NCBI GenBank assembly: GCA_963674595.2
Contig: CAXXFV010000003.1
Span: forward strand, 64,001 to 128,000
DNA length: 64,000 bases
Direction: 5' to 3'
DNA from: a bacterium
GTDB taxonomy: Bacteria; Zhuqueibacterota; Zhuqueibacteria; Residuimicrobiales; Krinioviventaceae
Part shown: one piece after another, positions 1-64,000 of the stretch
How the letters are laid out: every line of letters begins with the position of its first letter
How positions within the stretch are numbered: position 1 is the first letter of the stretch
Notes under the pieces: generated by a model
Told to the model about the DNA's origin: nothing
What the model saw: the letters and a program-made list of their open reading frames with translations, nothing else
Databases searched by the model: none
Program-made: the position numbers and the translations under genes

Positions 1-211
1 GTGTAAATTAATTTTGCTCGAGTTGTTGGAAGACAGATATAACATTCAGTCTACTATCATGACTTCGCAACTTCCGGTTACTCATTGGCACGAGCTGATG
101 GCCAGTTCGACTATTGCTGATGCTATCTGTGATCGTCTCGTGCATAATTCATATAAAATTGAAATGAATGGAGATTCTATGAGAAAAATTCTCAGTAAAC
201 ATTCCGGCTGA
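1..211 (+). CDS. istB: IS21 helper ATPase IstB, C-terminal part (runs off window start)
   Basis: LLEDRY...STIMTSQLP..W...ADAICDRLVHNSYKIEMNGDSMRK is the canonical IstB C-terminus. Confidence 0.9.
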   Translation, partial: CKLILLELLEDRYNIQSTIMTSQLPVTHWHELMASSTIADAICDRLVHNSYKIEMNGDSMRKILSKHSG

Positions 212-309
212 AAATTGCCACTATGATAAATTAAAATTGTCTAAATGTTTGGATTGTTCAGTGGTAAACTTTCAGCCGGAATCAGTGGCAACTTTCACCG
301 GAATACGCA
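1..309 (+). mobile_element. Right end of an IS21-family insertion sequence
   Basis: istB C-terminus followed by repeated IS21-type terminal motifs (GGTAAACTTTCAGCCGGAATCAGTGGCAACTTTCACCGGAATACGCA) ending in CA at 309. Confidence 0.85.
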
Positions 310-460
310 ATCTAATATTATTCTTTAATCTAAAAATATGAAAGATATGTTGATTTGTTTCGCAATGAGAGGAAAGTAATTTTATTAAATCGTAATAAGT
401 TTGAGATATTTTTAGCAAAAGCCGGGCATAATTATCCTGATACAATAATCGTGTCATTGG

Positions 461-640
461 GACAACAGGAATATGACATTGAATACAATGCAAACTTATC
501 CTCTTATGCCGTTAAAGCCCATGTTTAAATAAATGTGAAAAATCAGTCAACTATCCCACACATCCCGACCACTTAAAAAATCAAGACCGACAAAGAATTT
601 TAATAAATAAAAATGATTAGTGCAAGTTATTTTAGAGAAA
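461..640 (-). ncRNA. Conserved promoter + putative structured RNA element, copy A
   Basis: TTGCAC-17-TAAAAT promoter on minus strand, then blocks TGGTCG/GACTGATTT/ATGGG/GAGGA..TTGC/ATTCCTGTTG shared with 13534-13737 and 52780-52980. Confidence 0.5.
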
Positions 641-719
641 TATTTTGGATTCATAATATATCCTAAACTCACTTCTCTTGAAATTTAATAAAAGTATTAT
701 ACCCCTCTAAAACTTTGAC

Positions 720-748
720 TTGACAAATACAAAAAATGTTGTTACAAT
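720..748 (+). promoter_or_regulatory. sigma70-like promoter upstream of cas2 pseudogene
   Basis: TTGACA-17 nt-TACAAT. Confidence 0.6.
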
Positions 749-869
749 TTTAATAATGGAAGAGCAGATCAAGAAAAAGAAATAATATAAATAATCAAAA
801 ACACCATGTAAAGATACAACAGTTCTTTGGCATAAAAAGGCAGGAACTCAGACCTGCCGGGTATTGATT

Positions 870-1144
870 ATGTTGGTAATTGTTACATACGATATAGAAA
901 AAGACAAAAAACGCACACGGCTACATAAAAAATATAAGATTTTGGGCCACGCGTTCAGTACTCAGTATTTGAAGCAGATATTACCAGGGAAGAGCTGGAA
1001 AAAATGAATACCATGCTATCAAAAATTAAACTGGACGATAACGACAGCATCAGACTATATACGATATGTGAAACCTGTAAAAGCAAAATTAAAATATGGG
1101 GTCAGGGGGAAATAACGGAAGATAAAGACATATACATTGCGTAA
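870..1144 (+). pseudogene. cas2: Frameshifted cas2
   Basis: MLVIVTYDIEKDKKRTRLHKK then, in another frame, DFGPRVQYSVFEADI...DSIRLYTICETC; length 275 nt (one base short of a whole codon count). Confidence 0.85.
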
Positions 1145-1353
1145 AAATGTGTATGCAAACGAAATGCCAGAAAAATACGGCACTTTTTGACAGGAGGTAA
1201 CGGACTTTAATGTAAATAATTAATTATTAATCAAATAACAAGTTGAAAATTTAACCAGAAAAGGAAAAATATGCACAAAAAGTGGCCCAAAATAAGGGGT
1301 AACGGTATTCGCCCTTGTATCTATCTAAATATAAATGAGTTGTAAAACAAGCT
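1145..1353 (+). promoter_or_regulatory. Leader of CRISPR array 1
   Basis: AT-rich non-coding stretch between cas2 and the first repeat, ending AGCT like the leaders of arrays 2 and 3. Confidence 0.6.
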
Positions 1354-2302
1354 GTGGAAATAGACCTAATCATTACGGAGGGATTGAGACACTCAAAAAA
1401 TCAAGGTCAAGATGACAAGAATTATCAAAGTGGAAATAGACCTAATCATTACGGAGGGATTGAGACGATTTAAAAAATCATAAAAATCATTAAAAGGCTG
1501 TACTGAGTGGAAATAGACCTAATCATTACGGAGGGATTGAGACATGACCATCAAAATTGACAGACTTTAGAACTTCGTTCGCCGTGGAAATAGACCTAAT
1601 CATTACGGAGGGATTGAGACACAAAAATTATTTGCAAATAAAACTCTATTATTGTATGAGTGGAAATAGACCTAATCATTACGGAGGGATTGAGACTTTT
1701 CTGGATTATTGTTTGCTATGGCCAAATGAGAAGGTGGAAATAGACCTAATCATTACGGAGGGATTGAGACTAACAATCCATATGTAAATACGCTAGCCAG
1801 TTGTTTGATCGTGGAAATAGACCTAATCATTACGGAGGGATTGAGACGTCAACTGTAAAAGCCTGACAAAACACAACATCCACATCGTGGAAATAGACCT
1901 AATCATTACGGAGGGATTGAGACTCACTCGGCACCGGTTTAAACGGGGCAACGTCAGACCAGTGGAAATAGACCTAATCATTACGGAGGGATTGAGACCG
2001 TATTGTGTTATTACATTAGTGGGAAAGTTGGCTGAGTACTTGTGGAAATAGACCTAATCATTACGGAGGGATTGAGACTACTGATAAATTTAATGCGGCT
2101 AGTGCTAATATTTCTATGGCGTGGAAATAGACCTAATCATTACGGAGGGATTGAGACTTTTTAATATCACATTCTTTTTTATAAGCAAGTAAAAGATGTG
2201 GAAATAGACCTAATCATTACGGAGGGATTGAGACATAACGGTAATGATAATCAGAAGTAAAATTGAACAAAAAGTAGAAATAGACCTAATCACCACGGAG
2301 GG
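1354..2302 (+). CRISPR. CRISPR array 1: 12 intact 37-nt repeats GTGGAAATAGACCTAATCATTACGGAGGGATTGAGAC plus a degenerate, truncated repeat at 2274
   Basis: Repeats start at 1354,1430,1507,1584,1660,1734,1811,1887,1962,2042,2121,2198; unique spacers of about 37-43 nt. Confidence 0.98.
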
Positions 2303-2379
2303 GCCGTTTGAGGCGTGTTCAGTAGAACAGTTCCTTATGTTTTGTTGCGAAATGTTTTAGAAAAAATCCCCGAAGGCAG

Positions 2380-2416
2380 GCGGCCTTGCGTCGCTACGCT
2401 CCGCTTAGATTGAGAC
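2380..2416 (+). repeat. 37-nt repeat-like element GCGGCCTTGCGTCGCTACGCTCCGCTTAGATTGAGAC
   Basis: 35/37 identical to the reverse complement of 48892-48928; ends in the CRISPR handle GATTGAGAC. Confidence 0.8.
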
Positions 2417-2431
2417 AGTGAAAACATGAAA

Positions 2432-2460
2432 AGGCCTAATTACCACGGAACGATTGAGAC
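2432..2460 (+). repeat. Partial array-1-type repeat variant fused to the portal fragment
   Basis: CCTAATTACCACGGAACGATTGAGAC, identical to the 3' part of 47884-47920. Confidence 0.85.
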
Positions 2461-3147
2461 CCCACCCTCAATTAATAATACAAATGTCGGGTCACCGATC
2501 CTGACAACAGCATTCTTGATAGACTGCTGTATTCTTAACAATATCTCAGCAACAAAAGGCATGGAATTAAACAGACTCACACCCTGGGGATGACCATCTC
2601 TTAGATCAAATGTCAAATACTGAACAAATTCCGGGTGTTCCAAAAGAACAGGTTTTGCAGCATCATGAGGTATGGAAGCCAACCACAGTCTGCCGTCTTT
2701 CCGGATAAATCGGACCTTTGAAGCATCACCGACTTTTAACCGGTCAACTCCGTTCAAACCGGCAAAAGGAACAGTCTCAAAGACACCATAACCATTTGCC
2801 AGAGCAGAATCATAGAGTTGTTGTAAACACCCATGCAGCCCTTTGTGAAAATGTCCGACCTTGATCTCTTTTTTAAAATTATTCAGAGCTTTTAAAACGT
2901 TCGGATTATCACAACGGTATTCAAAATCACCGATTAATCTCCGAAGTTTTAACACAGCGACATCTAAAATGGGAATGGCTTCTCGGAGAATATTATAAAT
3001 CTTTAAATTGTATCTTAACGGTTCATATCCGTTTAAATAGGTCTGGAATGGGCTGTCACTTGCAGAATAAAGTTGGGATTTAACAATAACATTGTTGGAT
3101 TGTTTTGGTGGGAAATATTTATTAAGATTGAATTTTGGAAGGTTCAT
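2440..3147 (-). CDS. Truncated phage portal-like protein (copy 1), C-terminus and stop codon supplied by the CRISPR repeat
   Basis: Y..LREAIPILD.AV.KL.RLIGDF, ALANGYGVFE and HPQGVSLFNSMPFVAEILLRI motifs resemble phage portals; only 235 aa; last residues VSIVPW* come from the antisense repeat. Confidence 0.7.
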   Translation of the reverse strand: MNLPKFNLNKYFPPKQSNNVIVKSQLYSASDSPFQTYLNGYEPLRYNLKIYNILREAIPILDVAVLKLRRLIGDFEYRCDNPNVLKALNNFKKEIKVGHFHKGLHGCLQQLYDSALANGYGVFETVPFAGLNGVDRLKVGDASKVRFIRKDGRLWLASIPHDAAKPVLLEHPEFVQYLTFDLRDGHPQGVSLFNSMPFVAEILLRIQQSIKNAVVRIGDPTFVLLIEGGVSIVPW

Positions 3148-3267
3148 TAACTGCCCATATATAGAATGTATTCAAACAACACGCTCTATATATAGCAGAA
3201 TAGGGGTAATTAATCAATATTTTGTGGGTAATTCACCCATAGCTAGTAAAAAATTGTTAGGTATAAG

Positions 3268-3306
3268 GACAAGAACTCGGAGGGTAAATAAGTCTCCGAG
3301 TTCTTG
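3268..3306. terminator. Hairpin terminator downstream of the YWTD gene
   Basis: CAAGAACTCGGAG...CTCCGAGTTCTTG inverted repeat. Confidence 0.6.
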
Positions 3307-3315
3307 AAAGCTAAT

Positions 3316-5253
3316 TTACTTAAGGAGGATCATTTTTTTAATTTCATTCATACCACCGCCTTTAAGGCGATAAAAATAAGTTCCTGAAGGCAAGTTGGAA
3401 GCATCAAACAACACCTGATGCGTACCAGCCTGACAGTCATCGTCTAACAATACGGCAACCTTTTGTCCACTAATATTGTAAACCTTCAGGCTGTAATGAT
3501 CGTCTTTTGCCGCCCGGAATGTGATTGTCGTTTCCGGGTTAAAGGGATTGGGATAATTTTGATATAGCGCAAATTCCTGCGGGATTAAATTCGGTCCATC
3601 GTCTTTTTTCTCAACACCGGTCGAACCGTTATTTTCAAAGGACAAGGCCAGGCGATAGGGTGAAGACAAACCGGTATACAGTTCTTCTATATCTGTTCCG
3701 TCCAGATTTGCCCGTTTTATTTTACCGGCTTGATCTTCAATCCAATATACTTTACCACCGTCAACATCCAGGGCAATACCGGAGGGCCATTCAAGACTGG
3801 TAATTACATTCTGAATATCACTGCCATCCAAATTGGCACGTTTAATACCTCTATAATCTATAGCCCTTTCGGTCCAATATATCTTTTTATTTTTTAAATC
3901 AAGAGCAATATCGTCCGGTTGTCCAGTAGACTTTATAATTTTTTCAACATCATTACTGTCATTATTCAAATTGGCACCTAGAACCGTATTAAGTGAATTA
4001 CTCCAATATAATGTTCCATCAAAAGGGTCAACTGCAACTCCATACGCAAATCCATGTATGTAATAAGGGTATTCAACCCGGCTGCCATCTAAATTAGCAA
4101 AACCAACAGTTATGCCCTCTGATTGCCTGGCCCAATACATCTTTTCATTTACAACATCCAAAGCAATATCATTTAATGAAGCATTCGGATAAATTTCGTT
4201 TGTAAGAAACTCAACATTGGAACCGTCTGTATTACATTTGTAAATATTGGCATAAGAATTTGCCCAGTATATCTTTTCCCTTTCAGGGTCAAGAGCAATA
4301 CAAACAGGATATTCATAATTAACAATCAGTGGTTCGACATTTCGACCATCCAAATGGGAACGATAAATCGTCATAGACCAATAAAGATAAAACCAGTACA
4401 TCTCTCCCTTTGACAAATCCAGACTTAGATTTTGAACACCATAAATAAAACCGCTAACCAGTTCTATAAATTCAGTTCCATCGGTGTTCATGCTCCATAT
4501 CCCGCACCAATCGGTTAAATAAATCTTTTGGTTATTATGATCTAATTGAATCTCCATTTGAGGATTTATATTATCAAAGACATACACAATCTCTTCTTCA
4601 TTCCCGTCCAGATTTACACTCTTGAGAACACGACCGTTATCATCTAAAAAATAAATTCGACGATCTCTTCCATCTACAACATAATCAATTATCTTTTCAG
4701 TATGTTCTATGACTGATTTTATTTTTTCCCCATCCAAACCAGTGCAAAAGAGTGTATCACGCGTGTCATTCATCCAATAGAGATTTTCATAGACCAGATC
4801 CAGGGCCAGATTGTTGGGCCGGGTCAGTCCACAAATAAACTCCTGTTTGTTTGAACCGGTTATATCAGCCCGCCAAATCTTGCCGCTATCAGCGCTCCAA
4901 TACATTGTGCTGTGAAGCGTGTCAATAACCATACTGCTTGCCCGGCTTGTTTCGGAAATCAACGTTTCAACCTTTCGTGTCTCCATATTCTCACGCCGGA
5001 TGGCGTTCTCTTCATAATAATAAATATATCCCTGGGCTGCGGTTAACAACGTTACATCACGGGAAGAAAGCACTTTTTCATATTGACCGCCGTCAGCATC
5101 TCCGCAATATATCTTTTTGTCCTGTGTATCTGTCCAGTAAATTAATCTTTCCTTTGCTGTTACAACATTTAAAAGCGTGAAAAGGTTGTATACAGTAAAG
5201 AAAAACACAAATGTTGTTCTTTTTAACATGGCTGTATCCTTTTCATATATCAC
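3316..5253 (-). CDS. Secreted YWTD beta-propeller protein with T9SS/FlgD-type C-terminal sorting domain
   Basis: Signal peptide, many (I/M)YW(T/S)D..I.RANLDG repeats, FALYQNYPNPFNP...SGTYFYRL tail. Confidence 0.85.
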   Translation of the reverse strand: MIYEKDTAMLKRTTFVFFFTVYNLFTLLNVVTAKERLIYWTDTQDKKIYCGDADGGQYEKVLSSRDVTLLTAAQGYIYYYEENAIRRENMETRKVETLISETSRASSMVIDTLHSTMYWSADSGKIWRADITGSNKQEFICGLTRPNNLALDLVYENLYWMNDTRDTLFCTGLDGEKIKSVIEHTEKIIDYVVDGRDRRIYFLDDNGRVLKSVNLDGNEEEIVYVFDNINPQMEIQLDHNNQKIYLTDWCGIWSMNTDGTEFIELVSGFIYGVQNLSLDLSKGEMYWFYLYWSMTIYRSHLDGRNVEPLIVNYEYPVCIALDPEREKIYWANSYANIYKCNTDGSNVEFLTNEIYPNASLNDIALDVVNEKMYWARQSEGITVGFANLDGSRVEYPYYIHGFAYGVAVDPFDGTLYWSNSLNTVLGANLNNDSNDVEKIIKSTGQPDDIALDLKNKKIYWTERAIDYRGIKRANLDGSDIQNVITSLEWPSGIALDVDGGKVYWIEDQAGKIKRANLDGTDIEELYTGLSSPYRLALSFENNGSTGVEKKDDGPNLIPQEFALYQNYPNPFNPETTITFRAAKDDHYSLKVYNISGQKVAVLLDDDCQAGTHQVLFDASNLPSGTYFYRLKGGGMNEIKKMILLK

Positions 5254-5363
5254 AATTCTCTTATAACGTTATGATATCCTGTCATCAAACAGTTATAACC
5301 GAATGATGACAGGTTTGATTAACTTTTAATTCAAAATACTAGAACTTTTATTTCACTACCAAC

Positions 5364-7575
5364 TTACTTGATAAACATCATTGTACCGGATTGGGTAAAC
5401 GTGCCTGCGACGAGTTTGCAAATATAAGCGCCGCTGGATACCAGTTCACCGCTATTGTCCCGGCCGTCCCATAAAACCGATTTATAACCTTCTCCCTGCG
5501 GTCCGTTCGCCAAAACACGCACCTCTTCTCCCAGCATGTTGTATATTTTTAGGCTAACATGACAGGCTTCCGGCAAGGCATATTTTAGCACGGTTTGTGA
5601 ATTAAAGGGATTGGGATAATTTTGAAAAACAGATGATCTTTTAACACTATTATCGGCAAGGGCCATTACAGGTGCACCTTGTGAAACAGTCAGCTTTGAC
5701 ACACCGCCGCCCTGCGTCCCAAACCAGAATTCGTTTTTATCAATCGCTATCGCACGAACAGTATTAAAAGATAATCCCGAATTATTATAATTATAGTGAA
5801 ACCAGTTTTCTCCATCATATTTATATATGCCAAATGCATATCCCGCAAACCATACATTTCCATCACAGTCAGTCTCAATATCATAGGTATTCTGATTAGC
5901 ATCGTTTAAAACATCAAAAGTGGTCCATTGTTCTCCGTCATATTTATGCACGCCAAAAGCATGACCGCACCAAATGTTATTAAAACTATCAACGCCCACA
6001 GAATAGAGTGGAAAATCCCCGTAATGATCAGCAGGCATAATTTTTTCCCCCAATGTCATTTTCAAGTTTCAACAATCCTTGCCAGGTGCCAAACCAGACA
6101 CATCCATTTTTGTCAATAGCAAGAGAAGAAACATGATTATTTCTTATACCGTAATTCGTCGGATAGTACCGTTTCCAGTTTTCTCCATCAAACATTGCTA
6201 TACCGGAATCTGTTGTTATCCAGGCATTATCGTTCTTGTCAAATCTTATACAATAAACTCTGTCAGACTGCAAAACACTGTTTGATGTATTAATCCATGT
6301 CCAGCTTGTGTCATCCAATACCGAAATGCCTTCAAAAACATGTCCAAACCATATTTGCCCTGATTTACTAATAGCAATCGTCGTTATTCTATTATCTTTT
6401 ATACCGGAATTAGACTCGTTATAATATTTCCAGTTTCCATGATCATAGCATATAACACCGCCTTCATCGATAAAATCCCAATCACCCGTACCGGAACCAA
6501 ACCATACAGCACCATCATTGTCAACGGCTATTGACTGGATGTTGGGATGCGTCAATCCTCCATTAAGGGTTTTCCCGGTTTCAAAAATTTGCCAGGTCGC
6601 TCCGTCATAAACAGAGACGCCTTTAGATGTTCCAAACCAGATTCTGTTATCCTTGCCGAAAACAATTGAAGAAATATAATTACTGGATATACCAGAATTA
6701 TTCGTATTAAACGTGGTCCAGTTTAAGCCGTCCCAAACGCAAACGCCTTGATCTGTGCCAAACCATTTTCTCCCGGATGAATCAATCGCAATTGAAATAA
6801 TATTGTTACTGCAAATGTCACAATTATCTTTATTATAACCGGTCCATTTCTCGCCATCGTAAATGGACACACCCTTATCTAAACCGAAGATAACAGAACC
6901 GTGCCCATCCGAACACATTGCCTGAATATTATTGTTCTGCAAATAACTATTTTCAGTTGTGTAACTTCTCCAGTCATCACCATTTTTAATACTGACGCCT
7001 TCTGTTGTTCCAACCCATATTTGATCGTTTTCAGCGATTAACAATGACGTAACATAATCCGAAATGAGTCCGCTATTTTCAGAATTGAATGAATGCCATT
7101 GCGTTCCGTCAAAAAAACAAACACCACCGCTACGAGGAATCTCCCAATTAGAATAAGTGTCAACCTTGTGAAACCCAATCCAGATATTATTGTTACTATT
7201 GACGGCAATAGAACGCACCTCTCCTAATGATTGACCATTAAATAAATTGCTATTATCTATAGTTTCAAACCCGACATCATCAAAAACTGAAATTCCATAT
7301 TTTGAGGTACCAATCAGTTTATGTCCATCAACATCACCTGTAATGAATGTAAGAGAGTTACATGGCAAACCATCATCTTTTTCGTATTCTTTATATGAAA
7401 AATCTGTTTGATCCAATTTTATGAGCCCACCTTCTGTAGTAATCCAACAAAACTCATCATCGAGATAAAGAAAAGTAACATTCTCCTTACAGGTGTAATT
7501 ATCCCAAACATCTTTCTGCGAAAAAACAGGAACAATAATGACTAGTAATTGTATTGAGATTAATATTTTTTTCAT
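5364..7575 (-). pseudogene. Two-component-regulator-type propeller protein with sorting domain, split by a frameshift (ORFs 6028-7575 and 5364-6065)
   Basis: Continuous D..G..WFGT..G repeats across both ORFs; break lies in a G5A6 run at 6041-6051; QNYPNPFN tail in the second ORF. Confidence 0.75.
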
Positions 7576-7923
7576 AACAAATGCTCCTTTCGCAGGAGAT
7601 TTTGGATCCCCTGAGATACCAATGAAACCGGGATTTTATCCCAAAAACCAAAAAGTGACATCCCTTCGACTCCGCCCTGGGAAAACGACAGGTTGGATTC
7701 ATGTTTTTGATTTCAACATTTATTCAAGTGATTTTATATTCAACATCGTATTTCAGATTTAAAATATTATTTGAGATCTGAAAGTAGAAATTTTTTATTC
7801 TCTTGTTCGGGGAAAATGCCCCGATTACTGTCATATTGAGACGACTCTGATTCCCATGTTGAGCAAAAAAATGCGTTTTGATTCTGGATTTACACCTGTG
7901 CTAGTTGCTAAGTAATTTAACCA

Positions 7924-8403
7924 TTAGTTAATAACCTCAACACCTTCAATTTTAGTATTTCCATTTTTAAATTCTAAATTATCACCAAACTTTGACATAT
8001 CCAGAAAATAATTTAAGTGTTTTGGAAATTTCATTATTAAAAATTGTTCATTAAGATTTAGAATACTTGTAACTGTATTTAGAAATTTTAATTCATTGTC
8101 ATCAATTTTTTTATCAGCCTCTATAATTTTAAGTATAACTTCAACCAATAATAATTTTTGCTTTTCTTTTATTTCAAATTTTTGAAGAACTTTAAGATAA
8201 TTTTCTATATAATTAATACCTTGTGATTTTATATCATCGACAACTGATTTTAACTCATTCTCAAAATCAAGATTTAAAAAATATGGATTTGTCTTTGCAA
8301 TATTTTTGAATAAAGAAATTTCATTTCTATGAATCTCACCATCACAAGCCATAACAGCAAAAGCCGTTTTGAAAAGAACTCTATCAAAAGAAATATTTTC
8401 CAT
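7924..8403 (-). CDS. TerB-family protein
   Basis: AFAVMACDGEIHRNE and IIEADKKIDDNELKFL are the paired TerB motifs. Confidence 0.8.
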   Translation of the reverse strand: MENISFDRVLFKTAFAVMACDGEIHRNEISLFKNIAKTNPYFLNLDFENELKSVVDDIKSQGINYIENYLKVLQKFEIKEKQKLLLVEVILKIIEADKKIDDNELKFLNTVTSILNLNEQFLIMKFPKHLNYFLDMSKFGDNLEFKNGNTKIEGVEVIN

Positions 8404-8431
8404 TTTAATACCCTTTCTTCACAAAGAAAGA

Positions 8432-10912
8432 TTAATAAAAACCAATTTTTGATTTTAGCTCATCTTGAGATAACTCAGGTAACAAATTGAATAAGTCATA
8501 GACTACTTCTGCAAGCCTATCAAAATTCTCACAATTTATTGCAAACTTGCCCGCTTCAATCAAACCTTTTGCTTTTTCCTGATCATTAAATCTTTGACGC
8601 TCACTTGTAAGCCATTGAAATGTATCAATTAAGAATGAAGGTGTTCGCCAATTTATAGTCCACATTAAATCTTTTAATTTATCAGTTTGTTCTCTAATTT
8701 TTAGTATACTTTTAGAACTTAAGATAGTATGTTCCTGGTTAACAATGCCATTAAAATGTTTTTGCTCAACATCATTTCCATTTTCATTTATTGTTTCATA
8801 ACATATTTGTTTGACTTCAAGATACCGACTTTTTGCCATCTCAATCTCTTTATCTTGAGTAGCAATATATATTTTTTGGGCAACACTGCACTTCTTGTCT
8901 TCTAATTGATAACGTTTATCAGTTACATCATCTATTGATAAAATAAGAGATTCACCTATTAGCTCATCAATTTCAGATTTTAGACTCTTCAGGTCTTTTG
9001 CAGATTCATAATTTTCTAACTCAATAGCAAATTTTATTTCTTTATCTATTTTCTCAGATAATTCAGATATTTGTTCAGACAATACTTCTTGTGGAACACT
9101 TCTCATAGTTGGGCTAAAGATCTCTTTAAATTCTTGATCAGTCATTGTAAGATAAGCAGAAACTGTTAAATCACGTGATTCAGACATCTCTAATGAAATT
9201 TCAATATCAGAGCCTTTTGCAATATTCCGATTTATACCTTTACCTGAAATCTCTAGAAAACCAATACTTCTATTGGCTTCTGGGAGGGCATAATGTGGCC
9301 CTTCTAAAATATTGATACGAAGAAAATCATCTGAACCTTTCACAATTATTCTATTAATTTCTTTTATCTTTGAGTATCTTAAAGGGAGAATAGAATTTTT
9401 TTGAAAAACCAATTCACAACGAGTATGTTTACTCTCAAAGTCATCAACTTCCAAACAAATATCATTTGGAAGCGGCTGACCTGCAATACTAAATTTCCCC
9501 TGAGCGATTCCTATTGGCTCAACATCAACAGGAATCTTGTTATTTTGTTCATCATAAATAGAAATATTAAAATAATTATAACTATCATTTACAAGCGGCA
9601 AATCTTCGGATATTTTTTTTGATAGCAGTTTTAATCCGGTATCAAATCCCCCGTCTTCTCTTACAATTCTGTAAAATAGACCTTCAACATTACCTTCTAT
9701 TTTTGCTGCAAAAAATTCTTCAGATTCTTTAGTAGCTTTCTGGTAGGCGGTTTTAATTATAAGTTTATTTTCAACATATGATTTGGGTTTTTCATCTTTT
9801 ATAACTTTTTGTTTTGTTCCTGCATAATATGCAGCACCAATTGCAATTGCAGTAGTCGGATCAATCTCACAGTTTATAGGGAGTTGCATAATTTCATTTA
9901 CACGGTTTCTTACTAATGGAATATATGTAGAACCTCCAACCATAAGTATAAAATCAATATCATTAGATGTAAGTGAATTTTGAACCATTATCTTTTTAAT
10001 CATTTCAATTGATTTATCAATATATTGCTGAATCATAGATTCAAATTCAGAACGAGTAATAGTGATAATTATTTCATGAGTTTCACCATCTTCATCGGTT
10101 ATATCAAATTCAATTTCAGCAGATGACTTTGCTGATAATTGAATTTTTGCCTGTTCTGCCTGATGAAGTGCTATATAAAATACTGAATTATACTTCCCAG
10201 AAGCGCTTTTCATTTCCTTTTCTAAATTTTTAAAATTATATTCAGCTTCTAAATATGGTATTATCTTCTTCTCAACAATAAGTCGGTCGAAATCAGATCC
10301 ACCTAAAAAATTATCACCTTCATGATCTAGTATTTTCATTTCACCGTCATTAATTTTTACAAGAGCAACATCAAAGGTACCTCCACCAAGATCGTATACA
10401 ATCCATTGGCCATCTTTTAAATCATTCATTCTTTTGTTGGCATAAGCCAAACTAGCTGCGATTGGTTCTTGTAATAGAACAACCTGTTTAAAACCGGCTA
10501 ATCTACCAGCTTCCTTTGTTGCATTTGATTGAATTGTATCGAAAGATGCAGGAATTGTAATCACTGTAGAATCAATTTGTGTCCCAGATTGTACAAAATT
10601 CTTTAGCTCTTTTATTATATGGGCGGATAACTCAATAGGTGTAACAGATTTTCCTATTGAATTTATTTTATATGCTTCATTTGTCCCCATTTTCCGCTTA
10701 AAAGAAGAAATAACATTTTTTGGAGATTTCTCTAAATAACTTTTTGCCTGTTCACCGACTATAATTTTATCTTTTCTAAAAAGGACAACTGAAGGTAAGG
10801 TGTCTTTCCAACTTATAGGATTTTTGTAAATATTTACTTCACCTTTTGTAAATTTTGCGATTACAGAATTTGTTGTGCCGAGATCAATACCAAAATTAAT
10901 CATATTTTCCAT
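8432..10912 (-). CDS. Atypical Hsp70/DnaK-family protein (826 aa, helical C-terminal extension)
   Basis: GIDLGTTNS, TIPASF, EPIAA, YDLGGGTFD, LGGSDFD, VGGSTYIP motifs. Confidence 0.92.
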   Translation of the reverse strand: MENMINFGIDLGTTNSVIAKFTKGEVNIYKNPISWKDTLPSVVLFRKDKIIVGEQAKSYLEKSPKNVISSFKRKMGTNEAYKINSIGKSVTPIELSAHIIKELKNFVQSGTQIDSTVITIPASFDTIQSNATKEAGRLAGFKQVVLLQEPIAASLAYANKRMNDLKDGQWIVYDLGGGTFDVALVKINDGEMKILDHEGDNFLGGSDFDRLIVEKKIIPYLEAEYNFKNLEKEMKSASGKYNSVFYIALHQAEQAKIQLSAKSSAEIEFDITDEDGETHEIIITITRSEFESMIQQYIDKSIEMIKKIMVQNSLTSNDIDFILMVGGSTYIPLVRNRVNEIMQLPINCEIDPTTAIAIGAAYYAGTKQKVIKDEKPKSYVENKLIIKTAYQKATKESEEFFAAKIEGNVEGLFYRIVREDGGFDTGLKLLSKKISEDLPLVNDSYNYFNISIYDEQNNKIPVDVEPIGIAQGKFSIAGQPLPNDICLEVDDFESKHTRCELVFQKNSILPLRYSKIKEINRIIVKGSDDFLRINILEGPHYALPEANRSIGFLEISGKGINRNIAKGSDIEISLEMSESRDLTVSAYLTMTDQEFKEIFSPTMRSVPQEVLSEQISELSEKIDKEIKFAIELENYESAKDLKSLKSEIDELIGESLILSIDDVTDKRYQLEDKKCSVAQKIYIATQDKEIEMAKSRYLEVKQICYETINENGNDVEQKHFNGIVNQEHTILSSKSILKIREQTDKLKDLMWTINWRTPSFLIDTFQWLTSERQRFNDQEKAKGLIEAGKFAINCENFDRLAEVVYDLFNLLPELSQDELKSKIGFY

Positions 10913-10917
10913 AATTA

Positions 10918-11292
10918 TTACCTTTTATTGTTTTTCTGGGACTCAACAATGACCACTGCTTTTTGAATAATAAACATTCTTTCTTTCTGATGGAGTCTTA
11001 TTATTGGCTTAATTACTTCTGTTATTACAAGATTTTCTGTTTTCTCTCCAGCAATACTTGCTTCACAATCAGTTCTTGTCTCATTAAATTTTTCACCTAT
11101 TGGATTGTAGTAAGATAACCCTCCTTCTTTTCCAATTATACTTGTTTTGAAATGATCTTTCAATTGCTGGAGGTTCCTTGAAATTGAATTTTCGTCACTT
11201 AGCTTTTTAACCTTTTTTTCTATTTCAAAAATTTGATTTAAAATAAAAGAAAAGTACTTAATCTCATCGGAAATTTTTTGTTGAATATGCAT
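10918..11292 (-). CDS. GrpE-like protein
   Basis: PIGEKF...ITEVIKP.I......IIQKAVVIV resembles the GrpE beta-domain; directly upstream of Hsp70. Confidence 0.6.
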   Translation of the reverse strand: MHIQQKISDEIKYFSFILNQIFEIEKKVKKLSDENSISRNLQQLKDHFKTSIIGKEGGLSYYNPIGEKFNETRTDCEASIAGEKTENLVITEVIKPIIRLHQKERMFIIQKAVVIVESQKNNKR

Positions 11293-11301
11293 ATTTTATC
11301 C

Positions 11302-12117
11302 TTATTTAAAAAAATCATATTCATTAATAGTAGATTGTTTCATATTACCCCCGATTACGCTAAGTTTAATATGTATGGTTGAATATTGATAACCATTATC
11401 CTGTAATTTAAAAACATCATTGCTGCTTGAAGATTCGCTAAAATGAAAATCTGTCTCAAAACCACCTTTAATACTACCATTTTTAAATTTTTTATTTGGA
11501 TTCCAATCTTTACCAAAGAATTCTTTAATATAATATGTTCCATTCGGAACATTTGTCATTTGAAAAGAAGAACCGGCCCTAATGTATTCATTTCTAATAG
11601 TTTTCCCAGAGTAGTAGTTTACCAAACAAACTACTGCATCATAATTTTTATCTGTTTCTATTTGAATCCAATTTTGATGTGATTTATTATAGATACCTTT
11701 TCCAAAATAACTATCATAAGGAGATGTACCATTTTTCAAGAAATTACCTTTGTATTTACTAAAGGTACCAGTCTCATCTAGTATATACCGATTTTCATTC
11801 GTGGAATTATTATTATCGGATTCGTTTTGTGAATAGCTACTAGATTTATAATTATTACCAGATTCATTGTATGAATAGTTGCTAGAGCTAGAATTGTTTG
11901 AATTTAAAATTACAGTAATTAGCCAAATACAAAGCAATAAAATTACGCTATATTTCCAAATTTTTTGCAATGTATATAATTGTAATTTCCCATAAAATTT
12001 ATATTGGCCAGTATATGTTTTGTCATAAGAATACCGGGCGATAGGTAATATAGGTATACCGAATAATACAAAATATAGAGTTTTTCCATAGATTATAGTA
12101 CCACAACCATTAATCAA
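11302..12117 (-). CDS. Membrane-anchored protein; probable C-terminal half of the 12146-13333 gene
   Basis: Hydrophobic segments plus Ser/Asn linker; joins in frame with the upstream ORF if the A11 tract is A10 (EKKKYGEPIKSAPSLKLINGCGT). Confidence 0.65.
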   Translation of the reverse strand: MINGCGTIIYGKTLYFVLFGIPILPIARYSYDKTYTGQYKFYGKLQLYTLQKIWKYSVILLLCIWLITVILNSNNSSSSNYSYNESGNNYKSSSYSQNESDNNNSTNENRYILDETGTFSKYKGNFLKNGTSPYDSYFGKGIYNKSHQNWIQIETDKNYDAVVCLVNYYSGKTIRNEYIRAGSSFQMTNVPNGTYYIKEFFGKDWNPNKKFKNGSIKGGFETDFHFSESSSSNDVFKLQDNGYQYSTIHIKLSVIGGNMKQSTINEYDFFK

Positions 12118-12145
12118 TTTTAAACTTGGTGCGGATTTAATTGGT

Positions 12146-13333
12146 TCACCATACTTTTTTTTTTTCTTCTAATAAACTTGATAGAGAATATTTATCTTCT
12201 TCTATTTTATTCTTGAGATCATTTGGGATTTCTATCTTGAGTGCCATTTCTATGAATATAATTGAAGTTTCAACATCGTTGCACATATTCCAGGTAGACA
12301 CCGATAGATTTCTTAGTGTGAGAGCAAGCTGAATTCGGACTTCATCGAATAAGCTTGGTAAAGAATTCAGCTCAAAAATATCAATATTTTTTTGTAATTC
12401 TTGCAGAACAATTGTTGGCCTAATATCTTTATTATCTATTTTTTCTATAAACTTTTTCGAATTAACAAACAATAATGCATATTTTTTTAAAGTAGGTTCA
12501 TACTTTTCTGTTTCTTTTCGCTCTAAATTTATTTCTTCAATTTTTGTTAAATCATGCCTTATCTTATCATTCGATAAACCATCAATTTTAATACCCAAGG
12601 CAAACCTTATCATACTTATCGAAACTTCAGCATCACCGATGTTATTAAATATATCTATTGACAAATTGCGTAATGCAAAAGATAAATTATTTCTAGACTC
12701 TTGAAAATAAAAAGGAAGTAAATTTATACTTTGGTGATGTATTTTATCTTTGATATTTTCATCTAATTTACAAATATTTTCTTCATTATATTCGCTCGTT
12801 TCATTTTTAATATTTTTGGATATTTGCTCAAGCCATTTAATTTTATTTTGAATATAATTATATGTTCCTTGAAAAGCTTGGTCTTTAAAATCATTGTTTA
12901 CTAACAATGGTAAAGAATTAAGTATATTTAGGGCTTTTACACTTTTTTTTTCCAAAGCTTTTATTAATAATTCAGAATATTTGGGGGCATAATATGGGCT
13001 GATGAAATCAATGAATTTAGATAAATTAAATATTGATTCGTGTCTAAAATTGATAAAAAATTTAGTTTCACCATTGAATAAAAAATTGTTTAATTCTTTA
13101 TAATTATACAGAAAAAAATAGAACTCTTTTTTATTATCATCTTCCAGTTCATCAAAGGATTTTAAAATATCTGATTTATTGAATTTCTGATTTTTAATAT
13201 TAATTGAATTATCATCACTTAATTCTATTTCGGCAAGAATTCTTTTTTTGCTCTTTTTTATTGTTATAGAATCAAGTTCTGATATTGACTTGAGGGGAAT
13301 TTTAAATAAATCTAAAGGATTAAGATATCGCAT
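12146..13333 (-). CDS. Helical-repeat protein with degenerate J-domain-like N-terminus
   Basis: NPLDLF.I......ITIKKSKKR start; internal repeat (RNNLSFALRNLS / RIQLALTLRNLS); ends in an A11 tract. Confidence 0.55.
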   Translation of the reverse strand: MRYLNPLDLFKIPLKSISELDSITIKKSKKRILAEIELSDDNSINIKNQKFNKSDILKSFDELEDDNKKEFYFFLYNYKELNNFLFNGETKFFINFRHESIFNLSKFIDFISPYYAPKYSELLIKALEKKSVKALNILNSLPLLVNNDFKDQAFQGTYNYIQNKIKWLEQISKNIKNETSEYNEENICKLDENIKDKIHHQSINLLPFYFQESRNNLSFALRNLSIDIFNNIGDAEVSISMIRFALGIKIDGLSNDKIRHDLTKIEEINLERKETEKYEPTLKKYALLFVNSKKFIEKIDNKDIRPTIVLQELQKNIDIFELNSLPSLFDEVRIQLALTLRNLSVSTWNMCNDVETSIIFIEMALKIEIPNDLKNKIEEDKYSLSSLLEEKKKVW

Positions 13334-13533
13334 AAAATTTGTCCAGATTTAACAGGAAAAAATATAACATTTGTAAACGAAAGAACACTAATCATAGTAT
13401 CATATTTGAAACATCAAAATATAGTTTAGATGTCTTAATCAAGTGGTAAATATTTTCTCTCAAAAAAACGTTTCGATTAGTTTTGATATAAACAACCCAC
13501 ACCCTACCGCACTCAAAAATATTGACCGCAAAC

Positions 13534-13737
13534 CAACAGGAATGTAATACCGTAACCGACGCAATCTCTTCCTCGTATGTGTATAAGAATCCCATAATTA
13601 TAAAAATGGTGGTAAATCAGTCAGGGATCTCAGAAACTCCCGTGCTCGACCAAATCGTCCTGAAAAATCGTCCTTTTACCTGATAAAATAATGATACAAA
13701 CTTTTTATTTTTCCCGCAAGCTGTTTTTAAAAAATTT
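13534..13737 (-). ncRNA. Conserved promoter + putative structured RNA element, copy B
   Basis: TTGCGG-17-TATCAT promoter; clear nucleotide homology to 52780-52980 and weaker homology to 461-640. Confidence 0.6.
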
Positions 13738-13980
13738 ATCTGCTACTTCCATCACAAAAAAAGCCCCATATTACGACGGGGCTTATTAACGATTGAATTC
13801 CAATAATATTAATGTTCAGTTCTCTATAATCACCACCTCCTTTTATATAATTCAACATCTATATCTATCATCTTGCATCAATCCAGACGCAGGCAACACA
13901 GCCCTGGTCACCTATCACTTGAACGACCTTCCGGTCTAATAGTTGATTTTAAGAGTCAGGAATGCATTATAATCTTTGTA

Positions 13981-14571
13981 CTATATATTAATACTTAATT
14001 GTTCCGAATAAACTTTTATTAATTCATTCCAGGGCTGCTTTTGAGATAATAAAGGCCATTTATGACTCGTGGTTGCCAATTGATGCAATGCCTCAAATGT
14101 CTTGTGCCCAACATACCGATTAGCGAATTGAAACACATATCGTCCAATTAAGGCACTGTCGATCTCTGGTATATTTCTTAAATTCAACTGAAGAGTCTGT
14201 AACGTCATTTGACGCTTCATATAATCCTGGTGTCCGGACCGGTTCCATTGTGCCGGATTAATGAGAATATGCGAATCAAATATCTCTTTACAGATCGTCA
14301 ATTGAGTTTGACTGACATGGGCATTTACTTCCCATGTCATGTTCCCGTTTGTATACTGCTCATGATCCTCAATCACTGCAAAAGCAATATTATGATGTTG
14401 CCTGGTTTTGAATAATCTTTCACTGTAATCAAGATGTTTAAAATATTTTATTGTTCCTGTGTTTATATATTTACCATACTGGTCCCAGATGGTCAAACCG
14501 GTAAAATTACCAGGGGAAATACTCACAAAAGTTACATTATTCATAATCACACCTTTTATTTTAATTTTCAA
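13981..14571 (-). CDS. RuvC/RNase H-fold-like phage protein lacking the first acidic residue (copy 1)
   Basis: FVSISPG.FTG..IW..., AVIED, EIDSALIG; close paralog of 58236-58805. Confidence 0.5.
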   Translation of the reverse strand: MKIKIKGVIMNNVTFVSISPGNFTGLTIWDQYGKYINTGTIKYFKHLDYSERLFKTRQHHNIAFAVIEDHEQYTNGNMTWEVNAHVSQTQLTICKEIFDSHILINPAQWNRSGHQDYMKRQMTLQTLQLNLRNIPEIDSALIGRYVFQFANRYVGHKTFEALHQLATTSHKWPLLSQKQPWNELIKVYSEQLSINI

Positions 14572-15145
14572 GCCATGGTTTTAATTGATTGACCGTCGGA
14601 TATGGCAGTTGTTTTAAAGCCATCTGCTTCATGGCAACAAATCCGCCACCATTTGTGTCAAAATCAATAATTTCAAAAGTCAGTTTGCCCATAAGAGCAG
14701 AATCCGTCTGATGAGAATTTGGCAGTTGTTCTCCGAATAGATCCCTGGACCATTGTCGTTTGAATTTATCTTTACATTTATTCCGGTTCCATTGTGTGTG
14801 AAAGATCAGGATATGATCCGGAAACACTTCTTTACATACCTGGATTTGAATTGATACTTTATACGAGTTTTTTCTTTTCATACCGATAAACGGTTTGTAA
14901 TCTTCAAGAAGAATAAATTCAAGGTTGTACTCTTTTTTAATTTGTTCCAGTAACAGTCTGTATTGTTGTGTGTCTTTAAAGGGTAGATTCTTTGAACAAA
15001 CCTTTGATCCCATACTGTTAAAAACACTGATCCCACCCGGATTACCCGGATCAACAGCACCCCAAAATCTGTTTAAATTCGACATGGTTTCTATCTTTCG
15101 AGATTCCACCAAAGCTGTAATCATATTATTCTGTAGTCGAATCAT
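14561..15145 (-). CDS. RuvC-like resolvase/nuclease (copy 1)
   Basis: WGAVDPGNPGGISV, ILLED, TDSALMG; paralog of 58809-59435. Confidence 0.55.
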   Translation of the reverse strand: MIRLQNNMITALVESRKIETMSNLNRFWGAVDPGNPGGISVFNSMGSKVCSKNLPFKDTQQYRLLLEQIKKEYNLEFILLEDYKPFIGMKRKNSYKVSIQIQVCKEVFPDHILIFHTQWNRNKCKDKFKRQWSRDLFGEQLPNSHQTDSALMGKLTFEIIDFDTNGGGFVAMKQMALKQLPYPTVNQLKPWLEN

Positions 15146-15159
15146 GTCAAACTCCTTTT

Positions 15160-15700
15160 CTATTTCTCATTGATATTCAATAATTCAATCTTTTTCCAAT
15201 TTAATTCTCTGGACATCGTATCTGTCGCAAAGTGTTTTTGCTCTTCCACCTTGCTGTTATTTTTATAAGCATCCAAAAAATGTTTACGTGTAGCAGCAAT
15301 GGCAGTGGTTGATCTTATTTCAGGACCCCACTGTACAAGCAAAGGATATAAATGCCCTTCACCGTTTTTCTGCATTCGCTTTTCTATCATCATCATCATA
15401 CAGGAACCAATGGATGGGTCATAAAAATGGTCAAGATACATTTTAATCCGGTTCCAGGCTACCTGAGCTTGTTGTTGAAGAGGGTCCTGTCCCCGTAAAT
15501 CTGCCGGTGACGGGAAAAAAAGCATTTTTATTTCTAAAATATAAAACAGCATTCTTTTCAATTTCCTTAAAACTCAAGTCCTGTAATACCTTGAAATAAA
15601 AATCTATCTTCTCTGCTGTCAATGGTTGGTTATTATTCACAGCAACAGTTTCCATTTGCAACATGAGTTTTGAAAAACATTCTCTATCTTTCTCAGTCAT
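15160..15700 (-). pseudogene. Phage replication-associated (DUF6475-like) gene split by a frameshift
   Basis: ORF 15443-15700 ...NAFFP continues as FFPSPADLR..AQVAW in ORF 15160-15561; extra T in a T7 run (15515-15521). Confidence 0.55.
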
Positions 15701-15864
15701 ATATCAACCTCTATGATAAGACATTAAGATGTTACCTTTTTATTAATTTCATCATCAACGGATGTTACATCTGTTGATGGATTCTTTTTGCTCGAATCTC
15801 TCAGGTCGTCGTATTTAATCGACGACCCGGAGTATTTATAGAACATGGCAACAAACCAAAAATC

Positions 15865-16275
15865 CTAAAACGGCAGGTCTTCTGCTTGTTCATCAGGAAA
15901 GTTTGTTTGTTGTTCCTGTTCATAGGTTTGGCTGAATTGTAAAATCTGTACCTGTTCAGCTTGTATTTCAGTCATATATTGCTTGTTTCCATCTTTATCA
16001 TCCCAGGAACGAGTGGCTAACTTGCCTTCGATATAAACCAGATCACCCTTTTTAGCATATTGAGAAATCATTTCTGCTGTTTTTCGCCAAACAACAACAC
16101 GATGCCATTCTGTTTTTTCGACAATTTCTCCGTCCTGTGATTTATAAGATGTATTGGTTGCCATGTTTAACGTCACAACAGCCACTTCAGAAGGAGTGTA
16201 TTTGATTTCCGGGTCTTTACCTAATCGACCGATTAACATGACTTTGTTTAATGTAGCTTTACTATTGTATGCCAT
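15865..16275 (-). CDS. ssb: Single-stranded DNA-binding protein
   Basis: LNKVMLIGRLGKDPE, TEWHRVVVW, IEGKL.TRSW, DLPF tail. Confidence 0.95.
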   Translation of the reverse strand: MAYNSKATLNKVMLIGRLGKDPEIKYTPSEVAVVTLNMATNTSYKSQDGEIVEKTEWHRVVVWRKTAEMISQYAKKGDLVYIEGKLATRSWDDKDGNKQYMTEIQAEQVQILQFSQTYEQEQQTNFPDEQAEDLPF

Positions 16276-16280
16276 TTTTA

Positions 16281-17003
16281 TTACCTCACTCGTATATCAT
16301 CTTTTGAATAAACTCTAATGCCCTGAAATTTATCAACAGCACTTTTTTTTAATTTTTGTACTTGAGCGTTAATTTTTGAACGGGACGGTTCGCATAGTTC
16401 CGGATGATGTTGGCACACCAGGTCCGGATCTGTTATGTCGTATTTCCAGTAGGTCACAACACTGGACGTCGCTTGAATGGATTGAACCGATGATTTGGCG
16501 ACGATTTCCTGACTTGCTACATGTTTGACAGCCTTATCCAGTGCCTGTTTGGTTTCTTCTTCAACCGTCGCTTCTTTGGCTTGTTCAAGTTCTTTGATTT
16601 GCTGATCTTTCTCTGCTTTTAAACGTTGTTCCTCTTTGTACTTTTTCCCCTTTTGATATTCCAAAAGTTTAGAACGCAGCATGCCATTCAGTTTATCAAC
16701 TTCACCTATCAGTGTTTTAAATGGCTGCTCTTTTGTTTTTATCTGTTCTTTTAATTCCCTGACCGATTCTTTTTTGGCTGTTTCAAGGTACTTTATAAAT
16801 TTTGATATTTTTCCGGTATAATCGGTCACCTCAAAAATGGTAGCATCATCAACCGTTATATCAACCACTTTTAGTTTAATATCTTTATAGGTTGATATAA
16901 TCATGGCATCATTAATCTCTGCCAATTCCGGTAAAGCTTCTGCTTCCATCACATCAGGTTCACCATTCAAAATACTGTCGAAAAAATCATTTTCCATGAT
17001 CAC
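16281..17003 (-). CDS. Phage coiled-coil protein
   Basis: 240-aa ORF in the recombination module; C-terminal W.Y.I.DP..V...GIRVY pattern typical of phage proteins at this position. Confidence 0.55.
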   Translation of the reverse strand: MIMENDFFDSILNGEPDVMEAEALPELAEINDAMIISTYKDIKLKVVDITVDDATIFEVTDYTGKISKFIKYLETAKKESVRELKEQIKTKEQPFKTLIGEVDKLNGMLRSKLLEYQKGKKYKEEQRLKAEKDQQIKELEQAKEATVEEETKQALDKAVKHVASQEIVAKSSVQSIQATSSVVTYWKYDITDPDLVCQHHPELCEPSRSKINAQVQKLKKSAVDKFQGIRVYSKDDIRVR

Positions 17004-17928
17004 TCTCCTTTTTCTCTTGTTGAACCTGTTGCATTCTCTCTTTTAACTTTTGCAGGAAAAAGTTTTGTTTTTTCGTTTCGATTTTTTGGGCTGTTGTCAC
17101 TCCCATATCCTCAAGCATTTTTAAATAAATGGCATGCGTGCCTGTCTGTTTAAAAAGCCATTCTTTGGCATTTTTACATTTGTCCTCAAAGGACGGCTCA
17201 GTTTTTGATTCCTGATTTGATTGATTGCTTTTAGTCGTTTTTTTGGAGGAATTATCTTTATTGAGGGAATTTGGGCCATTATTTCCTGAATCACTCTGTG
17301 TGTTCTTGTTTGAAATCTCATAGGGCCAGCCATATTGCGGATAGTCTTTGCGACGCCACAATAGAACTTTATTATTATCTCTTTTATCTGTATACCATTC
17401 ACTCATGGCGAATTCATTCTTCCATTCCATGATAAAATTGGGAGACCATAGTTCTGTAGCAATTCCCAAATCTTTACAACATCGGGTTAGACAATCTGTT
17501 TTGGCACCTTCAACTGCACTGGCATAGGTCATGGACTTGTTGTTCGGATGATACTTTTGTTCTCCCACAGCTTCAGAGATAAACTGGCCAAGAACAAATA
17601 AAACCCCGTGATAACAGACCAGATTTATGTTTTTATCATAAAAAATATTTCGACTATACAAGGCCCATCCACCAGCATGAAAAGCTTCTATTAATCTTTT
17701 ACGATAAAAAACACCCGGTAAATAAATAATGCCATCTGGCCGGATGGCAACATCGTTTTTATCGATTTCAGCAGACAATTTTCGTTGAACCTGATCTGTA
17801 ACAGGATTCTCAGCAATGTTATTATACAGATCGATTTCACAATTTTCCTGTACAGTCACTTCTTTATTTTGGTCTGACTTTATTGCCAAAGCAACCTGAG
17901 ATTGATTTCCATTTCCGTTTCCATTCAT
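16987..17928 (-). CDS. Rad52/Mgm101-like single-strand annealing protein
   Basis: DVAIRPDGIIYLP...YR.RL..AF..GGW, EGAKTDCLTRCCKDLGIATELW. Confidence 0.8.
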   Translation of the reverse strand: MNGNGNGNQSQVALAIKSDQNKEVTVQENCEIDLYNNIAENPVTDQVQRKLSAEIDKNDVAIRPDGIIYLPGVFYRKRLIEAFHAGGWALYSRNIFYDKNINLVCYHGVLFVLGQFISEAVGEQKYHPNNKSMTYASAVEGAKTDCLTRCCKDLGIATELWSPNFIMEWKNEFAMSEWYTDKRDNNKVLLWRRKDYPQYGWPYEISNKNTQSDSGNNGPNSLNKDNSSKKTTKSNQSNQESKTEPSFEDKCKNAKEWLFKQTGTHAIYLKMLEDMGVTTAQKIETKKQNFFLQKLKERMQQVQQEKKESDHGK

Positions 17929-17936
17929 AATTCACC

Positions 17937-18203
17937 TCAAAAATTTAATTTATCCTGATCTGTAAATCCTATTTGCATATTCTCAATGATTTGATTCATA
18001 AGGATTTCTTTGACATTCATATTGGAATAGGCTATTTTGACAGCCCCTTGTAATGCCACCATTCCAATAGAATTGTTCCCACCAAGAATGATTTGTGCCA
18101 GAGACACAATATCATGATCAATGGTGATGTCGATGTTTAAATTCTCTATTAGCATTTTTGCTGCTGAGACTTGTCTCTCCTTTGAAGGAACTTCTTTTAT
18201 CAT
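17937..18203 (-). CDS. Hypothetical phage protein
   Basis: ORF with RBS in a co-oriented phage gene run. Confidence 0.5.
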   Translation of the reverse strand: MIKEVPSKERQVSAAKMLIENLNIDITIDHDIVSLAQIILGGNNSIGMVALQGAVKIAYSNMNVKEILMNQIIENMQIGFTDQDKLNF

Positions 18204-18251
18204 TTCTCATCTCCAATTATATTTATGTCATTTCTCATGGCCATATAAACT

Positions 18252-18572
18252 TTACATCCATGTCTCAAAGAGTCCTGATGCCGGATCATACTCTATATCA
18301 AACATCCTCTTACAATAGCTTATGGGACATTGTATAGAGTCTGCTTCTCTGGATTGAATCCGGTCCAATATTTCAGAATCCAAATATCCATCCACAACAG
18401 TACCACAGTTAGGACAAATAATATGAAAAGCTTTTGTGTCGTTTTTTTCCTCTTCAGGCACATCAAAAGGAGCCGTAAATAACGGATTCGTGTACATGTC
18501 ATCATGATACATCATCAGGATCTCCGTCTCTTTGGCGTTTACTGGTATGATCATACAAGTACAAATCTTCAC
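18252..18572 (-). CDS. Small Cys-rich (zinc ribbon) phage protein
   Basis: CPNC and CPISYC pairs. Confidence 0.5.
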   Translation of the reverse strand: MKICTCMIIPVNAKETEILMMYHDDMYTNPLFTAPFDVPEEEKNDTKAFHIICPNCGTVVDGYLDSEILDRIQSREADSIQCPISYCKRMFDIEYDPASGLFETWM

Positions 18573-18864
18573 AACCCATGATGTTTCTGGCCATGCGAAG
18601 CCATCTTAAACGATTAGCTTGTCTGATTAAATTGGATATAATCCGAAAGTCCCCGGCATCTATTGGTGTCCGGCCACCTTTACATAAATTGTTTAATCGC
18701 CCGATGGTCATTTTAGCTTCCTGAGCAAACCATTCCCTGGTCAGTTGTTTATTCTGTGAGATACAATCCTTGATAGCATTATCAATTTCTGATGCAATAA
18801 ACCGAAACAGTTTCTCTTCTGCTGTTGAGAGTGTATCTTGTTTTTCAAATTGTCTTTCTTTCAT
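18502..18864 (-). CDS. HTH-like phage regulator
   Basis: LTREWFAQEAKMTIGRLNNLCKGG resembles an XRE HTH; first gene of the leftward operon. Confidence 0.5.
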   Translation of the reverse strand: MKERQFEKQDTLSTAEEKLFRFIASEIDNAIKDCISQNKQLTREWFAQEAKMTIGRLNNLCKGGRTPIDAGDFRIISNLIRQANRLRWLRMARNIMGCEDLYLYDHTSKRQRDGDPDDVS

Positions 18865-19586
18865 TTTTTTACTCGCTTTTTTATGTGGTTTTATAATGGA
18901 CGATTAATTTTTACACATTCCTGCAAAAATTAATGGCACTGCCCATTGAAAAAACCATTCACCCATATTATATTGAATTGTCAACTTTTAAAAAATGAGG
19001 TCAATTATGAAAGCAAAGAAAAGAGAACCTGTTGAATATACACTGAATTTAAGCTGTGAAATCAACTTTGATTTATTGAGGATTATCGAAACGGCATGTA
19101 TTTTTCAGAAAGCTTTTATTTCTTTATTGTTAAAAGACAAGAATTTCACTATCTTAAAATACAAAGGCTGCTCAGGTGCTTATGTTGATATTCAACAGGC
19201 TCTTTGCAGTGCTTTGTTAACTCCACCCTCTGGTTTGACTAGTGGCCAAACTTTACAGACCAGGGGGTTTTATTTTAATTGACCTGAAAATTCAATTTAA
19301 CAGGGATCACGGATTTTCAGGCGAGAGCAGTTTTCCATTATAGTTAAATGCTCGATGGTTTGAATGTCGTCCTGATGGATCAATTGAGTAAATGACCTCT
19401 TATTTATTATTGATTTTAAATGTTTTTTTCTTTAAAATAAAAATCAGCATAACCATATAAAAATAAATGTGTACGGTGTTTGTATCCGATTCAAAGAGGC
19501 TCAGCAGATTATAGGATCGGAAAATTAACGTGTCCTACCGTACATATTGCACCATAGTTTAATTAATGTTATTATAAGTAGTAAAC

Positions 19587-19994
19587 ATGACAATGGCAAG
19601 CAAAGAATATAATAATCATATTTTTTTTGAAAATCTTTTACATCTGTGCAAAGAAAAAAAATGGTCCCCAAACAGATTGGCAAAAGAAACAGGTGTGTCA
19701 GCTTCTTTTATATCAAAAATTAAAAATCTGGGCGCACATCCTTCAAATACTCTTTTATTAAATTTGTACAATATTTTTTCAGACGAAACCAAAATATTAA
19801 ATCCATTTTGGCTGTTTTACAATGAAGGTCCGCAATACTTGTACCTGAAAAAAGAAAATATTTTAAAATCAGATCCGCTTCAAAACGAACCCGATCAAAT
19901 TGTTCAGACTGTTAAAAAGATTCGGACCCTCCCTAAAGTAAAACAGGATTCCTTATTACAAATTATTAATGGATTTATTACATTTAATAAATAA
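19587..19994 (+). CDS. XRE-family HTH repressor (CI-like)
   Basis: WSPNRLAKETGVSASFISKIKN.. and LNPFWLFYNEGP; divergent from the early operon. Confidence 0.8.
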   Translation: MTMASKEYNNHIFFENLLHLCKEKKWSPNRLAKETGVSASFISKIKNLGAHPSNTLLLNLYNIFSDETKILNPFWLFYNEGPQYLYLKKENILKSDPLQNEPDQIVQTVKKIRTLPKVKQDSLLQIINGFITFNK

Positions 19995-20289
19995 GTAGAA
20001 ATGTCTGGCCGCTAACAGAATTATATAAAAATTGTATTAATTTCTGTAAGGACCACCCTCATAATAAACTCGATTTGTTATTGCCAAAAAACTGGGAAAA
20101 GATCGTCATATCTCATTAATTTTTTTTGTCAAGGTGTAGATCAACGGATGCATACATAAATGCTATAATGAGTCCCGTTAGCACCGATATTTAATTATTC
20201 CTTAACCATAATCTATATATCTTACTTTTTATGATAATATACTATATAAATTAAATTTAAAATAAAGCTAATGATCATATTGGATTCGA

Positions 20290-20740
20290 TATATATGTGC
20301 AATGCGGTACAAAATTTTCCGAAAATTTAAAGATGATGACAAGTGCTTGAAATAGCAGGATATTGATTGGAAGAAGAATAGGACAAAGCTGTATGACAAA
20401 TCCAAAGAAAAATATGTTCCTATGCATCCTAAATTGCGGAAAATATTGCTTTCCAGAAAAGTGCAACTTGAGGATGAATTTGATCCTGTTATTCATGTCA
20501 TAAAATAGAGAAACGAAACACTATCGGCGTACATCGGAAGAGCAATTGAAAAGGTTGGAATAAACAAACCAGGGGCCTTATACATTTTACGTCATACGGC
20601 AGCTACAACACTCTTCAATCAGGTGCACATTTGCGAGAAGTACAGGAATTTCTGGGGCCGTCAAAAGTAACAACAGCTCAGATTTAAACACATATTAATA
20701 AAGAGAGACTGGTAAAACAGCCTTCCGAGCTTTTAACTAA
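20290..20740 (+). pseudogene. Degenerate tyrosine recombinase/integrase
   Basis: Fragments QDIDWKKN..KEKYVPM, ILRHTAATTL, GAHLREVQEFLG..KVTTAQI*TH with stops and frameshifts; boundaries approximate. Confidence 0.7.
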
Positions 20741-20914
20741 ATTAAAGACATCTATATTGAAGGCTTTATTATTTTAACAAATTATTAACACAAATGCCCT
20801 ATTGTGCAATAAATAAAAAAATAACTTACACAGTTTGCCCATCGGTTTAGTAGAGCAATGGGCAAACTGATTTATTTTCATCTCTTTTTAACATACTCGA
20901 TTGTGAAAAATATC

Positions 20915-20943
20915 TTGACTTTAATTGAAAAGTTTCTTATGAA
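20915..20943 (+). promoter_or_regulatory. Putative cas operon promoter
   Basis: TTGACT-17 nt-TATGAA upstream of cas10. Confidence 0.5.
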
Positions 20944-21085
20944 TAAAAAAACATTTTGATGAGGTAGTGAGATGATGAAAATATAAGGCATTTCGGCAAA
21001 TTTTATATTGAGTCGGTGAAATGCCTTTTTTTATGCTACCTGTTTTTAATAATTTTTCATTAATATCAGATTGGGAGAATTTAGT

Positions 21086-22705
21086 ATGAGCCAGTACCAA
21101 TTGTGCCTTTTGGATTGCCAGTCGATACAGCAGTATGTGTTTGGGAGTAATAAGCTGAGGACAAATATTGGCGCATCGGAGAATGTTTCAGCGATATTTG
21201 AGGAAAAATTGAAGAAATTCATAGGGGATGATTATCAACTCGATGCCTGGAAATCTAATTCACAAAAAATAGAAATCTTTGAGAACAAAAATATGCTGGT
21301 TGATATTGGCTATATTGGCGGTGGCAATGCGCTGATGATCTTTCGCAAAAGCGATAAGGATAATCCGGCACAAGATTTTGTTCAAAAATGGAGCCGTCAA
21401 GTGTTGATTGATTTTCCAGGAATTGTACCGGCGGCTGCGATTGGGAATTTATTTAATAAACCAAGTGATGGTAAAATCACGAACGCCATGCTTTCCTCCT
21501 TGTTTCGCCATATTAGTGTGAAGAAAAATCAGTTTGTACCCATAACGACATTACCACGTCATGGTATTACAGCAGAATGCAAGGTCACGGGATTGTCAGT
21601 AGAGAAATTTGACGACGAAAACAAGTCAAAGAAGTGGGTTTCTTCAGTTAATATTGCAAAAACACGGGCTGCTGCTACGTTAATGAAAAAAGAATTCACT
21701 GATGATGAAAAAACCGGTTTGTTTAAGGAATGTAAAAATCCAGATTATCGCTTTTCACATACTGAAGAAAAACTCGGGCAAACCGAAGCTCACAACCATA
21801 TTGCTATTGTGCACATTGACGGCAACAGCATGGGAAATCAATTTCAGCAATGCAAAGATTTAGCGGAACGACGTCATCTTTCTAAAGCTGTTGAGAATCA
21901 AATCCAAACAGCATGGAATAATACGGCTCTTGGATTGACAGGTGAAATGGAAGAACTCTTGAGAAATAAAATTATAAAGTCGGAGCATCATAAAAAATAT
22001 GAGTTACTCCCTTTGCGAAAAATTATTCTCAATGGCGATGATCTCACTTTTGCCTGTAACGCTCAATTAGCCTTTTGGTTGACGGAAAAATTGATTGAGA
22101 AACTGTGCGGATTTGAGTTGGATATTGATGAGGCCGGAAAACCTATCCGTATGTCTGCTTGTGCTGGAATCGCCATTGTCAAAACAAAATTTCCGTTTTA
22201 TCGTGCTTATAATCTTGCCGAAGAACTGTGTCGTAACGCCAAAACAAAGGCTCGTGAGAAAAAAGAATCCTGGCTCGATTTCGAAATAGTCTATGGCGGT
22301 CTTTCCGGTAATTTAAAGCAAATTCGAGAAAAAAAGTACAAAATAGGGAATGAAGAATTAATCTCCCGACCATGGCGAGTGCTTGATGACAAAGGCAAAA
22401 CTGTTAACACTGCTTACAATGACTGGGGCTGTTTAAAAAATTCTGCACAAGAATTCTATACTACTGATGGACAAGGAAAAAGCAGATGGCCCCGCTCTAA
22501 ACAAAAAGAATTGTTGCAGCGCATGGCTCGGGGTATTGAATCGTTTAAAGATTACGAACTTGTTCTCAGTGCACGAGAACTAAATTTACCATTCCAATGT
22601 GAATCTAATCTTAAAGATTGGCAGAAGCTACAATTTTATTATGATACATTACAGGCGAGTGAATTTTATCCCGATATTTTATTAAAGGGAGGCACCAATG
22701 GCTAA
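21086..22705 (+). CDS. cas10: Cas10, type III-D (no HD domain; palm motif NGDD)
   Basis: SIQQYVF.SNKL..NIGAS, YIGGGN, IAIVHIDGNSMG, ILNGDDLTF, SACAGIAIVKTKFPFYRAY.LAEELC. Confidence 0.92.
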   Translation: MSQYQLCLLDCQSIQQYVFGSNKLRTNIGASENVSAIFEEKLKKFIGDDYQLDAWKSNSQKIEIFENKNMLVDIGYIGGGNALMIFRKSDKDNPAQDFVQKWSRQVLIDFPGIVPAAAIGNLFNKPSDGKITNAMLSSLFRHISVKKNQFVPITTLPRHGITAECKVTGLSVEKFDDENKSKKWVSSVNIAKTRAAATLMKKEFTDDEKTGLFKECKNPDYRFSHTEEKLGQTEAHNHIAIVHIDGNSMGNQFQQCKDLAERRHLSKAVENQIQTAWNNTALGLTGEMEELLRNKIIKSEHHKKYELLPLRKIILNGDDLTFACNAQLAFWLTEKLIEKLCGFELDIDEAGKPIRMSACAGIAIVKTKFPFYRAYNLAEELCRNAKTKAREKKESWLDFEIVYGGLSGNLKQIREKKYKIGNEELISRPWRVLDDKGKTVNTAYNDWGCLKNSAQEFYTTDGQGKSRWPRSKQKELLQRMARGIESFKDYELVLSARELNLPFQCESNLKDWQKLQFYYDTLQASEFYPDILLKGGTNG

Positions 22706-23477
22706 TTACACACTAAAAATAGAATGTAATTCTGCGGTCTGTCCGGCCTCCGGCGAAACCTGGGGTGGTGTCGTTGATAATGACGTGATCTACGACGATA
22801 TTGGCATTCCCTTCATACCAGCCAAACGACTCAAGGGGCTGCTGGTTGAAAGTGCAATGGATGTCTGTTATGCGATGCAAAAGATTGCACGAGATGAAAA
22901 AAAAGAGAACTGGAATGTCAAAAACATGTTTGATCTTTTTGGACTTGATGGAAATCAAGAACCAGCTCCAATAATTATTGATGACGCTAAAATTGATCAA
23001 TATGATGAAAAACGTGCATGGCTGGCCTGGGCACAAAATAATGTACGTGATCTTGCTTCACCAATGCAAGTATTGTCACTTTTTACAACACTCCGTGCAC
23101 AAACATCCATTGGATGTGATGATAATAATGAAAAAAAAGCTGAGGATGAAATTTTGTTAGATTACAAAGATAGCCATGCCGGGGAAAAAAGTGATGATGA
23201 TTTCAATCTTGCCGGTATCTCTAAACCTCACAGCCTGAGAGTGCAAAGAGTATTGCGACGAGGACTGGTCTTTGAATCAAAGATTCAAATCACTGAAAAT
23301 ATAAACAAACAAGGTATGGAATATAAATCTTTATTGGTGTTAGCTGCCGCAGCGACACAACATATAGGCCTTAATCGCAATCGTGGCATGGGAGACGTCA
23401 CAATGCGACTGTTGGAAAATAGCAGCCCAATAGATGTTAAAGTTATACTAAACAGGGAGGTGTCACATGTCAGATAA
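22698..23477 (+). CDS. cas7: Cas7-group RAMP (Csm3-like)
   Basis: D.DVIYDDIGIPFIPAKRLKGLL; G-rich loop IGLNRNRGMG. Confidence 0.85.
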   Translation: MANYTLKIECNSAVCPASGETWGGVVDNDVIYDDIGIPFIPAKRLKGLLVESAMDVCYAMQKIARDEKKENWNVKNMFDLFGLDGNQEPAPIIIDDAKIDQYDEKRAWLAWAQNNVRDLASPMQVLSLFTTLRAQTSIGCDDNNEKKAEDEILLDYKDSHAGEKSDDDFNLAGISKPHSLRVQRVLRRGLVFESKIQITENINKQGMEYKSLLVLAAAATQHIGLNRNRGMGDVTMRLLENSSPIDVKVILNREVSHVR

Positions 23478-25302
23478 TACATTATATCAACTCCCATTAA
23501 CAATCGAACTCAAAGCACCGACGCTTTTTGCTAATACAGTCGGCGATGAAAATATGATTTGTAGTGTGGACTATATTCCCGGTTCGGTGTTGCTTGGAGC
23601 TTTTGCCGGAATGTATATAAAAAAACACGGTTCAGTTGATCACTCAGATACAGATAAATTTAGTCAGTTTGCCACTCTTTTCCTAAAAGATCAAGTGCGG
23701 TTTTTAAACGGATACATACAAATAGAAAAAACTATTCAGCCAGACAGCGAGGAAACTGAATTTAATCAGGAACCTGTAACAGTCTATAAACGATCCTTAC
23801 CTGTCCCACTATCCATCCAGTATGGCAAGAAGGAAAAAGCGCCTGCTGAGGAAAAGCTTTTTCGACAAGCAAAGGGTGAAAATGGCAAATTGGAGCTCGT
23901 AACCTTTAATTATCTTTTAAAAGAACCATCGGAAATGACAGAAAATTCTGACAGTCCTCAAAATGGAGTCGAGCCGACCAAGTACTATGGAGGATATTGT
24001 TTGCTTGAGACAGATGGTGAATTATTAACTATAACGACAGCCAATGTTGCCAGGCAATATCAGATACATCACAAACGTACTAACCAGCGTGCAGGACGCA
24101 GTACTGATGCAGAGATTTATAATTACGAATCGATTTTGCCAAGACAAATTTTTAAAGCAATTGTTGTTGGACCGAACGAAAAGCTCAATGAATTGAAAAC
24201 ACTTTTACAGGAAAATGACAATATCATGCGCCTTGGCCGTTCACGACACACACAATATGGTAATGCAGAGGTGATTGCCGGTAATATTAAGCCATATCAG
24301 GATGAAACTGACTTTTTACAAACGACTAGGTCTTTAAAAAATCAGTTTATCCTTACTTGTACGTCTGATGTGGTTTTTGACCAATCAATAACAAAAATTT
24401 GCATTGAAGAAATAACCCAAATGATAAAAACAGCTCTCAGTCCGAAAGATACAGATTTAAAATGTCTTAACGCATTTTTCAAAATCAACACCGTTGAACG
24501 ATATAATGCCACATGGAAAGCACGAACACCATCACAGTTCTATCTTGTTAAGGGAAGCTGTTTCGTTTTTGAACTCAATCCGGGTATGAACAATGATTTT
24601 GAATCGGCGTTTGAGAAAATACAACAAAATGGGATCGGCCTCCGTCGCAATGAAGGTTATGGGCGTGTTTTAATAAACTGGCAGGGATTACCGTTGGCCG
24701 AGGATTTCGAAGGTAAAACAAATACACTGGAAGAACCTGAGGGCGGAGTTGCACCCGACACGGTTTTGCCTCTGCTACAAGGTCTATTAAAACAATGGCT
24801 GGTAGAAAAGGCCCAAGTTTATGCATCAAAAATCGTTGAAAAAGAGACGGATGATAAAGGATTTACGAAACTCACATCAACCCAATTGAACAAGTTGAAG
24901 CGAATGGCTCTTGATGCGAAAGATTTTAGCGATTTCAAACCCAAAATTGGCCAGTTAACCAACAAAGGCGATCTGGAAAATATATATTTCCAAAATATGT
25001 CATTCTACAATTTCTTATGCTTTGATCATTTTGCGTGCTTGAAAGAGAGCAATTGGATAGAAAACGACAAGGATACGATGTTTTCTTTTAAAATTATTGA
25101 GCATAGCAATAATAATGATGAATTAAAAAAAATTTTAAAGCACGCAAATAGTACAGCATTTTTACAAAATGCAAAGTTGCAGAAATCCCTGTTTCAAACT
25201 TTTTACGACACCCTCTTTACACTTTTGGACAAATCCACTAATAAGAATATCAAGCAAAAAAATATGAGGGAAAAAACAAGGGGGGAGAAAAATCATGAAT
25301 AA
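23467..25302 (+). CDS. csx10: Csx10 (Cas5-group RAMP fusion) of type III-D
   Basis: DYIPGSVLLGA, RLGRSR..QYG, GIGLRRNEGYGRV plus helical C-terminus. Confidence 0.8.
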   Translation: MSDNTLYQLPLTIELKAPTLFANTVGDENMICSVDYIPGSVLLGAFAGMYIKKHGSVDHSDTDKFSQFATLFLKDQVRFLNGYIQIEKTIQPDSEETEFNQEPVTVYKRSLPVPLSIQYGKKEKAPAEEKLFRQAKGENGKLELVTFNYLLKEPSEMTENSDSPQNGVEPTKYYGGYCLLETDGELLTITTANVARQYQIHHKRTNQRAGRSTDAEIYNYESILPRQIFKAIVVGPNEKLNELKTLLQENDNIMRLGRSRHTQYGNAEVIAGNIKPYQDETDFLQTTRSLKNQFILTCTSDVVFDQSITKICIEEITQMIKTALSPKDTDLKCLNAFFKINTVERYNATWKARTPSQFYLVKGSCFVFELNPGMNNDFESAFEKIQQNGIGLRRNEGYGRVLINWQGLPLAEDFEGKTNTLEEPEGGVAPDTVLPLLQGLLKQWLVEKAQVYASKIVEKETDDKGFTKLTSTQLNKLKRMALDAKDFSDFKPKIGQLTNKGDLENIYFQNMSFYNFLCFDHFACLKESNWIENDKDTMFSFKIIEHSNNNDELKKILKHANSTAFLQNAKLQKSLFQTFYDTLFTLLDKSTNKNIKQKNMREKTRGEKNHE

Positions 25303-26962
25303 AATAGAAAGAATTTTGGAAAATAAAAAGTACCACCTTGTCGGCAAAATTTATATCAGCGCCGATTTTGAATTAAAAAGTCCTCTGCTCATCGGTTCAG
25401 GTGAATCTGAACATTCCGACATTGATATAATTCGAGATATACCATTTGAAGGCGAATCACAGCCGATGATTCCTGCGACATCCATCATTGGCGTGTTTCG
25501 GCATCTGTTTGATCGGCTTTTCACCAAAGAACAAAAAATAATGCTGTCCGGATCAAATGAAAATAAAGTGGATGTACGTGACGCTTTATATGAATTTTTT
25601 GGCGTTTCAGATGATATGAACGACAAGACTTTGAAATGGTTACGATATAACGAGAAAAAAGAAAAGTGGAATTTGAATCAAAGCGCTCTAATAATGCGAG
25701 ATATTATTTTGGATCAAGCCAAGTACCAGGTTACCCAGCGTGACAGCGTTCGTATCGACCCGAGAACCGGCACAGCTATGGAACATGCCAAATTTGATTA
25801 CGAAATTGTTGAGCCGCCAAAGGAAAGAAAAGATGGCAAAGAAGCACCGGTTACCATGACTTTTGAAATCAATCTACGAAATAAAATCGAAGCCGATTAT
25901 AATAAATTGTTCAAAACCTTTGTCGGTTATTTTTTGCAGGAAATTGATGGTGGCCATATCCGATTCGGCGCTAAAACCAACAAGGGATTCGGGCGGTTGA
26001 AATTGATCCCGGGTTCGATTAGAATAGAGCAACTCAATTTGGAAACAGCAGACGATCTTAAAAAGTGGTTGACCAACAGAATTTTTCAGGTGGAACCGGA
26101 AGAAAAAGCGTCAAATGTTGTTGACATCAATGCTCTCAAAGGCGGCATCAAGCTTGATCTCTATACAAAGACTTTTACAATTGATGCAGAGTTTCGAATT
26201 AAAAATTCAATGCTGGTACGTTCTTATTCCACAGATCCAAAGGCACCTGATGTATCCCACATTCAGCGAAATGGTCACTATATTCTCCCCGGCACCTCAA
26301 TCATGGGGGCTATTCGTCATCGGGCGTGGAAAATTATCAATACTATGTTTGAAGATGCAGAGAACAAAAAAGATAAATTTTACAAATTGTTCGGATATGT
26401 CTATACCCATGATGAATATCCAGAATTCCCAGCAAACTTTTTTAAACGTGATGAAAATGGAAAATTGGTTATTAAGCACCCTGCAAGAAAAGGACGTGTG
26501 ACGGTTAACGAGACCATCATTGAAAATCAAAAACAGAGCATCGTCGATCAAATCCAAACCCGCATAAAAATCGATCGCTTTACCGGCGGAACAATTGCCG
26601 GTGCCTTGCTGCAGGAACTGGCCCTGTGGCAAAAAGATGACGAGTCAGTGATTAACATCAACCTGCATATCAAGGATTATACAGACTGGGAGCCGGCACT
26701 GTTTATGTTCATCCTCAAAGACCTTGTCACCGGCGATTTGCCCATTGGCGGTGAAAAGAGTATTGGGCGTGGGGTGTTGATTGGCAATAAAGCGACAGTA
26801 TCCTGGACTGACCGGTCGGAGCCAATTGACCTGGAATTTGACCAGAGTGGTTTCGTGATAGAAAAGGATCAGCAAGAGTTGAAAAAGTTTGATAATTTTA
26901 TGGAAGCCTGGCGTAAGGTGCGTGAAGAGAAAACGACCAGCGGAGGTGACAAAAATGAATAG
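25295..26962 (+). CDS. cas7: Double Cas7 RAMP
   Basis: Two RAMP units: PMIPATSIIG...GAKTNKGFG and ILPGTSIMG...IDRFTGG...IGGEKSIGRG. Confidence 0.88.
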   Translation: MNKIERILENKKYHLVGKIYISADFELKSPLLIGSGESEHSDIDIIRDIPFEGESQPMIPATSIIGVFRHLFDRLFTKEQKIMLSGSNENKVDVRDALYEFFGVSDDMNDKTLKWLRYNEKKEKWNLNQSALIMRDIILDQAKYQVTQRDSVRIDPRTGTAMEHAKFDYEIVEPPKERKDGKEAPVTMTFEINLRNKIEADYNKLFKTFVGYFLQEIDGGHIRFGAKTNKGFGRLKLIPGSIRIEQLNLETADDLKKWLTNRIFQVEPEEKASNVVDINALKGGIKLDLYTKTFTIDAEFRIKNSMLVRSYSTDPKAPDVSHIQRNGHYILPGTSIMGAIRHRAWKIINTMFEDAENKKDKFYKLFGYVYTHDEYPEFPANFFKRDENGKLVIKHPARKGRVTVNETIIENQKQSIVDQIQTRIKIDRFTGGTIAGALLQELALWQKDDESVININLHIKDYTDWEPALFMFILKDLVTGDLPIGGEKSIGRGVLIGNKATVSWTDRSEPIDLEFDQSGFVIEKDQQELKKFDNFMEAWRKVREEKTTSGGDKNE

Positions 26963-27620
26963 TAATAATAAAGCTAATGGGCTGACGCTGATTACACTAA
27001 AAACCGAAAAAATGACAGGCCTTCTTGATTCATGGCCCGAGATAAAAGACAGGCTGGGGGACTCTGCTAAATACGTTGTTTTTTATTTTGATTACGGAAT
27101 AAGATTCGGCGTACAAAATGGCGATAAGATATTTTTTCAGGAGGGACCTGCCGAGATTGAGAAACTGCAACTCGATTATTTGCAATTAGCTCGATTTTTT
27201 GACAAGAATATGGAATTGAAAATCTGGCGTGATGGTGAAAGGAAACACCATTATAGGAGTTATCACGATTCTCCCGATAATGGTGGAAAAACCGAAATTG
27301 TTGAAGCAAAGCAAATATTATGGGGCACTCGTGCGTGCTCAACGACCATGGATGTACCTGATTCATTTACAATTAACGATAAAACATTCTCTCAAATCTA
27401 CTGGATAAATCTAACCGAAGATCGTGGCACCGAGTTGGTAATCCCTTTTCATGAGCCATTCAATATCCCTGAGAAAACTGACCACCCGAGGCTTGCAGTA
27501 AAAACCTATAATTACATTGACTATTTGGAAAACGGACTGGCGACCTATGTAGATAGCCGGTTTGTGGATATAGAAACAGTTTCGGAATATTCCTCAAAAT
27601 CAAAAATGGAGGATAAATAA
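26955..27620 (+). CDS. csx19: Csx19
   Basis: ARFFD...ELKIWR, QILWGT, YIDY..NG...YVDSRF; type III-D position; RBS GGAGG before ATG 26955. Confidence 0.8.
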   Translation: MNSNNKANGLTLITLKTEKMTGLLDSWPEIKDRLGDSAKYVVFYFDYGIRFGVQNGDKIFFQEGPAEIEKLQLDYLQLARFFDKNMELKIWRDGERKHHYRSYHDSPDNGGKTEIVEAKQILWGTRACSTTMDVPDSFTINDKTFSQIYWINLTEDRGTELVIPFHEPFNIPEKTDHPRLAVKTYNYIDYLENGLATYVDSRFVDIETVSEYSSKSKMEDK

Positions 27621-27621
27621 A

Positions 27622-29817
27622 ATGATAGCAGGAAAAATAAAACGAGTATTTATTGATAAAGGATATGGCTTCATTACATATGAAAAGGGCAAAAAAGTCT
27701 TTTTTCATATAAATGGCATGGTTAATCGAAATATTTTCAATTTATTAAGTGAAAACGATGAAGTTTTCTTTGAGGGGATAAAAAAAACAGCAAAAGGAGA
27801 AGAAGCTTTCAATATTTTTTGCGAAAAAAAAGATTTTGGTTCACAAATAGCTCAAAAAAAGACAAAACATAGATTTCGTAATCCTTATAATTTTGTTCGA
27901 TTTGATCCAACTCTAAATTATTCGTATAGCTATCGTCAAAATCCACTTAGATGCAATGATGACCAAATTTTATATGACGGATATATCAACGTAACAATGC
28001 AAATAAACTCTCCTCTTTTTTGCAGTGGGAAAGAAAGTAATCCCACTCATACGGGCCACAAATTATATGATTTCTACAAAATTGACGGAACACCAAGAAT
28101 CCCTGCAAGTTCATTGCGAGGTATGATTCGTAACGTATTTGAAACTATTACAAATTCTTGCATGTGTATGTTTGAAGGTCAACATTTAACAAGAAGAATG
28201 AGTGCTACGGAGGCACAAAAAATGATTCCCGCGATCGTCGAAGAAGATCATAATCATAAGACCTTACACGCACGTCTTTTGAGAGGACACGTGAAAAAAA
28301 ACGAACAAAATCATAGCCTACAGTTCGCTGCATGGTATAAAATGTATCATCGGCATGATACTGTAGGTTCAACAAATGGCATTCAACATGGCGATAAATG
28401 CTGGGCCGTAATCGAGAACAAACCGGTATTAAAAGAGAAAGGGAGAAACAAGTTTTATTATTGGAAAGTACGTGATATCCATCCAAAGACGATGGATCAA
28501 TCAAGTATTAGTTACAACTTGAACGAATGCTTTCTTGTTAATGGTTATTTTTTCAAATCAAATAACAATATTAATAGGAAACATGACGAGAGAATATTTT
28601 TTGATTTGGGAGAAACGCCTAAATCATTACCTTTAGAATCTGGAATACTCGATGAATATGAAACTGTATTAAATGATTACATCCGACGACATAGCGACGA
28701 TATTGAGAAACGGAGTGAAAGCAGTTATCCTTGCAAACCCGATCAAGCCGACGAAAAACATAAAGCTATTAGCCATTTTATAATCAGTAAAAAAACTAAA
28801 TTACAGAATGGTGATCTGATATACGTTGCAGTTGATAACGTAAAGGATCCAACCTCAATCAAATTTGTTGCTCCTGTTTCCATCGCTCGTCTTTTATTTG
28901 ATAACTCTATTGAAGATATATTAGATAGCTCTTATCCTGACTTAAGAAGCTGTGATTTTTTTAATACTTCGAATAACTTTGAAAATCTTAAATTATGTCC
29001 TGCATGCAGAACTTTTGGATGGGTTCGCACTAAAAATTCCGCCTCTAATGCCATATCATCATGTGGAAGCAAAATATTTTTTGATGATGGCAAAATAACT
29101 GATGCTGAATTTTTAGATGAAATTACTCTTCCTATCTTAGGCCAGCCGAAACCTACAACTCAACCATTTTATTTGTTAACAAAAGATGGAAAAGAATCAT
29201 TTTCAGTCGACTATAACATATACAAGAGTCAACTTAGAGGAAGAAAATACTACTGGCATCAAGAGAAGTTAAATAAATCAGAATATTCTATCAGAAAACG
29301 AGGAATTCAAAACAGAACAATAAAAAATATTATCCAAAAAGGGAAAATAAAATTTCGAGTTCGTTTTAATGATTTGAGCGATTTTGAGTTAGGTGCACTT
29401 TTGTATGCTATAAAACTCGAAAAAGGCTGGCAGCACAGCCTTGGACTTGCCAAGCCTCTTGGATTCGGTTCTTTAGAAGCAACAGAGTTAAAATTGTATT
29501 TAAAAAACGATGAATATTATCACAGTTTTACAAAATCTCTCAAATCTGAAAAAGATGAATTTGTTACACAAAAAATCAACACATTTAATGAAAAATATAA
29601 AACTATATTTGGAAAACTCTTTTCGGAAACGATAACTTTTCTTGATCTTAAACAGCTATTAGGAAATCCTCAGAGTGTAGCAGTTCATTATCCTAGAACA
29701 ACTGACACACTAGACGAAAACGGTAAACAATTCAAGTGGTTTATGGATAATAAGAATATATGGAAAAAAGCACTTCCGATAGCTGGAGATAAAACGGACT
29801 TTGACTTTGAGATTTAA
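27622..29817 (+). CDS. cas7: Large Cas7 RAMP with insertion and N-terminal cold-shock domain
   Basis: GKIK....KGYGFI....VFFH (CSD), FRNPYNFV, IPASSLRGMIR, CPACRTFG, LRGRKYYWH, LGLAKPLGFG. Confidence 0.88.
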   Translation: MIAGKIKRVFIDKGYGFITYEKGKKVFFHINGMVNRNIFNLLSENDEVFFEGIKKTAKGEEAFNIFCEKKDFGSQIAQKKTKHRFRNPYNFVRFDPTLNYSYSYRQNPLRCNDDQILYDGYINVTMQINSPLFCSGKESNPTHTGHKLYDFYKIDGTPRIPASSLRGMIRNVFETITNSCMCMFEGQHLTRRMSATEAQKMIPAIVEEDHNHKTLHARLLRGHVKKNEQNHSLQFAAWYKMYHRHDTVGSTNGIQHGDKCWAVIENKPVLKEKGRNKFYYWKVRDIHPKTMDQSSISYNLNECFLVNGYFFKSNNNINRKHDERIFFDLGETPKSLPLESGILDEYETVLNDYIRRHSDDIEKRSESSYPCKPDQADEKHKAISHFIISKKTKLQNGDLIYVAVDNVKDPTSIKFVAPVSIARLLFDNSIEDILDSSYPDLRSCDFFNTSNNFENLKLCPACRTFGWVRTKNSASNAISSCGSKIFFDDGKITDAEFLDEITLPILGQPKPTTQPFYLLTKDGKESFSVDYNIYKSQLRGRKYYWHQEKLNKSEYSIRKRGIQNRTIKNIIQKGKIKFRVRFNDLSDFELGALLYAIKLEKGWQHSLGLAKPLGFGSLEATELKLYLKNDEYYHSFTKSLKSEKDEFVTQKINTFNEKYKTIFGKLFSETITFLDLKQLLGNPQSVAVHYPRTTDTLDENGKQFKWFMDNKNIWKKALPIAGDKTDFDFEI

Positions 29818-29920
29818 AACTACTTATTTTTTATTGAAGACTAAAATATTATTCATTTGCATAAAAACATAGAAAGAAATCTAATAAAGAATATTTACTC
29901 CAGTAAAGAAAGAGTTATTT

Positions 29921-31019
29921 GTGAACACTTTTATTCTCTCACCCTGCGGTATTAGTATTTTGATCAACGAAGTTGATAGCACGCTGCGCAAATTGTTGAA
30001 TGAATATGCCAACGAACCGGAAATCAACAATGTGCCTAAAGAAGTACAGAAACGAATTGAGCAACTTGTAATTAACTTTGAGAAAAAAAAGAACACAATG
30101 GATATTCACAATATCCGCAACCTCTCAGCTGAACTTATTGGCATAATTCTTTATTATAATAACCAGCTTGAATTGAAAGATGACTATCATCTAATCTTAA
30201 GCACCGACACCTGGCTCGGCGAAGTGTGCGCTACCCTCATTCAAAAATGGCTGCTAAATAAAGGGGCTGTTTGCGAGATTTTTCGTCAACAAGGTTTACA
30301 AACGAGAAATGTTCAAGATTTCCACTACGCCCTATCCGAAATGGCACCCAAACTTTTTAAACGAATCAATGATTTCAAGACAGCGAAAAACAGGATTATT
30401 TTTAATCTAACAGCCGGATTCAAGGTGGTTGTCGGTTTTTTACAATCTCTTGGCATGCTACACGCAGGCGAGCTAATCTATGTCTTTGAATTTACTAGTC
30501 ATCCTATCCGTATGCCCAAGGTGCCAATCAATATAAGCGTAACGAAGTATATCCGAGAGTACCTGCAAACATTCAGAAAATTAATAAATGGACTGGAAAT
30601 ATCGGAGCCGGAAATAAAAAATGTACCGGAAACTATGATTTTAAAAATCGGTGATGAATATCTACTATCGACATGGGGCAATATTTTTATGACGGAAGCA
30701 AAAAATGAAAGATACACTAAGAAACTTTTACCGCCCATTTGTTCTAAAGTGCAATACTAGCCAAAATTTGAAAGGATTGTTACCAATCTTGAAAGCGAAA
30801 GAATTAGCATTCTAAACCATAGGCTCAACCAACAATGCAGGCTCTTTCAGAAGAACGATAATCCGACATCTTTAAGTTTCAGAGTTGAAAGGCAGGCCTG
30901 TTCCCGGACCAACACACGAATTTTACGCATGGTCGGATAAAGGTGCGGAACGCTATTTTGGCCATTTTGTAAATGATAAAAAAGTATTTATTATAAATAC
31001 ACTAGCAAAGCAATTGTAA
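29921..31019 (+). pseudogene. Cami1-like CARF-wHTH-RelE effector with disrupted RelE domain
   Basis: APE2256-type CARF (SPCGISIL, SAEL, STDT..G, FNLTAGFK, YVFE); after the TAG at 30758-30760 the reading continues PKFE..RLNQ..NPTSLSF then, frameshifted, LKGRP..PTHEFYAWSDKGAERYFGHF. Confidence 0.7.
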
Positions 31020-31032
31020 AAGGAGTCCCTAA

Positions 31033-31419
31033 ATGCCAATAGATACCACAATGTCCCCCCTCATTACCAACGTCTTCCCCTTCTCCCTCGTGCGTCGAAA
31101 AATGTTAGCCGAACCGATAGAGATGGATGATGTAATTAAAATGACTAAGGCAGGACAATTTAAATCTGCGTGGGGACATAAAAATACAATTACGGCTGTG
31201 AATAATGTTCTGGGAGTTGATATTACACCAAAAGAAGATCGACCCGCATTAGTACTGGATGAAAACAATTTTCCAACACTCTATGGCATTAAATTTAGTA
31301 CAGTTATAATAATTAGCCCCAATTTTATGCCTGGCTTTAGACCAGCAATTGGTGAGGAAGTATGTGAAAAAAAAATAAAGAGCTGGACAGCTTTAAAACT
31401 AAATTTTGACGTAAAATAA
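31033..31419 (+). CDS. DUF1874/AcrIII-1-like (Crn2-type) ring nuclease candidate
   Basis: N.FP.SL, SAWGH.NT...N..LG, DRP, R...GE pattern parallels the AcrIII-1 NAFS/GH.ST/NR/RL.EG motifs. Confidence 0.6.
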   Translation: MPIDTTMSPLITNVFPFSLVRRKMLAEPIEMDDVIKMTKAGQFKSAWGHKNTITAVNNVLGVDITPKEDRPALVLDENNFPTLYGIKFSTVIIISPNFMPGFRPAIGEEVCEKKIKSWTALKLNFDVK

Positions 31420-31529
31420 AATCACTCATTCTCGGTCTTGTAAAGCAATAATGCTTTTTTTATATTCAATAATAAATAATAGAATAGATTTTATTCTCAA
31501 CCAAAATCCACATTAATGGAGCCTATATT

Positions 31530-32261
31530 ATGAAATTCCTTAACGGCTTATTTCTACTCATTTTTGCTATTATAATTGGTCTTCTTTTTTGGTTTCCAGT
31601 ATTTTGGTTTAGCGATTCATTCTTAAATCATATGGACAAAGCAGGTATTATTCTCGGCTATGGTTTATCATGTTTCAGTATTGCTTTAGGAGCAATTGCC
31701 TGGTTTAAAAGACGTGATATACGGATATGGGCATTTCGTAAAAAATTTGAAAACGTTGGTGAAGAGTTCGATTTAGATAAAGAACTAGTTGACGCAATGG
31801 TCATTCCAGTAAGCCCTCACCCCGATCAGCCAGAATGGATACTCCGATGGCTAAAACCCAAACACGTATCTTTTCTTTATACAGACCAAAGTCAATCGGT
31901 AGCTCAAAAACTGGCGGATGAGTTTTCCAAACCGCCATATAATATAAATTTTTATCCAAACTCGAAAGATATTGAACTTGGTAAGCACAAAATAGAATCA
32001 CCTGACAAACCGGAAATTACTAAAAGCATATCAAAACTATTATTAAACAGGTTGCTTGAGAAAGATTTAGATAGAGCCAAAATTATTGTAGATACAACCG
32101 GTGGTAAAGTACCAATGTCAATTGGAGCGTTTCAGGCTGCCGAAGAATTAAATATTTCATCTATATATGTAATTGGAAGAGGTAAAAACGGATGGATCGA
32201 AAAGCCCAAGAATCGAGAGGACGGTGTCCCAAAATTTATGAGTGACCATACTGAGTTCTAA
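31530..32261 (+). CDS. Transmembrane-CARF effector (Cam-like)
   Basis: Two N-terminal TM helices; CARF motifs VIPVS, FLYT..S, VDTTGGKVPMSIG. Confidence 0.8.
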   Translation: MKFLNGLFLLIFAIIIGLLFWFPVFWFSDSFLNHMDKAGIILGYGLSCFSIALGAIAWFKRRDIRIWAFRKKFENVGEEFDLDKELVDAMVIPVSPHPDQPEWILRWLKPKHVSFLYTDQSQSVAQKLADEFSKPPYNINFYPNSKDIELGKHKIESPDKPEITKSISKLLLNRLLEKDLDRAKIIVDTTGGKVPMSIGAFQAAEELNISSIYVIGRGKNGWIEKPKNREDGVPKFMSDHTEF

Positions 32262-32283
32262 GAATCAATCATAGGAGTTCACT

Positions 32284-33390
32284 ATGCCAAAATATACACA
32301 TACCAAAGTTAAACGAAGGGGTAAAATAGACGGCCGTGACTGGAAATACAGTTTTTGGCCGTTTAAAATAGACAAACCACAGGAGCCAAATCCCGACCAG
32401 GAACAACCGGCCCAGTTTGAAAATGAACTTTTAAAAGCAGCTGAAAACGACATATCGAAGGAGAAAGAAAACTGGGTAGATGTGGACAAAAAATTGAAAA
32501 CTGAATATTGTCAAAGTTTACAAAGGCTTGAGCATGCGAACAAAAATTATATCAAAGAATCTGAAGAAGCAAAAGTGGCAAAAATAGATTTTGAGAAAGC
32601 AAAGGCAAAATATGAGGAATTTACTCTCCCTCCTTTATCAGAAAAATGGCGCAATAGTTGGTTGTTTGTAATTGCCATTGGCGAGTTCCCGCTCAACAGC
32701 ATTGTATTTCAATTGTTTGGAGCAAGCAGATTTGACACCTACCTCATGTCGTTAATACTCTGTATTGCCATTCCATTTTTGGGCCATGCATGGGGCGAAG
32801 CATTAAAACAGGATCATAAAACTGGAGGTGACAAAGGATTTGTACTGGGCATTCCGATTGTAATACTCTTTATTTTAGGTGCAATTGCGTTTATTAGAGC
32901 TAAATTCTTCGAGGCAATGGACACAATGGAATTGATGGGTGTAGAAATCACACCTATTCAAATGACAATTCTTTTTATCATAATAAACATTGGTATATTT
33001 TTGCTGGCTGTTATCATTTCATACGAGGCCAGCCATTCGAATAAAAAACAATATAAATCTGTTTGCTTTAGATACAAAGCGGCATTAAAATCGCTTGAAA
33101 AAGAGGCCACAGAAGCAACACAGGCGGGGCAGGCGTTAGCCCATGCAGAAACAGAATTCCAAACTGCTAGGCAAACAAGGGCTAAAACACATGAGAAATA
33201 CCTGCAAAAAGCAAACACCATTGTGGATTACACAGAGTGGCTTATTACAACATACAGGGCTGCAAATATGAAAGATCGTAAAATTATCCCACCATGTTTC
33301 AAGGAAGAACCTAAAATTCCTGCTATACCAAACGATTTATATGAATTAGACTGGAACTGTCCAAAATGGTTAAGCGGAGAAGAATTATGA
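32284..33390 (+). CDS. Coiled-coil, four-TM membrane protein of unknown function
   Basis: Four hydrophobic segments flanked by coiled coils; ATGA overlap with the next gene. Confidence 0.75.
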   Translation: MPKYTHTKVKRRGKIDGRDWKYSFWPFKIDKPQEPNPDQEQPAQFENELLKAAENDISKEKENWVDVDKKLKTEYCQSLQRLEHANKNYIKESEEAKVAKIDFEKAKAKYEEFTLPPLSEKWRNSWLFVIAIGEFPLNSIVFQLFGASRFDTYLMSLILCIAIPFLGHAWGEALKQDHKTGGDKGFVLGIPIVILFILGAIAFIRAKFFEAMDTMELMGVEITPIQMTILFIIINIGIFLLAVIISYEASHSNKKQYKSVCFRYKAALKSLEKEATEATQAGQALAHAETEFQTARQTRAKTHEKYLQKANTIVDYTEWLITTYRAANMKDRKIIPPCFKEEPKIPAIPNDLYELDWNCPKWLSGEEL

Positions 33391-34133
33391 AAAAATTATA
33401 TTCTGTTTTATTGCCACTTTTGCTCATTTCATGTTCTGGTCAAAAAACAGGTTCGAATAATAACAAATGTGTTTGTATATTGTTTGATCTCTCACTATCG
33501 ACACAATCGGACCAAATAAGAGATAACTATATGCTGGAATTGAGTAAAGTAATGGAGAAAATTGATCCTGGTGACGTGTTTATTGCAGCTCTTATTACAG
33601 GTCATTCAATAAGCGAACTTGAGTTTTGTGTTCAATACGAATTCAAATCATTTAATCCAACAAATGATAATGAATTACTTAGAAAAGCAGAATTGACAAA
33701 ATATCTAAAACAGCAATCAGTTACTAAAGACTCGCTTATTTCTATTATTGATTCTACACTACATAAAAAAATACGAATATTAAAAACAGAAATTATGGGT
33801 GCTTTGGATGTAGCAGCCCGTACATTTCGAAATTATAATATGTCCAAAAATGTATTGGTTGTTTTCTCTGATATGCTTGAAGATTCCCAATTTTACAAAT
33901 TTGAAAAAGAAAACTTAACATCCAAAAGAATTGCAGCAATAATAAATAATGAAAAATCCTGTGAACGCTTGCCAAGTCTTCAAGATGTGAAAATTTATGT
34001 AACAGGTGCCATGTCGAAGAACAGAAAACAGTTTTTAGCCGTTAGAAATTTTTGGATGAATTATTTTTCCGAATGTGGTGCATTACTGTCAGAAGACCAC
34101 TATGGCAGCATACTCATAAGATTTGATGAATGA
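33387..34133 (+). CDS. Lipoprotein with vWA-like domain
   Basis: MKK..LLISC lipobox; MIDAS-like DLSLS, T (KTEI), VFSDM. Confidence 0.75.
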   Translation: MKKLYSVLLPLLLISCSGQKTGSNNNKCVCILFDLSLSTQSDQIRDNYMLELSKVMEKIDPGDVFIAALITGHSISELEFCVQYEFKSFNPTNDNELLRKAELTKYLKQQSVTKDSLISIIDSTLHKKIRILKTEIMGALDVAARTFRNYNMSKNVLVVFSDMLEDSQFYKFEKENLTSKRIAAIINNEKSCERLPSLQDVKIYVTGAMSKNRKQFLAVRNFWMNYFSECGALLSEDHYGSILIRFDE

Positions 34134-34139
34134 TTAGAA

Positions 34140-35117
34140 TTGAAACCAACTATGCATCTACTTCCAATAGAAAAAATGCCGTTTAAATTTGCAGTTGTCA
34201 ATATGCAATTACAAGTACAATCGCCACTGTTTTTCAACAAGTATCCGGGTTTTATTTTGCGGAGTGGATTTGGTGCAGCTTTAAAAGAACTCTGTAGATA
34301 CGATTCAAGGCACATACCTTGTAACCAATGCCGGTTGGTGGACAGTTGCCCATATTCCTATATTTTTGAAACATATAATCCACAAGAACGCAAAATAGAT
34401 TTTAATGCAGAAAAATTTCCGCATCCATTTGTGTTTTATTTGCATGAAATTGATAATAAATATTTTCCATCAGGTTCAACATTAAATATAACTTTAACAT
34501 TGTTTGGAAATGGAATAGATTATTTGTTATTTTACATTTATGCCTTTGACGTTTTAGGAGAAATGGGTCTGGGGCCAAAACGTGGTAAATTTATGCTTAC
34601 CAAAGTTTCCGATCATTTTACAGGGAAATCTCTCTATGAAGCGCAAAGTAAAACGGTTTTAGAAAATCCTCATGCTATTACTTTGAACGATTTGGAACCT
34701 AATTTAAAAAAAATTAAGAATAGTAAAATTTTATTTATTATACCTACCACAATCGCTAAAAATAACAGAACAATAGATACACTAACATCAGAAATATTTA
34801 TACGCAGTTTACTTCGTCGGGCGTCGTTGCTTGCCAAACTGCATACCAGCAATAAATGGGAACTGGATTATATAAAAGTAATTGACAAATTTTGTAATAA
34901 AGTAGATATTAAAGAGTCACAACTGGTTGTGAAGCCTTATGACATATATTCATCAAGACAAGGCCGCTCACGTTTAATACATGCATTTAAAGGAAGTGCA
35001 TTAATAAAGGGAGAATTGACTCCATTTTGGCCTTTGTTAAAATTAGGTTCTTTTATGCATATTGGCAACAGCACAAGCCAAGGATTTGGTAAATATGAAC
35101 TTGCAGTGATTGAATAA
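34140..35117 (+). CDS. cas6: Cas6 crRNA processing endoribonuclease
   Basis: GFILRSGFG, C..C....CPY, PHPFV, GLG..RG, HIGNSTSQGFG. Confidence 0.92.
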   Translation: MKPTMHLLPIEKMPFKFAVVNMQLQVQSPLFFNKYPGFILRSGFGAALKELCRYDSRHIPCNQCRLVDSCPYSYIFETYNPQERKIDFNAEKFPHPFVFYLHEIDNKYFPSGSTLNITLTLFGNGIDYLLFYIYAFDVLGEMGLGPKRGKFMLTKVSDHFTGKSLYEAQSKTVLENPHAITLNDLEPNLKKIKNSKILFIIPTTIAKNNRTIDTLTSEIFIRSLLRRASLLAKLHTSNKWELDYIKVIDKFCNKVDIKESQLVVKPYDIYSSRQGRSRLIHAFKGSALIKGELTPFWPLLKLGSFMHIGNSTSQGFGKYELAVIE

Positions 35118-35127
35118 TATTTTCTAT

Positions 35128-35334
35128 AAAAAACCATTTACTCAAAACGCCCTTAAAAAGGGGTAGTATAGAGTAAAAGCTGTAGTTTCATTAAAATAAA
35201 GGCACTTAGGGCAGTTTTTTGTTGATTTTTACCCCGAAAAATAGCATAAAAAAAGTTCGAAAAACGTCAAATTTTCGAGAATATGGTTTTGCACAACTTA
35301 ACCTATTGTTATTAAAGGGCAAATCAAGGCAGCT
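35128..35334 (+). promoter_or_regulatory. Leader of CRISPR array 2
   Basis: Near-identical to 44111-44317. Confidence 0.85.
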
Positions 35335-36170
35335 GTCGGAATACTACCCAGGACTAATACTGGATTGAGACATAGCTATATACTGCTTGAAAAATCTTTG
35401 ACTCGCCGGGTCGGAATACTACCCAGGACTAATACTGGATTGAGACATTGGCTATTTCAATTAGATTATCAAAGTAACCTATTTGTCGGAATACTACCCA
35501 GGACTAATACTGGATTGAGACATCTTTAATAAAACTCCTTTACCAGTGTAGTCTCCCTCCGTCGGAATACTACCCAGGACTAATACTGGATTGAGACTTT
35601 AAAAATCTATTTTTGCCATCTCCGCAGCATCTCCGTCGGAATACTACCCAGGACTAATACTGGATTGAGACATTATAACCGGGTAAGCCAGGAAGATCAG
35701 TGGCGACCAGTCGGAATACTACCCAGGACTAATACTGGATTGAGACTTTTCAATAAGCAAACTCGTTGGCATTTGGATTTTTGATGTCGGAATACTACCC
35801 AGGACTAATACTGGATTGAGACAACATCTGAGAAACTATTGTAAGAAATGCCCAAATAATGTCGGAATACTACCCAGGACTAATACTGGATTGAGACTTT
35901 TTTCACATCTCTTTCAATTTGCCCACGTTGTGCAGTCGGAATACTACCCAGGACTAATACTGGATTGAGACAATTAAAGTGTAGAGCCACGAATGCGTGT
36001 CATGTAATGTCGGAATACTACCCAGGACTAATACTGGATTGAGACTTTATTTTTTTTGGAAGATTTCCAGGGCCACATAATGCGTCGGAATACTACCCAG
36101 GACTAATACTGGATTGAGACAGAATTCATATCCGTGAAATTGCAATAAAAAAATGGACACCTAGTTAAGT

Positions 36171-36992
36171 TTAAGCTGCTTTATTAAATTTTAAGAATTG
36201 TACTGGTGACATATTGCCCAAAAAGGAATGAATTCTTTTTCGGTTGTAAAATATTTCAATATATTCAAATATTGATTGCTTCGCAATTAATCGTGTTTCA
36301 TAAGTATGATGATAAATCAGTTCTTTTTTCAAAGTACCAAAAAAGCTTTCAGCAACAGCGTTGTCGTAGCAGTTTCCTTTTCCGGACATACTTTGGACCA
36401 TTTGAAAAAGAGCTAACATTTTTCTGAATTCTTTACATGCATATTGAACACCACGGTCCGAATGAAAAATCAAATCTGTTGAAGGACGAAAACGATGATA
36501 TGCATGTTTTAGGGCCGGGATTGTTGTTGAAGAAGCATGCAGGTTGTTACTCATGGCCCAGCCGACAACCTGGCGATTGTATAAATCAATGATCACTGTC
36601 AGGTACAACCATCCTTTGCGAGTCGGGATGTATGTAATATCAGAAACCCAGACTTTATTGGGTTGATTGACTGTAAAATTCTGTTGTAAAAGATTTGGTG
36701 ATATTGGCAGTCTGTGATCACTATTTGTGGTTACTTTGAATTTACGTTTTGTTTTTGCACAAATTTTGTTCTTTCTCATTAAACGAGCAACACGCGGACG
36801 GCTGACAATCAAGTTTTCCTTATGTAACTCTTGTGTTATTCTGGGACTGCCATAGCTTCCTCTGGATTCCTTGTGGATATGTTTGATCCGTTCAAGTATC
36901 TTTTTGTTTTCCAGTTCTCGTTGACTCATTGGTCGCTTGCTCCAGGTATAAAACCCGCCCCGGCTGACATTGAGAACCTGGCACATTTTCAC
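36171..36992 (-). CDS. IS3 OrfB DDE transposase
   Basis: YGSPRI, WVSDITY, FHSDRGVQY, GNCYDNAVAESFF. Confidence 0.95.
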   Translation of the reverse strand: MKMCQVLNVSRGGFYTWSKRPMSQRELENKKILERIKHIHKESRGSYGSPRITQELHKENLIVSRPRVARLMRKNKICAKTKRKFKVTTNSDHRLPISPNLLQQNFTVNQPNKVWVSDITYIPTRKGWLYLTVIIDLYNRQVVGWAMSNNLHASSTTIPALKHAYHRFRPSTDLIFHSDRGVQYACKEFRKMLALFQMVQSMSGKGNCYDNAVAESFFGTLKKELIYHHTYETRLIAKQSIFEYIEIFYNRKRIHSFLGNMSPVQFLKFNKAA

Positions 36993-37033
36993 TATTGGGA
37001 ATTCCTGTTGATGCTTTTGGATAAACCCAAACT

Positions 37034-37330
37034 TTAATGGGACGGTTTTGAGAAAATGGCCACAGCTTTTTTTAATATATCCCGCTCCAGTTTTACGTCT
37101 GCAAGTTCTTTACGCAGTTTCTGTATTTCATCACTTTCTTTGCTGTTCCCTAGTCCTGGAAAGGAATGTTCTTTATCAATTTTGTATTCTCGAACCCACT
37201 TGGAGAGAAGGTTAGGCTCAATACCAAGATTTCTGGCAACTTCTGAAGCATTACCATTGCTTTTAGAAAGTACAAGCTGAACAGCTTCTATTTTGAATTC
37301 TTTTGTGTAACGTCGTCTTCTGTTTGTCAT
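37034..37330 (-). CDS. IS3 OrfA
   Basis: RRRYTKEFKIEAV..VARNLGI..W, ERDILKKA. Confidence 0.93.
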   Translation of the reverse strand: MTNRRRRYTKEFKIEAVQLVLSKSNGNASEVARNLGIEPNLLSKWVREYKIDKEHSFPGLGNSKESDEIQKLRKELADVKLERDILKKAVAIFSKPSH

Positions 37331-38554
37331 GTGGACACCTCCTTTGGTTTATAATATAAAAAGTGCTTAACTTTGTGTCCACTAAAATATAGCAACTTTA
37401 CCGTTTTGAGGATTCCTGGTAATTTGTCGGAATACTACCCAGGACTAATACTGGATTGAGACTTTATAGGCACCTGGGTTAGTCCAGGTCAAGACCTTCA
37501 GTCGGAATACTACCCAGGACTAATACTGGATTGAGACATTTGGGATTTATTAGACTAAACAGTTCCAATCTCAGTCGGAATACTACCCAGGACTAATACT
37601 GGATTGAGACACATTGAATTAAAATTGTTATTGTATGTATTGCAAAGTCGGAATACTACCCAGGACTAATACTGGATTGAGACAAAAAGACCGCAATCGG
37701 CGATAAACTCGTCTCCTTCATGTCGGAATACTACCCAGGACTAATACTGGATTGAGACATTGAAATACTTCATTAGATGTGTCCTTAACCATTAACCGTC
37801 GGAATACTACCCAGGACTAATACTGGATTGAGACTTTCGTTGGATCCATTGGTTGACCATTAGACATGATTTGTCGGAATACTACCCAGGACTAATACTG
37901 GATTGAGACTACGGTTATCCACTACCGCTCCAACCAACATCAACGGTCGGAATACTACCCAGGACTAATACTGGATTGAGACATCCCCATCACGAGAGGT
38001 GATCCTCCGCATCCAGGTCGGAATACTACCCAGGACTAATACTGGATTGAGACATTTGTAAGAAATTTTTGATTATTATAAACTTTCAATGTCGGAATAC
38101 TACCCAGGACTAATACTGGATTGAGACATCCATGGCGCCGGTTCGTTAAACGACATATGAACGCCAGTCGGAATACTACCCAGGACTAATACTGGATTGA
38201 GACACTGCCAAATCATTTTCGATAAAATAAATCCATGCTTTGTCGGAATACTACTCAGGACTAATACTGGATTGAGACTTGAATATGAACCATTTGTGCA
38301 CGTATAAAAATTACCGTCGGAATACTACCCAGGACTAATACTGGATTGAGACTTTTATGTGTTTAATGTTATGATAAATTTTCGTTTTGTATCAATAGGA
38401 TCCACACAGATCGAGGCCATGAGATTGTTGCTTACAAAAAATGAAAAAGTGTCCAAGAAGGTTTGACATATCTAATATATCATTAATTAAAAGCGAAAAT
38501 CATTATCATATTTGATTCAGGAGCAAAGTGAGATACAACTGAAAAGGAGTTTAT

Positions 38555-39667
38555 ATGTCCAAAACACTCATCAGCCTAATAAGCGATCAAACAATTCCCA
38601 ATTTATTGTTAATAAGGGAATTCCCTGAAGTAGAGAATCATGTCTTTATTACAACACCGGAAATGGAAGCAAAAAAAAAATCCGATCATTTACAAAATGC
38701 GGCGAACTTAGCAGACACAAAAATTAATAAACTGATTGTGCAAGCGGACTCGCTTCTTGATGTTGAGGAAAAACTCGGGAAAGCAAACTTGACCGAGCAA
38801 AATCAATATATCATCAATTTAACTGGTGGAACCAAATTGATGTCGATAGGACTGTATAACTTCTTTCGGAACTCAAAATTAATGTGCGATATGTATTATA
38901 TTGATATTCGCAAGCACACATATCGCAAGGTTTTTCCGGTGGTAAAGAAAAAGGAAAAACAGTTTAAAGGGAATTTGGGGCTACAAGAGTATTTAACCGG
39001 CTATGGTCTAGGCATAAAAAATTCGAATCAAATAAATGACCTTACTTGTGAGCCGGAGGTTACATCCTCATTTTATAAAAAATATCTTTCTTTTAGCGAT
39101 TTTGACCTCAGTTTGCTTTCAGCCTTGCGGGCCAATCGCAAAAGGAAATTACAACTGGATGCAACAGAAGCAACCATGTTAAAAAAACGATGGGGCATTA
39201 CGCTTTCTAATGAAGGATTTATAGATAAAAGTGAAATTCATTTTTTAACTGGTGAATGGTTTGAGGAATATGTTTATTCGTGGATAAAATCATACCTCAA
39301 TCTAAAGGATGAGCAAATCGGCACCGGAGTATCTATTACGCGTAAGGAAGTAGAAAATGAATTTGATGTTTTGTTCTATCATAATCATACTTTGTCAGTA
39401 ATTGAATGTAAAACTGGTTTGTGGAACAGTACTGCGAATCGGAATATTCTTGGAGATACACTGTATAAACTGGACGCATTAAGAAGCGATTTTGGCCTTC
39501 GTGTTAAACCGTATATATTCACTCTAGCAGAACGTGGGGACGAAAAGTATAATATCCGGGAACATCACGAAGAACGGGCAAAATGGATGGGTGTTGAGAT
39601 TGTTGACAGATCAATTTTATTAAATCCGGAAAAGCGGGCAATGTTGATGAATAAAATTAAGGGATGA
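38555..39667 (+). CDS. Card1/Can2-like CARF + PD-(D/E)xK nuclease
   Basis: LISDQTIPN, NLTGGTKLMS, GEWFEEY, NEFDV, IECKTG. Confidence 0.85.
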   Translation: MSKTLISLISDQTIPNLLLIREFPEVENHVFITTPEMEAKKKSDHLQNAANLADTKINKLIVQADSLLDVEEKLGKANLTEQNQYIINLTGGTKLMSIGLYNFFRNSKLMCDMYYIDIRKHTYRKVFPVVKKKEKQFKGNLGLQEYLTGYGLGIKNSNQINDLTCEPEVTSSFYKKYLSFSDFDLSLLSALRANRKRKLQLDATEATMLKKRWGITLSNEGFIDKSEIHFLTGEWFEEYVYSWIKSYLNLKDEQIGTGVSITRKEVENEFDVLFYHNHTLSVIECKTGLWNSTANRNILGDTLYKLDALRSDFGLRVKPYIFTLAERGDEKYNIREHHEERAKWMGVEIVDRSILLNPEKRAMLMNKIKG

Positions 39668-39751
39668 TAGACACAATCCAAGACAACGACATATCGAGTT
39701 TTTCGCCCTTGTTTATGATATACAGAATTTCTAAAACCAAGGACAAATGCA

Positions 39752-42724
39752 ATGTCTAAATTATTCGACCAGCTCACAAGTGATACCACTCTAACGACTG
39801 CATGGGAAAAGGTAAGATCAAACGCCGGGGCAGCAGGTGTCGATCAGATTACTGTGAGACACTTTGAGGAAAATGTCAATGAAAAGCTGATTATCCTCAA
39901 AACCTCTCTAATCGACGGTTCATACCAGCCCTTGCCTTTAAAAACATTTCGAATTAATAAAGAGGACGGACGAAAACGTACTTTACATATTCCCACAGTT
40001 CGAGATAGGATTGTCGCTCAAGCTTTAGTGATGGTAATTCAGCCGATTTATGAAAAGATATTCCACAATTGCAGCTATGCATACAGGCCGGGATTATCTT
40101 CTAAAAAAGCATTGGATCGTGTTGAACGAAATCTAAAGCGTGGCAGGGTTTGGGTTCTTAACCTTGATATTATGGATTTTTTTGACAGTGTTAACAGAGC
40201 CCTTTTGATGAATTTGCTTGAACAGGAAATAGCAGATAAAAATATCCAGAAAATAGTCCGGTTGCTAATAGATTCATTTGAAAATGAAACCAACTCGGGG
40301 ATTGCACAAGGTCTGCCCCTCTCCCCTTTGCTATCCAATATTTATTTACACCCGTTGGATGACCGACTCGTGCGTGCACAATGGAATTACATCCGATATT
40401 CGGATAATATTTTAGTATTGGACAAAGAAGAATCACAGATAAACAAAGCATTTGATTGGATTAAAGAAGAGATGGAAAAACTGGATTTGACATGGAGCGA
40501 AGAAAAAACAGCTATTGTTCATTTAAAATCAGGCTTTTCATTCCTTGGTTTTCATTTCAATGAAAAGGGTAAACAGCCGGATAGACCTGCATTCGAAAGA
40601 CTGGACAAACGCATAGGTAGTCTGCTGGGAAAAGCTTTTCAATATACCGATGCACAAATGAAAAGCAAATTAGAGGCAATACTTCGTGGTTGGCTTAATT
40701 ACTTTGATATAAATGCAGATGATAAAAAAGAAATATTGGCTCAAGTTGATCAGAATATTCCGGGAGACGACAATGCACTTCCACGCAAAATAATCAAAGT
40801 AGTATTGGCATATCAGCTGGGAGATGAAGAAAGTGCACGGAATGAATTGAAAGCAGAAGATATTATGACTTCGCAGGATGCAAGGCTTAATTTCCAGTGG
40901 GGAATTATATGTGATATATTAGGTTTCCAAAATGAGGCAAGAGACAGCTATTTAGCAGCCTTTCGACAGGAACCAAACGATCCCGAAACAGCCTTTCAAA
41001 TAGGCTTATACTATTTAAAGCGAAACCAGCACGACCAGGCCATTCGTTATTTACAAAAATCAGTACAGTTAGATTCTGAAACTGCATTATACCAATTTAC
41101 ACTTGGCATTGCCCTAAAAAATTATTCACTGCATGGCGCTGCCGGAAAAGCTTTGAAAAAGGCATACGACCTGGAACCATCCCTCAGACATATATTAGAC
41201 AAAACTCCCAAACCAAGTGATAACGATGAGAGATACAAAAAATTTTCAGATAATGATATTGATTTATTTCTTAGACTATTCAATGGTCGGGAAGGTGTGC
41301 ATGCAATACAATGGCTTAATGATGATGGTAGAACGGGATACTCTAGTGTAAAGAACCGGATTTCTCCTTCTGACATAAAAGCCCACTGGCAGGGTGGTAT
41401 TACGCTGGGCATGTACTTGATGCGGATGGATAATACTGTCAGCCATCTTGTTTTTGATATTGATGTTACCAGACAGGCTAGGAGTTTAATTTCTGATGAG
41501 GAAAATTTGCATGAATGGCAGGAGTTTGTACTGAATGATGTGCATCTTGTCAGGTCAGTTTTAAACGATCTGGGCATTCATGCGGTGGCCGAAGACTCCG
41601 GTTACAAAGGTGCTCATTTATGGGTATTTTTTAACGAACCTCAACCTGCCCGACGTATTATTAATTTTGCGAGAAAAGTAATCCAAAAAGCAGGGCCACC
41701 ACCAACAGGACTTCACCGGGAAATATTCCCCAATCAACCTTCTGTTTCGGAAAAAGCACTAGGACCTCTCGTCAAAATTCCCATGGGTTTGCACAAGTTG
41801 ACGCAAAAGAGATGCGAATTTCTAAATGAAACAGGCCAACCGGTTAATAGTCCATTTGACTTTATAAAAAAAATAAAGGCTGTAACAACAAAAGAACTGC
41901 TTACAGCTTTCGAGAAAACCAGGTCAACTGCAAGGCTCGACAAAACCAAAATAAAAAAACAAGACAGTGAAAAGCTTGACAAAATTTTTAATGGTTGTAA
42001 CGTTCTTGCCTATTTGCAGGAAAAGGCCATAAAAGAACACCAACTATCCCACATGGACCGATTAACCTTATTGTGTGTTATCTCTTTCCTTGGCGAGGCA
42101 GGGAGGCAAAAGCTACATGAAATTATCAGTAACTCAACAAATTACGATTTCAAAATTACAGAAAGATGGTATCAACGAAAACGGGGTTATCCTGTCAGTT
42201 GTCCAAAAATTCGAATTTGGCAAAGCAACATTACCCCTGCTGTAGGCTGCTATTGTAAGTTTAAAGAAAATCCTGGAAATTATCCTTCTCCTCTACTTCA
42301 CGCAGATGAAAATTATATCAGTAAATTAAAAAAGAAAATTAACAAAGAACTGAAACAAAACAAAAGCATTAAAGATTCGCCAAAACAAAGCCAAGACTAT
42401 GCTGAGCCCAAAGCAAACAATACCGAAAAAGACAAACACGAAACGAGATCAAATGACAAAATAGTCGAGAACAATAAATCTCAATTGAATAACAAGGAGT
42501 CAAATAATGGTTCAGGAGTCCAAAAAGAAATATTAGAAGATATTGTAGAAAAATATTTAAAATTGCTGACGAAAAAGCGGAATATTGAACGACAACTTTT
42601 ACAGATTGAAGAAAAACTAGACCAAATAGCAACAGATAATGGTGGCGATACAATTGAGACCAAGATGGGAAAATTGATAAAAAAGACGGAAAACGGCAAA
42701 ACAAAATGGCTATTAGAATTATAA
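39752..42724 (+). CDS. Reverse transcriptase-TPR-AEP primase-polymerase fusion (CRISPR-associated primase-polymerase type)
   Basis: RT: AGVD, IPTVRDRI, SYAYRPG, DIMDFFD, QG..LSPLLSNIYL, YSDN, FLGF; TPRs; AEP: FDID, SGYKGAH, EIFP, VKIP; Cys-rich PriL-like tail. Confidence 0.9.
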   Translation: MSKLFDQLTSDTTLTTAWEKVRSNAGAAGVDQITVRHFEENVNEKLIILKTSLIDGSYQPLPLKTFRINKEDGRKRTLHIPTVRDRIVAQALVMVIQPIYEKIFHNCSYAYRPGLSSKKALDRVERNLKRGRVWVLNLDIMDFFDSVNRALLMNLLEQEIADKNIQKIVRLLIDSFENETNSGIAQGLPLSPLLSNIYLHPLDDRLVRAQWNYIRYSDNILVLDKEESQINKAFDWIKEEMEKLDLTWSEEKTAIVHLKSGFSFLGFHFNEKGKQPDRPAFERLDKRIGSLLGKAFQYTDAQMKSKLEAILRGWLNYFDINADDKKEILAQVDQNIPGDDNALPRKIIKVVLAYQLGDEESARNELKAEDIMTSQDARLNFQWGIICDILGFQNEARDSYLAAFRQEPNDPETAFQIGLYYLKRNQHDQAIRYLQKSVQLDSETALYQFTLGIALKNYSLHGAAGKALKKAYDLEPSLRHILDKTPKPSDNDERYKKFSDNDIDLFLRLFNGREGVHAIQWLNDDGRTGYSSVKNRISPSDIKAHWQGGITLGMYLMRMDNTVSHLVFDIDVTRQARSLISDEENLHEWQEFVLNDVHLVRSVLNDLGIHAVAEDSGYKGAHLWVFFNEPQPARRIINFARKVIQKAGPPPTGLHREIFPNQPSVSEKALGPLVKIPMGLHKLTQKRCEFLNETGQPVNSPFDFIKKIKAVTTKELLTAFEKTRSTARLDKTKIKKQDSEKLDKIFNGCNVLAYLQEKAIKEHQLSHMDRLTLLCVISFLGEAGRQKLHEIISNSTNYDFKITERWYQRKRGYPVSCPKIRIWQSNITPAVGCYCKFKENPGNYPSPLLHADENYISKLKKKINKELKQNKSIKDSPKQSQDYAEPKANNTEKDKHETRSNDKIVENNKSQLNNKESNNGSGVQKEILEDIVEKYLKLLTKKRNIERQLLQIEEKLDQIATDNGGDTIETKMGKLIKKTENGKTKWLLEL

Positions 42725-42777
42725 TAAATACCAAAATCAGCATCCAGTTCTTTTAAATGAGTTAAAGGTCAATTTTT

Positions 42778-43767
42778 ATGAGCAATCTTTATGTTACCGA
42801 GCAAAACTCTGTAATTAGACTATCATCCCGCACTTTGCAAATTACAAAGGGAAAGGAAAAGATAGCACAAGTTCCAATGATAAATGTTGACAGCATTCTC
42901 GTTTTTGGAAATCCTCAAATTACAACTCAGGCAATGGCTGTTTTATTGGAAGAGGGAATTGATGTCGCTTTTCTATCGACAAACGGGAAACTGCGTGGAC
43001 GGTTAACATCATCTGTGTCCAAAAACGTACTGTTACGAGTTGCTCAATACGAACGTCAATTGGATGATGAATTTCAGGTTAATTTGGCTCGAACGATTGT
43101 GAAGTCGAAAATCCGTAACGGGCGTAAAGTAATAAAGCGCTTTTTATACAACCATAGTAATTTTGATTTTTCCAACGAACTTTTATTAATTGAAACGACT
43201 TTAAAAAAACTGGATAACCAAAAAACGGTTAATAGTCTTATGGGTTCCGAAGGGATTGCAACCGCTGCCTATTTTAAGGCTTTTGGAAAGATGTTTTTAA
43301 AAGACTTTCGTTTTGAAACGAGAAGCCGCCGTCCTCCCAAAGATCCTGTGAACGCTTTATTAAGTTTTGGCTATACACTCCTTACTAATGAGATTTTGGC
43401 CCTGGTAACAGCGCATGGACTTGATCCGCATATTGGTTTTTTACATGGTATTGTTTATGGAAGGCCATCGCTTGCTTTGGATATCGTTGAAGAGTTCCGC
43501 CACCCTGTTATTGACAGGTTTGTGCTGAATTTATTCAATTATCGCAAGCTGAATAAAAATGATTTTGAAAAAAGTGAAAATGGAATATTATTAACAGATG
43601 AAGGAAGGAAAACATTTTTTGCTCATTATGATAAGTTACTAAAGCGTAACCTGAGCAAAGAAAAAGGCCCCATTACCTTACGGGATTTATTAAAAAGACA
43701 AGTACGTTGTATGACAGCAACAATAAAAAACAATGCTCCATATAAACCATATAAATTTCAAGCTTAA
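42778..43767 (+). CDS. cas1: Cas1
   Basis: LMGSEG.A..AYF, R.RRPPKDPVNALLSFGY, GFLH, SLALDIVEEFR. Confidence 0.97.
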   Translation: MSNLYVTEQNSVIRLSSRTLQITKGKEKIAQVPMINVDSILVFGNPQITTQAMAVLLEEGIDVAFLSTNGKLRGRLTSSVSKNVLLRVAQYERQLDDEFQVNLARTIVKSKIRNGRKVIKRFLYNHSNFDFSNELLLIETTLKKLDNQKTVNSLMGSEGIATAAYFKAFGKMFLKDFRFETRSRRPPKDPVNALLSFGYTLLTNEILALVTAHGLDPHIGFLHGIVYGRPSLALDIVEEFRHPVIDRFVLNLFNYRKLNKNDFEKSENGILLTDEGRKTFFAHYDKLLKRNLSKEKGPITLRDLLKRQVRCMTATIKNNAPYKPYKFQA

Positions 43768-43768
43768 A

Positions 43769-44050
43769 ATGTTTGTTATTGTTTCATACGACATTGTGGA
43801 TGATAAAAACCGGACCAAGATTGCAAAAAAGATGTGCAACTACGGTTCTCGCATTCAGTATAGCGTATTTGAGTGCAATATAAATAAAACCCAATACAAA
43901 GAAATGAAAAAACAGTTAAAAAAGTTTATAGATCCGGAAAAAGACAGCATTCGATTTTTTAGACTATGTGGTGAATGTAAACGTAATGTAGAATCTTTAG
44001 GAATAAAGAAAGGGTATGTTCCAGAAAAGGATGAGGCCATTATAGTATAA
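43769..44050 (+). CDS. cas2: Cas2
   Basis: MFVIVSYDI, YGSRIQYSVFEC, DSIRFFRLC. Confidence 0.95.
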   Translation: MFVIVSYDIVDDKNRTKIAKKMCNYGSRIQYSVFECNINKTQYKEMKKQLKKFIDPEKDSIRFFRLCGECKRNVESLGIKKGYVPEKDEAIIV

Positions 44051-44058
44051 AGAAAAAC

Positions 44059-44317
44059 TTGACAAAAAAGCAGAAATTTTGTATCCTTTTATTAAAATAA
44101 GTGCAATTTAAAAAAACCATTTACTCAAAACACCCTTAAAAAGGGGTAGTATAGAGTAAAAGCTGTAGTTTCATTAAAATAAAGGCGCTTAGGACAGTTT
44201 TTTGTTGATTTTTACCCCGAAAAATAGCTTAAAAAAAGTTCGAAAAACGTCAAATTTTCGAGAATATGGTTTTGCACAACTTAACCTATTGTTATTAAAG
44301 GGTAAATTAAGGCAGCT
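44059..44317 (+). promoter_or_regulatory. Promoter and leader of array 3
   Basis: TTGACA-17-TATCCT at 44059-44087; leader near-identical to 35128-35334. Confidence 0.8.
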
Positions 44318-47300
44318 GTCGAAATACTACCCAGGACTAATACTGGATTGAGACTTTGTTCAGCAATTCCATAAATCTGAATTACAAACGGTCGAAATAC
44401 TACCCAGGACTAATACTGGATTGAGACAGATGCTGCTGAGTGTACCAGCAAGAAGCCGTGAACGGTCGAAATACTACCCAGGACTAATACTGGATTGAGA
44501 CATCATAAATACAAAAAACGTAACAAAAAATTTTAAAGGTCGAAATACTACCCAGGACTAATACTGGATTGAGACATCTTCACTAAAGATCTGAATACTA
44601 CATTCACTAGGCAGTCGAAATACTACCCAGGACTAATACTGGATTGAGACGTCATTTGCAATGAATTAAAAAAAATGAAAACAGGCAAGTCGAAATACTA
44701 CCCAGGACTAATACTGGATTGAGACTTAAAACAACCAACCATGTTTTTAATGATTTCATGATGTCGAAATACTACCCAGGACTAATACTGGATTGAGACA
44801 ATACTACGATCAGTATGATAATTATTGCAACAAAAAGTCGAAATACTACCCAGGACTAATACTGGATTGAGACAAAATCGTACAGTCTTCCATCTTCAGT
44901 TCGATCAATGCGTCGAAATACTACCCAGGACTAATACTGGATTGAGACATTACAAAGCTGGCACCATTTGTCGTCTTTGAATTTAGTCGAAATACTACCC
45001 AGGACTAATACTGGATTGAGACATATATTCAGAAAATGCATTTTCTAAAGAAATACATGTCGAAATACTACCCAGGACTAATACTGGATTGAGACTTTCT
45101 GCAAATACAATTTCAAATTCATCTTTTTTAAGTCGAAATACTACCCAGGACTAATACTGGATTGAGACAACTCTTTTTACAGCTGTTTTTGTGATAACCG
45201 GCACAGGAGTCGAAATACTACCCAGGACTAATACTGGATTGAGACATTTTGGCTTCGACCATTAAGGCCTTTGTCCATTTAAAGTCGAAATACTACCCAG
45301 GACTAATACTGGATTGAGACTTACAATCACTCTTGCTATAATAAACATAACAAGTCCCCGTCGAAATACTACCCAGGACTAATACTGGATTGAGACTTTA
45401 TAAGCTTAATACGCATTGTCCTTTATGCTCCTTGTCGAAATACTACCCAGGACTAATACTGGATTGAGACTATGAACGCCACAAATGTCTAATTCATAAC
45501 CATGGTGTCGAAATACTACCCAGGACTAATACTGGATTGAGACATTTTGCGCCCTCTGTTGTCTGGTTTAATTCATATTGGTCGAAATACTACCCAGGAC
45601 TAATACTGGATTGAGACTCCTTCAGCCCATGGCCATACAACAGCCAGACTGAATGTCGAAATACTACCCAGGACTAATACTGGATTGAGACAGTTTTAAT
45701 TATTGGCTAATTTTTTAACCAATTCAATGTCGAAATACTACCCAGGACTAATACTGGATTGAGACTTATTGACTTCGAAAAATGCAAAATTCGTATCACC
45801 TGTCGAAATACTACCCAGGACTAATACTGGATTGAGACCAAAATAATATACTCAATAATATACTCAGCTTCATAACGTCGAAATACTACCCAGGACTAAT
45901 ACTGGATTGAGACAAATATCTTACCCGCCACATGGGTTTTAACCATATAGGTCGAAATACTACCCAGGACTAATACTGGATTGAGACTTTTTTTCTCTTC
46001 TATAATGATTAGAAGACGATTGGGTCGAAATACTACCCAGGACTAATACTGGATTGAGACATTTACTCACCTGCAGCCTCTTTCTCAAAGTATTCTTTGT
46101 CGAAATACTACCCAGGACTAATACTGGATTGAGACTTAAAACAACCAACCATGTTTTTAATGATTTCATGATGTCGAAATACTACCCAGGACTAATACTG
46201 GATTGAGACAATACTACGATCAGTATGATAATTATTGCAACAAAAAGTCGAAATACTACCCAGGACTAATACTGGATTGAGACAAAATCGTACAGTCTTC
46301 CATCTTCAGTTCGATCAATGCGTCGAAATACTACCCAGGACTAATACTGGATTGAGACATTACAAAGCTGGCACCATTTGTCGTCTTTGAATTTAGTCGA
46401 AATACTACCCAGGACTAATACTGGATTGAGACATATATTCAGAAAATGCATTTTCTAAAGAAATACATGTCGAAATACTACCCAGGACTAATACTGGATT
46501 GAGACTTTCTGCAAATACAATTTCAAATTCATCTTTTTTAAGTCGAAATACTACCCAGGACTAATACTGGATTGAGACAACTCTTTTTACAGCTGTTTTT
46601 GTGATAACCGGCACAGGAGTCGAAATACTACCCAGGACTAATACTGGATTGAGACATTTTGGCTTCGACCATTAAGGCCTTTGTCCATTTAAAGTCGAAA
46701 TACTACCCAGGACTAATACTGGATTGAGACTTACAATCACTCTTGCTATAATAAACATAACAAGTCCCCGTCGAAATACTACCCAGGACTAATACTGGAT
46801 TGAGACTTTATAAGCTTAATACGCATTGTCCTTTATGCTCCTTGTCGAAATACTACCCAGGACTAATACTGGATTGAGACGGTTAGTACGGTACAATTTT
46901 CTAGACAACAATTCATGAGTCGAAATACTACCCAGGACTAATACTGGATTGAGACTTATAAAATCAAATAGTGTACAAGACGCAATCCTTGGTCGAAATA
47001 CTACCCAGGACTAATACTGGATTGAGACATATAATCCGTCACTACCAATCAGCTGTGGTACATTTTGTCGAAATACTACCCAGGACTAATACTGGATTGA
47101 GACACATAGATTCCACCATAGTCATTACAAAAATCATTATTGTCGAAATACTACCCAGGACTAATACTGGATTGAGACTTTTGATACATCTGGTCAACAA
47201 TTTCTGATGGCGGAAGTCGAAATACTACCCAGGACTAATACTGGATTGAGACTCATATCTTACCTTTCTCATACCGAGCTCTCGGACAAGTCGAAATACT

Positions 47301-47920
47301 ACCCAGGACTAATACTGGATTGAGACATTACATTGGGTTCACCTATTGTTTTGGCCATAAGGCGTCGAAATACTACCCAGGACTAATACTGGATTGAGAC
47401 AAAATTGTTACTGGCGAACGTAAAAACTCAGATCCAAGTCGAAATACTACCCAGGACTAATACTGGATTGAGACGAAATTATTCCGCAAGAAGCCAGATA
47501 TTTCTAATAATGTCGAAATACTACCCAGGACTAATACTGGATTGAGACATATTCTACTACTTTTTTTATTTTTGTGTTATAAGGTCGAAATACTACCCAG
47601 GACTAATACTGGATTGAGACATAATAATCAAATTTATGAAAAAAATTAACCATTACAGTCGAAATACTACCCAGGACTAATACTGGATTGAGACTTTAAC
47701 TCCTGCTAGAGCCAGCATTATCCATTTTGCCAGTCGAAATACTACCCAGGACTAATACTGGATTGAGACTTAAAGAAAAAAGAGCGAGCGGCAATTGACG
47801 TATTTTGTCGAAATACTACCCAGGACTAATACTGGATTGAGACAATTCTTGTTATATAAGAAGCATTTTTTTACTGTTATTCGGTGGAAATAGACCTAAT
47901 TACCACGGAACGATTGAGAC
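44318..47920 (+). CRISPR. CRISPR array 3: 48 repeats GTCGAAATACTACCCAGGACTAATACTGGATTGAGAC plus a terminal array-1-type repeat (47884-47920)
   Basis: Regular repeat/spacer pattern; 10-spacer block duplicated; last repeat GTGGAAATAGACCTAATTACCACGGAACGATTGAGAC. Confidence 0.98.
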
Positions 47921-48607
47921 CCCTCCTTCAATCAGTAACACAAATGTCGGATCACCGATCCTGACAACAGCGTTTTTAATAGATTGCTGAATTCTTAACA
48001 ATATCTCAGCAACAAAAGGCATGGAATTAAATAGACTCACACCCTGGGGATGGCCGTCTCTTAGATCAAATGTTAAATACTGAACAAATTCCGGGTGCTC
48101 TAATATAACAGGTTTTGCAGCTTCATGAGGTATGGAAGCTAACCACAATCTACTGTCTTTCCGGATAAACCGGACCTTTGAAGCATCACCGACTTTTAGC
48201 CGGTCTACACCATTCAAACCTGCAAAAGGAACTGTCTCAAAGACACCGTACCCATTGGCCAGAGCTGAATCATAGACTTGTTGTAAACACCCGTGAAGTC
48301 CTTTGTGGAAATACCCAACCCTGATCTCTTTTTTAAAATTGTTCAAGGCTTTTAAAACATTCGGATTATCACAACGATATTCAAAATCACCGATCAATCT
48401 CCGAAGCTTTAATACAGCTACATCCAAAATAGGAATGGCTTCGCGGAGAATATTATATATCTTGAGATTGTACCGTAACGGCTCATATCCGTTTAAATAG
48501 GTCTGAAATGGGCTGTCACTTGCAGAATAAAGTTGGGATTTAACAATAACATTGTTGGATTGTTTTGGTGGGAAATATTTATTAAGATTGAATTTTGGAA
48601 GGTTCAT
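47900..48607 (-). CDS. Truncated phage portal-like protein (copy 2)
   Basis: Only about 6 aa differences from copy 1; same repeat-derived VSIVPW* end. Confidence 0.7.
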   Translation of the reverse strand: MNLPKFNLNKYFPPKQSNNVIVKSQLYSASDSPFQTYLNGYEPLRYNLKIYNILREAIPILDVAVLKLRRLIGDFEYRCDNPNVLKALNNFKKEIRVGYFHKGLHGCLQQVYDSALANGYGVFETVPFAGLNGVDRLKVGDASKVRFIRKDSRLWLASIPHEAAKPVILEHPEFVQYLTFDLRDGHPQGVSLFNSMPFVAEILLRIQQSIKNAVVRIGDPTFVLLIEGGVSIVPW

Positions 48608-48740
48608 TAACTGCCCATATATAGAATGCACTCAAACAACACGTTCTATATATAGCAGAATAGGGGTAATTAATCAATATTTTGTGGGTTATACACCCAT
48701 AGCTTGTAAAAAGGTAGTTTCTCTTGGATGGAATTGCAAT

Positions 48741-48833
48741 AAAAAAACGGACCCATGAGAGACAATGCACTATGGAAGGTAGGTTCGGGATACTCCCTAG
48801 CCTTCGGTTAGTACATGCAGTCAGAGGTCCGTT
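48741..48833 (-). ncRNA. Long structured hairpin followed by a U-tract
   Basis: AACGGACC/GGTCCGTT closing stem, inner ATGYACTA and GAAGG.TAGG/CCTAGCCTTC stems, T7 run on the minus strand. Confidence 0.45.
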
Positions 48834-48836
48834 AAA

Positions 48837-48928
48837 GTCCCAATCCCGCTGTAGAAATCAAGTCTCTTCTTAAAATTGCCGATCTTAAAATGTCTCAATC
48901 TCGGCGGAGCGTAGCGACGCAAGGCCGC
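48837..48928 (-). CRISPR. Cryptic mini-array: 37-nt element, 18-nt spacer, degenerate array-1-like repeat
   Basis: GCGGCC...AGATTGAGAC + ATTTTAAGATCGGCAATT + TTAAGAAGAGACTTGATTTCTACAGCGGGATTGGGAC (24/37 identity to the array 1 repeat). Confidence 0.5.
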
Positions 48929-49002
48929 TTATAATAAGAAATTGCTAATACTTCTCTATTATCTTGGCATTATTCATCAACAACTCCTGAATCTATATTT
49001 CC

Positions 49003-49133
49003 GCCTAACGTTTAGTGTAACCTGTCCGGCGAGAATAATGCAGCCAGCCGGAAAAAGGACAGGTAACACAATTATTGAAACATTTTAAATAACGTACCGG
49101 CGCAAGCCGGTCAGGTTGACACGTATGTTATGT
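49003..49133 (-). repeat. Integron attC site 2
   Basis: Minus strand ACATAAC..TGTCAACCTGACCGGC...GCCGGACAGGTTACA..GTTAGGC with extrahelical bases in the left arm. Confidence 0.85.
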
Positions 49134-49144
49134 GATTTATGTAG

Positions 49145-50113
49145 CTATAAATCAACATCTTTATATATTTCTTTAACTTCTTTAATTGATTTGATTTTCT
49201 CACCCCATTCAGATACAAACTTTTTTCTAAAATGCTCTAACTCATTAGGTCTATAATACTCAATAATCATCCAATATAATTTCAAAATTGTTGATATAGT
49301 CGTTATTAATAAAACATCAGAATTTTTTAAACTTCTAATATGATCTAAATATAGTTTACCTTTACTAATACTTATATGCTCTTGAAATGAAGTTCCATGC
49401 ATCACATTTGAATAATGCCTATAAAATATCTCATATTCTGCTCTACGATTTAGTCTTTCAGCCATATCACAAATTGAACTTGGGCCAGAAAGTTTATACC
49501 AGGGAGCTTCTTGCTTCTTTATTGACTTTTCTTTTTGCTTTTCAAAAGCTAAATTTATTTCTTTGTAATCCTCAGATAGTAAGAAATTATTATAAGTTTC
49601 CAATTCTTTTTTATATAATTCATTATTAATTTTTAATTCTTCAATTATGAATTCATCGAATTTTTCCAAAATCTCTAAAAATTTATCACTTTCGCTAAAA
49701 CCTGTAGTTACTTTTTTAGCCAAATCCATCTCCTGACGTAAGATCCAAACATAATATTGTTTAGACCGAGATTTTGTATTTTTTTCAAATATCCATTCTA
49801 TATATAAACTTGACTCAAATAAGGCTCTTGCTTGAAGTTGAGCTGTAAATATTGCTCCCTTAGCAAATAAAATTTCAATTGAATCAAGCATACTGACAAC
49901 ATGTTTTAAAAGGACTGATAAAATGACTATATCTTCAATTTCACGCTTTGAACTTGAAAAACATCTGGGCATTAAATTAGTACCATAATCAACTAAAGAT
50001 TTTAACAAATAGATTTGGGATTGGAAAAATTTCTTTACATCCTTTTCCACTTTTTCACGATTTAATATATTTTTATATGCATCATCTTTTTCGGGCATAT
50101 TACTAATACTCAA
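49145..50113 (-). CDS. Integron cassette gene, DUF5677/HEPN-like protein
   Basis: QARALFE and Y..YSNVMH motifs; bounded by attC sites. Confidence 0.65.
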   Translation of the reverse strand: MSISNMPEKDDAYKNILNREKVEKDVKKFFQSQIYLLKSLVDYGTNLMPRCFSSSKREIEDIVILSVLLKHVVSMLDSIEILFAKGAIFTAQLQARALFESSLYIEWIFEKNTKSRSKQYYVWILRQEMDLAKKVTTGFSESDKFLEILEKFDEFIIEELKINNELYKKELETYNNFLLSEDYKEINLAFEKQKEKSIKKQEAPWYKLSGPSSICDMAERLNRRAEYEIFYRHYSNVMHGTSFQEHISISKGKLYLDHIRSLKNSDVLLITTISTILKLYWMIIEYYRPNELEHFRKKFVSEWGEKIKSIKEVKEIYKDVDL

Positions 50114-50135
50114 TCAAATATTGATTTTTATTACC

Positions 50136-50270
50136 ACCTAACGTTGCGTTTCACCTGCCAAAGGGCTGAGACGCACGATCGTCAAATCAAAGGCTGAAAT
50201 TCATGAGAGCACTGTCCGATAACAATTACAAACACTGCCCTTTGGTCAGAGTGCAAACGCTTTGTTAGCG
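50136..50270 (-). repeat. Integron attC site 1
   Basis: Minus strand CGCTAAC AAAGC GTTTGCACTCTGACCAAAGGGC...GCCCTTTGGCAGGTGAAACGC AAC GTTAGGT. Confidence 0.88.
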
Positions 50271-50305
50271 TAAAATTCACAAATATATTTAAAAAAGATA
50301 TGTCT

Positions 50306-51565
50306 TCATTTTAAAAAGGTCATTTTGCATACCTTACTAAACTTGTTTTCTACATCAAACTTATAGAAATAGACACCACTACTTACGACCTGACCGTTGA
50401 AATCTGTGCCGTTCCAGATAAAGGAGTGAAAGCCTGTAGCCTGATTTTCAATTCTCCATCGCCTGACTAGTTTTCCATAAATATCGTAAATTGAAAGAGT
50501 CACATTATTCACTATCTTTAGAACATAGCAGATATGTGTGGTAGAGTTGAAAGGATTCGGGTAATTAGCATAAAGGCGAAATTGATTGGATTTACTGATC
50601 GGATGTTTATCTTCAATCGTTGTGTGTGTATTCCTATGAATCAATGTAAAATTTCTTGTATAATTCGGATTTAAATAGCCATAAAAAAAGCGCGGATTAA
50701 AAGTAATGTTTGAGACAATCCTCCGATAACCGATTCCCTTAACGATAGTATTTCCTATTTGGTACGTTCGCCAATTTGCTCTTACCATAGCTGCAACTTT
50801 ATTCGAGACATTACCTTCTATTGAATGAAGCGTTGTACCACTAATGTTTCTCACCAGTCCGCTATGAGACCTATCAATCCCTGTCGTATTTGAGAATAAT
50901 ACATAATCCCCTGCTTTTGGTTCAAGATGATTGTCATCTCCAATTTGCCAATTTGTATTAATTTCTTCAATCGTCATGAATTGCCAATTTTCATTTCTCC
51001 CGAATCCAGCAACAATCCTATAAACTGTTGACATATTCCAATCTTCAGTACAATTGCCACCGTCTGTTGCACCTCCCCCAAAGGGATCTCCTGCTTGCCA
51101 ATAAACCCAGGAGACGAATTCGCTGCACCAGCCTCCTCCATGCCCATGATACTTGCCCGGTGTGTTCCCATCCGTATTTCCCAACTCGTTTTGTGCAATA
51201 GATACAATTGTCTCACCATTTACTTCGGAGTTGTCTATTACATCAGCAAACTCATACGAACAGGGTATAATGGTATACCTGGTATTATTAGAAATGTTAG
51301 TAAACTCATAAGTTCCGTTTTCATTTGTATAGTTTGTAACAACATTATTATTCCCCAATAACAGGACCTGAATATTTGATATTGGTTGGTTGTTTGTGTC
51401 GCTTATTGTGCCCCCAATGGTTATTACCGAATTTTTTGTCTGGTAATTACATGTGTCTTCATCTGAATAGTATAAATATTGTTCATCTCTTTCCTCAGCC
51501 GATAATGTGGAGAAAACTGAACAGTCAATTATTATTAAACTTAGAACGAATATTATATCTTTCAT
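50306..51565 (-). CDS. Integron cassette gene: secreted CHAP-domain amidase with carboxypeptidase-regulatory-like and sorting domains
   Basis: Signal peptide; WCSEFVSW, PKAGDYV.F, SHSGLV, IEGN; LYANYPNPFN tail. Confidence 0.8.
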   Translation of the reverse strand: MKDIIFVLSLIIIDCSVFSTLSAEERDEQYLYYSDEDTCNYQTKNSVITIGGTISDTNNQPISNIQVLLLGNNNVVTNYTNENGTYEFTNISNNTRYTIIPCSYEFADVIDNSEVNGETIVSIAQNELGNTDGNTPGKYHGHGGGWCSEFVSWVYWQAGDPFGGGATDGGNCTEDWNMSTVYRIVAGFGRNENWQFMTIEEINTNWQIGDDNHLEPKAGDYVLFSNTTGIDRSHSGLVRNISGTTLHSIEGNVSNKVAAMVRANWRTYQIGNTIVKGIGYRRIVSNITFNPRFFYGYLNPNYTRNFTLIHRNTHTTIEDKHPISKSNQFRLYANYPNPFNSTTHICYVLKIVNNVTLSIYDIYGKLVRRWRIENQATGFHSFIWNGTDFNGQVVSSGVYFYKFDVENKFSKVCKMTFLK

Positions 51566-51647
51566 ATTTAATTTATTCCATGATTAAGGCAAAATAGAAT
51601 TTTTATTCAAACCTTCTGTAATTGCTTTTATACTATCACTTTATATA

Positions 51648-51666
51648 CGCTAACATAGTATTTAAC
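51648..51666 (-). other. Putative attI site, downstream of intI
   Basis: GTTAAAT-5 nt-GTTAGCG; GTTAGCG is complementary to the R'' box (CGCTAAC) of attC1. Confidence 0.6.
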
Positions 51667-51819
51667 GAGTTGGATAACTTATTATAGATTGCAAAAGTTT
51701 GTCGTATAATAAAATCCGGCAATCAAATATAAGTTAGATAAAATCAAAAGGTTGTTGCTTAATAATAATGCCTTGAGTTTTATGTTATACGACTTGTATA
51801 ATATAACCTGTTTTACAGG

Positions 51820-52812
51820 CTATAAATCATCAATCGGACTTCGAATGCCTTTCCCACCTTTATTCAGCACATGCGTATATATCATTGTTGTGTTCAAGTT
51901 TTTGTGCCCTAATAATTCCTGAATTGTGCGTATGTCATATCCGGCTTCTAAAAGATGTGTAGCAAATGAATGCCGAAGTGTATGACACCCTATATGTTTT
52001 GCAATACCGGATTTGAGTTTTGCTTCACGCATGGCTCGTTGGATCATCCATTCGCCTTGATGGTGCCGCCGAAGAATTCCGCTCTCAGGATCTTTTGAAA
52101 TATTGGGGGCAGGAAACACCCATTGCCATGCTGTGGATGTTGAGGCATTTGGATATTTTTTATCAAGTGCAAAAGGCAGGGCAACAGTACCATATCCCTG
52201 GGAAATATCTTTTTTATGAAGACGCTTTACTTTTTCAATATGTACTTGAAATTCTTTGATGTATTGTTCGGGCAAAACTGTGATGCGATCTTTGGCACCT
52301 TTTGAATTGTGTACGGTGATTTGCTTGTATCCAAAATCAATATCTTTAATTCGCAATCCAAGGCATTCTCGTTGACGTAAACCCGAACCGTACATTAAAC
52401 CTGCCATTAGTTTTGCTACACCGTTTAAATGTGCAAAGATACTTTTAACTTCCTCACGGGTTAATACAACAGGCAGCTTGACGGGCTTTTTCGCCCATAT
52501 AGTTTTGTCCAATTCCCCAATATTTTTATTGATAATATTTTTAAATAGAAAGATTATTGCACATAATGCTTGATTCTGAGTACTTGCAGACACATTTTCT
52601 TTAACAGCAAGATGCGATAAAAACCGGTTTATTTCTTTCTCGCCCATATCTTTGGGATGTTGTTTATTATGAAACAGCACAAACCGTCGTACCCAAAAAA
52701 CATACGCTTGCTCTGTTTTGCGGGAATAATGCTTTGTGCGCAGCACGGCCTGTAACTGTTCCAGCAGTTTTATTGGTTTGACAACAGGAATGTGATCTTC
52801 AACCAGGTGCAA
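51820..52812 (-). CDS. intI: Integron integrase
   Basis: [32 protein letters not shown], IntI-specific ALDKKYP..WQWVFP..RHH insertion, [23 protein letters not shown]. Confidence 0.95.
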
Positions 52813-52980
52813 TCTCTTCCTCGTGTATGCTTTTGAATCCCATTTTTATGTGTGGTAAATCAGTAAAAGGCATCAGGATTTGCCATGTGCGACCAAATTG
52901 TCCTGTAAAATCGTCCTTTTGTCCGATAATATAATATTACAAACTTTTTATTTTTCCCGCAAGCTGTTTTTAAAAAATTT
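52780..52980 (-). ncRNA. Conserved promoter + putative structured RNA element, copy C (overlaps the intI start)
   Basis: TTGCGG-17-TAATAT promoter; homologous to 13534-13737. Confidence 0.6.
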
Positions 52981-53064
52981 AATCACCCCCTCTATCACAG
53001 AAAAAAGCCCCACATATCTGCATGCAGGGCTGGACAAGCTATTAAATTCTCCACTTTTCACTCG

Positions 53065-53259
53065 TCAATACTTGTAATAAACATCTCTTAAATAACTCAC
53101 AGAAAACCCGGTCTTTCTAGAGACCTCCCGGATTGCATCACTTGCCGGACTTTTAGAGCCACTCTTTTCAAATATTTTACTCATTTTATAAATATGATTT
53201 CTTAATATCGTTAACCGCTTCTTTGTCGATTCTAACTTTGGATTTATTTGTACTGGCAT
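53065..53259 (-). CDS. Small HTH-like protein
   Basis: AIREVSRKTGFSVSYLRDVYY. Confidence 0.5.
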   Translation of the reverse strand: MPVQINPKLESTKKRLTILRNHIYKMSKIFEKSGSKSPASDAIREVSRKTGFSVSYLRDVYYKY

Positions 53260-53280
53260 ATCATTCCTTTCTATTATAAT

Positions 53281-55008
53281 TTATCTGGCCTTTCCAGCTC
53301 TGCTCCACACCATTGATCCCCCTATTGTTCCACCAATTTCTTCACTGATTAAAGAATAAGCTGCGGCATGGAGTAAGTGATCTCCACTAATGGGCTTACT
53401 CCAAACCTGACGATTCGTATTAGGGTCAAAATATCTGACTGGTAATGTAAAATGGTCTAATAACTCACCATCAGATACTTTTCTCCAGTTTCTCGGAAGG
53501 ATAAATCCATCCTGCTCACTTTTTAAAATATTTTTCAAAACACGGTCAAGAGCTTGTGTCCGGTCAAGAGCGATTATTTTATTATCAATATCAACTGTCT
53601 GGTCCTGTAAACTCCCCCCTTTTTTATACCAACACAGCCATACTTTACCAGGTCGGGATGCTTGTAACTCTTTTGCTTTTGTGGTATCATATTCACCGTC
53701 TATTGTACTAACTTCAACATTATACTGATCAATAAGAAAATCCAGGGTATCCCAATCATAAGCTGCTCCACAAGCAACAAGACGTTTTCTTCCATTATAT
53801 CGTTCCCAGATGAAATAGTGATGCCGTCCACCTGGATCAACTCCCATAAAAGTATTATTTCCTGTCGATGGCATGAGATAATCATCTTTACATTTTTCCA
53901 TCAAAGCTTCAGTTATTTTACTTCCCTTGGGAGCAAAAGCACGACCCAGGTTTGAATTGTGAAACAACTGTGTTTTAGTAGTATCTCCCAGCGCTTCCTG
54001 AAATTCATTCCATAGCTCCAAGAGGTCAGTATCAAAACTGATCAACCTTGAAAACCTGTAACCGACTCTTGGTTTATCCGGATATTTGGCAATCCATTCA
54101 CCAACCCATGGTTCAGATATAATCTTTTCACATTTATCACAGATGATTTGAGGTTTTCCATTTTCCTCTCTTATGGGTTTAAAAATCAATCCTTCAGAAT
54201 CAACCTGCCGGACAACATGTTTAAACCAGTCCAGTTCAATGTATTTATTACAATGCTGACACCGGGTCAGGTATCGGGATTGATTGGTAGACCTGTATAA
54301 ACCATCCACACCACAATTCTCAACAGTCGGTCGTGATGAATAGCGGAGCATTTTATATTCAGATGCTTTTAACCGGTCTTTTAACTGGTCCAGATTATCC
54401 ATGTCTGATTCATCATATTCATCAACAAATGCGATATCCACAGGATTTTCGACAAACTCTGTCCTTGAATTCGATCCCACAAACCGCATGGTCCCTTTAC
54501 CATAATGTTTCTGTAGGACACTGTCACTTTCACCCCCTTCATCCAAATGACTTTTGTACAAGGGAACATAACTCAAAAGTTTGTCAATCCGGTCATGTAC
54601 AAAGTTTGATCTCAGGGTCTGGTTCGGCATGACATACAAACCACGTAATCCACTGGAAACATAATGCAAGAGTTCAACCAGCAACCGCTCCGTAATTCCA
54701 ACCTGTACCGGTTTGATGAACACGATAAACTGAGGCATTTCAGTTTTAGGTTTTATACCCTTGGCAATGTCATTGAAAAAGCCAGGCGGTGCATATAAAT
54801 CCTGTAGCCAGTCTCTGTTGATAAATGACATTCTTTTAAAATGCCGGTTTAAATGATGTTCTCTGGCCAAACCAAACACAGGTGCCAAGGTATTAATACT
54901 CTCCCTGAATTTTAATAATTGAGCAGCCGTTAAGGATGTCAAATACTCAGGAGTGACCATTTTCACCCCTGTTCTTGAAAATGGCCAGCTCCTCAGTAAG
55001 AATATCAA
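53281..55008 (-). CDS. terL: Terminase large subunit (GpA-like); true start probably about 54960
   Basis: K..QVGITE, FVDEYD, SRPT, CxxC pairs, MGVDPG nuclease motif, DH..HA..Y. Confidence 0.85.
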   Translation of the reverse strand: MIFLLRSWPFSRTGVKMVTPEYLTSLTAAQLLKFRESINTLAPVFGLAREHHLNRHFKRMSFINRDWLQDLYAPPGFFNDIAKGIKPKTEMPQFIVFIKPVQVGITERLLVELLHYVSSGLRGLYVMPNQTLRSNFVHDRIDKLLSYVPLYKSHLDEGGESDSVLQKHYGKGTMRFVGSNSRTEFVENPVDIAFVDEYDESDMDNLDQLKDRLKASEYKMLRYSSRPTVENCGVDGLYRSTNQSRYLTRCQHCNKYIELDWFKHVVRQVDSEGLIFKPIREENGKPQIICDKCEKIISEPWVGEWIAKYPDKPRVGYRFSRLISFDTDLLELWNEFQEALGDTTKTQLFHNSNLGRAFAPKGSKITEALMEKCKDDYLMPSTGNNTFMGVDPGGRHHYFIWERYNGRKRLVACGAAYDWDTLDFLIDQYNVEVSTIDGEYDTTKAKELQASRPGKVWLCWYKKGGSLQDQTVDIDNKIIALDRTQALDRVLKNILKSEQDGFILPRNWRKVSDGELLDHFTLPVRYFDPNTNRQVWSKPISGDHLLHAAAYSLISEEIGGTIGGSMVWSRAGKAR

Positions 55009-55351
55009 GCGCTCTGTCTTTGGTCATCTCTTTCGTTTCAACAGGACCACCATCAGCACCGGTAATTTCCTGCCTCCGGGAATATCCCCGGTCCTTACCC
55101 TTTGTCGACAGGATAAACTTAATGGCCCACGGCTGAGCATTCAGAGCAGCATCTTCAAGTTTCAGTTCAACTTTGTCAAGGGTTCGTTCTTTTTCTTCTT
55201 CGAAAACAGCTTTTACCGTAGCATACTTTTGTATATAGTTATATATAGTTTTACGCTCACAGCCTAAGGCCATAGCCGCATAAGTAGCATTACCTCGTGT
55301 TTTCCTTAAAGCCCCAATGACCTGTTTTGTCGTAAAAATATTTTCTGCCAT
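54947..55351 (-). CDS. Terminase small subunit-like HTH protein
   Basis: ALRKTRGN.TYAA.ALGC.RKTIY, AIKF.L..KGKDRGY, QEITGADGGP; adjacent to terL. Confidence 0.75.
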   Translation of the reverse strand: MAENIFTTKQVIGALRKTRGNATYAAMALGCERKTIYNYIQKYATVKAVFEEEKERTLDKVELKLEDAALNAQPWAIKFILSTKGKDRGYSRRQEITGADGGPVETKEMTKDRALDILTEELAIFKNRGENGHS

Positions 55352-55404
55352 AAAAAAAAGCCTACCAGTGTGTAAAATGTGTAAAATGTTTAAAGCGTAA
55401 CATG

Positions 55405-56091
55405 TTAATTACTATTCTTTAAAGTTACATATTGGAAGCCATCCGGTCCGCTTCCGATCATTGTCAAATCAGGCCTGAATAACGGAGGTCTCACGACCGA
55501 CGGCTCCCAGGTCGAAAGCTCTTGTTCCTGCGGTATCATCACAATCTTTCCGTTCTGAATATCTGACAAAACTTTTCTAAATAACCTGATTCCCATGGGC
55601 TGTAATTCACGCCGCCATAATGTGGAAGCCGTATCATCTGATCGGATAAAACAAAAGTCATGTGCCGCAATTGGTCCGGCATCAACATTATCTGTCAACC
55701 AATACACCGTACCACCCGTTACTTTTTCATTCATCTTGATGGACCAGTATATAGCATCCCGACCTCGATGCAATGGCAGCAATGAAGGATGAAAACCGAT
55801 CGCTCCAAATCTCGTTTTCAACCGGGTCTTTTTACTGATAAAATCATGGGAATGGGCAGCAATAATCAAATCCACATTATCCGGTAATGATTCAGCATTT
55901 AATTTTCCAGCTTCTACAAGAACGACTTTATCTCTGACTGCAGTATGATAAAGTCTGTCATATTTTCCACTATATGTTGACGGAGCACTGACACCGACAA
56001 TATTATATCCCTGTTCCTTCACCATGTCATAGACCAGTTTCCCAAAATACTTTTGACCTGTAATAAATATATTAATATCCTGTGGATTCAA
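55405..56091 (-). CDS. Formyltransferase (Fmt-like)
   Basis: FHPSLLPLHRG, GGTVYW...VDAGPI. Confidence 0.85.
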   Translation of the reverse strand: MNPQDINIFITGQKYFGKLVYDMVKEQGYNIVGVSAPSTYSGKYDRLYHTAVRDKVVLVEAGKLNAESLPDNVDLIIAAHSHDFISKKTRLKTRFGAIGFHPSLLPLHRGRDAIYWSIKMNEKVTGGTVYWLTDNVDAGPIAAHDFCFIRSDDTASTLWRRELQPMGIRLFRKVLSDIQNGKIVMIPQEQELSTWEPSVVRPPLFRPDLTMIGSGPDGFQYVTLKNSN

Positions 56092-57236
56092 TTTTCACCT
56101 CGGGTTGAATTATCTGTTTGCTTACCAATGTATTTAAAACTTTGAACAGCACGAAAATGCCCACCATATCCGGCACCACGTATGTTCCCTTTGCCGGTTT
56201 TTAAAATACTTTTAATCGAAGAAAGTTTGTTATCACCATATAAGGATGCTTTTTTATGAATCCATAACGGAGATCTTCGTAAATAGCCACACAGTTGCGG
56301 GTGACTGGTATGGAAGAAAGTTGAATACTTTTTAAAACATCTGCCAAAGCCGTCCAGGTGATACTGTCCGATCCAATTTAAAAAGGTTGTTCCGACACCA
56401 GCCCCTTGCCATTCCGGCATAACGACTAACCGAGTCGCCCGATACGCACGAGCCGTAAAAAGCGGACTGACCATGACATGTGAAACAAGCTCACCATCGA
56501 CAGTGCCCACAAAAGCTTCTGCAGCCGGGGGAATCGGTAAATCTAAATAATAATGCGGTTTAAAATACTTCCAGTAACTATAGTCTGTCTTCCTGATTTC
56601 CAGTTCAAATTTTGGTCTTCGCCGAAGACGCCCCCGTTCAAAATTTTTACTTTTCGTATCAAATACCCAATCAGGCTCGAGCCAATCCAAAACATCATAA
56701 TGCGGTGTTAATAAGACACATTTTCCCTTCGGATTTGAGCGACGCCAGGATTTTTGAAAAGCCTGTGCACCTATTTTGGCTATTTGCCTGTCGACAACAC
56801 TGGTGAACTCATCAATAACAACCTGTTCCGGTTTTTCACAAATAATTCTGGCCAAACCAGCCCGAAATTTTTCACCATTACTCAAAACATGAAATGGTCT
56901 CAACCATGAAGGGACATCTCCGAGTCCAACTGCCGCCAAAGCACCTGTGACGTTATCGAATGAACCGTCAGGAATAATACAATCGATAATTGGTTTATCT
57001 GCCGGCCACCCTTCTTCATAATTATGGATCAAATTTTCTTTAAAAATCAATTTGCCGATGGATGTTTTGCCGCTTCCGGACGGACCGACAACAACACCTA
57101 TATTCCAACTGTCTTCTACATCAATATCAGCAATCAAATCAAAATTACAACCACTCTCAGCATTAAATAAACTCTTAACACGAGCAGCCCTGTAACTCGA
57201 AAAATCCGAACATTTATTATGGACTTCTATTTTCAT
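56088..57236 (-). CDS. ABC-type ATPase fused to a GNAT acetyltransferase
   Basis: GPSGSGKT, LSNGEKFR, IDEFTSVVDR; RLVVMPEWQGAGVG. Confidence 0.85.
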   Translation of the reverse strand: MKIEVHNKCSDFSSYRAARVKSLFNAESGCNFDLIADIDVEDSWNIGVVVGPSGSGKTSIGKLIFKENLIHNYEEGWPADKPIIDCIIPDGSFDNVTGALAAVGLGDVPSWLRPFHVLSNGEKFRAGLARIICEKPEQVVIDEFTSVVDRQIAKIGAQAFQKSWRRSNPKGKCVLLTPHYDVLDWLEPDWVFDTKSKNFERGRLRRRPKFELEIRKTDYSYWKYFKPHYYLDLPIPPAAEAFVGTVDGELVSHVMVSPLFTARAYRATRLVVMPEWQGAGVGTTFLNWIGQYHLDGFGRCFKKYSTFFHTSHPQLCGYLRRSPLWIHKKASLYGDNKLSSIKSILKTGKGNIRGAGYGGHFRAVQSFKYIGKQTDNSTRGEN

Positions 57237-57796
57237 ACAGTCACCACCTTACACGTATATCCTTGTTCCATTAATTCATTATAGACCCGTTCCTGCTGTT
57301 CTTCACTATCACACATCACAATGACGCCAAACTGCTGTTTGTAGTGAATGCCTTCCTCACTACTTGAATCCGGGGTATCATCTGAAATTTCTTCCTGATT
57401 ATGGGATAGTTCTTTTAAAAGTTTATTGATATCTTCATCCTCTGATTGAACTTTATCCAACAAGTCAGTTAAAAGCTTTTCATCTGTTTCCGCTAAAGCA
57501 GATATCGGGTCAAAAACAGACAGAGCAAGCATTTCCTCCTCTTGAGTAAGGTCTACATATTTTACAGGGACCTGTGTCTCTTTGTTTTTCATAGCAAGTG
57601 TGACTCGCAAATGACCATCTATTAAATGTCCGGTTTGTTTATTTATTATAACGTCCTGAATCCAACCTATCTCTTTTAATAAACCCTGTAAAACATCCTG
57701 CTGAAACTTGGGATGAATACGATAATTAAAAGGATTTGATAAAATGTTAATCGGGTTTTCCTCTCCGCTTCCGATTATTCTGTTCTGCCACTTCAT
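57233..57796 (-). CDS. ParB/Srx-like N-terminal domain protein
   Basis: NP.NYRIHP..Q, IGW...VIIN, LIDGHLR. Confidence 0.75.
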   Translation of the reverse strand: MKWQNRIIGSGEENPINILSNPFNYRIHPKFQQDVLQGLLKEIGWIQDVIINKQTGHLIDGHLRVTLAMKNKETQVPVKYVDLTQEEEMLALSVFDPISALAETDEKLLTDLLDKVQSEDEDINKLLKELSHNQEEISDDTPDSSSEEGIHYKQQFGVIVMCDSEEQQERVYNELMEQGYTCKVVTV

Positions 57797-57906
57797 AGCA
57801 CCTCCAGGCTTTCAGAGATTTAGTAATATTGTTAGTTATCGTCTATCTCTGCGCCCTCCCGATCCATAGGTTTATTTTATCCGTCAGTAATGCATGTCAA
57901 TTCTCC

Positions 57907-58227
57907 TTATACTCCTAATGGTAAACATAATTGATGGCGTTCTCGACGAGCCTTTGCGTTTCGTGCTCTCATTTTAGCGTCATGCCCGTTATGACATTTT
58001 TGACAAAGAGCCGCCAAGTTTAATAGCTGATGTGGTCTTTCAATTCCCTCATGAATATGGGCCGTTGTCAGTACGACATGAGAACCGGTAACAGGATGTG
58101 GAGTATAATTTTCAACTCCACACCATTCACACCTGCTACTTGCTCTGACAAAACGAACAAAACGAGATCGTATTTTCCAGTCATCAGGGTACCAATTTTT
58201 ATTTTCCGGTAATATTGGCAAAGACAA
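57907..58227 (-). CDS. HNH endonuclease-like protein
   Basis: CEWC, VLTTAH, NL.ALCQKCHN. Confidence 0.8.
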   Translation of the reverse strand: MSLPILPENKNWYPDDWKIRSRFVRFVRASSRCEWCGVENYTPHPVTGSHVVLTTAHIHEGIERPHQLLNLAALCQKCHNGHDAKMRARNAKARRERHQLCLPLGV

Positions 58228-58235
58228 CCCTTTTT

Positions 58236-58805
58236 TTAAAGATTAATAGTTAATTGCTCGGAATAAGATTTTATTAAATCATTCCAGGGCTGTTTTTGAG
58301 ATAATAACGGCCATTTATGAGTTGTGGCCGCCAACTGATGTAATGCCTCAAATGTCAAATTCCCGACAAAACGATTGGCAAATTGAAACACATATCTTCC
58401 GATCAAGGCACTGTTTATCTCAGGGATATTTCTCAAATTCAACCGGAGAGTCTGTAAGGCAACCTGACGTTTCATATAGTCCTGATGCCTGGCACGGTTC
58501 CATTGTGACGGACTGATAAGGATATGTGAATCAAATATCTCTTTACAGATCGTCAGTTGTGTTTGAACGGCATGGGCATTCACCGCCCATGTCATTCTCC
58601 CGTTTGTTTGCCGGTCATGGTCCTCAATGACAGCAAAAGCAATATTGTGATGTTGTTTTGTTTTCTGTAACCTTTCACTGTAATCAAGGTGTCTAAAATA
58701 TTTTATTGTCCCGGTGTTTATATGTTTGCCATACTGGTCCCAGACTGTCAACCCGGTAAAACTACCGGGAGAAATACTCACAAAAGTTATATTATTCATA
58801 ATCAC
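58236..58805 (-). CDS. RuvC-like fold protein lacking the first acidic residue (copy 2)
   Basis: Paralog of 13981-14571. Confidence 0.5.
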   Translation of the reverse strand: MIMNNITFVSISPGSFTGLTVWDQYGKHINTGTIKYFRHLDYSERLQKTKQHHNIAFAVIEDHDRQTNGRMTWAVNAHAVQTQLTICKEIFDSHILISPSQWNRARHQDYMKRQVALQTLRLNLRNIPEINSALIGRYVFQFANRFVGNLTFEALHQLAATTHKWPLLSQKQPWNDLIKSYSEQLTINL

Positions 58806-58808
58806 ACC

Positions 58809-59435
58809 TTAATTGTTTTGGTTGGCAAGCCATGGTTTTAATTGATTGACTGTGGGATATTCAAGTTGTTTAGAAGCCATCCACTTCATGGCAGTAAACC
58901 CGCCACCATTTGTGTCAAAATCGATAATTCCAAAAATCAGTTTTCCCATAAGGGCAGAATCGGTTTGATGAGGATTTGGTAATTGTTCACCAAACATACT
59001 CCTGGCCCATTGCCGTTTAAAAGTATCATTTTTCCCTTGCCGGTTCCATTGGACGTGCAAGATTAAAATGTGATCCGGAAACACTTCTTTACATATCTGT
59101 ATTTGAATAGCGACCTTGAAAGAACCAGGCCTTTTCATGCCGATAAAAGGTTTGTAATCTTCCAGAAGAATAAATTCAACCTTGTACTCTTTTTTTATCT
59201 GTTCCAATAAAAGCTTGTATTGCTGAGTGTTTTTAAAGGGTAAATTCTTTGAACAAACCTTTGATCCGATACCGTCAAAAATACTGATACCGCCGGGATT
59301 GCCCGGATCAATAGCTCCCCAAAATCTGTTTAAATTCGACATCGCCTCCGTCTTTTGAGGCTCCAACAAAGCTGCAATAGAACTATTCTGCAATCGAATC
59401 ATGTCAAACTCCTGTTTTCTTTCCCAAATCATCAC
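58809..59435 (-). CDS. RuvC-like resolvase/nuclease (copy 2)
   Basis: WGAIDPGNPGG, ILLED, TDSALMG; paralog of 14561-15145. Confidence 0.55.
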   Translation of the reverse strand: MMIWERKQEFDMIRLQNSSIAALLEPQKTEAMSNLNRFWGAIDPGNPGGISIFDGIGSKVCSKNLPFKNTQQYKLLLEQIKKEYKVEFILLEDYKPFIGMKRPGSFKVAIQIQICKEVFPDHILILHVQWNRQGKNDTFKRQWARSMFGEQLPNPHQTDSALMGKLIFGIIDFDTNGGGFTAMKWMASKQLEYPTVNQLKPWLANQNN

Positions 59436-60109
59436 CTTTGAGATTCGCCTTGAATCTCTACATATTTAAACAACTTTTTATCCGACCAGCGGTCAACTAC
59501 ACGGGTGTATATTTCTATCTCTCTCAGTTGTTTACTGTCAAGATTTGTAGTGATGATAGTCGGTAATAAATTCGCGTACCGGTATTCCACAAAATCCTCA
59601 AATGAGGATACCGGAAAATCATGTTGATATTCTCTACCAAAATCATCAAGCAATAACAGCCTGCATTTTTTAAATTCATCAACCACCTTGTTTTTTTCAA
59701 AAAATAAACTGAAAATATGGTTGATAGAGGCAAACTTGACAGTACAAAACGGCTTGTATTTAACGGGATACCAGCCATCATTAAACTCGGATTTTGTAAT
59801 TTCACCCAAACCAAAAACAGATTTGGCGATATAACACAGGGCCGTTGTTTTACCGACTCCGACACTTCCACTAAAAACGATCCCTTGACCGGTACGAATA
59901 TTTTCTGCTAAATTTTTAACATAATTGAAAACAACAGAACTACCGACAAGCCTTTTTTTGTCAGTATCCCAATACATTCGACCGATACCAATTTCCAGCA
60001 AAAACGCTCGCAATTTTTCAGAGCGAAATGACTCGAACCGTTTGTTCTCCAAATCCTCGCGTTGCTGTCGGTCGAGTTGTTTGTTTCTTATAATTTCCGG
60101 TATTGCCAT
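59432..60109 (-). CDS. DnaC/IstB-like helicase loader ATPase
   Basis: GSVGVGKT, LLLDDFG, RY...PTIITTN. Confidence 0.85.
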   Translation of the reverse strand: MAIPEIIRNKQLDRQQREDLENKRFESFRSEKLRAFLLEIGIGRMYWDTDKKRLVGSSVVFNYVKNLAENIRTGQGIVFSGSVGVGKTTALCYIAKSVFGLGEITKSEFNDGWYPVKYKPFCTVKFASINHIFSLFFEKNKVVDEFKKCRLLLLDDFGREYQHDFPVSSFEDFVEYRYANLLPTIITTNLDSKQLREIEIYTRVVDRWSDKKLFKYVEIQGESQR

Positions 60110-60926
60110 TTTTTAATTTCCTCATGTATTTAGCAATGTTTGTTTTTGCAAAACCGATTGGTTTTGAAGGATTTATCAACATGAATAATCCTCCATTATT
60201 GACAAACCAGTCTTCTGCCTTGATGTTATCCACAGCAGTTTTCAATGCCTGAAAACCTGTCACGCCCCCTATCATATCCCCTGTACAAATAAGCTTTAAC
60301 CTCTTGTAAAGCAAATAATAAGGATCATCTTCTTTAAACTGATTTTTCTCAAGCATTGCTTTGTATTCAGGGTGAACATTTAAAAAAGATTCGATAATTT
60401 GGAAATCCTGAAGAGGAATCGTATTATAATTTCCTTTACTTTCCTTTTCTTTACTTTCCTTTTCTTTCCTTTGTGAATTAATGTTTACATTTTCGCGATT
60501 AATGTTGACATCAATTCTATTTATGTTGACATTTTGATCACCTAGTAAATAGTAATCTTCTTTCATATCAACATCCTTTCGTCTCTTTGTCGCTTCGATA
60601 TATCTTTTTTGGATCCCCCGACTTGTAAGAATCTGGAACCTATCAAAAATAGTTTTATCAAAAAAACCACGTCGGATCAATTCACTAACCACGCTACTCA
60701 CTAACGCATCTGTGACTCCATCACCCACACGTTTCGCAAATAACAAGCTTTCATCTTTTCCCCATTTAATATAGTATCCATTTCTATATATGCGACAAAG
60801 CAACTTTACAGCTATAATTTCACCCTTAATACCAAACTTTGCACTTATAAACTCTATCTTTTCATCCTCGAAAAAATCAACATCAAATGAAAAATAATCT
60901 AATCCAGACTTTAGAACGTTCGCCAT
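60018..60926 (-). CDS. Phage replication initiator (DUF4373-like)
   Basis: GLDYFSFDVDFF.D.K, LLCRIY.NGYY, ILTSRGIQKRY; low-complexity linker with repeats. Confidence 0.8.
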   Translation of the reverse strand: MANVLKSGLDYFSFDVDFFEDEKIEFISAKFGIKGEIIAVKLLCRIYRNGYYIKWGKDESLLFAKRVGDGVTDALVSSVVSELIRRGFFDKTIFDRFQILTSRGIQKRYIEATKRRKDVDMKEDYYLLGDQNVNINRIDVNINRENVNINSQRKEKESKEKESKGNYNTIPLQDFQIIESFLNVHPEYKAMLEKNQFKEDDPYYLLYKRLKLICTGDMIGGVTGFQALKTAVDNIKAEDWFVNNGGLFMLINPSKPIGFAKTNIAKYMRKLKNGNTGNYKKQTTRPTATRGFGEQTVRVISL

Positions 60927-60970
60927 TCAGATATTCCTTTTCCATTTGTTTGTGTCTGTCAGACGGATCA

Positions 60971-61531
60971 TTAATTGTTGTCCTCGTCCGCTTCGATCTG
61001 CTCGATCGATTCTTCCTGCACGTCCAATTCATCCTGGTCGGTAAAATCATTAACGCCAATATCTATAGTTTCATTGTCGTTTTCCTGCTCATCATCAACT
61101 ATGTAAAAATCCGGATCGTCGTTTTCTTCATTTACTTCACTGAATTCGGCATCTTCAATATCACCGTTGTTTTCAGAAAGCATCAAAGGTTCCTGAGATT
61201 CCGGCTCCGGCTCGGCTTCGGGCTGTTCTGAATCAAAATCAAACTCTGCTTGTTCTTTATCCTTGTATTGTTTAAATAAATCCAACTGAGGGTCTTGAAT
61301 AAGAACTTCGACTGTAACATTTTGCATTTCTGATAGCTGTGAAAACTTTTCAAAGTCTCTTACGGTCCATTTGATAACCAACTTTCCTTCTATACCTTCA
61401 CCTTTTCGGGCACTAATGACCTGCTCAATAGTCCCTTTTAATTTTACTTCGCCTTGCATTTTTTTCTCACTTTCGATTTTTATTGTTAAATGCCTCTGTA
61501 CAAGTTTCTCGAATTTTCCAACAAACGACAT
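60971..61531 (-). CDS. Hypothetical phage protein with acidic tail
   Basis: ORF in the phage operon; start may be MQGEVKL. Confidence 0.5.
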   Translation of the reverse strand: MSFVGKFEKLVQRHLTIKIESEKKMQGEVKLKGTIEQVISARKGEGIEGKLVIKWTVRDFEKFSQLSEMQNVTVEVLIQDPQLDLFKQYKDKEQAEFDFDSEQPEAEPEPESQEPLMLSENNGDIEDAEFSEVNEENDDPDFYIVDDEQENDNETIDIGVNDFTDQDELDVQEESIEQIEADEDNN

Positions 61532-61734
61532 GCAAGATAATGCATCGCAGCTTGTGGCAAACTATTTTTTAAAGCGTTGTACATTTTGTCGGCAACATCC
61601 CTGTAGAAATCAACCAATTCATCCAACTTTAATGCACCCATTTCAGGCAATTTTTCGTTTATATGAATAATTGTATCCGGAACAGCTTCATTATTTGTTA
61701 TTGGATCTGCTTTTGGTACATGAATTTCAACCAT
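61486..61734 (-). CDS. Hypothetical phage protein
   Basis: ORF in the co-oriented run. Confidence 0.5.
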   Translation of the reverse strand: MVEIHVPKADPITNNEAVPDTIIHINEKLPEMGALKLDELVDFYRDVADKMYNALKNSLPQAAMHYLACRLLENSRNLYRGI

Positions 61735-61754
61735 ATTTTTTCACCTTTCACTTT

Positions 61755-62072
61755 TCAAACCACTCTTTTACGAGCGAACCGTCCGCCGCGTCTTGGTAAA
61801 GGCTTCCAACCGGCTGCACGATCACTTTTAATCATCCTCACAACATCATCAATGTGTTTCTTTTTCAAAGCAAGAAAAGCCGTAACGCACTCCCCGCCGA
61901 TGAACCACCAACCTTCACCTTTCTCCGGAGGATTATACTCCCAGGTTTTCAGTTTTTTAACTTCCCGGTGTAATCCGTTAGTATCGCCCTGCCAGTCACC
62001 AACCTGACCGCGCTTTGCTTTTTCCAATTTCCAGAAAATACCGCCGCATGGAGCTTTTTCTATAATCATCAC
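61755..62072 (-). CDS. Hypothetical phage protein
   Basis: ORF with RBS in the co-oriented run. Confidence 0.5.
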   Translation of the reverse strand: MMIIEKAPCGGIFWKLEKAKRGQVGDWQGDTNGLHREVKKLKTWEYNPPEKGEGWWFIGGECVTAFLALKKKHIDDVVRMIKSDRAAGWKPLPRRGGRFARKRVV

Positions 62073-62131
62073 AATTCCTTCATTTTAATCCGGGCCGCCG
62101 TAGTTAAACAACGACCCGGGCGGGTGAAAAC

Positions 62132-63319
62132 TTACAATAACGATCCCTGTTTGCTCCACTCTTCACGGACCTTAGTGAAAACAAGAATGGTATTTTGTTT
62201 GACTTGATCGTTCATCTGAGTACTGAGAAGTTCATCGATTGATGAGTAACCAAGAGTACCGATTGTGTCACTAATGACATTGGCCGGTAACCCCTTTACT
62301 AATTCTTTTACTTTATCGGAAAAGGTAACTTTTTTATCAGGCTGACTCGGTTTTTCTTCCTGAGTATTTTGGCTGCCGGCAGGTTCGGATGGTTGTTGAA
62401 TTTTGCCGTTCTGTTTTTTCTGTTCCTCGACAACTTCTTCATAGTCGGCATCTTCAACCTGGTCAGCTTCCTTATGATCCCAATCAAATTCGATTTTATT
62501 AAGATCGACTTCTTTGGTGTGTTTATCAAAACTATCAGGAGTTATCACGGCCTCATCAGCAGCGACTTTACGATAATCATCCACCTGTAAAGGCTGCCGT
62601 TTCAAAAGCCGCTTTAACACTGTTTTTCGCCACATTTCCGGTTCATCCGTGTTCCAGGGTGAGTAACTTGAATCTTTTGCCTGGGATTTGGCTTTTACAT
62701 GCAGAATATCTTCACGATTCATCACTTCAAAATCATAAGCCTGATCTTTATATTTGATAATCGCATAAGCATACTTTAAATCTCCCCGGTTCTCCAATGT
62801 CGGTTTGTGCTGTACATCCGGATAAAGTCCGTATTGAAAAGCAAACTTGTCACTCTCATAGACAACATGGGCATATATTGAAGCAACATCACCGGTACGC
62901 CGAATCAGTTGTATAAGCCCCTTGTAACCTATTTGGAATTGAACTTCTTTAGATTTTATGTTCTTATTATAATAAGGAACGAAATAACATTGTCCCAGAT
63001 GCGGCGTAGGGTCCAAATTAAGAATGGATGATTGCAGAACAGCGCCGATAATACTTTGGGCCGTGCAATTTTTAATATCAAGATTTGCACTGATAACAGT
63101 CGTACAAACCTGTAATATACGCTCAGGAGTAACATGATTCGGAAGCACCTGGGCAATCTGTAGTTTATAAGAATCTAAAATATCTCTTATATTGTTTGCC
63201 TTAAGCCCTGACATCGTTCGGGGGACCAGCTTTTCATTTCCGTTTTCACCGTTTGAATTATTACTATTCGTTTTTAAAGCATTTTTAGCTTTATCAGCAA
63301 CAGCCATATTCATATCCAT
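62132..63319 (-). CDS. recT: RecT recombinase
   Basis: LG.CYFVPY, QFQIGYKGLIQL..R, SPW.TD..EM.RKTVLKRLLK. Confidence 0.92.
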   Translation of the reverse strand: MDMNMAVADKAKNALKTNSNNSNGENGNEKLVPRTMSGLKANNIRDILDSYKLQIAQVLPNHVTPERILQVCTTVISANLDIKNCTAQSIIGAVLQSSILNLDPTPHLGQCYFVPYYNKNIKSKEVQFQIGYKGLIQLIRRTGDVASIYAHVVYESDKFAFQYGLYPDVQHKPTLENRGDLKYAYAIIKYKDQAYDFEVMNREDILHVKAKSQAKDSSYSPWNTDEPEMWRKTVLKRLLKRQPLQVDDYRKVAADEAVITPDSFDKHTKEVDLNKIEFDWDHKEADQVEDADYEEVVEEQKKQNGKIQQPSEPAGSQNTQEEKPSQPDKKVTFSDKVKELVKGLPANVISDTIGTLGYSSIDELLSTQMNDQVKQNTILVFTKVREEWSKQGSLL

Positions 63320-63326
63320 GTCCCTC

Positions 63327-64000
63327 CTATCTTAAGCACAGTCTAAAAGTTCGGTACCCGTCTTTGGGCTCAACATACTGATTATAGATATCCGGGTTCT
63401 CTGACTGGAATTTGTCTTTATTAAATTGGTTCCCGTCTTTATTCTTTTTAAAAGTCGCTACTTTTTGACCATGAAATACGATGGTCTCTGCATCGGCCAT
63501 CATGATCTTGAAGGACTCTTTTAATTTGTTTTCACGATCATCAAGTAATTTCTTTGCAGACTGGATACGTTTTAACTTGAGTGCTAAATTGAACGTATTT
63601 TCTGTTGCTTCGATAATTTTCCCGGCTTCTTCTTTTGGATAAAGATATTTGATATCGCTTTCATTTCTCGGTTCCGGGGGATTTTGTTTGACAATATGAT
63701 CTTCCCAAAAACCTACGAGCTGGTCCGTCATCAAATCAACAAACTCTTTATCATATTCAACTGGGATAACCTGAAAGTCACGACCGTCAACAAGGACGGC
63801 AAACTCACCCCATTTATGACCGGTAACACTAAAATAATGCTGTATCTGTGAATAATATTGCAAAGGTAAACCGTCATCTGCCCAGCTTTTAAATGCCCAG
63901 CCCGAAGCGGTTTTAACTTCCAAAACTCCGGTCCCTTTACCGTTTCCATTAGCTGTAATCAACCGGTCAATGTTTGCAATTAAAAATTCATGTTTTGAAT
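63327..64000 (-). CDS. YqaJ-like viral recombinase exonuclease (N-terminus outside the window)
   Basis: ANIDR, VLEVKT, YY.QIQHY..VTG; adjacent to recT. Confidence 0.88.
   Translation of the reverse strand, partial: SKHEFLIANIDRLITANGNGKGTGVLEVKTASGWAFKSWADDGLPLQYYSQIQHYFSVTGHKWGEFAVLVDGRDFQVIPVEYDKEFVDLMTDQLVGFWEDHIVKQNPPEPRNESDIKYLYPKEEAGKIIEATENTFNLALKLKRIQSAKKLLDDRENKLKESFKIMMADAETIVFHGQKVATFKKNKDGNQFNKDKFQSENPDIYNQYVEPKDGYRTFRLCLR

Follow-up and report, generated by a model that had tools for sequence, protein, structure and literature searches.

A dispersed promoter-leader sequence family ahead of accessory genes and prophage cargo in one Krinioviventaceae genome

Three related copies and their surroundings

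The window, meaning the whole stretch of 64,000 nucleotides that was analyzed, carries three homologous non-coding copies on the minus strand, referred to here as A, B and C. A sequence-only reading had proposed this homology, and it was confirmed both by an alignment with 71% mean column identity and by a covariance model (R1), which yielded exactly three matches in the 64-kb window (A, 77.5 bits; B, 187.6 bits; C, 148.5 bits). The blocks named in that reading (TGGTCG, ACTGATTT, ATGGG, GAGGA..TTGC and ATTCCTGTTG) were all found in the three copies. Across the window ACTGATTTNNCAC was observed 5 times against 1.42 expected; ATTCCTGTTG alone was not enriched (8 observed, 6.1 expected).

Copy A (414..660, minus strand) was delimited by the alignment, by R1 (601-414) and by the family profile described below. 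An A/T-rich block lies upstream of its promoter-like motif (-35 TTGCAC at 625-620, a 17-nt spacer and -10 TAAAAT at 602-597, minus strand), and its leader RNA part (601-414, minus strand) contains an SD-like GAGGA (503-499), a TTG (493-491) and ATTCCTGTTG (472-463). This copy is a diverged member with a type-2 3' tail, scoring 58 bits with the family profile and extending to model position 233. From the leader TTG a 73-codon ORF (272..493, minus strand) runs into the right end of an IS21-family element downstream of the copy (1..309, plus strand; istB 3' end and terminal repeats, IstB_IS21 232 bits). That end is 100% identical to a copy on contig C25, and the IS21 insertion probably severed copy A from its original cargo.

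Copy B (13485..13745, minus strand), recovered at full length by alignment, R1 and family profile, begins with an UP-like block, AAATTTTTTAAAAAC (13737-13723), followed by -35 TTGCGG (13719-13714), a 17-nt spacer and -10 TATCAT (13696-13691), all on the minus strand. Its leader (13695-13485, minus strand) holds an SD-like GAGGAAG (13574-13568), a TTG (13564-13562), ATTCCTGTTG (13543-13534) and a G/U-rich tail. Copy C (52782..52995, minus strand; alignment, R1 and family profile, model end 218) has the same arrangement, with an UP-like block, -35 TTGCGG (52962-52957), a 17-nt spacer and -10 TAATAT (52939-52934) on the minus strand, and a minus-strand leader with GAGGAAG (52822-52816), TTG (52812-52810) and ATTCCTGTTG (52791-52782). 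Past ATTCCTGTTG the family homology of copy C is lost and intI sequence goes on in frame. Homology had been described as stopping right after ATTCCTGTTG in all three copies, which holds for C only, since B has a tail and A a diverged one.

A multi-copy family of defective prophages has variable cargo slots, and copies B and C each head one of them. Upstream of B lies a prophage-like early module (13981..20058, minus strand) encoding an HTH regulator, an exonuclease, an Mgm101-type annealing protein, an SSB and ORFs of 194 and 196 aa; three further loci of the genome match this module at 89-93% identity. An intrinsic-terminator-like hairpin (13761..13784, minus strand) ends the module approximately 25 nt before copy B, and the cargo behind the copy (7924..13333, minus strand) comprises ORFs of 395, 271 and 124 aa without a family, an 826-aa Hsp70-like ORF and a TerB-domain protein. 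At four loci the 196-aa gene is followed by the terminator, the leader and then cargo that differs per locus. The slot of copy C is bordered on its left by a terminase large subunit gene (53281..55008, minus strand; phrog_675, 244 bits) and on its right by a portal-like 243-aa ORF (47900..48631, minus strand; phrog_30703) with approximately 230 nt of conserved sequence upstream. Between the terminase gene and copy C, just upstream of the latter, lies a second intrinsic-terminator-like hairpin (53006..53031, minus strand). In four of the six terminase copies of the genome the order was terL, terminator, leader, 4-6 kb of differing cargo and portal-like ORF. The terminase itself was not found in IMG/VR or among 60 relatives. 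Comparison of these paralogous loci bears out the earlier placement of B and C where conserved prophage modules meet variable cargo, each as an autonomous unit of variable content between conserved phage genes.

A genome-wide family and the genes behind it

Three copies were only a small sample of the element as it occurs in the source genome, a metagenome-assembled genome with 5% contamination. A search with nhmmer using a profile built from A, B and C found 91 copies, and a profile built from 20 full-length copies found 121 matches. All 121 begin at model positions 1-25, that is, at the same promoter edge, and their 3' ends are ragged. Promoter only was matched in 28 cases (19-54 bits), which may reflect generic promoter likeness; 15 matches end within or just past the 5' hairpin domain (model 100-169), 9 reach the TTG, 13 reach the end of the P4 hairpin, and 56 carry the tail, which adds approximately 45 nt of homology beyond ATTCCTGTTG and ends in GTTTCACGGTCAAAATTATTGGGTTGGGTG. 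Mean pairwise divergence among the copies is approximately 0.36 (approximately 64% mean identity), yet some blocks are nearly invariant, a pattern that speaks for selection on them. Repeat-rich intergenic DNA, with other repeat families close by, is the setting of many copies.

The promoter-like motif described earlier, with a 17-nt spacer between its hexamers, is present as TTGCnn-17-TAnnnT in copies A, B and C, though a simple sigma-70 scanner called none of the three. The scanner missed them because the -35 hexamer agrees with TTGACA at only 3 of 6 positions. Among the family matches, 79 of 121 contain TTGCnn-(16-18)-TAnnnT, with a spacer of 17 nt in 74 of these 79; the -10 hexamer matches TATAAT at a mean of 5.1 of 6 positions and the -35 hexamer matches TTGACA at a mean of 3.2 of 6. 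Motif conservation, the terminator-like hairpins upstream of B and C and the orientation of the copies are the features that suggest a putative promoter, which would fire with a start site and an RNA length that are predicted from sequence.

The family was found in one genome only and is lineage-specific, as judged from searches of relatives and from pattern searches. R1 gave no match in 60 relatives, and BLAST in 40 relatives gave a single 38-nt match only. A first sequence pattern had 0 matches in genome contigs. A second pattern matched 41 genome, 54 metagenome and 7 viral loci, and a third added 2 viral loci; all of these are regarded as chance matches because the 95 genome and metagenome loci score at most 13.5 bits with nhmmer and R1 found none in the 9 viral loci.

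The nearest downstream ORF of 80 aa or more shares the orientation of the copy in 86 of 91 cases, at a median of 157.5 nt from the end of homology, which argues for a cis-acting 5' leader rather than a free-standing non-coding RNA. The start of the gene itself lies 36-351 nt past the leader (10th-90th percentile), across unconserved sequence. A Pfam scan of 105 ORFs at 60 loci revealed unrelated families downstream, including TIR, CAP12-TIR, GmrSD, SNF2, Schlafen-AlbA2, caspase and KAP NTPase domains, Gp49/HTH pairs, T9SS-tailed (secreted) proteins, kinases and others; toxin-antitoxin pairs and an integron integrase also stand downstream of copies. Some adjacent cassettes are duplicated, as with the Gp49/HTH pairs on contig C29. 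Median GC content of the downstream ORFs was 35.9%, compared with 39.2% for 4150 background ORFs (Mann-Whitney p = 1.5e-9). Genes upstream of the copies are heterogeneous, with terminators after them.

Pairing potential and putative translation start of the leader

The leader is approximately 190 nt long and its 5' end is predicted to form a long imperfect hairpin composed of P1 (AUCAGC/GCUGAU), P1b (AAAGGAC/GUCCUUU) and P2 (UCAGGA/UCCUGA), capped by a conserved apical loop of approximately 22 nt. A further hairpin, P4, pairs the SD-like GAGGAAG with AUAUUCCUG around the TTG, and the SD-like strand can pair with this anti-SD-like strand in 93-95% of alignment cells. Pairing is conserved and covariation is moderate. 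In a MAFFT alignment 79.7% of cells pair, compared with 36-46% when the partners are slid, and the covariation score was matched by 3 of 500 shuffles. The best figures (81.8% of cells paired, 24 of 33 pairs varying on both sides, and 0 of 500 shuffles equal to the observed values) come from an alignment fitted to the structure, among copies that are mutually related. G-U pairs outnumber A-C mismatches in the 5' domain (106 vs 61) and in P4 (39 vs 14). A long-range helix, P3, is poorly kept, with 58.5% of cells paired and A-C at 43 vs G-U at 24.

RNAalifold predicted no consensus pairs from the MAFFT alignment, and a mutual-information scan of profile-aligned columns was mostly noise. Overall, fold stability does not exceed that of shuffles: the leader of copy B, taken whole, had z = +1.69, the 5' domain had z = +0.59 (B), -0.97 (C) and -1.24 (A), and P4 had z = 0.03 (B), 0.15 (C) and -3.07 (A). 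The pairing and covariation figures uphold the description of conserved blocks with variable, partly covarying segments between them. Of the stems first proposed within the variable segments, partial covariation stands, but the GGGA/TCCC versus GGCA/TGCC stem competes with the better-kept P1b and P2. A pseudoknot between loop and linker (UGGU/ACCA) was considered and rejected, having no covariation. A search of Rfam on the window gave 0 matches at the gathering score, and on copy B the best E-values were 1.4-8.6, all on the opposite strand, in agreement with the earlier view of an unannotated, promoter-bearing family outside Rfam.

The best conserved block of the leader is GAGGAAG, 5 nt, TTG. 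The tail of the 16S rRNA contains CCUCC, and 32% of crude ORF starts have an SD-like motif ahead of them, compared with 3.6% in a control window. Two genes, the integron integrase intI and a DUF6438 gene, are in frame with the leader TTG, and profile searches confirmed both families. For intI (51820..52812, minus strand; TIGR02249, 454 bits against a cutoff of 265, profile positions 1-315 corresponding to aa 16-330) the leader TTG is the sole canonical start codon upstream of the first position of the family profile. The DUF6438 gene (89.6 bits) has a second possible start, an ATG 14 codons downstream. Both fusions have an identical junction, after CCTGTT. Use of the TTG as a start codon is suggested by sequence context. 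The putative leader ORF, 1-75 codons long, has no codon periodicity (entropy 0.85, 0.59 and 0.72 at codon positions 1, 2 and 3), and its G-rich part is read in differing frames. A conserved leader peptide was rejected on the absence of codon periodicity and on the frame of the tail, which is not kept.

Interpretation and comparison with known systems

Taken together, the three copies are, with reasonable though far from complete confidence, best regarded as members of a lineage-specific, portable promoter-leader expression module present in some 90-120 copies, and not as guide or bridge RNAs. The module would consist, in order, of an A/T-rich UP-like block, a sigma-70-type promoter (TTGCnn, 17 nt, TAtaaT), the leader of approximately 190 nt and the P4 hairpin with its SD and TTG. 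It would work in cis, giving transcription to whichever gene follows, and would also provide a translation start, which opens a short leader ORF of low conservation or, in two copies at least, the gene itself. The genes that it precedes appear to be horizontally acquired or accessory ones (defence, toxin-antitoxin, secreted proteins and prophage cargo slots), and at copy C it would drive the integrase of an integron. The hairpins may tune mRNA stability or ribosome access. Spread by recombination at or within the shared sequence is offered as a guess.

If the unit is as it looks, it is a natural plug-in expression adaptor that would account for the expression of newly acquired genes, prophage cargo and an integron integrase in this lineage, and one handle for joint control of all of these genes. 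Approximately 100 diverged promoter-leader-start units, apparently under block-wise selection, would head the foreign and accessory genes of this genome. The family also provides a tractable test case of whether reused promoters carry post-transcriptional control. For annotation, a caution follows, in that two real genes (intI and the DUF6438 gene) appear to begin inside a repeat.

A different reading of the same leader, considered rather unlikely, is that of a true sensor, either riboswitch-like or protein-operated and confined to this lineage, in which the 22-nt apical loop and the linker blocks bind a ligand or protein and binding switches the P4 hairpin that hides the SD and TTG. Approximately 90 accessory, defence and prophage-cargo operons, together with the integrase, would then be under one signal. 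The blocks left unpaired by the model (AAUUUGGUCGnGCAuGGGAG, UUUACCAC and ACGGGAUU) are nearly invariant at a mean divergence of approximately 36%, and the frequent SD-like/anti-SD-like pairing in P4 would suit such a switch. UUCCUG occurs twice and complements CAGGA/GAGGAA, so alternative pairings are possible. Riboswitches of the c-di-GMP type precede many functionally unrelated genes, as this leader does. On the other side, P2 is changed (CAGAAC/GUUCUG) in some copies without a matching change in P4, and the alternative pairing therefore lacks covariation support. The candidate pseudoknot likewise has no covariation, fold stability is not above that of shuffles, no Rfam match was obtained, and the stretch from the leader to the start of the gene proper contains neither a terminator nor any other conserved expression platform. 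Truncated copies are common, and the family is confined to one genome, unlike ancient sensor RNAs. Were the sensor reading true, a protein or small molecule could open the hairpin and approximately 90 foreign or accessory operons would share one post-transcriptional signal; that the leader is a new class of cis-regulatory RNA, serving one lineage as the common control handle for its mobilome, is a tentative and on balance doubtful proposal.

The sequence could alternatively act mainly at the level of DNA, as shared homology or a specific site for cargo exchange between co-resident prophages and islands, with the promoter secondary; this is judged quite unlikely. Paralogous modules that are 89-93% identical lose homology in or at the leader, at 13535 for copy B against C9:127573 and at 52783 for copy C against copies on contigs C10 and C9. 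The prophages have recombinases of their own, namely RecT alongside a RecE-like exonuclease and Mgm101 alongside an exonuclease and SSB. By eye, promoter-spacer types and P4-loop types are mixed in combination among copies, and the two gene fusions share their junction. Against this, a PHI test on 55 copies detected no significant recombination signal (p = 0.22, at sites near saturation), 3' homology ends are scattered across the leader and define no single site, and no direct repeat of at least 11 nt is common to the ends of the B-type elements. An orientation bias of 86 in 91 is unnecessary for a recombination anchor, and the last conserved hairpin ends where the recurrent junction lies, a coincidence for which RNA-level selection would also account.

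High copy number in one lineage, frequent truncation and the many copies in repeat-rich intergenic DNA next to other repeat families would also fit a selfish or neutral intergenic repeat (of the MITE, REPIN or Correia type) that resembles a promoter by chance and has no host role. That explanation is very unlikely, as neither terminal inverted repeats nor target duplications were seen at the 5' edge and no conserved sequence lies beyond the promoter edge, the orientation bias is near-absolute, whereas MITEs and REPINs are orientation-neutral, the copies are conserved in blocks despite 36% divergence, and intI and the DUF6438 gene appear to depend on the leader TTG.

The least probable explanation, and an extremely unlikely one, is that the copies encode a stand-alone guide RNA of the bridge-RNA, omega-RNA or crRNA-like kind, with variable loops that direct a recombinase or nuclease to its DNA targets, as had been suggested from the conserved scaffold blocks with interspersed variable segments. 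Copy C does abut a tyrosine recombinase gene, and the window contains a type III CRISPR-Cas locus with RT-Cas1, but that recombinase is the integrase of an integron whose attC sites are ordinary ones, unrelated in sequence, and across 60 loci the heterogeneous neighboring genes include no recombinase, nuclease or other effector that consistently adjoins the copies. No IS110 (DEDD/Ser) recombinase was found beside copies at the 60 loci or in the window, and no TnpB or IscB domain occurred among the scanned ORFs. Comparison of the three copies with the remainder of the window, including its CRISPR arrays, gave 12-14-nt matches at chance level (k=14, 1 vs 1.26 in shuffles; k=13, 6 vs 4.6; k=12, 25 vs 14.3, with a shuffle maximum of 31). 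Furthermore, 86 of 91 copies run into a co-oriented ORF, and no terminator was seen after the leader of copy B. Of the suggested riboregulator, only the weakest sense survives, that of a cis-acting 5' leader, and a free-standing RNA does not.

A DNA capture site, also suggested at first, is not supported, as the attC sites of the integron beside copy C differ in sequence from the leader. These attC-like sites (50136-50284 and 49004-49130) contain GTTAGGT and GTTAGGC. An attC or attI site is an imperfect palindrome with R'' (..AAC) and R' (GTTRRRY) at its bounds, and it lies at the 3' end of cassettes. Identity of the leader itself with attC or attI was rejected: its outer helix is AUCAGC/GCUGAU, and the GTT in CCTGTTG precedes GTT, ATT or GGT, not RRRY. 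A genome-wide link between leader and attC could not be drawn, as the attC motif A[AC]CGTTAG[GA] was not enriched in the genome (63 vs approximately 200 expected under a uniform model).

Known systems resemble the proposed promoter-leader module in part. Bridge RNA and omega-RNA are promoter-driven, structured non-coding RNAs of approximately 150-200 nt at a mobile-DNA border, with variable segments. The gene for a bridge RNA adjoins that of an IS110-family recombinase where the element ends, and two loops inside the RNA are complementary to target and donor DNA; an omega-RNA overlaps the 3' end of tnpB or iscB or comes after it, and flanking DNA provides its guide. Like IS110 bridge RNA and TnpB/IscB omega-RNA, the family is a structured leader with variable segments at such a border; unlike them, it has no adjacent cognate recombinase or nuclease and no loop-target complementarity, and its RNA is predicted to continue into the gene. 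Leader-peptide control, RNA thermometers and the STAB-SD stabilizer of cryIIIA mRNA represent leaders with an upstream ORF or a hidden SD. The family shares with these an SD-like sequence far upstream of the gene start, paired to a U/C-rich strand, a start codon, a short ORF, and a hairpin from about +1 of the predicted transcript. It differs from these systems in having no conserved peptide, no codon periodicity and no terminator/antiterminator pair that could be found.

Correia, ERIC and REPIN sequences are moved by transposases, insert in both orientations and carry inverted repeats at their ends. The present family is similarly a set of dispersed, lineage-specific intergenic repeats of 100-250 nt with promoter potential and transcript hairpins, but no terminal repeats were seen and its orientation follows the downstream gene (86/91). 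Juhala et al. 2000 reportedly described phage morons in HK97 and HK022, and Rousset et al. 2022 are said to have described accessory and defence hotspots of P2 and P4 between conserved phage genes. As in morons and hotspots, copies B and C lie between conserved prophage genes with a terminator upstream and a predicted promoter of their own, and their cargo varies among otherwise 89-98% identical prophage copies and includes defence-type genes. Unlike in morons, one promoter-leader heads slots at different positions of related prophages, and it also occurs approximately 80 times outside recognizable prophage modules.

The closest comparison is with putative mobile promoters (PMPs), defined as highly similar non-coding sequences before unrelated genes within one genome, without a known mobile element (PMC3575422; Nijveen, Matus-Garcia and van Passel 2012, summarizing Matus-Garcia et al., NAR 2012). 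Pairs of approximately 92% identity make up most PMP families, RNA motifs occur in some PMPs, and how PMPs spread is not known; the same account (PMC3575422) names Correia, ERIC and REPIN-type intergenic repeats with promoters. The PMP cut-off is at least 80% identity over at least 50 nt between gene-upstream regions within a genome, and copy C aligns to other loci with 80% identity over query positions 1-182, 86% over 1-139 and 79% over 10-209, so that pairs at PMP level exist (up to 80-86% over 139-182 nt); many further copy pairs, at 69-78%, fall below the cut-off. As with PMPs, the genes downstream are non-paralogous (105 ORFs at 60 loci, in many unrelated Pfam families). Unlike PMP pairs, the leader family has 91-121 members at approximately 64% mean identity, and it reaches approximately 190 nt into the predicted transcript, with partly covarying hairpins and an SD and start codon of its own, and marks prophage cargo slots. 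Promoter reuse has been known mostly as near-identical pairs whose function and route of spread are obscure, and the scale here differs.

Leader copies in the window and across the genome

Copies A, B and C of the leader family (minus strand; approximately 414-660, 13485-13745 and 52782-52995) were read directly and found to share one block order, in which an A/T-rich block is followed by TTGCnn, 17 nt and a -10-like hexamer, and then by TGGTCG, ACTGATTT, ATGGG, GAGGA....TTGC and ATTCCTGTTG. Alignment of 300-nt stretches of the three copies with MAFFT gave a mean column identity of 71%. A covariance model of the leader (R1), built after this alignment from other genomic copies, matched the 64-kb window exactly three times, all on the minus strand: at copy B (13695-13485, 187.6 bits), copy C (52938-52733, 148.5 bits) and copy A (601-414, 77.5 bits). 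The three are genuine copies, as the sequence-only reading had proposed, and the window holds no further one. Its failure to assign a known RNA family was also borne out, as no copy in the window matched Rfam at gathering score and the best hit of an E-value scan of copy B (E = 1.4) was on the wrong strand.

The feature is real, and its extent far exceeds the first description. The surrounding metagenome-assembled genome comprises 6.6 Mb in 37 contigs; within it, BLAST with copy C found 42 places, an nhmmer profile of A, B and C found 91 copies, and a profile of 20 full-length copies gave 121 matches at E < 1e-3 (at least 100 bits in 62, at least 50 bits in 87), so that the description as a three-copy element does not hold. 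Copy density reached 6.6-8.5 per 100 kb on three contigs versus approximately 1 per 100 kb elsewhere. All 121 matches began at the promoter's upstream edge (model positions 1-25), and their 3' ends were ragged: 28 ended within the promoter region (low scores, which may reflect generic promoter likeness), 15 within or just past the 5' hairpin domain (model positions 100-169), nine at the TTG, 13 at the end of the second hairpin, and 56 included an extra tail of about 45 nt (..GTTTCACGGTCAAAATTATTGGGTTGGGTG). Homology had been thought to stop directly after ATTCCTGTTG, which is the case for C only; B carries the tail, and A carries a diverged version that also occurs in a few other copies. The copies diverge by approximately 36% on average, yet some blocks are nearly invariant, suggesting that the expansion is not recent and that the blocks are under selection.

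The family was not found outside its own genome by BLAST, R1 or pattern searches of collections that may omit records very close to this genome. BLAST against 40 relatives yielded just one 38-nt match, R1 at E <= 0.01 with stricter filters had no match in 60 relatives (18 from its family, 24 from its order and 18 from its class), and an exact pattern had none in 185,579 species genomes. The loci returned by a looser pattern (41 in genomes, 54 in metagenomes, 7 viral) and by a third pattern (two more viral) were all chance matches.

Predicted promoter, start codon and RNA structure

The motif TTGCnn-(16-18)-TAnnnT was present in 79 of the 121 family matches. Among these motif-bearing copies the spacer was 17 nt in 74, a TG directly abutted the -10 in 66, and agreement of the -10 with TATAAT averaged 5.1 of 6 positions. 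The promoter motif described for A, B and C recurs across the family at the motif level, with a simple sigma-70 scanner calling none of the three because the -35 shares only about 3 of 6 bases with TTGACA. No block in the family is better conserved than AAATTTTTTAAAAAC, which lies upstream of this motif and resembles an UP element. Terminator-like hairpins of the upstream genes end approximately 25 nt before B and C, and the next ORF of at least 80 aa was co-oriented with the copy in 86 of 91 cases, at a median of 157.5 nt from the end of homology (10th percentile 36 nt, 90th percentile 351 nt). From this strong context evidence we infer both roles of the family, promoter and 5' leader.

The most conserved leader block, ACGAGGAAGAGATTG, consists of an SD-like GAGGAAG, 5 nt and TTG. 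CCUCC is present in the 16S tail of the organism, and an SD-like motif stands ahead of 32% of crude ORF starts versus 3.6% in a control window. The frame opened by the leader TTG spans 16-75 codons in most copies and is not conserved as a peptide; variation is not raised at the third codon position (entropy 0.85, 0.59 and 0.72 for positions 1, 2 and 3), TTG and ATTCC are 18 nt apart in most copies and 14-21 nt in others, and the reading frame of the G-rich tail differs between copies. Two real genes are in frame with the leader TTG, namely the integron integrase gene intI beside C and a lipoprotein-like DUF6438 gene on contig C16 (89.6 bits; alternative ATG 14 codons further in). The intI profile match (TIGR02249, 454 bits against a cutoff of 265) begins at residue 16, upstream of which the leader's TTG is the sole ATG, GTG or TTG. 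In both fusions the junction is just past ATTCCTGTT, where the second hairpin ends.

When 26 copies were folded singly, the same design recurred. P1 (AUCAGC/GCUGAU) starts at about the predicted +1, P1b pairs AAAGGAC with GUCCUUU, P2 (UCAGGA/UCCUGA) closes a conserved loop of about 22 nt, and beyond a linker P4 (AGGAA/UUCCU and GAUU/AAUC) surrounds a variable inner hairpin with the TTG. In a MAFFT alignment of 38 copies, 79.7% of cells were paired versus 36-46% with partners slid, both sides had changed in 18 of 33 pairs (shuffle mean 13.0; reached by 5 of 500), and 3 of 500 shuffles attained the covariation score. A model-fitted alignment of 60 distinct copies, biased towards the structure used to fit it, gave 81.8% versus 33-45%, changes on both sides in 24 of 33 pairs, and 0 of 500 shuffles attaining the score. 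The excess of G-U over A-C (106 to 61 in the 5' domain, 39 to 14 in P4) is as expected of a sense-strand RNA. In the long-range P3 helix only 58.5% of cells were paired and A-C exceeded G-U, RNAalifold predicted nothing from the MAFFT alignment, and folds of A, B and C were not clearly more stable than shuffles except in P4 of copy A (z for the whole leader of B, +1.69; for the 5' domains, +0.59 in B, -0.97 in C and -1.24 in A; for P4, 0.03 in B, 0.15 in C and -3.07 in A). The 5' hairpin and P4 are plausible and moderately supported, and structure other than these is unsupported.

Prophage cargo slots and downstream genes

Upstream of C lie, in order, a RecE-like exonuclease, RecT, a replication initiator, a DnaC-like loader, an HNH protein, a ParB-like protein and the large terminase subunit, with a 243-aa portal-like ORF (47900-48631) 4.6 kb further along. 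The genome holds six terminase copies, and in four the terminase terminator is followed by a leader. Three of these four slots continue through 4-6 kb of differing genes to a conserved stretch of approximately 230 nt and then the portal-like ORF, the fourth (C25) having been traced only up to its cargo gene; the cargo is the integron integrase with two cassettes in the window, a kinase and a lipase on C9, unknown ORFs on C10 and a TIR protein on C25. Searches of the same kind found the terminase neither in the 60 relatives nor in IMG/VR. Upstream of B are an HTH regulator, an exonuclease, a Mgm101-type annealing protein, SSB and ORFs of 194 and 196 aa, a region that recurs in three other loci at 89-93% identity. 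The 196-aa gene, terminator and leader occur at four loci with different cargo in each, an Hsp70-like/TerB set here and a SNF2 helicase, radical-SAM protein or 371-aa ORF at the others. Placement at cargo borders is thus confirmed for B and C as prophage slots with variable cargo, and A leads to a 73-codon ORF that continues into the terminal part of an IS21 element; this element probably severed A from its cargo. Leader-headed prophage cargo slots resemble phage morons and hotspots.

The prophage family is multi-copy and defective-looking (window 53281-64000, 13981-20058, 2440-3147 and 47900-48631; also contigs C9, C10, C5, C25 and C3:10-42 kb). It includes five near-identical (97-100%) 243-aa portal-like ORFs, which cover only the first half of the portal profile, one divergent ORF (49%), two RecT copies and four Mgm101-type copies. 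The conserved non-coding stretch upstream of the portal-like ORF (within 48640-48990, minus) forms the right border of the cargo slot, carries a GGACC...GGGTCC hairpin and then a T-run, is common to the C9 and C10 copies and had no Rfam match. Between a portal-like ORF and copy A, a tandem-repeat region (698-2302) shows 66-78% similarity with a long array at C3:45.9-50.8 kb. A tyrosine-recombinase C-terminal motif (..LQSGAHLREVQEFLG..) was seen by eye in translation at 20300-20720 (plus), where there is no ORF of at least 80 aa; the B-type prophage-like module probably retains the remains of an integrase here, at its far end.

The terL-portal slot of the window contains a complete small integron (49004-52812, minus) comprising intI (51820-52812, minus, in the same orientation as the cassettes), cassettes for a T9SS-tailed CHAP-like protein (50306-51565) and a DUF5677 protein (49145-50113), and attC-like imperfect palindromes after each (50136-50284 and 49004-49130) ending in GTTAGGT or GTTAGGC. 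By eye, a second intI-linked leader copy (C29 ~6850-7140, locus L017) is cut just past the TTG; behind it come about 100 nt like the intI 3' end and then the post-intI (attI-like) sequence also present in the window. The arrangement, in the 196-aa-gene prophage context, resembles a leader::intI unit that has lost most of intI. An attC-like motif was also seen by eye at C29:5621. Elsewhere in the window, CRISPR arrays with a 37-nt repeat (35128-36121, 37421-38358 and 44111-47880) flank a type III cas locus with CARF/Card1 genes and an RT-AEP(TOTE)-domain protein beside Cas1 and Cas2, and one array is apparently split by an IS3-family element (36135-37400) that is 98.6-100% identical to four other copies.

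Pfam searches of 105 ORFs at 60 copies revealed no common family among downstream genes. Defence-type and other families included TIR, CAP12-type TIR, GmrSD, SNF2 helicase, Schlafen-AlbA2, caspase, KAP NTPases, an ABC-3C component and DUF4238; numerous proteins had T9SS sorting tails or were histidine kinases or outer-membrane barrels, and many ORFs had no family. On C29, several Gp49/HTH pairs stand behind leader copies in a tandem cassette run. The median GC of downstream ORFs was 35.9% versus 39.2% for the background (p = 1.5e-9).

Other repeats accompany the leaders. One is a second repeated hairpin, GGTGCCGGTTC(N)ACCGCACC, which contains a T-loop-like GGTTC. At several copies (e.g. C13:62.9 kb, C29:233.8 kb, C18:109.6 kb, C13:75.4 kb) it stands downstream of the leader or in place of the leader's 3' part, and at one copy (C26:67.9 kb) it lies upstream. 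Further intergenic families upstream of many leaders include GTCACCCTGAGCGG...GTCGAAGGGTG hairpins, CACAAAG(G/A)(G/A)CACAAAG runs, GTAGAGACGCAAAATTTTGCGTCTCTAC hairpins and TACCCCTACAGGATATT repeats.

Alternative readings and relation to promoter reuse

We favour the reading that the family is a promoter-leader-start-codon module, specific to this lineage and reused in front of accessory genes. That the leader is a true sensor RNA is unlikely, given that nothing indicates an expression platform and the sole alternative pairing seen does not covary. Service as recombination homology for cargo exchange would fit the breakpoints between paralogous prophages, but the PHI test gave p = 0.22, and we regard this as still less probable. 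The guide- or bridge-like RNA suggested earlier is not supported: a cognate effector gene is absent from the window and from 60 loci, complementarity of the three copies to the rest of the window, CRISPR repeats included, is at chance level, and the leader reads into a gene. A DNA capture site, also suggested, fares no better in an attC-like form, as the integron beside C has ordinary attC-like sites unrelated in sequence to the leader. The orientation bias and the lack of terminal repeats speak against a MITE or REPIN.

The closest described phenomenon to this promoter-leader module is promoter reuse by putative mobile promoters, in which highly similar upstream regions precede unrelated genes, mostly as pairs at approximately 92% identity, some with RNA motifs and with an unknown mode of spread (PMC3575422). 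The closest pairs of the leader family qualify as putative mobile promoters. The leader family differs from them in its scale, its divergence and a conserved leader that includes an SD and a start codon of its own; it also marks prophage cargo slots.

What the first reader, a model, noticed from the sequence alone, without database searches (positions are those of the whole stretch)
2432..3250. Phage portal gene cut and capped by a CRISPR repeat, at the same nucleotide, in two diverged prophage units
Seen: both array 1 and array 3 end in the same repeat variant (..CCTAATTACCACGGAACGATTGAGAC). It abuts, with no gap, the antisense strand of a 235-aa portal-like ORF and supplies its last codons and stop (LIEGG|VSIVPW*). 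The two ORF copies (2440-3147, 47900-48607) differ by many third-position changes but only about 6 mostly conservative residues, and both remain open. Known: some temperate phages integrate into CRISPR repeats. Inference, three alternatives: (a) site-specific recombination between an att site inside the portal gene and a CRISPR repeat occurred repeatedly; (b) Cas1-Cas2-type integration joined a very large phage fragment to a repeat; (c) the truncated portal is a domesticated, selected product such as a dominant-negative portal or decoy. Array read-through would also yield anti-portal RNA carrying a crRNA 5' handle.
Basis: partly seen in the sequence, partly recalled or inferred. Interest (0 to 1): 0.85.

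Follow-up and report, generated by a model that had tools for sequence, protein, structure and literature searches.

The report
Half portal gene fused to CRISPR repeat
The front half of a prophage portal gene is joined, exactly where a spacer would begin, to the last repeat of type III CRISPR arrays at three places in this genome; it is most likely a scar of phage-CRISPR recombination, and any function remains unproven.

Summary
The genome holds three such stubs: window 2440-3147, window 47900-48607, and a third on contig C9. It also holds two near-identical full-length portal genes in resident prophages. All three stubs stop after codon 229 (...LIEGG). They continue into the reverse complement of one variant trailer repeat, R*, which supplies VSIVPW and the stop codon.

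The phage DNA begins at the exact base where a spacer would begin. Its orientation makes the array transcript antisense to portal mRNA. The arrays belong to type III systems whose adaptation genes sit beside reverse-transcriptase genes.

No orphan C-terminal half exists in the assembly. No second R* lies at the other unit ends. This argues against an att site inside the portal gene.

dN/dS is 0.013-0.030. That does not prove domestication, for three reasons:
- The rest of unit 3 is equally intact.
- One stub shares a nearly identical ~190-nt tract with a full-length copy.
- No amino-acid change is shared by the stubs alone.

Best reading (about 0.4): a spacer-protospacer recombination scar, later spread and refreshed by recombination with intact phage copies. 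It may still yield an anti-portal crRNA. A dominant-negative portal is not excluded.

The parts
1354..2234 (+). CRISPR array 1: 12 type-1 repeats (GTGGAAATAGACC...ATTGAGAC). The leader lies after a frameshifted cas2.
2274..2416 (+). Trailer repeat split by a 106-nt insert. The 29-nt repeat body is 2274-2302, the insert 2303-2408, and the 8-nt repeat end ATTGAGAC 2409-2416.
2424..2460 (+). R*, the variant terminal repeat of array 1. Its 5' part is degenerate; its core 2435-2460 is identical in all three copies.
2440..3147 (-). Stub ORF 1, 235 aa. Portal codons 1-229 occupy 2461-3147. VSIVPW and the stop (2440-2460) are read from the reverse complement of R*.
3148..3252 (-). Upstream (promoter/operator-like) region of the portal gene, conserved in all five copies. 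It contains an inverted repeat, CTATATATAGAA...TTCTATATATAG.
2461..20058 (.). Prophage remnant U1. It holds the stub, cargo genes for T9SS-tailed proteins, TerB and an Hsp70-like protein, then an exonuclease, an Mgm101-type annealing protein and regulators. It has no terminase.
44318..47883 (+). CRISPR array 3: 48 type-2 repeats downstream of the Card1, RT-primase, Cas1 and Cas2 genes.
47884..47920 (+). R*, a full 37-nt type-1-like repeat that closes the type-2 array 3.
47900..48607 (-). Stub ORF 3, 235 aa. Portal codons 1-229 occupy 47921-48607.
48738..48929 (-). CRISPR-trailer fragment in the phage-native position upstream of the portal promoter. It comprises the right end of the split-repeat insert with ATTGAGAC, a degenerate repeat, and an ~88-nt hairpin followed by a U-run.
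47921..64000 (.). Half-prophage U3, which runs on past the window end. It holds the stub, cargo, a tyrosine recombinase (51820-52812), terminase large subunit (53281-55008), replication genes and RecT (62132-63319). It is collinear with the complete prophage on contig C10.
21071..35117 (+). Type III effector genes: Cas10, RAMP proteins, CARF proteins and Cas6.
38555..44050 (+). Card1, an RT-AEP primase fusion, Cas1 and Cas2. This is the adaptation module of array 3.

Best explanation
The ORF is the first 229 codons of a tailed-phage portal gene: the wing part, ahead of the stem, clip and crown. The gene belongs to a prophage family that also has two intact copies in this genome.

The stub is fused to the 3' boundary of a degenerate trailer-end type III CRISPR repeat (R*). 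The phage DNA therefore sits in the place of a spacer, in the sense that makes the array transcript complementary to portal mRNA.

Most likely history:
- A portal-targeting spacer next to R* recombined homologously with its protospacer in a prophage or infecting phage of this family. These phages carry RecT- or Mgm101-type annealing proteins and an exonuclease.
- That event removed the distal repeat and the phage's structural half. It left R*|portal-N, cargo, terminase, replication genes and integrase.
- The R*-stub joint was later carried to three loci by recombination among related prophages and arrays. It keeps exchanging sequence with intact portal genes. That is why it stays open and differs almost only at synonymous sites.

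As a by-product, R* plus the adjoining antisense portal sequence could still mature into a type III crRNA against portal mRNA. From recall, type III crRNA 3' ends are trimmed and need no downstream repeat.

Shown: the anatomy, the copy number, the absence of a second half, the substitution pattern, and one tract shared between a stub and a full-length gene. Inferred: the recombination mechanism, the order of events, and any crRNA or protein function.
For: - The junction lies exactly at the repeat end ATTGAGAC| in 3 of 3 copies, and the full-length genes read straight on at that point.
- The array sense is antisense to the portal gene. Both repeat types belong to type III loci with RT and Cas1.
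- No terminator-like site was found on the + strand between array 1 and the stub.
- Divergence drops sharply at the junction. In the last 60 nt of the stub, stub 1 differs from stub 3 and stub C9 at 9 and 7 bases. In the stub 1 / stub 3 pair all 9 are silent. The 28-nt R* core differs at 0-1.
- Stub 1 differs from the full-length C3 copy at 2 of the first 187 nt, against 18 of the next 200. About 60% of informative site pairs fail the four-gamete test.
- Each stub is about as far from its sister full-length prophage as the rest of its unit is.
- In U3, 17 of the 18 C10 genes from terminase to integrase have intact counterparts. Fifteen of them are 90-99% identical in protein; one small ORF was not found.
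- No amino-acid change is shared by the three stubs alone. The two stub-only sites are third positions.
- The units encode RecT, an Mgm101-type protein and an exonuclease.
- A hypothetical 40-nt guide has 2-6 mismatches to the resident full-length portals, and the target flank does not match the 8-nt tag.
- CRISPR-trailer fragments also lie upstream of the portal promoter in the phage copies. This shows repeated DNA exchange between this phage family and these arrays.
Against: - No spacer matching the portal survives. 0 of 144 spacers hit anywhere else in the genome.
- No reciprocal junction was found.
- The permutation test for clustering of compatible sites was not significant (p = 0.27). 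Part of the incompatibility may therefore be recurrent third-position mutation rather than recombination.
- Changes unique to the stub lineages are 34 synonymous to 6 non-synonymous. Stub 1 has four silent changes in its last 15 nt. Selection on the stub protein itself would explain both equally well.
- Unit 1 has lost its terminase and other genes but keeps an intact stub and upstream region.
- In copies 1 and C9 the 5' part of R* is degenerate, so Cas6 processing there is uncertain.
- No RNA data were available.
- No related junction turned up outside this genome.
Confidence: 0.4

Rival explanations
1. The stub is a domesticated protein. A truncated portal (wing domain only) is expressed from the retained late promoter when a related phage infects or is induced. 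It poisons portal-ring or procapsid assembly as a dominant-negative decoy.
For: - The ORF is open in 3 of 3 copies, with dN/dS 0.02-0.03 between stubs.
- Singleton changes on stub lineages are 34 synonymous to 6 non-synonymous.
- All 9 differences between stub 1 and stub 3 in the last 60 nt are silent, right up to the junction.
- The part of R* that is translated is invariant, while the part beyond the stop differs at 6 of 9 bases between copy 3 and the other two.
- The upstream region is conserved.
- The stub survives in the decayed unit 1.
- The cut lies after a strand (222-227) and before the long helices of the stem, clip and crown. The stub is therefore roughly the wing part.
Against: - No amino-acid change is specific to the stubs.
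- The neighbouring genes of unit 3 are just as conserved.
- A tract shared with a full-length gene shows exchange that can keep the frame open without selection.
- No stub-like protein of this kind was found elsewhere. The search gave 2 hits, neither repeat-capped, and the short hits among the 150 listed of 885 representatives look like fragments.
- Expression is not shown.
Confidence: 0.2
2. The joint was made by the adaptation machinery (Cas1-Cas2, here beside RT genes) or by another illegitimate end-joining event. A long phage DNA end would have been ligated to the spacer-side boundary of a trailer repeat. The joint was then copied.
For: - The junction is exactly at the repeat boundary that Cas1 attacks. 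This is established knowledge of spacer integration, from recall.
- Cas1, Cas2 and RT genes lie next to both array types.
Against: - Integration normally occurs at the leader-proximal repeat, whereas R* is at the trailer end.
- Nothing marks the portal site as a DNA end. Any cos or pac site is expected near the terminase genes, and this was not tested.
- There is no precedent for kilobase-scale integration. This rests on recall, and the searches listed none.
Confidence: 0.12
3. The half-prophages are mobile satellite-like elements whose fixed left end is the R*-stub. They would spread as units, helped by the intact prophages, and land at or beside CRISPR repeats. R* could then act as an element-borne solitary repeat, like an RNA anti-CRISPR.
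For: - There are three diverged units, each with intact packaging and replication genes but no structural genes.
- The C9 copy sits beside only two degenerate repeats, far from any array.
- R* is far more conserved than the adjoining DNA.
- Solitary repeat units on phages are a known counter-defence (PMC10651486; only the search listing and the start of the abstract were seen).
Against: - No repeated end sequence or second R* was found at the other unit ends.
- The right ends differ between U1-type and U3-type units.
- Unit 1 lacks the terminase and has a broken integrase nearby.
- No copies were found in the viral, metagenome or genome collections.
Confidence: 0.1
4. Site-specific integration: the phage attP lies inside the portal gene and attB is the CRISPR repeat, so integration splits the gene and excision restores it.
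For: - The same nucleotide is used in three units from two prophage sub-families.
- A phage that integrates into CRISPR repeats is known. It is PhiAP1.1, whose attP shares 8 bp with the repeat (bioRxiv 10.1101/2020.10.09.333658; abstract and section 5 read).
- A tyrosine recombinase gene lies between the terminase gene and the stub in U3.
Against: - No orphan C-terminal half exists.
- R* is absent from the other unit ends.
- The crossover would lie at the repeat/spacer boundary, so the shared core would fall in variable spacer DNA.
- The complete prophage on C10 is integrated elsewhere, with a different integrase at its end.
- U1 and U9 lack the recombinase found in U3.
Confidence: 0.06
5. Assembly artefact: a chimeric join at repeated sequence.
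For: Logan k-mer contigs break around the repeats, and none listed spans the window's junction with 31 nt on both sides.
Against: - There are three copies in different contexts, 6-9% diverged from each other, all with the identical joint.
- A contig from a run of another study carries the C9 flank, the split repeat, R* and the first 12 nt of the stub.
Confidence: 0.02

Closest known systems
Spacer-protospacer homologous recombination between phages and CRISPR loci (Varble et al. 2019, staphylococci). This is recalled: only the title phrase appeared, inside other papers.
   Same: Phage DNA is joined to an array with the repeat/spacer boundary kept intact. The homology is the length of a spacer. 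The phage family here carries its own recombination proteins.
   Different: - Here it is a fixed chromosomal product that has lost the structural half of a prophage, and it is present in three diverged copies.
- The arrays belong to type III loci that carry RT genes.
- Neither the founding spacer nor the reciprocal product is seen.
Prophage integration into CRISPR repeats (PhiAP1.1 of Streptococcus pyogenes; bioRxiv 10.1101/2020.10.09.333658, abstract and section 5 read)
   Same: A prophage is physically joined to a degenerate terminal CRISPR repeat.
   Different: PhiAP1.1 uses an 8-bp attP core inside the repeat. It leaves repeat parts on both sides and stays whole and excisable. Here the joint is at the repeat edge, only one side exists, and an essential phage gene is cut in half.
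Solitary repeat units / RNA anti-CRISPRs and cr-like regulatory RNAs on mobile elements (PMC10651486; 10.1101/2023.03.03.530964; 10.1101/2024.10.29.618823; search listings only)
   Same: A single CRISPR-like repeat lies next to phage DNA, outside a normal repeat-spacer-repeat unit. The C9 copy is the clearest case.
   Different: Those elements are short, stand-alone RNA genes. Here the repeat overlaps the end of a 235-codon ORF. In two of three cases it is simply the last repeat of a large host array.
Type III tolerance and targeting of prophage late genes (PMC5754349, search listing only; Goldberg et al. 2014, recalled)
   Same: A crRNA antisense to a late-gene transcript would spare a silent prophage and act on induction. 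Intact target prophages co-reside here.
   Different: Those cases use an ordinary spacer between two repeats. Here the putative guide is the start of a 687-nt gene fragment, and its activity is untested.

Membership tests
Tailed-phage portal protein | Sequence match to a portal family | tested here: met
   PHROG 30703 'portal protein': the stub matches at E 1.4e-27 and the full-length paralogues at about E 1e-59 to 1e-61. Pfam gives no hit.
Tailed-phage portal protein | Portal fold (wing, stem, clip, crown) | tested here: met
   Tested on the full-length paralogue only. The model has pLDDT 86.6. Every hit listed by Foldseek against the PDB is a portal or neck-portal entry, with E about 1e-10 to 3e-8 and TM 0.39-0.61. 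An HMM search of PDB sequences gave a weak hit to portal gp45, E 0.005.
Tailed-phage portal protein | Complete protein able to form the channel (stem, clip, crown present) | tested here: not met
   The stub ends at residue 229 of 467. It lacks helices 234-256, 288-302 and 322-354 and the C-terminal helices.
Tailed-phage portal protein | Gene position between the terminase gene and head-morphogenesis or capsid genes | tested here: met
   On C10 the order is terminase, then cargo, then portal, then a minor-head / head-morphogenesis homologue, then tape measure. In the stub units the downstream genes are absent.
CRISPR repeat of the type-1 family (R*) | Repeat-length sequence similar to the array's repeat, with the conserved 3' end ATTGAGAC, at the array end | tested here: met
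   R* of copy 3 is within 7 substitutions of the 37-nt type-1 repeat and closes array 3. The 26-nt core is identical in all 3 copies. The 5' 9 nt is degenerate in copies 1 and C9.
Prophage integrated into a CRISPR repeat (PhiAP1.1 type) | Crossover inside the repeat, with repeat-derived attL and attR on both sides of a whole prophage | tested here: not met
   The joint is at the repeat edge. There is no second R* and no C-terminal half. The structural half of the phage is missing.
Spacer-protospacer recombination product | Phage sequence begins exactly at the repeat/spacer boundary | tested here: met
Spacer-protospacer recombination product | A matching spacer, or the reciprocal junction, can be found | tested here: not met
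   0 of 144 spacers match elsewhere in the genome. No repeat|portal-C junction exists. The founding spacer would have been consumed by the event, so this does not exclude the mechanism.
Functional type III crRNA unit | Repeat with the 8-nt tag upstream of a guide complementary to a transcript, with the target flank not matching the tag | tested here: met
   The tag ATTGAGAC is kept and the guide sense is antisense to portal mRNA. There are 2-6 mismatches in 40 nt to the resident portals, and the target flank is GTACCTCT.
Functional type III crRNA unit | Transcription, Cas6 cleavage and loading | not testable with these tools
   No RNA run is listed for this sequence.
Solitary repeat unit / RNA anti-CRISPR | Stand-alone repeat on a mobile element with its own promoter, binding Cas proteins | not tested
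   Only the C9 copy is away from an array. Promoter and binding could not be tested.

The most novel reading that the evidence does not exclude
R* plus the portal stub acts as a self-renewing 'living spacer'. The guide is the first ~40 nt of a 687-nt gene fragment, so homologous exchange with incoming or resident phages of the family keeps rewriting the guide to current phage alleles, and the crRNA does not go out of date. The silent differences that run right up to the junction would then be updates. The stub protein may add a second, dominant-negative layer of interference.
Probability: 0.1. Interest if true: 0.85.

Novelty: new variant of a known kind. Interest (0 to 1): 0.55.

Why it matters
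Recombination between phages and CRISPR arrays is known from laboratory work in staphylococci and streptococci. Natural, fixed products that cut an essential phage gene at a repeat boundary are, to my knowledge and in the searches, not described.

If the joint is a recombination scar, it is a natural record that spacers serve as homology arms that reshape prophages and delete their lytic half. If R* still gives a crRNA, or the stub a poison subunit, it would be a new way for a host to hold a whole phage family in check. It would also be a case where immunity memory is kept current by recombination rather than by new spacer acquisition.

All of this can be tested with small-RNA sequencing and simple phage assays in this organism.

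Tried and rejected
**Searches outside this genome**
- Exact R* patterns found nothing in genome contigs, metagenome contigs or viral contigs.
- The search for related loci with the stub found nothing in metagenome contigs (590 pattern matches, none confirmed) or viral contigs (32 pattern matches, none confirmed).
- In 40 related genomes, 4 had only full-length portals at 41-51% identity.
- The search for homologous proteins gave 2 hits. One is a partial full-length protein and the other a 234-aa protein at 45% identity whose end looks frameshifted rather than repeat-capped.
- The profile search gave 885 relatives. The short ones I looked at (P0068, P0131, P0132) are not repeat-capped.

**RNA evidence**
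- No RNA holder is listed for this stretch.
- Rfam gave nothing at gathering score in the window and only a chance-level hit near 49082-49200.

**Reads**
- Logan contigs are broken at the repeats. None listed bridges window position 2460/2461 with 31 nt on both sides.

**Other checks that led nowhere**
- No tRNA lies in the window or in 7 flanking loci.
- Sigma-70-type promoter and terminator scans were uninformative. Counts were at or below the shuffles.
- A search for an att core between the ends of the C10 prophage gave only two AT-rich 13-mers.
- The first structure model, built from 8 sequences, was unusable at pLDDT 45. It was redone with 82 sequences.
- The PHI-like permutation test for recombination was not significant.

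**Ideas rejected on paper**
- Inversion between inverted repeats, or deletion through the shared GGAGGG hexamer, would give ...GGAGGG|ATTGAGAC. The observed joint is ...GGAGGG|GTCTCAAT.
- RNA-derived (RT) insertion is rejected because homology to the full prophages runs on for more than 16 kb upstream of the gene.

- Supplementary files of papers were not requested.
- Complex prediction was not used, because a stub-portal pass would only reflect likeness to solved portal rings.
Full report
**Observation**

Array 1 of the window has 12 type-1 repeats (1354-2234). They are followed by a repeat split by a 106-nt insert (2274-2416) and by a variant repeat, R* (2424-2460). Array 3 has 48 type-2 repeats and ends in a full 37-nt R* (47884-47920).

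Directly after R*, with no gap, the minus strand carries an ORF at 2440-3147 and at 47900-48607. It reads ...LIEGG|VSIVPW*. The last six codons and the stop are the reverse complement of R*.

Over the 687 portal bases the two copies differ at 63 positions, split 10/1/52 by codon position, and at six residues.

**What the ORF is**

- Pfam finds nothing.
- PHROG 30703, 'portal protein', matches residues 23-223 to profile positions 4-205 of 386 at E 1.4e-27.
- Searching the whole genome with that family gave six places. Three are open frames of 243 aa that all match positions 4-205: the two in the window and a third on contig C9. Three are full-length genes of 456-475 aa.
- Two of the full-length genes (C3:9501-10928 and C10:44231-45658) are about 98% identical in protein to the stubs over residues 1-229. 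They continue ...LIEGG|RGTNYTDLK....
- A model of the C10 protein built from 82 homologues has mean pLDDT 86.6. Every hit listed against the PDB is a portal or neck-portal entry, with E about 1e-10 to 3e-8.
- The cut falls after strand 222-227 and before the long helices 234-256, 288-302 and 322-354 and the C-terminal helices. The stub therefore keeps roughly the wing part and lacks what I read as stem, clip and crown. That domain naming is my inference from the secondary-structure order.

**The junction**

On the coding strand the stubs read ...ATTGA(A/G)GG(A/T)GGG|GTCTCAATCGTTCCGTGGTAA. The full genes read ...GGG|AGAGGTACAAAT.

On the array strand this is ...ATTGAGAC|CCC(T/A)CC.... The phage DNA starts at the base where a spacer starts. 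Its sense makes the array transcript antisense to portal mRNA.

**The CRISPR systems**

Both repeat types belong to type III systems.
- Cas10, RAMP proteins, CARF proteins and Cas6 lie at 21071-35117. Card1, an RT-AEP primase fusion, Cas1 and Cas2 lie at 38555-44050, in front of array 3.
- A second locus with Cas10, RAMP proteins, RT and Cas1 lies just upstream of the window, beside a 6-kb type-1 array.

**The prophage units**

- The stub at 47921 heads a block that is collinear with contig C10 for about 20 kb at 91-95% identity.
- C10 carries a complete prophage of about 44 kb: tail and tape-measure genes, head genes, portal, a variable cargo region, terminase, replication and recombination genes, regulators, and an integrase next to host genes.
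- Unit 3 of the window is the right half of such a phage. Of the 18 C10 genes from terminase to integrase, 17 have intact counterparts. Fifteen are 90-99% identical in protein; the last two are 66% and 58%; one small ORF was not found.
- Unit 1 (2461-20058) is of a second sub-family, like the prophage at the start of contig C3. It has lost the terminase and neighbouring genes.
- The C9 unit has the same joint next to only R* and the split repeat. No array is present there.
- No orphan C-terminal half of the portal exists in the assembly, which is 97.6% complete, by protein or DNA search.
- R* occurs only three times and never at the other unit ends.

**Substitution pattern**

- Pairwise dN/dS among the three stubs and the two full genes is 0.013-0.030, with dS 0.27-0.53. 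The stubs are no closer to each other than to the full genes.
- Changes unique to one sequence are 34 synonymous to 6 non-synonymous in the stubs, and 26 to 2 in the full genes.
- No amino-acid change is shared by the stubs alone. The two stub-only sites are third positions.
- About 60% of informative site pairs fail the four-gamete test, although a permutation test for clustering was not significant (p = 0.27).
- Stub 1 differs from the full C3 gene at 2 of the first 187 bases, against 18 of the next 200 and 8 of the 93 upstream bases. This looks like a recent conversion tract.
- Divergence drops sharply at the junction. In the last 60 nt, stub 1 differs from stub 3 at 9 bases and from stub C9 at 7. 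In the stub 1 / stub 3 pair all 9 are silent. The first 28 nt of R* differ at 0-1. Beyond the stop codon, 6 of the next 9 bases of R* differ between copy 3 and the other two.

**Reading**

The att-site idea needs a second half and a second att copy. Neither exists. The crossover would also lie in variable spacer DNA, unlike PhiAP1.1, whose 8-bp core is inside the repeat.

The joint at the exact spacer position, in the sense a type III guide needs, is what homologous recombination between a portal-targeting spacer and its protospacer would leave. If array and prophage late genes were convergent, spacer and protospacer are direct repeats. Recombination between them deletes the distal repeat and the structural half of the phage. 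This family encodes RecT, an Mgm101-type annealing protein and an exonuclease. From established knowledge of such systems, these can use homologies as short as a spacer.

That R* is one shared variant argues for one founding event. Each stub is about as diverged from its sister full prophage as the rest of its unit is, and there is a visible conversion tract. Both argue that the joint was later moved and refreshed by recombination within the conserved portal 5' half. With flap removal such exchange can reach the last homologous base.

On this view the low dN/dS is inherited from working phage genes. It does not show selection on the stub. I cannot exclude such selection. The silent-only changes at the very end of stub 1, the invariance of the translated part of R*, and the survival of the stub in decayed unit 1 all fit a functional truncated portal.

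**Possible activity**

From recall, type III crRNAs are cut by Cas6 8 nt from the repeat end and are trimmed at the 3' end without need of a downstream repeat. R* followed by antisense portal sequence could therefore give a guide.
- Such a guide would have 2-6 mismatches in 40 nt to the two resident full portals.
- The target flank is GTACCTCT, unlike the tag, so the target would count as non-self.
- The stub's own mRNA carries the anti-tag, so it would count as self.
- No terminator-like site was found on the array strand before the stub.

None of this is shown. No RNA run was available.

**Support from reads**

Logan contigs are fragmented at the repeats. Runs X1, X3 and X5 show the full-length continuation at 2461. 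In run X3, which is from another study, a 373-nt contig carries the C9 host flank, the split repeat, R* and 12 nt of the stub. That is below the 31-nt bridging rule. No relative of the joint was found in other collections.

**Literature**

- I read the abstract and section 5 of the PhiAP1.1 preprint.
- RNA anti-CRISPRs (PMC10651486), cr-like RNAs (10.1101/2023.03.03.530964; 10.1101/2024.10.29.618823), type III prophage tolerance (PMC5754349) and the P22 portal wing paper (PMC13386823) were seen only as search listings.
- The 2019 paper on spacer-mediated phage-CRISPR recombination and the work on type III crRNA trimming are recalled and were not seen.
- None of the titles listed describes a phage gene fused at the spacer position of a terminal repeat. 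'Truncated portal' had 0 occurrences in the 8 papers listed.

**Verdict**

This is a real and unusual structure, best seen as a new variant of phage-CRISPR recombination. Its mechanism is inferred and its function open.

Noticed in passing
window 2303-2408; also C3:43.9 kb, C9:149.6 kb, C29:107.7 kb; partial copy at window 48890-48929: A ~106-nt insert sits exactly 8 nt before the 3' end of a trailer-proximal type-1 repeat, which is the expected Cas6 cut site. It occurs in 4 full copies and 1 partial copy. The ends are conserved (GCCGTTTG... and ...GGCGGCCTTGCGTCGCTACGCTCCGCTNAG) and the interior is variable. On C29 its left end occurs twice in tandem. A consensus fold pairs the insert's right end with the repeat body. 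A Logan contig of run X5 shows the same repeat without the insert.
   Followed up: partly
window 48738-48846 (-); also C3:43730-43830, C9:148.6-148.8 kb, C10:45.77-45.89 kb, C25:13.56-13.69 kb: An ~88-nt hairpin followed by a U-run (-36.9 kcal/mol, z = -3.15) follows the last degenerate repeat of the big type-1 array. The same element, with a degenerate repeat, lies just upstream of the portal promoter in the phage copies. This phage family therefore carries a CRISPR-trailer fragment. Rfam gave no match.
   Followed up: partly
window 868-1145 and 1-210: The cas2 gene in front of array 1 is frameshifted (2 stops in the direct reading). An IstB-like ATPase gene end lies at the window start. The adaptation module of array 1 looks decayed.
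   Followed up: no
window 36171-37330: An IS3-type insertion sequence (rve transposase plus HTH_Tnp_1 ORF) splits array 2 into 35335-36120 and 37426-38352.
   Followed up: no
window 39752-42724: A 990-aa fusion of reverse transcriptase, TPR, AEP primase (TOTE type) and a Mu Gam-like domain lies directly upstream of cas1-cas2. A separate RT lies next to cas1 at the other type III locus (C3:51.0-52.8 kb).
   Followed up: no
window 44689-44988 and 46099-46398: A 300-nt stretch of array 3 (repeats and spacers) is duplicated exactly within the array.
   Followed up: no
window 3316-13333 and 48864-52812: The region between the terminase gene and the portal is a variable cargo slot. In unit 1 it holds T9SS-tailed beta-propeller proteins, TerB and an 826-aa Hsp70-like protein. 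In unit 3 it holds DUF5677, a T9SS-tailed CHAP protein and a SAM_4-type tyrosine recombinase. A ~300-nt sequence at its inner border (13460-13900 and 52780-53050) recurs on at least five other contigs.
   Followed up: partly
window 20300-20700: Remains of a tyrosine-recombinase gene (C-terminal motif region with stops) lie just beyond the right end of unit 1, before the type III cas10 gene.
   Followed up: no
all arrays of the genome: None of the 144 spacers from seven repeat clusters matches anything else in the genome, although at least five related prophage units are resident.
   Followed up: yes

Follow-up and report, generated by a model that had tools for sequence, protein, structure and literature searches.

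How type III CRISPR systems get from RNA or DNA to integration-ready prespacers is still an open matter. The window, a 64-kb stretch of bacterial DNA, contains a gene that poses this question in a particular form: directly upstream of cas1 and cas2, a single polypeptide carries both a reverse transcriptase (RT) and an AEP primase-polymerase (Prim-Pol), and motif C of the RT reads YSDN instead of YxDD. Is the asparagine a selected feature of the enzyme, and which of the two active sites makes DNA? The gene (Table 1) starts with ATG and encodes, in order, a group II intron-like RT, a TPR region, an AEP Prim-Pol domain, a putatively PriL-CTD-like Cys domain, a disordered linker, and a Mu-Gam-like tail, with a pLDDT of 88.7 for the AF2 model of the entire protein. 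NCBIfam NF040561 (PrimPol_Msp, 'CRISPR-associated primase-polymerase type A1') matches residues 357-956 at 342.7 bits (cut-off 200), spanning profile positions 5-515 of 515. The product is a CART-CAPP, an already known architecture that has been named CAPP-RT or CART-CAPP (Zabrady 2021, 2023) and Toro clade 12 (PMC8211822, PMC10415136, PMC8632793). The open reading frame, the Pfam and NCBIfam matches, and the motif alignment bear out the domains, the YSDN motif and the link to cas1-cas2 proposed in an initial annotation. Its description of RT-AEP fusions as rare and little characterised is outdated, as the class has a name, two members have been assayed, and 187 full-length representatives were found. 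What is new here is YSDN, within a known architecture.

The N-terminal domain resembles the RTs of group II introns. Pfam RVT_1 matches residues 68-269 (E 5.5e-31), phmmer against group II intron RT structures gives E values of 6.5e-47 (7uim) and 9.8e-42 (6ar1), and Foldseek aligns the RT with 6ar1 at a TM(target) of 0.75. The thumb is indicated by a weak Pfam GIIM match at residues 286-336 (19.6 bits, under the cut-off of 23) and by Foldseek alignments to GsI-IIC RT of 417-436 columns, which extend past the fingers-palm. RT motifs are stated to be well conserved in CARTs (PMC10415136), and a canonical YxDD is expected of the CART-CAPP class; here YSDN (residues 216-219) occupies the alignment columns of YADD in solved group II intron RTs, with N219 encoded by AAT at 40406-40408. 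A mobile group II intron RT/maturase was considered and rejected: the TIGR04416 model for that family scores 292.1 bits, below its curated cut-off of 300, no Rfam family reaches its gathering score anywhere in the 64-kb window, and the reading frame runs on into the TPR-AEP region.

Several Pfam TPR models match within residues ~395-477, and the eight helices between residues 342 and 474 in the AF2 model form about four pairs, which upholds the three or more TPRs claimed initially. In the AEP domain, Pfam AEP-TOTE matches residues 502-716 (E 1.7e-37), the catalytic motifs, of which the third acidic one is E657, align with those of the solved Marinitoga CAPP Prim-Pol domain (7nqd), and Foldseek superposes the domain on 7nqe with a TM(target) of 0.92 and an rmsd of 1.7 over 222 columns. 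Further along the protein, C749, C817, C833, and C835 are nearly invariant in the RT-CAPP alignment. For MsCAPP and CaCART-CAPP, AF3 models are reported to contain a PriL-CTD (PMC12439943). Here, VIA-align suggests a relation of the C-terminal domain to photolyase C-terminal domains (Z 5.7-6.5) and the PriL Fe-S domain 6di2 (Z 5.1), although scores of at most 6.5, for a sub-model with a pLDDT of 67.6, are too low to exclude a generic helical match. The end of the protein, initially taken for a coiled coil, is in the AF2 model a disordered linker followed by a long helix and beta-hairpins. The linker has a mean pairwise identity of 0.19 within the clade of DN proteins described below, PF22709 (Mu_Gam/Sipho_Gp157-TOTE) matches with an E value of 2.2e-13 and 50.3 bits (cut-off 27), and a fold search with the Gam-like tail returned generic coiled-coil matches only.

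Table 1 Features of the RT-CAPP gene and its locus, in coordinates of the window
Feature	Position	Strand	Evidence
Type III (III-D-like) effector/signalling genes	21071..30760	+	profile matches
cas6	34140..35117	+	PF10040 E 5.9e-14
CRISPR array 1: 24 repeats	35335..38352	+	array search
card1-like CARF-nuclease gene	38555..39667	+	CARF_Card1 E 8.5e-33; Card1_endonuc E 1.4e-18
RT-CAPP (CART-CAPP) gene, 990 aa	39752..42724	+	ORF; Pfam and NCBIfam domains; AF2 model
RT fingers-palm, residues 1-270	39752..40561	+	RVT_1; phmmer; Foldseek
RT motif C, Y216-S-D-N219 (TAT TCG GAT AAT)	40397..40408	+	aligned to YADD
RT thumb/X region, residues 271-340	40562..40771	+	weak GIIM match; Foldseek
TPR region, residues 342-480	40775..41191	+	TPR Pfam matches; AF2 helices
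AEP Prim-Pol domain, residues 500-723	41249..41920	+	AEP-TOTE; Foldseek; motif alignment
AEP motif DxD, D569-I-D571	41456-41464	+	motif alignment
AEP motif SGYKGAH, S616-G-Y-K-G-A-H622	41597-41617	+	motif alignment
C-terminal helical domain with conserved Cys, putatively PriL-CTD / PriCT-like, residues 736-873	41957..42370	+	NF040561; Cys conservation
Low-complexity disordered linker, residues 874-922	42371..42517	+	pLDDT below 50
Mu Gam / Sipho_Gp157-like C-terminal domain, residues 929-990	42536..42721	+	PF22709
cas1 (unfused)	42778..43767	+	PF01867 E 1.1e-101; TIGR00287 304.7 bits
cas2	43733..44050	+	PF09827 E 1.3e-28
Putative leader of array 2	44051-44317		
CRISPR array 2: 48 repeats of 37 nt	44318..47843	+	array search

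The RT-CAPP gene and cas1-cas2 sit between two CRISPR arrays in a type III (III-D-like) locus. An identity as an RT-Cas1 fusion was rejected: the RT-CAPP reading frame stops at 42724 and cas1 follows after a gap of 53 nt, from 42778, as a separate polypeptide, in agreement with the unfused Cas1 noted initially, and the start of cas2 overlaps the end of cas1. The effector and signalling set comprises cas10-like, csx10-like, csx7-like, csx19, CSD-RAMP (TIGR03986), and Cas_APE2256 CARF/ring-nuclease-like genes, with Csx19 and TIGR03986 above their cut-offs and the Csx10, Csx7, and Cas10 matches under theirs. Array 1 is interrupted by an IS3-family element at 36121-37425. Synteny, taken from genome searches and not from the intron-dominated scan for related loci, is conserved: in each of the six loci of relatives for which flanking sequence is available, RT-CAPP, cas1, and cas2 are neighbours (36-46% protein identity); all six also have cas6 upstream, and four have card1 immediately upstream. 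Comparison of 69 spacers with the rest of the organism's own genome gave no match longer than 17-21 nt, and the array 2 spacers had no match in a phage collection. A complex prediction for Cas1 with residues 340-725 scored 0.00, which is no answer and bears neither way on binding.

The initial annotation allowed that homologs might all carry YADD. Instead, in an alignment of 63 RT-CAPPs (built without P0029 and P0031, which have no RT) motif C reads [YF][SA]DN in 23 proteins and DD in the other 40, and the DN proteins form one clade with deep branches (SH-aLRT 99) in which the asparagine is fixed. On that tree 14 rows are unlabelled, all of them DD in the alignment; P0062, P0064, and P0065 (fragments or garbled AEP) were omitted from the trees and from the identity comparison. 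All seven relatives' genomic copies read RYSDN, with synonymous codon differences among them (AAT/AAC, GAT/GAC, CGN, TCG/TCC). The D-to-N change is a single G-to-A transition. That it is private to this sequence, an error of sequencing or a symptom of gene decay is refuted by the intact 990-aa reading frame, the asparagine in 23/23 clade members and 7/7 genomic copies, and the synonymous variation. Judged from sequence, the YSDN of this RT active site is shared by the whole lineage and under selection, and is not damage.

The same state has arisen repeatedly. It is present in 33 of 187 full-length RT-CAPP cluster representatives (18 of 205 sequences with less than 80% RT or AEP coverage were left out), which fall into six maximal DN-only groups of 25, 4, 1, 1, 1, and 1, the largest being the well-supported clade of this protein. 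The starred branches of the tree force at least five DN/DD state changes, and an AU test on 51 of the 187 rows, picked after the FastTree tree was seen, rejected the placement of all DN proteins in one clade (delta lnL 681, p 2.5e-9). The trait column was kept in this tree and in the tree from the 63-row alignment, which can only favour a single DN clade. Among 55 RT-Cas1 fusions, six carry YADN; four of these six were scanned, and in them Pfam finds RVT_1 and Cas1 only, with no second polymerase domain. The RT-Cas1/RT-CAPP tree, in which some DN rows are missing and at least P0187 is mislabelled (it is DD), was used solely to place this group. As a control, the 80 loci kept from the related-loci scan, all of which match query residues 1-346 only, include 79 group II intron RT loci in which the motif is readable, and DN occurs in none of them. 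We found no description of a DN variant of CART-CAPP or CAPP in the open-access literature, although the alignments and trees that supplement PMC8211822 and PMC10415136 may already show one, and a search of that literature for YSDN or YADN with reverse transcriptase returned unrelated yadN gene papers only.

Several characterised proteins share parts of this architecture. Two CART-CAPPs have been assayed, from Caloramator australicus (CaCART-CAPP) and Geobacillus lituanicus (GlCART-CAPP), both with an N-terminal group II intron-like RT, a CAPP Prim-Pol, and a C-terminal domain, from genes that adjoin cas1-cas2 in type III loci. In both, the RT is reported to be an active primase-polymerase and the Prim-Pol inactive, and this inactivity was hypothesised to be general despite the conserved look of the domain (PMC10415136). 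CART RT domains are described as priming and polymerising on RNA and DNA, with manganese the sole metal to support priming by the Marinomonas enzyme (PMC10415136). Compared with the descriptions of these two proteins, the present one differs in motif C, which is YSDN and not YxDD, in having a TPR module as well as a Gam-like tail, and in its full set of AEP motifs; for CaCART-CAPP (713 aa) the domain order is given as RT-PP-CTD and no TPR is named. Type A1 CAPPs (Marinitoga piezophila MpCAPP; Marinitoga sp. 1137 MsCAPP, 7nqd/7nqe/7p9j) share the TPR, AEP, and Cys-containing C-terminal domains, the AEP superposition and aligned catalytic motifs, and the position upstream of cas1-cas2, but are without the 340-aa N-terminal RT; MpCAPP is reported to bind Cas1, and CAPPs to prime and extend DNA (PMC8211822). 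RT-Cas1 and Cas6-RT-Cas1 proteins (Marinomonas mediterranea, Thiomicrospira; 7kft) likewise have a group II-like RT for type III adaptation, related to the RT here (7kft, E 1.4e-30) and in a subset also YADN, whereas here the RT is fused to a Prim-Pol and Cas1 has a gene of its own.

The computation tilts towards a still-functional RT active site over a scaffold without deciding between them, and the two initial alternatives, self-primed cDNA synthesis by a non-canonical RT and an RNA-binding RT scaffold with synthesis by the AEP, are both live. In the scaffold reading, which we regard as possible but doubtful, YSDN would kill catalysis, the RT would be kept as a module that binds and positions RNA or DNA templates, and the AEP would do all priming and extension, the inverse of the published Caloramator and Geobacillus division of labour. 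The substitution falls on a metal-ligand position, and early work on retroviral RTs is reported to have found that polymerase function suffers severely when any one of the three aspartates is mutated (PMC2148107). The AEP superposes closely on an active solved CAPP Prim-Pol, the DN clade has specific changes in its AEP and C-terminal regions (R577, T795, which replaces a Cys found in 34/37 DD proteins, and G812), and the DxD, SGxKGxH, and third acidic motifs are intact in 33/33 DN proteins (180/187 overall), all seven RT-CAPPs with a degenerate AEP being DD. Intact AEPs are also expected if the AEP took over synthesis, but only 7/154 DD proteins are degenerate, so that the two groups are not statistically distinguishable (rough P about 0.25). 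The RT itself carries no mark of disuse: D139, Q186-G187, D218, K252, and 19 other RT-region columns, including the remaining catalytic and dNTP-site positions, are invariant across DN and DD proteins, and mean pairwise identities of 0.56 (RT) and 0.49 (AEP) in the DN clade show the same RT-to-AEP relation as in DD clades (0.61/0.62 and 0.69/0.61). Pseudo-enzymes often retain substrate-binding residues, so conserved RT motifs are no proof of catalysis; equally, the published Prim-Pol inactivity despite a conserved look means that intact AEP motifs are no proof of an active AEP. The YADN RT-Cas1 fusions, with no alternative polymerase to rely on, argue against a dead site, as does the Ty1 RT mutant D211N, which carries the identical substitution at the second Asp of YXDD and is reported to keep polymerase activity with normal dNTP affinity, a 223-fold lower kpol, and a preference for Mn2+ (PMC2148107). 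This mutant cannot support transposition (PMC2148107), and it is an engineered eukaryotic LTR-retrotransposon RT, not a natural conserved state. The 'dead' controls described for CARTs change both aspartates to asparagine (PMC10415136) and hence do not demonstrate tolerance of a single asparagine.

It is unlikely that the RT site has been retuned so that, with no templated cDNA synthesis, it trims or proofreads AEP products in the 3'-5' direction or adds short template-independent tails to protospacers. The model for such a change is E. coli PPRT, a defence protein of the DRT7 type in which one polypeptide likewise holds an AEP Prim-Pol and a group II-like RT domain, along with a PriL-CTD-like domain, and the two active sites divide the labour in a non-canonical way: its PrimPol is reported to extend primers while the RT-like site acts as a 3'-5' exonuclease and protein-primed polymerase (PMC12439943). 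Marinomonas RT-Cas1, in addition, is reported to put short 3'-dN tails on RNA protospacers (10.1101/2023.09.01.555893). PPRT differs from the present protein in having the PrimPol first, an alpha-repeat C-terminal region, and no CRISPR link. It has, however, a canonical YVDD motif C, and its exonuclease is ascribed to a divergent RT6/7 and not to motif C (PMC12439943), whereas the RT6/7 columns K252, L265, and G266 here are invariant and group II-like; nothing in the analysis points directly to an alternative chemistry. Still less probable, to the point of being hardly credible, is that RT activity is supplied in trans, leaving the fused RT free to drift. A stand-alone 321-aa YADD RT does lie beside cas1-cas2 of a neighbouring type III locus on the same contig, ~50 kb upstream and just outside the window (G000:C3:51800-52765), but the cas1 next to it has an in-frame stop, the DN RT-CAPP is the sole RVT_1 match in four of five relatives' genomes (94-97% complete), and the asparagine is fixed, with no drift.

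Since Ty1 RT with the same substitution is slow and Mn2+-preferring, an attenuated but functional RT is the best reading of YSDN. The explanation that we favour, and to which we give an even chance, is that the protein is a CART-CAPP adaptation enzyme in which a slow but catalytic RT would act beside a working AEP. The fusion of a complete type-A1 Prim-Pol to an RT domesticated from the group II intron-like kind would then serve in the adaptation module of a type III (III-D-like) system, probably co-transcribed with cas1-cas2. Most likely it would make or complete spacer DNA from RNA or DNA and pass the product to Cas1-Cas2, a role that we infer from characterised relatives, as we also infer the activity of both sites and the metal preference. 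The RT would still bind template and dNTP and catalyse, but slowly, with a preference for Mn2+, which would fit short products such as primers, short tails, and prespacer-length cDNA, and DNA-dependent priming and fill-in would fall to the intact AEP, which would carry them out robustly.

More tentatively, YxDN could be a functional state that has evolved repeatedly under selection in CRISPR-associated RTs, with at least five origins among RT-CAPPs, and it could go together here with an inverted CART-CAPP division of labour. With such an inversion the AEP may be the working primase-polymerase, and the RT may be given over to slow Mn2+-dependent synthesis of short products, or to template capture or end trimming. 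From the only RT-Prim-Pol fusions assayed came the proposal of a generally dead Prim-Pol half. In this lineage all Prim-Pol catalytic residues are retained and a metal-binding Asp of the RT is altered instead, a change that recurs in other CRISPR-associated RTs and is absent from the sampled mobile-intron RTs. If this reading holds, spacer-acquisition polymerases would have at least two interchangeable catalytic configurations. A further question is whether natural attenuation of the RT is adaptive for making short, spacer-length products. For annotators, an intact YxDD is an unsafe criterion for CRISPR-linked RTs.

Two of the Pfam families matched here, AEP-TOTE and Mu_Gam-TOTE, refer by name to TOTE (TPR, OB, TBP, Effector) conflict systems (PMC12458937). 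The names are the whole of that link, and the context is an ordinary CRISPR-Cas locus.

The RT-CAPP gene encodes a fusion of an RT domain, TPR repeats and an AEP domain. In addition to the Pfam domains of the protein, listed in the table, residues 357-956 match the NCBIfam model NF040561, 'CRISPR-associated primase-polymerase type A1', with a score of 342.7 bits (cut-off 200), and the NCBIfam group II intron RT/maturase model reaches 292.1 bits, slightly short of its 300-bit cut-off. An AlphaFold2 model calculated with 63 homologs as input is confident (mean pLDDT 88.7, pTM 0.66), except in a disordered linker at residues 874-922. In Foldseek comparisons, the N terminus of the model resembles the RT of the group II intron GsI-IIC (TM on target 0.75) and the AEP domain resembles the Prim-Pol domain of a Marinitoga CAPP (TM on target 0.92, rmsd 1.7, 222 columns). 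YSDN occupies residues 216-219 and aligns exactly with the YADD of solved intron RTs, and the AEP motifs D569xD571, S616GYKGAH622 and E657 match those of the solved CAPP. Therefore, the open reading frame, domain, structure and motif results bear out the RT-TPR-AEP fusion with a YSDN motif described in the initial annotation, with the sole correction that its 'coiled-coil tail' consists of the disordered linker and a Gam-like domain.

Features of the RT-CAPP gene, its product and the surrounding locus
Feature	Position	Strand	Description
RT-CAPP ORF	39752-42724	+	990 open codons
RVT_1	residues 68-269		Pfam, E 5.5e-31
GIIM	residues 286-336		Pfam, weak match
TPR repeats	residues about 395-477		Pfam
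AEP-TOTE	residues 502-716		Pfam, E 1.7e-37
Mu Gam/Sipho_Gp157-like domain	residues 929-990		Pfam, E 2.2e-13
Type III effector genes	21071-29817		cas10-like, csx10-like and csx7-like RAMPs, csx19, cold-shock-domain-RAMP fusion TIGR03986
cas10-like gene	21071-22705		544 aa
TIGR03986 RAMP gene	27622-29817		311 bits
CARF genes and cas6	after effector genes		in order: Cas_APE2256 CARF protein, another CARF protein, cas6
CRISPR array 1	35335-38352		24 repeats, split by IS3-family element
IS3-family element	36121-37425		genes 36171-36992 (-) and 37034-37330 (-)
card1-like CARF nuclease gene	between array 1 and RT-CAPP gene
cas1	53 nt downstream of RT-CAPP		followed by cas2
CRISPR array 2	44318-47843		48 repeats, after cas2
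Doubled block in array 2	44726-45433 and 46136-46843		1410 bp apart

The protein belongs to a known class. RT-Prim-Pol fusions were named CART-CAPPs by Zabrady et al. 2023 (PMC10415136), and in a review, RTs that neighbour an AEP or are fused to one fall into CRISPR RT clade 12 (PMC8632793). CAPPs are reported to prime and extend DNA, and Cas1 is bound by MpCAPP, a Marinitoga enzyme (Zabrady et al., PMC8211822). With the class described in this literature, the view of RT-AEP fusions as rare and little characterised is outdated; in addition, 187 full-length cluster representatives were found here. In the assayed CART-CAPPs of Caloramator and Geobacillus, the RT domain is reported to act on both RNA and DNA as primase as well as polymerase, with an inactive Prim-Pol domain, and RT motifs are stated to be well conserved among CARTs (PMC10415136). 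In contrast, the window protein joins its RT to a full TPR-CAPP whose AEP is intact, and its RT motif C carries a D-to-N change that spans the whole clade and recurs in other lineages. We found no description of this change in the main text of the open literature searched.

Motif C reads [YF][SA]DN in 23 of 63 aligned RT-CAPPs and ends in DD in the other 40. Together with genomic copies, the 23 DN proteins group in a single clade (SH-aLRT 99) whose branches range from several tenths of a change to over one change per site. All seven genomic copies from relatives encode RYSDN with synonymous codon differences, Asn being AAT or AAC and Asp GAT or GAC. Homologs therefore do not all carry YADD, and the clade-wide Asn with synonymous codon variation rules out the read error or private mutation that the initial annotation had allowed for. 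The depth and support of the clade, combined with the codon variation, show purifying selection for Asn.

A search of 1.84 billion 50%-identity representatives, merged with the first set, gave 187 full-length RT-CAPPs with a readable motif, of which 33 are DN and 154 DD. On a FastTree tree calculated with the trait column taken out, DN corresponds to six changes, at least five of them forced by well-supported branches, and forms groups of 25, 4, 1, 1, 1 and 1. An IQ-TREE tree of 51 rows again gives six changes, five forced, and a single DN clade is rejected on it by an AU test (delta lnL 681, p 2.5e-9) run with a quick search under LG+G4 on a DN group named after a first tree. Outside RT-CAPPs, YADN is present at the homologous position in 6/55 RT-Cas1 fusions (collection entries P0077, P0079, P0083, P0085, P0100 and P0104; 777-852 aa), and the four scanned with Pfam contain RVT_1 and Cas1 domains only. 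These fusions lie on a branch separate from the RT-CAPP DN clades in an RT-domain tree with moderate support and imperfect labels. DN was found in none of the 79 group II intron RT loci with a readable motif in a control set of 80. One DN-type RT-CAPP, P0174, has an additional N-terminal FHA domain.

Judged by its sequences, the RT domain of the DN clade is not decaying. Across all 63 proteins, 23 RT-region columns are invariant, among them D139, Q186, G187, D218, K252, L265 and G266. Proteins of the DN clade have mean pairwise identities of 0.56 in the RT fingers-palm, 0.49 in the AEP and 0.59 in the Cys domain, and the RT-to-AEP relation is the same in two DD clades (0.61/0.62 and 0.69/0.61). 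Residue 219 is Asn in 23/23 members of the DN clade and Asp in 37/37 proteins elsewhere; R149, D204, R208, W383, R577, T772, T795 and G812 are also fixed or nearly so in the clade and rare elsewhere. The AEP is intact at the sequence level, with DxD and [ST]Gx[KR]GxH retained in 33/33 DN RT-CAPPs. AEP motifs are degenerate in 7/154 DD RT-CAPPs, five of which have lost DxD wholly; this reciprocal pattern is not significant, the chance of no overlap being about 0.25 by a rough estimate. The seven (P0191, P0239, P0247, P0250, P0258 and P0260, and mildly P0184) lack the AEP DxD and/or SGxKGxH, all have an RT YxDD, and may represent the 'inactive PP' type of the literature.

The only biochemical data we found for this exact substitution are for Ty1 RT D211N, which is reported to retain polymerase activity and dNTP affinity with a 223-fold lower kpol and a preference for Mn2+ over Mg2+ (PMC2148107). 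Mn2+-dependent priming is reported for a Marinomonas CART (PMC10415136), and for Marinomonas RT-Cas1 short 3'-dN tails on RNA protospacers are reported to suffice (10.1101/2023.09.01.555893). We therefore favour, at about an even chance, a model in which the YSDN site would be a slow, Mn2+-preferring but functional RT, an active AEP would work beside it, and their output would be prespacers for Cas1-Cas2. The main rival, which we consider rather unlikely, is that the RT is catalytically dead and kept as a template-binding module, with all synthesis done by the AEP; Ty1 D211N does not support transposition, and retroviral RTs are described as needing all three aspartates (PMC2148107). Retuned chemistry of the RT site would have a precedent in E. 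coli, where the RT-like site of a PrimPol-RT protein acts as an exonuclease (PMC12439943), and seems improbable here.

A helper RT acting in trans was also considered. The genome has a second RVT_1 gene, for a 321-aa stand-alone RT with YADD. It adjoins the cas1-cas2 pair of the neighbouring type III locus, whose cas1 is interrupted by an in-frame stop codon at the conserved Pro of its EEFRHP motif. The DN RT-CAPP is the sole RVT_1 match in 4/5 relatives' genomes (94-97% complete), and therefore a helper RT is rejected as a general explanation. The neighbouring locus (L100, G000:C3:44001-64000) lies just upstream of the window and has its own 37-nt repeat in about 63 copies; its adaptation module runs stand-alone RT, cas1, cas2.

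A sub-model of residues 730-990 (6 sequences, pLDDT 67.6) best matches photolyase and cryptochrome C-terminal domains at Z 5.7-6.5, scores at which a generic helical match is possible. Similarly low scores link it to the Fe-S domain of a eukaryotic primase large subunit (6di2, Z 5.1) and the Fe-S (6-4) photolyase 4dja (Z 5.0). These matches are consistent with a preprint reporting a PriL-CTD in AF3 models of the Marinitoga MsCAPP and the Caloramator CaCART-CAPP, resembling the yeast PriL-CTD and Sulfurisphaera photolyase 2E0I (PMC12439943), and the label 'PriL-like' given earlier to this domain is plausible from the models. Residue 795 (about 42134-42136) is Cys in 34/37 DD-type RT-CAPPs and Thr in 21/23 DN-clade members. 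The window protein has Ser at this aligned position ('CSCCYC'), and four conserved Cys remain in its C-terminal domain.

A full NF040561 match within an open frame of 929-985 aa is present in 7/60 relatives' genomes. Flanking sequence is available for six of the relatives' loci; in all six, RT-CAPP is followed by cas1 and then cas2 and cas6 is upstream, and in four, card1 is immediately upstream. Their RT-CAPPs share 36-46% protein identity with that of the window. Among the window's effector genes, Csx19 and TIGR03986 score above cut-off. The TIGR03986 protein is large, with an N-terminal cold-shock (OB) domain, and one relative's locus (L091) holds a similar gene. The short cas10-like gene matches nothing but the second palm domain (PF22335, E 3.2e-9) and falls well below the Cas10/Cmr2 cut-off, yet three CARF-type proteins (APE2256, CARF and Card1) are encoded nearby. 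Repeat position 5 separates the arrays: every one of the 24 repeats in array 1 has G there, and every one of the 48 in array 2 has A. The IS3-family element has five near-identical genome copies (98.6-100%), one inside the CRISPR array of the neighbouring locus. In array 2, a block of ten consecutive spacers and repeats is present twice, either by internal duplication or as an assembly artefact, leaving 59 distinct spacers among 69.
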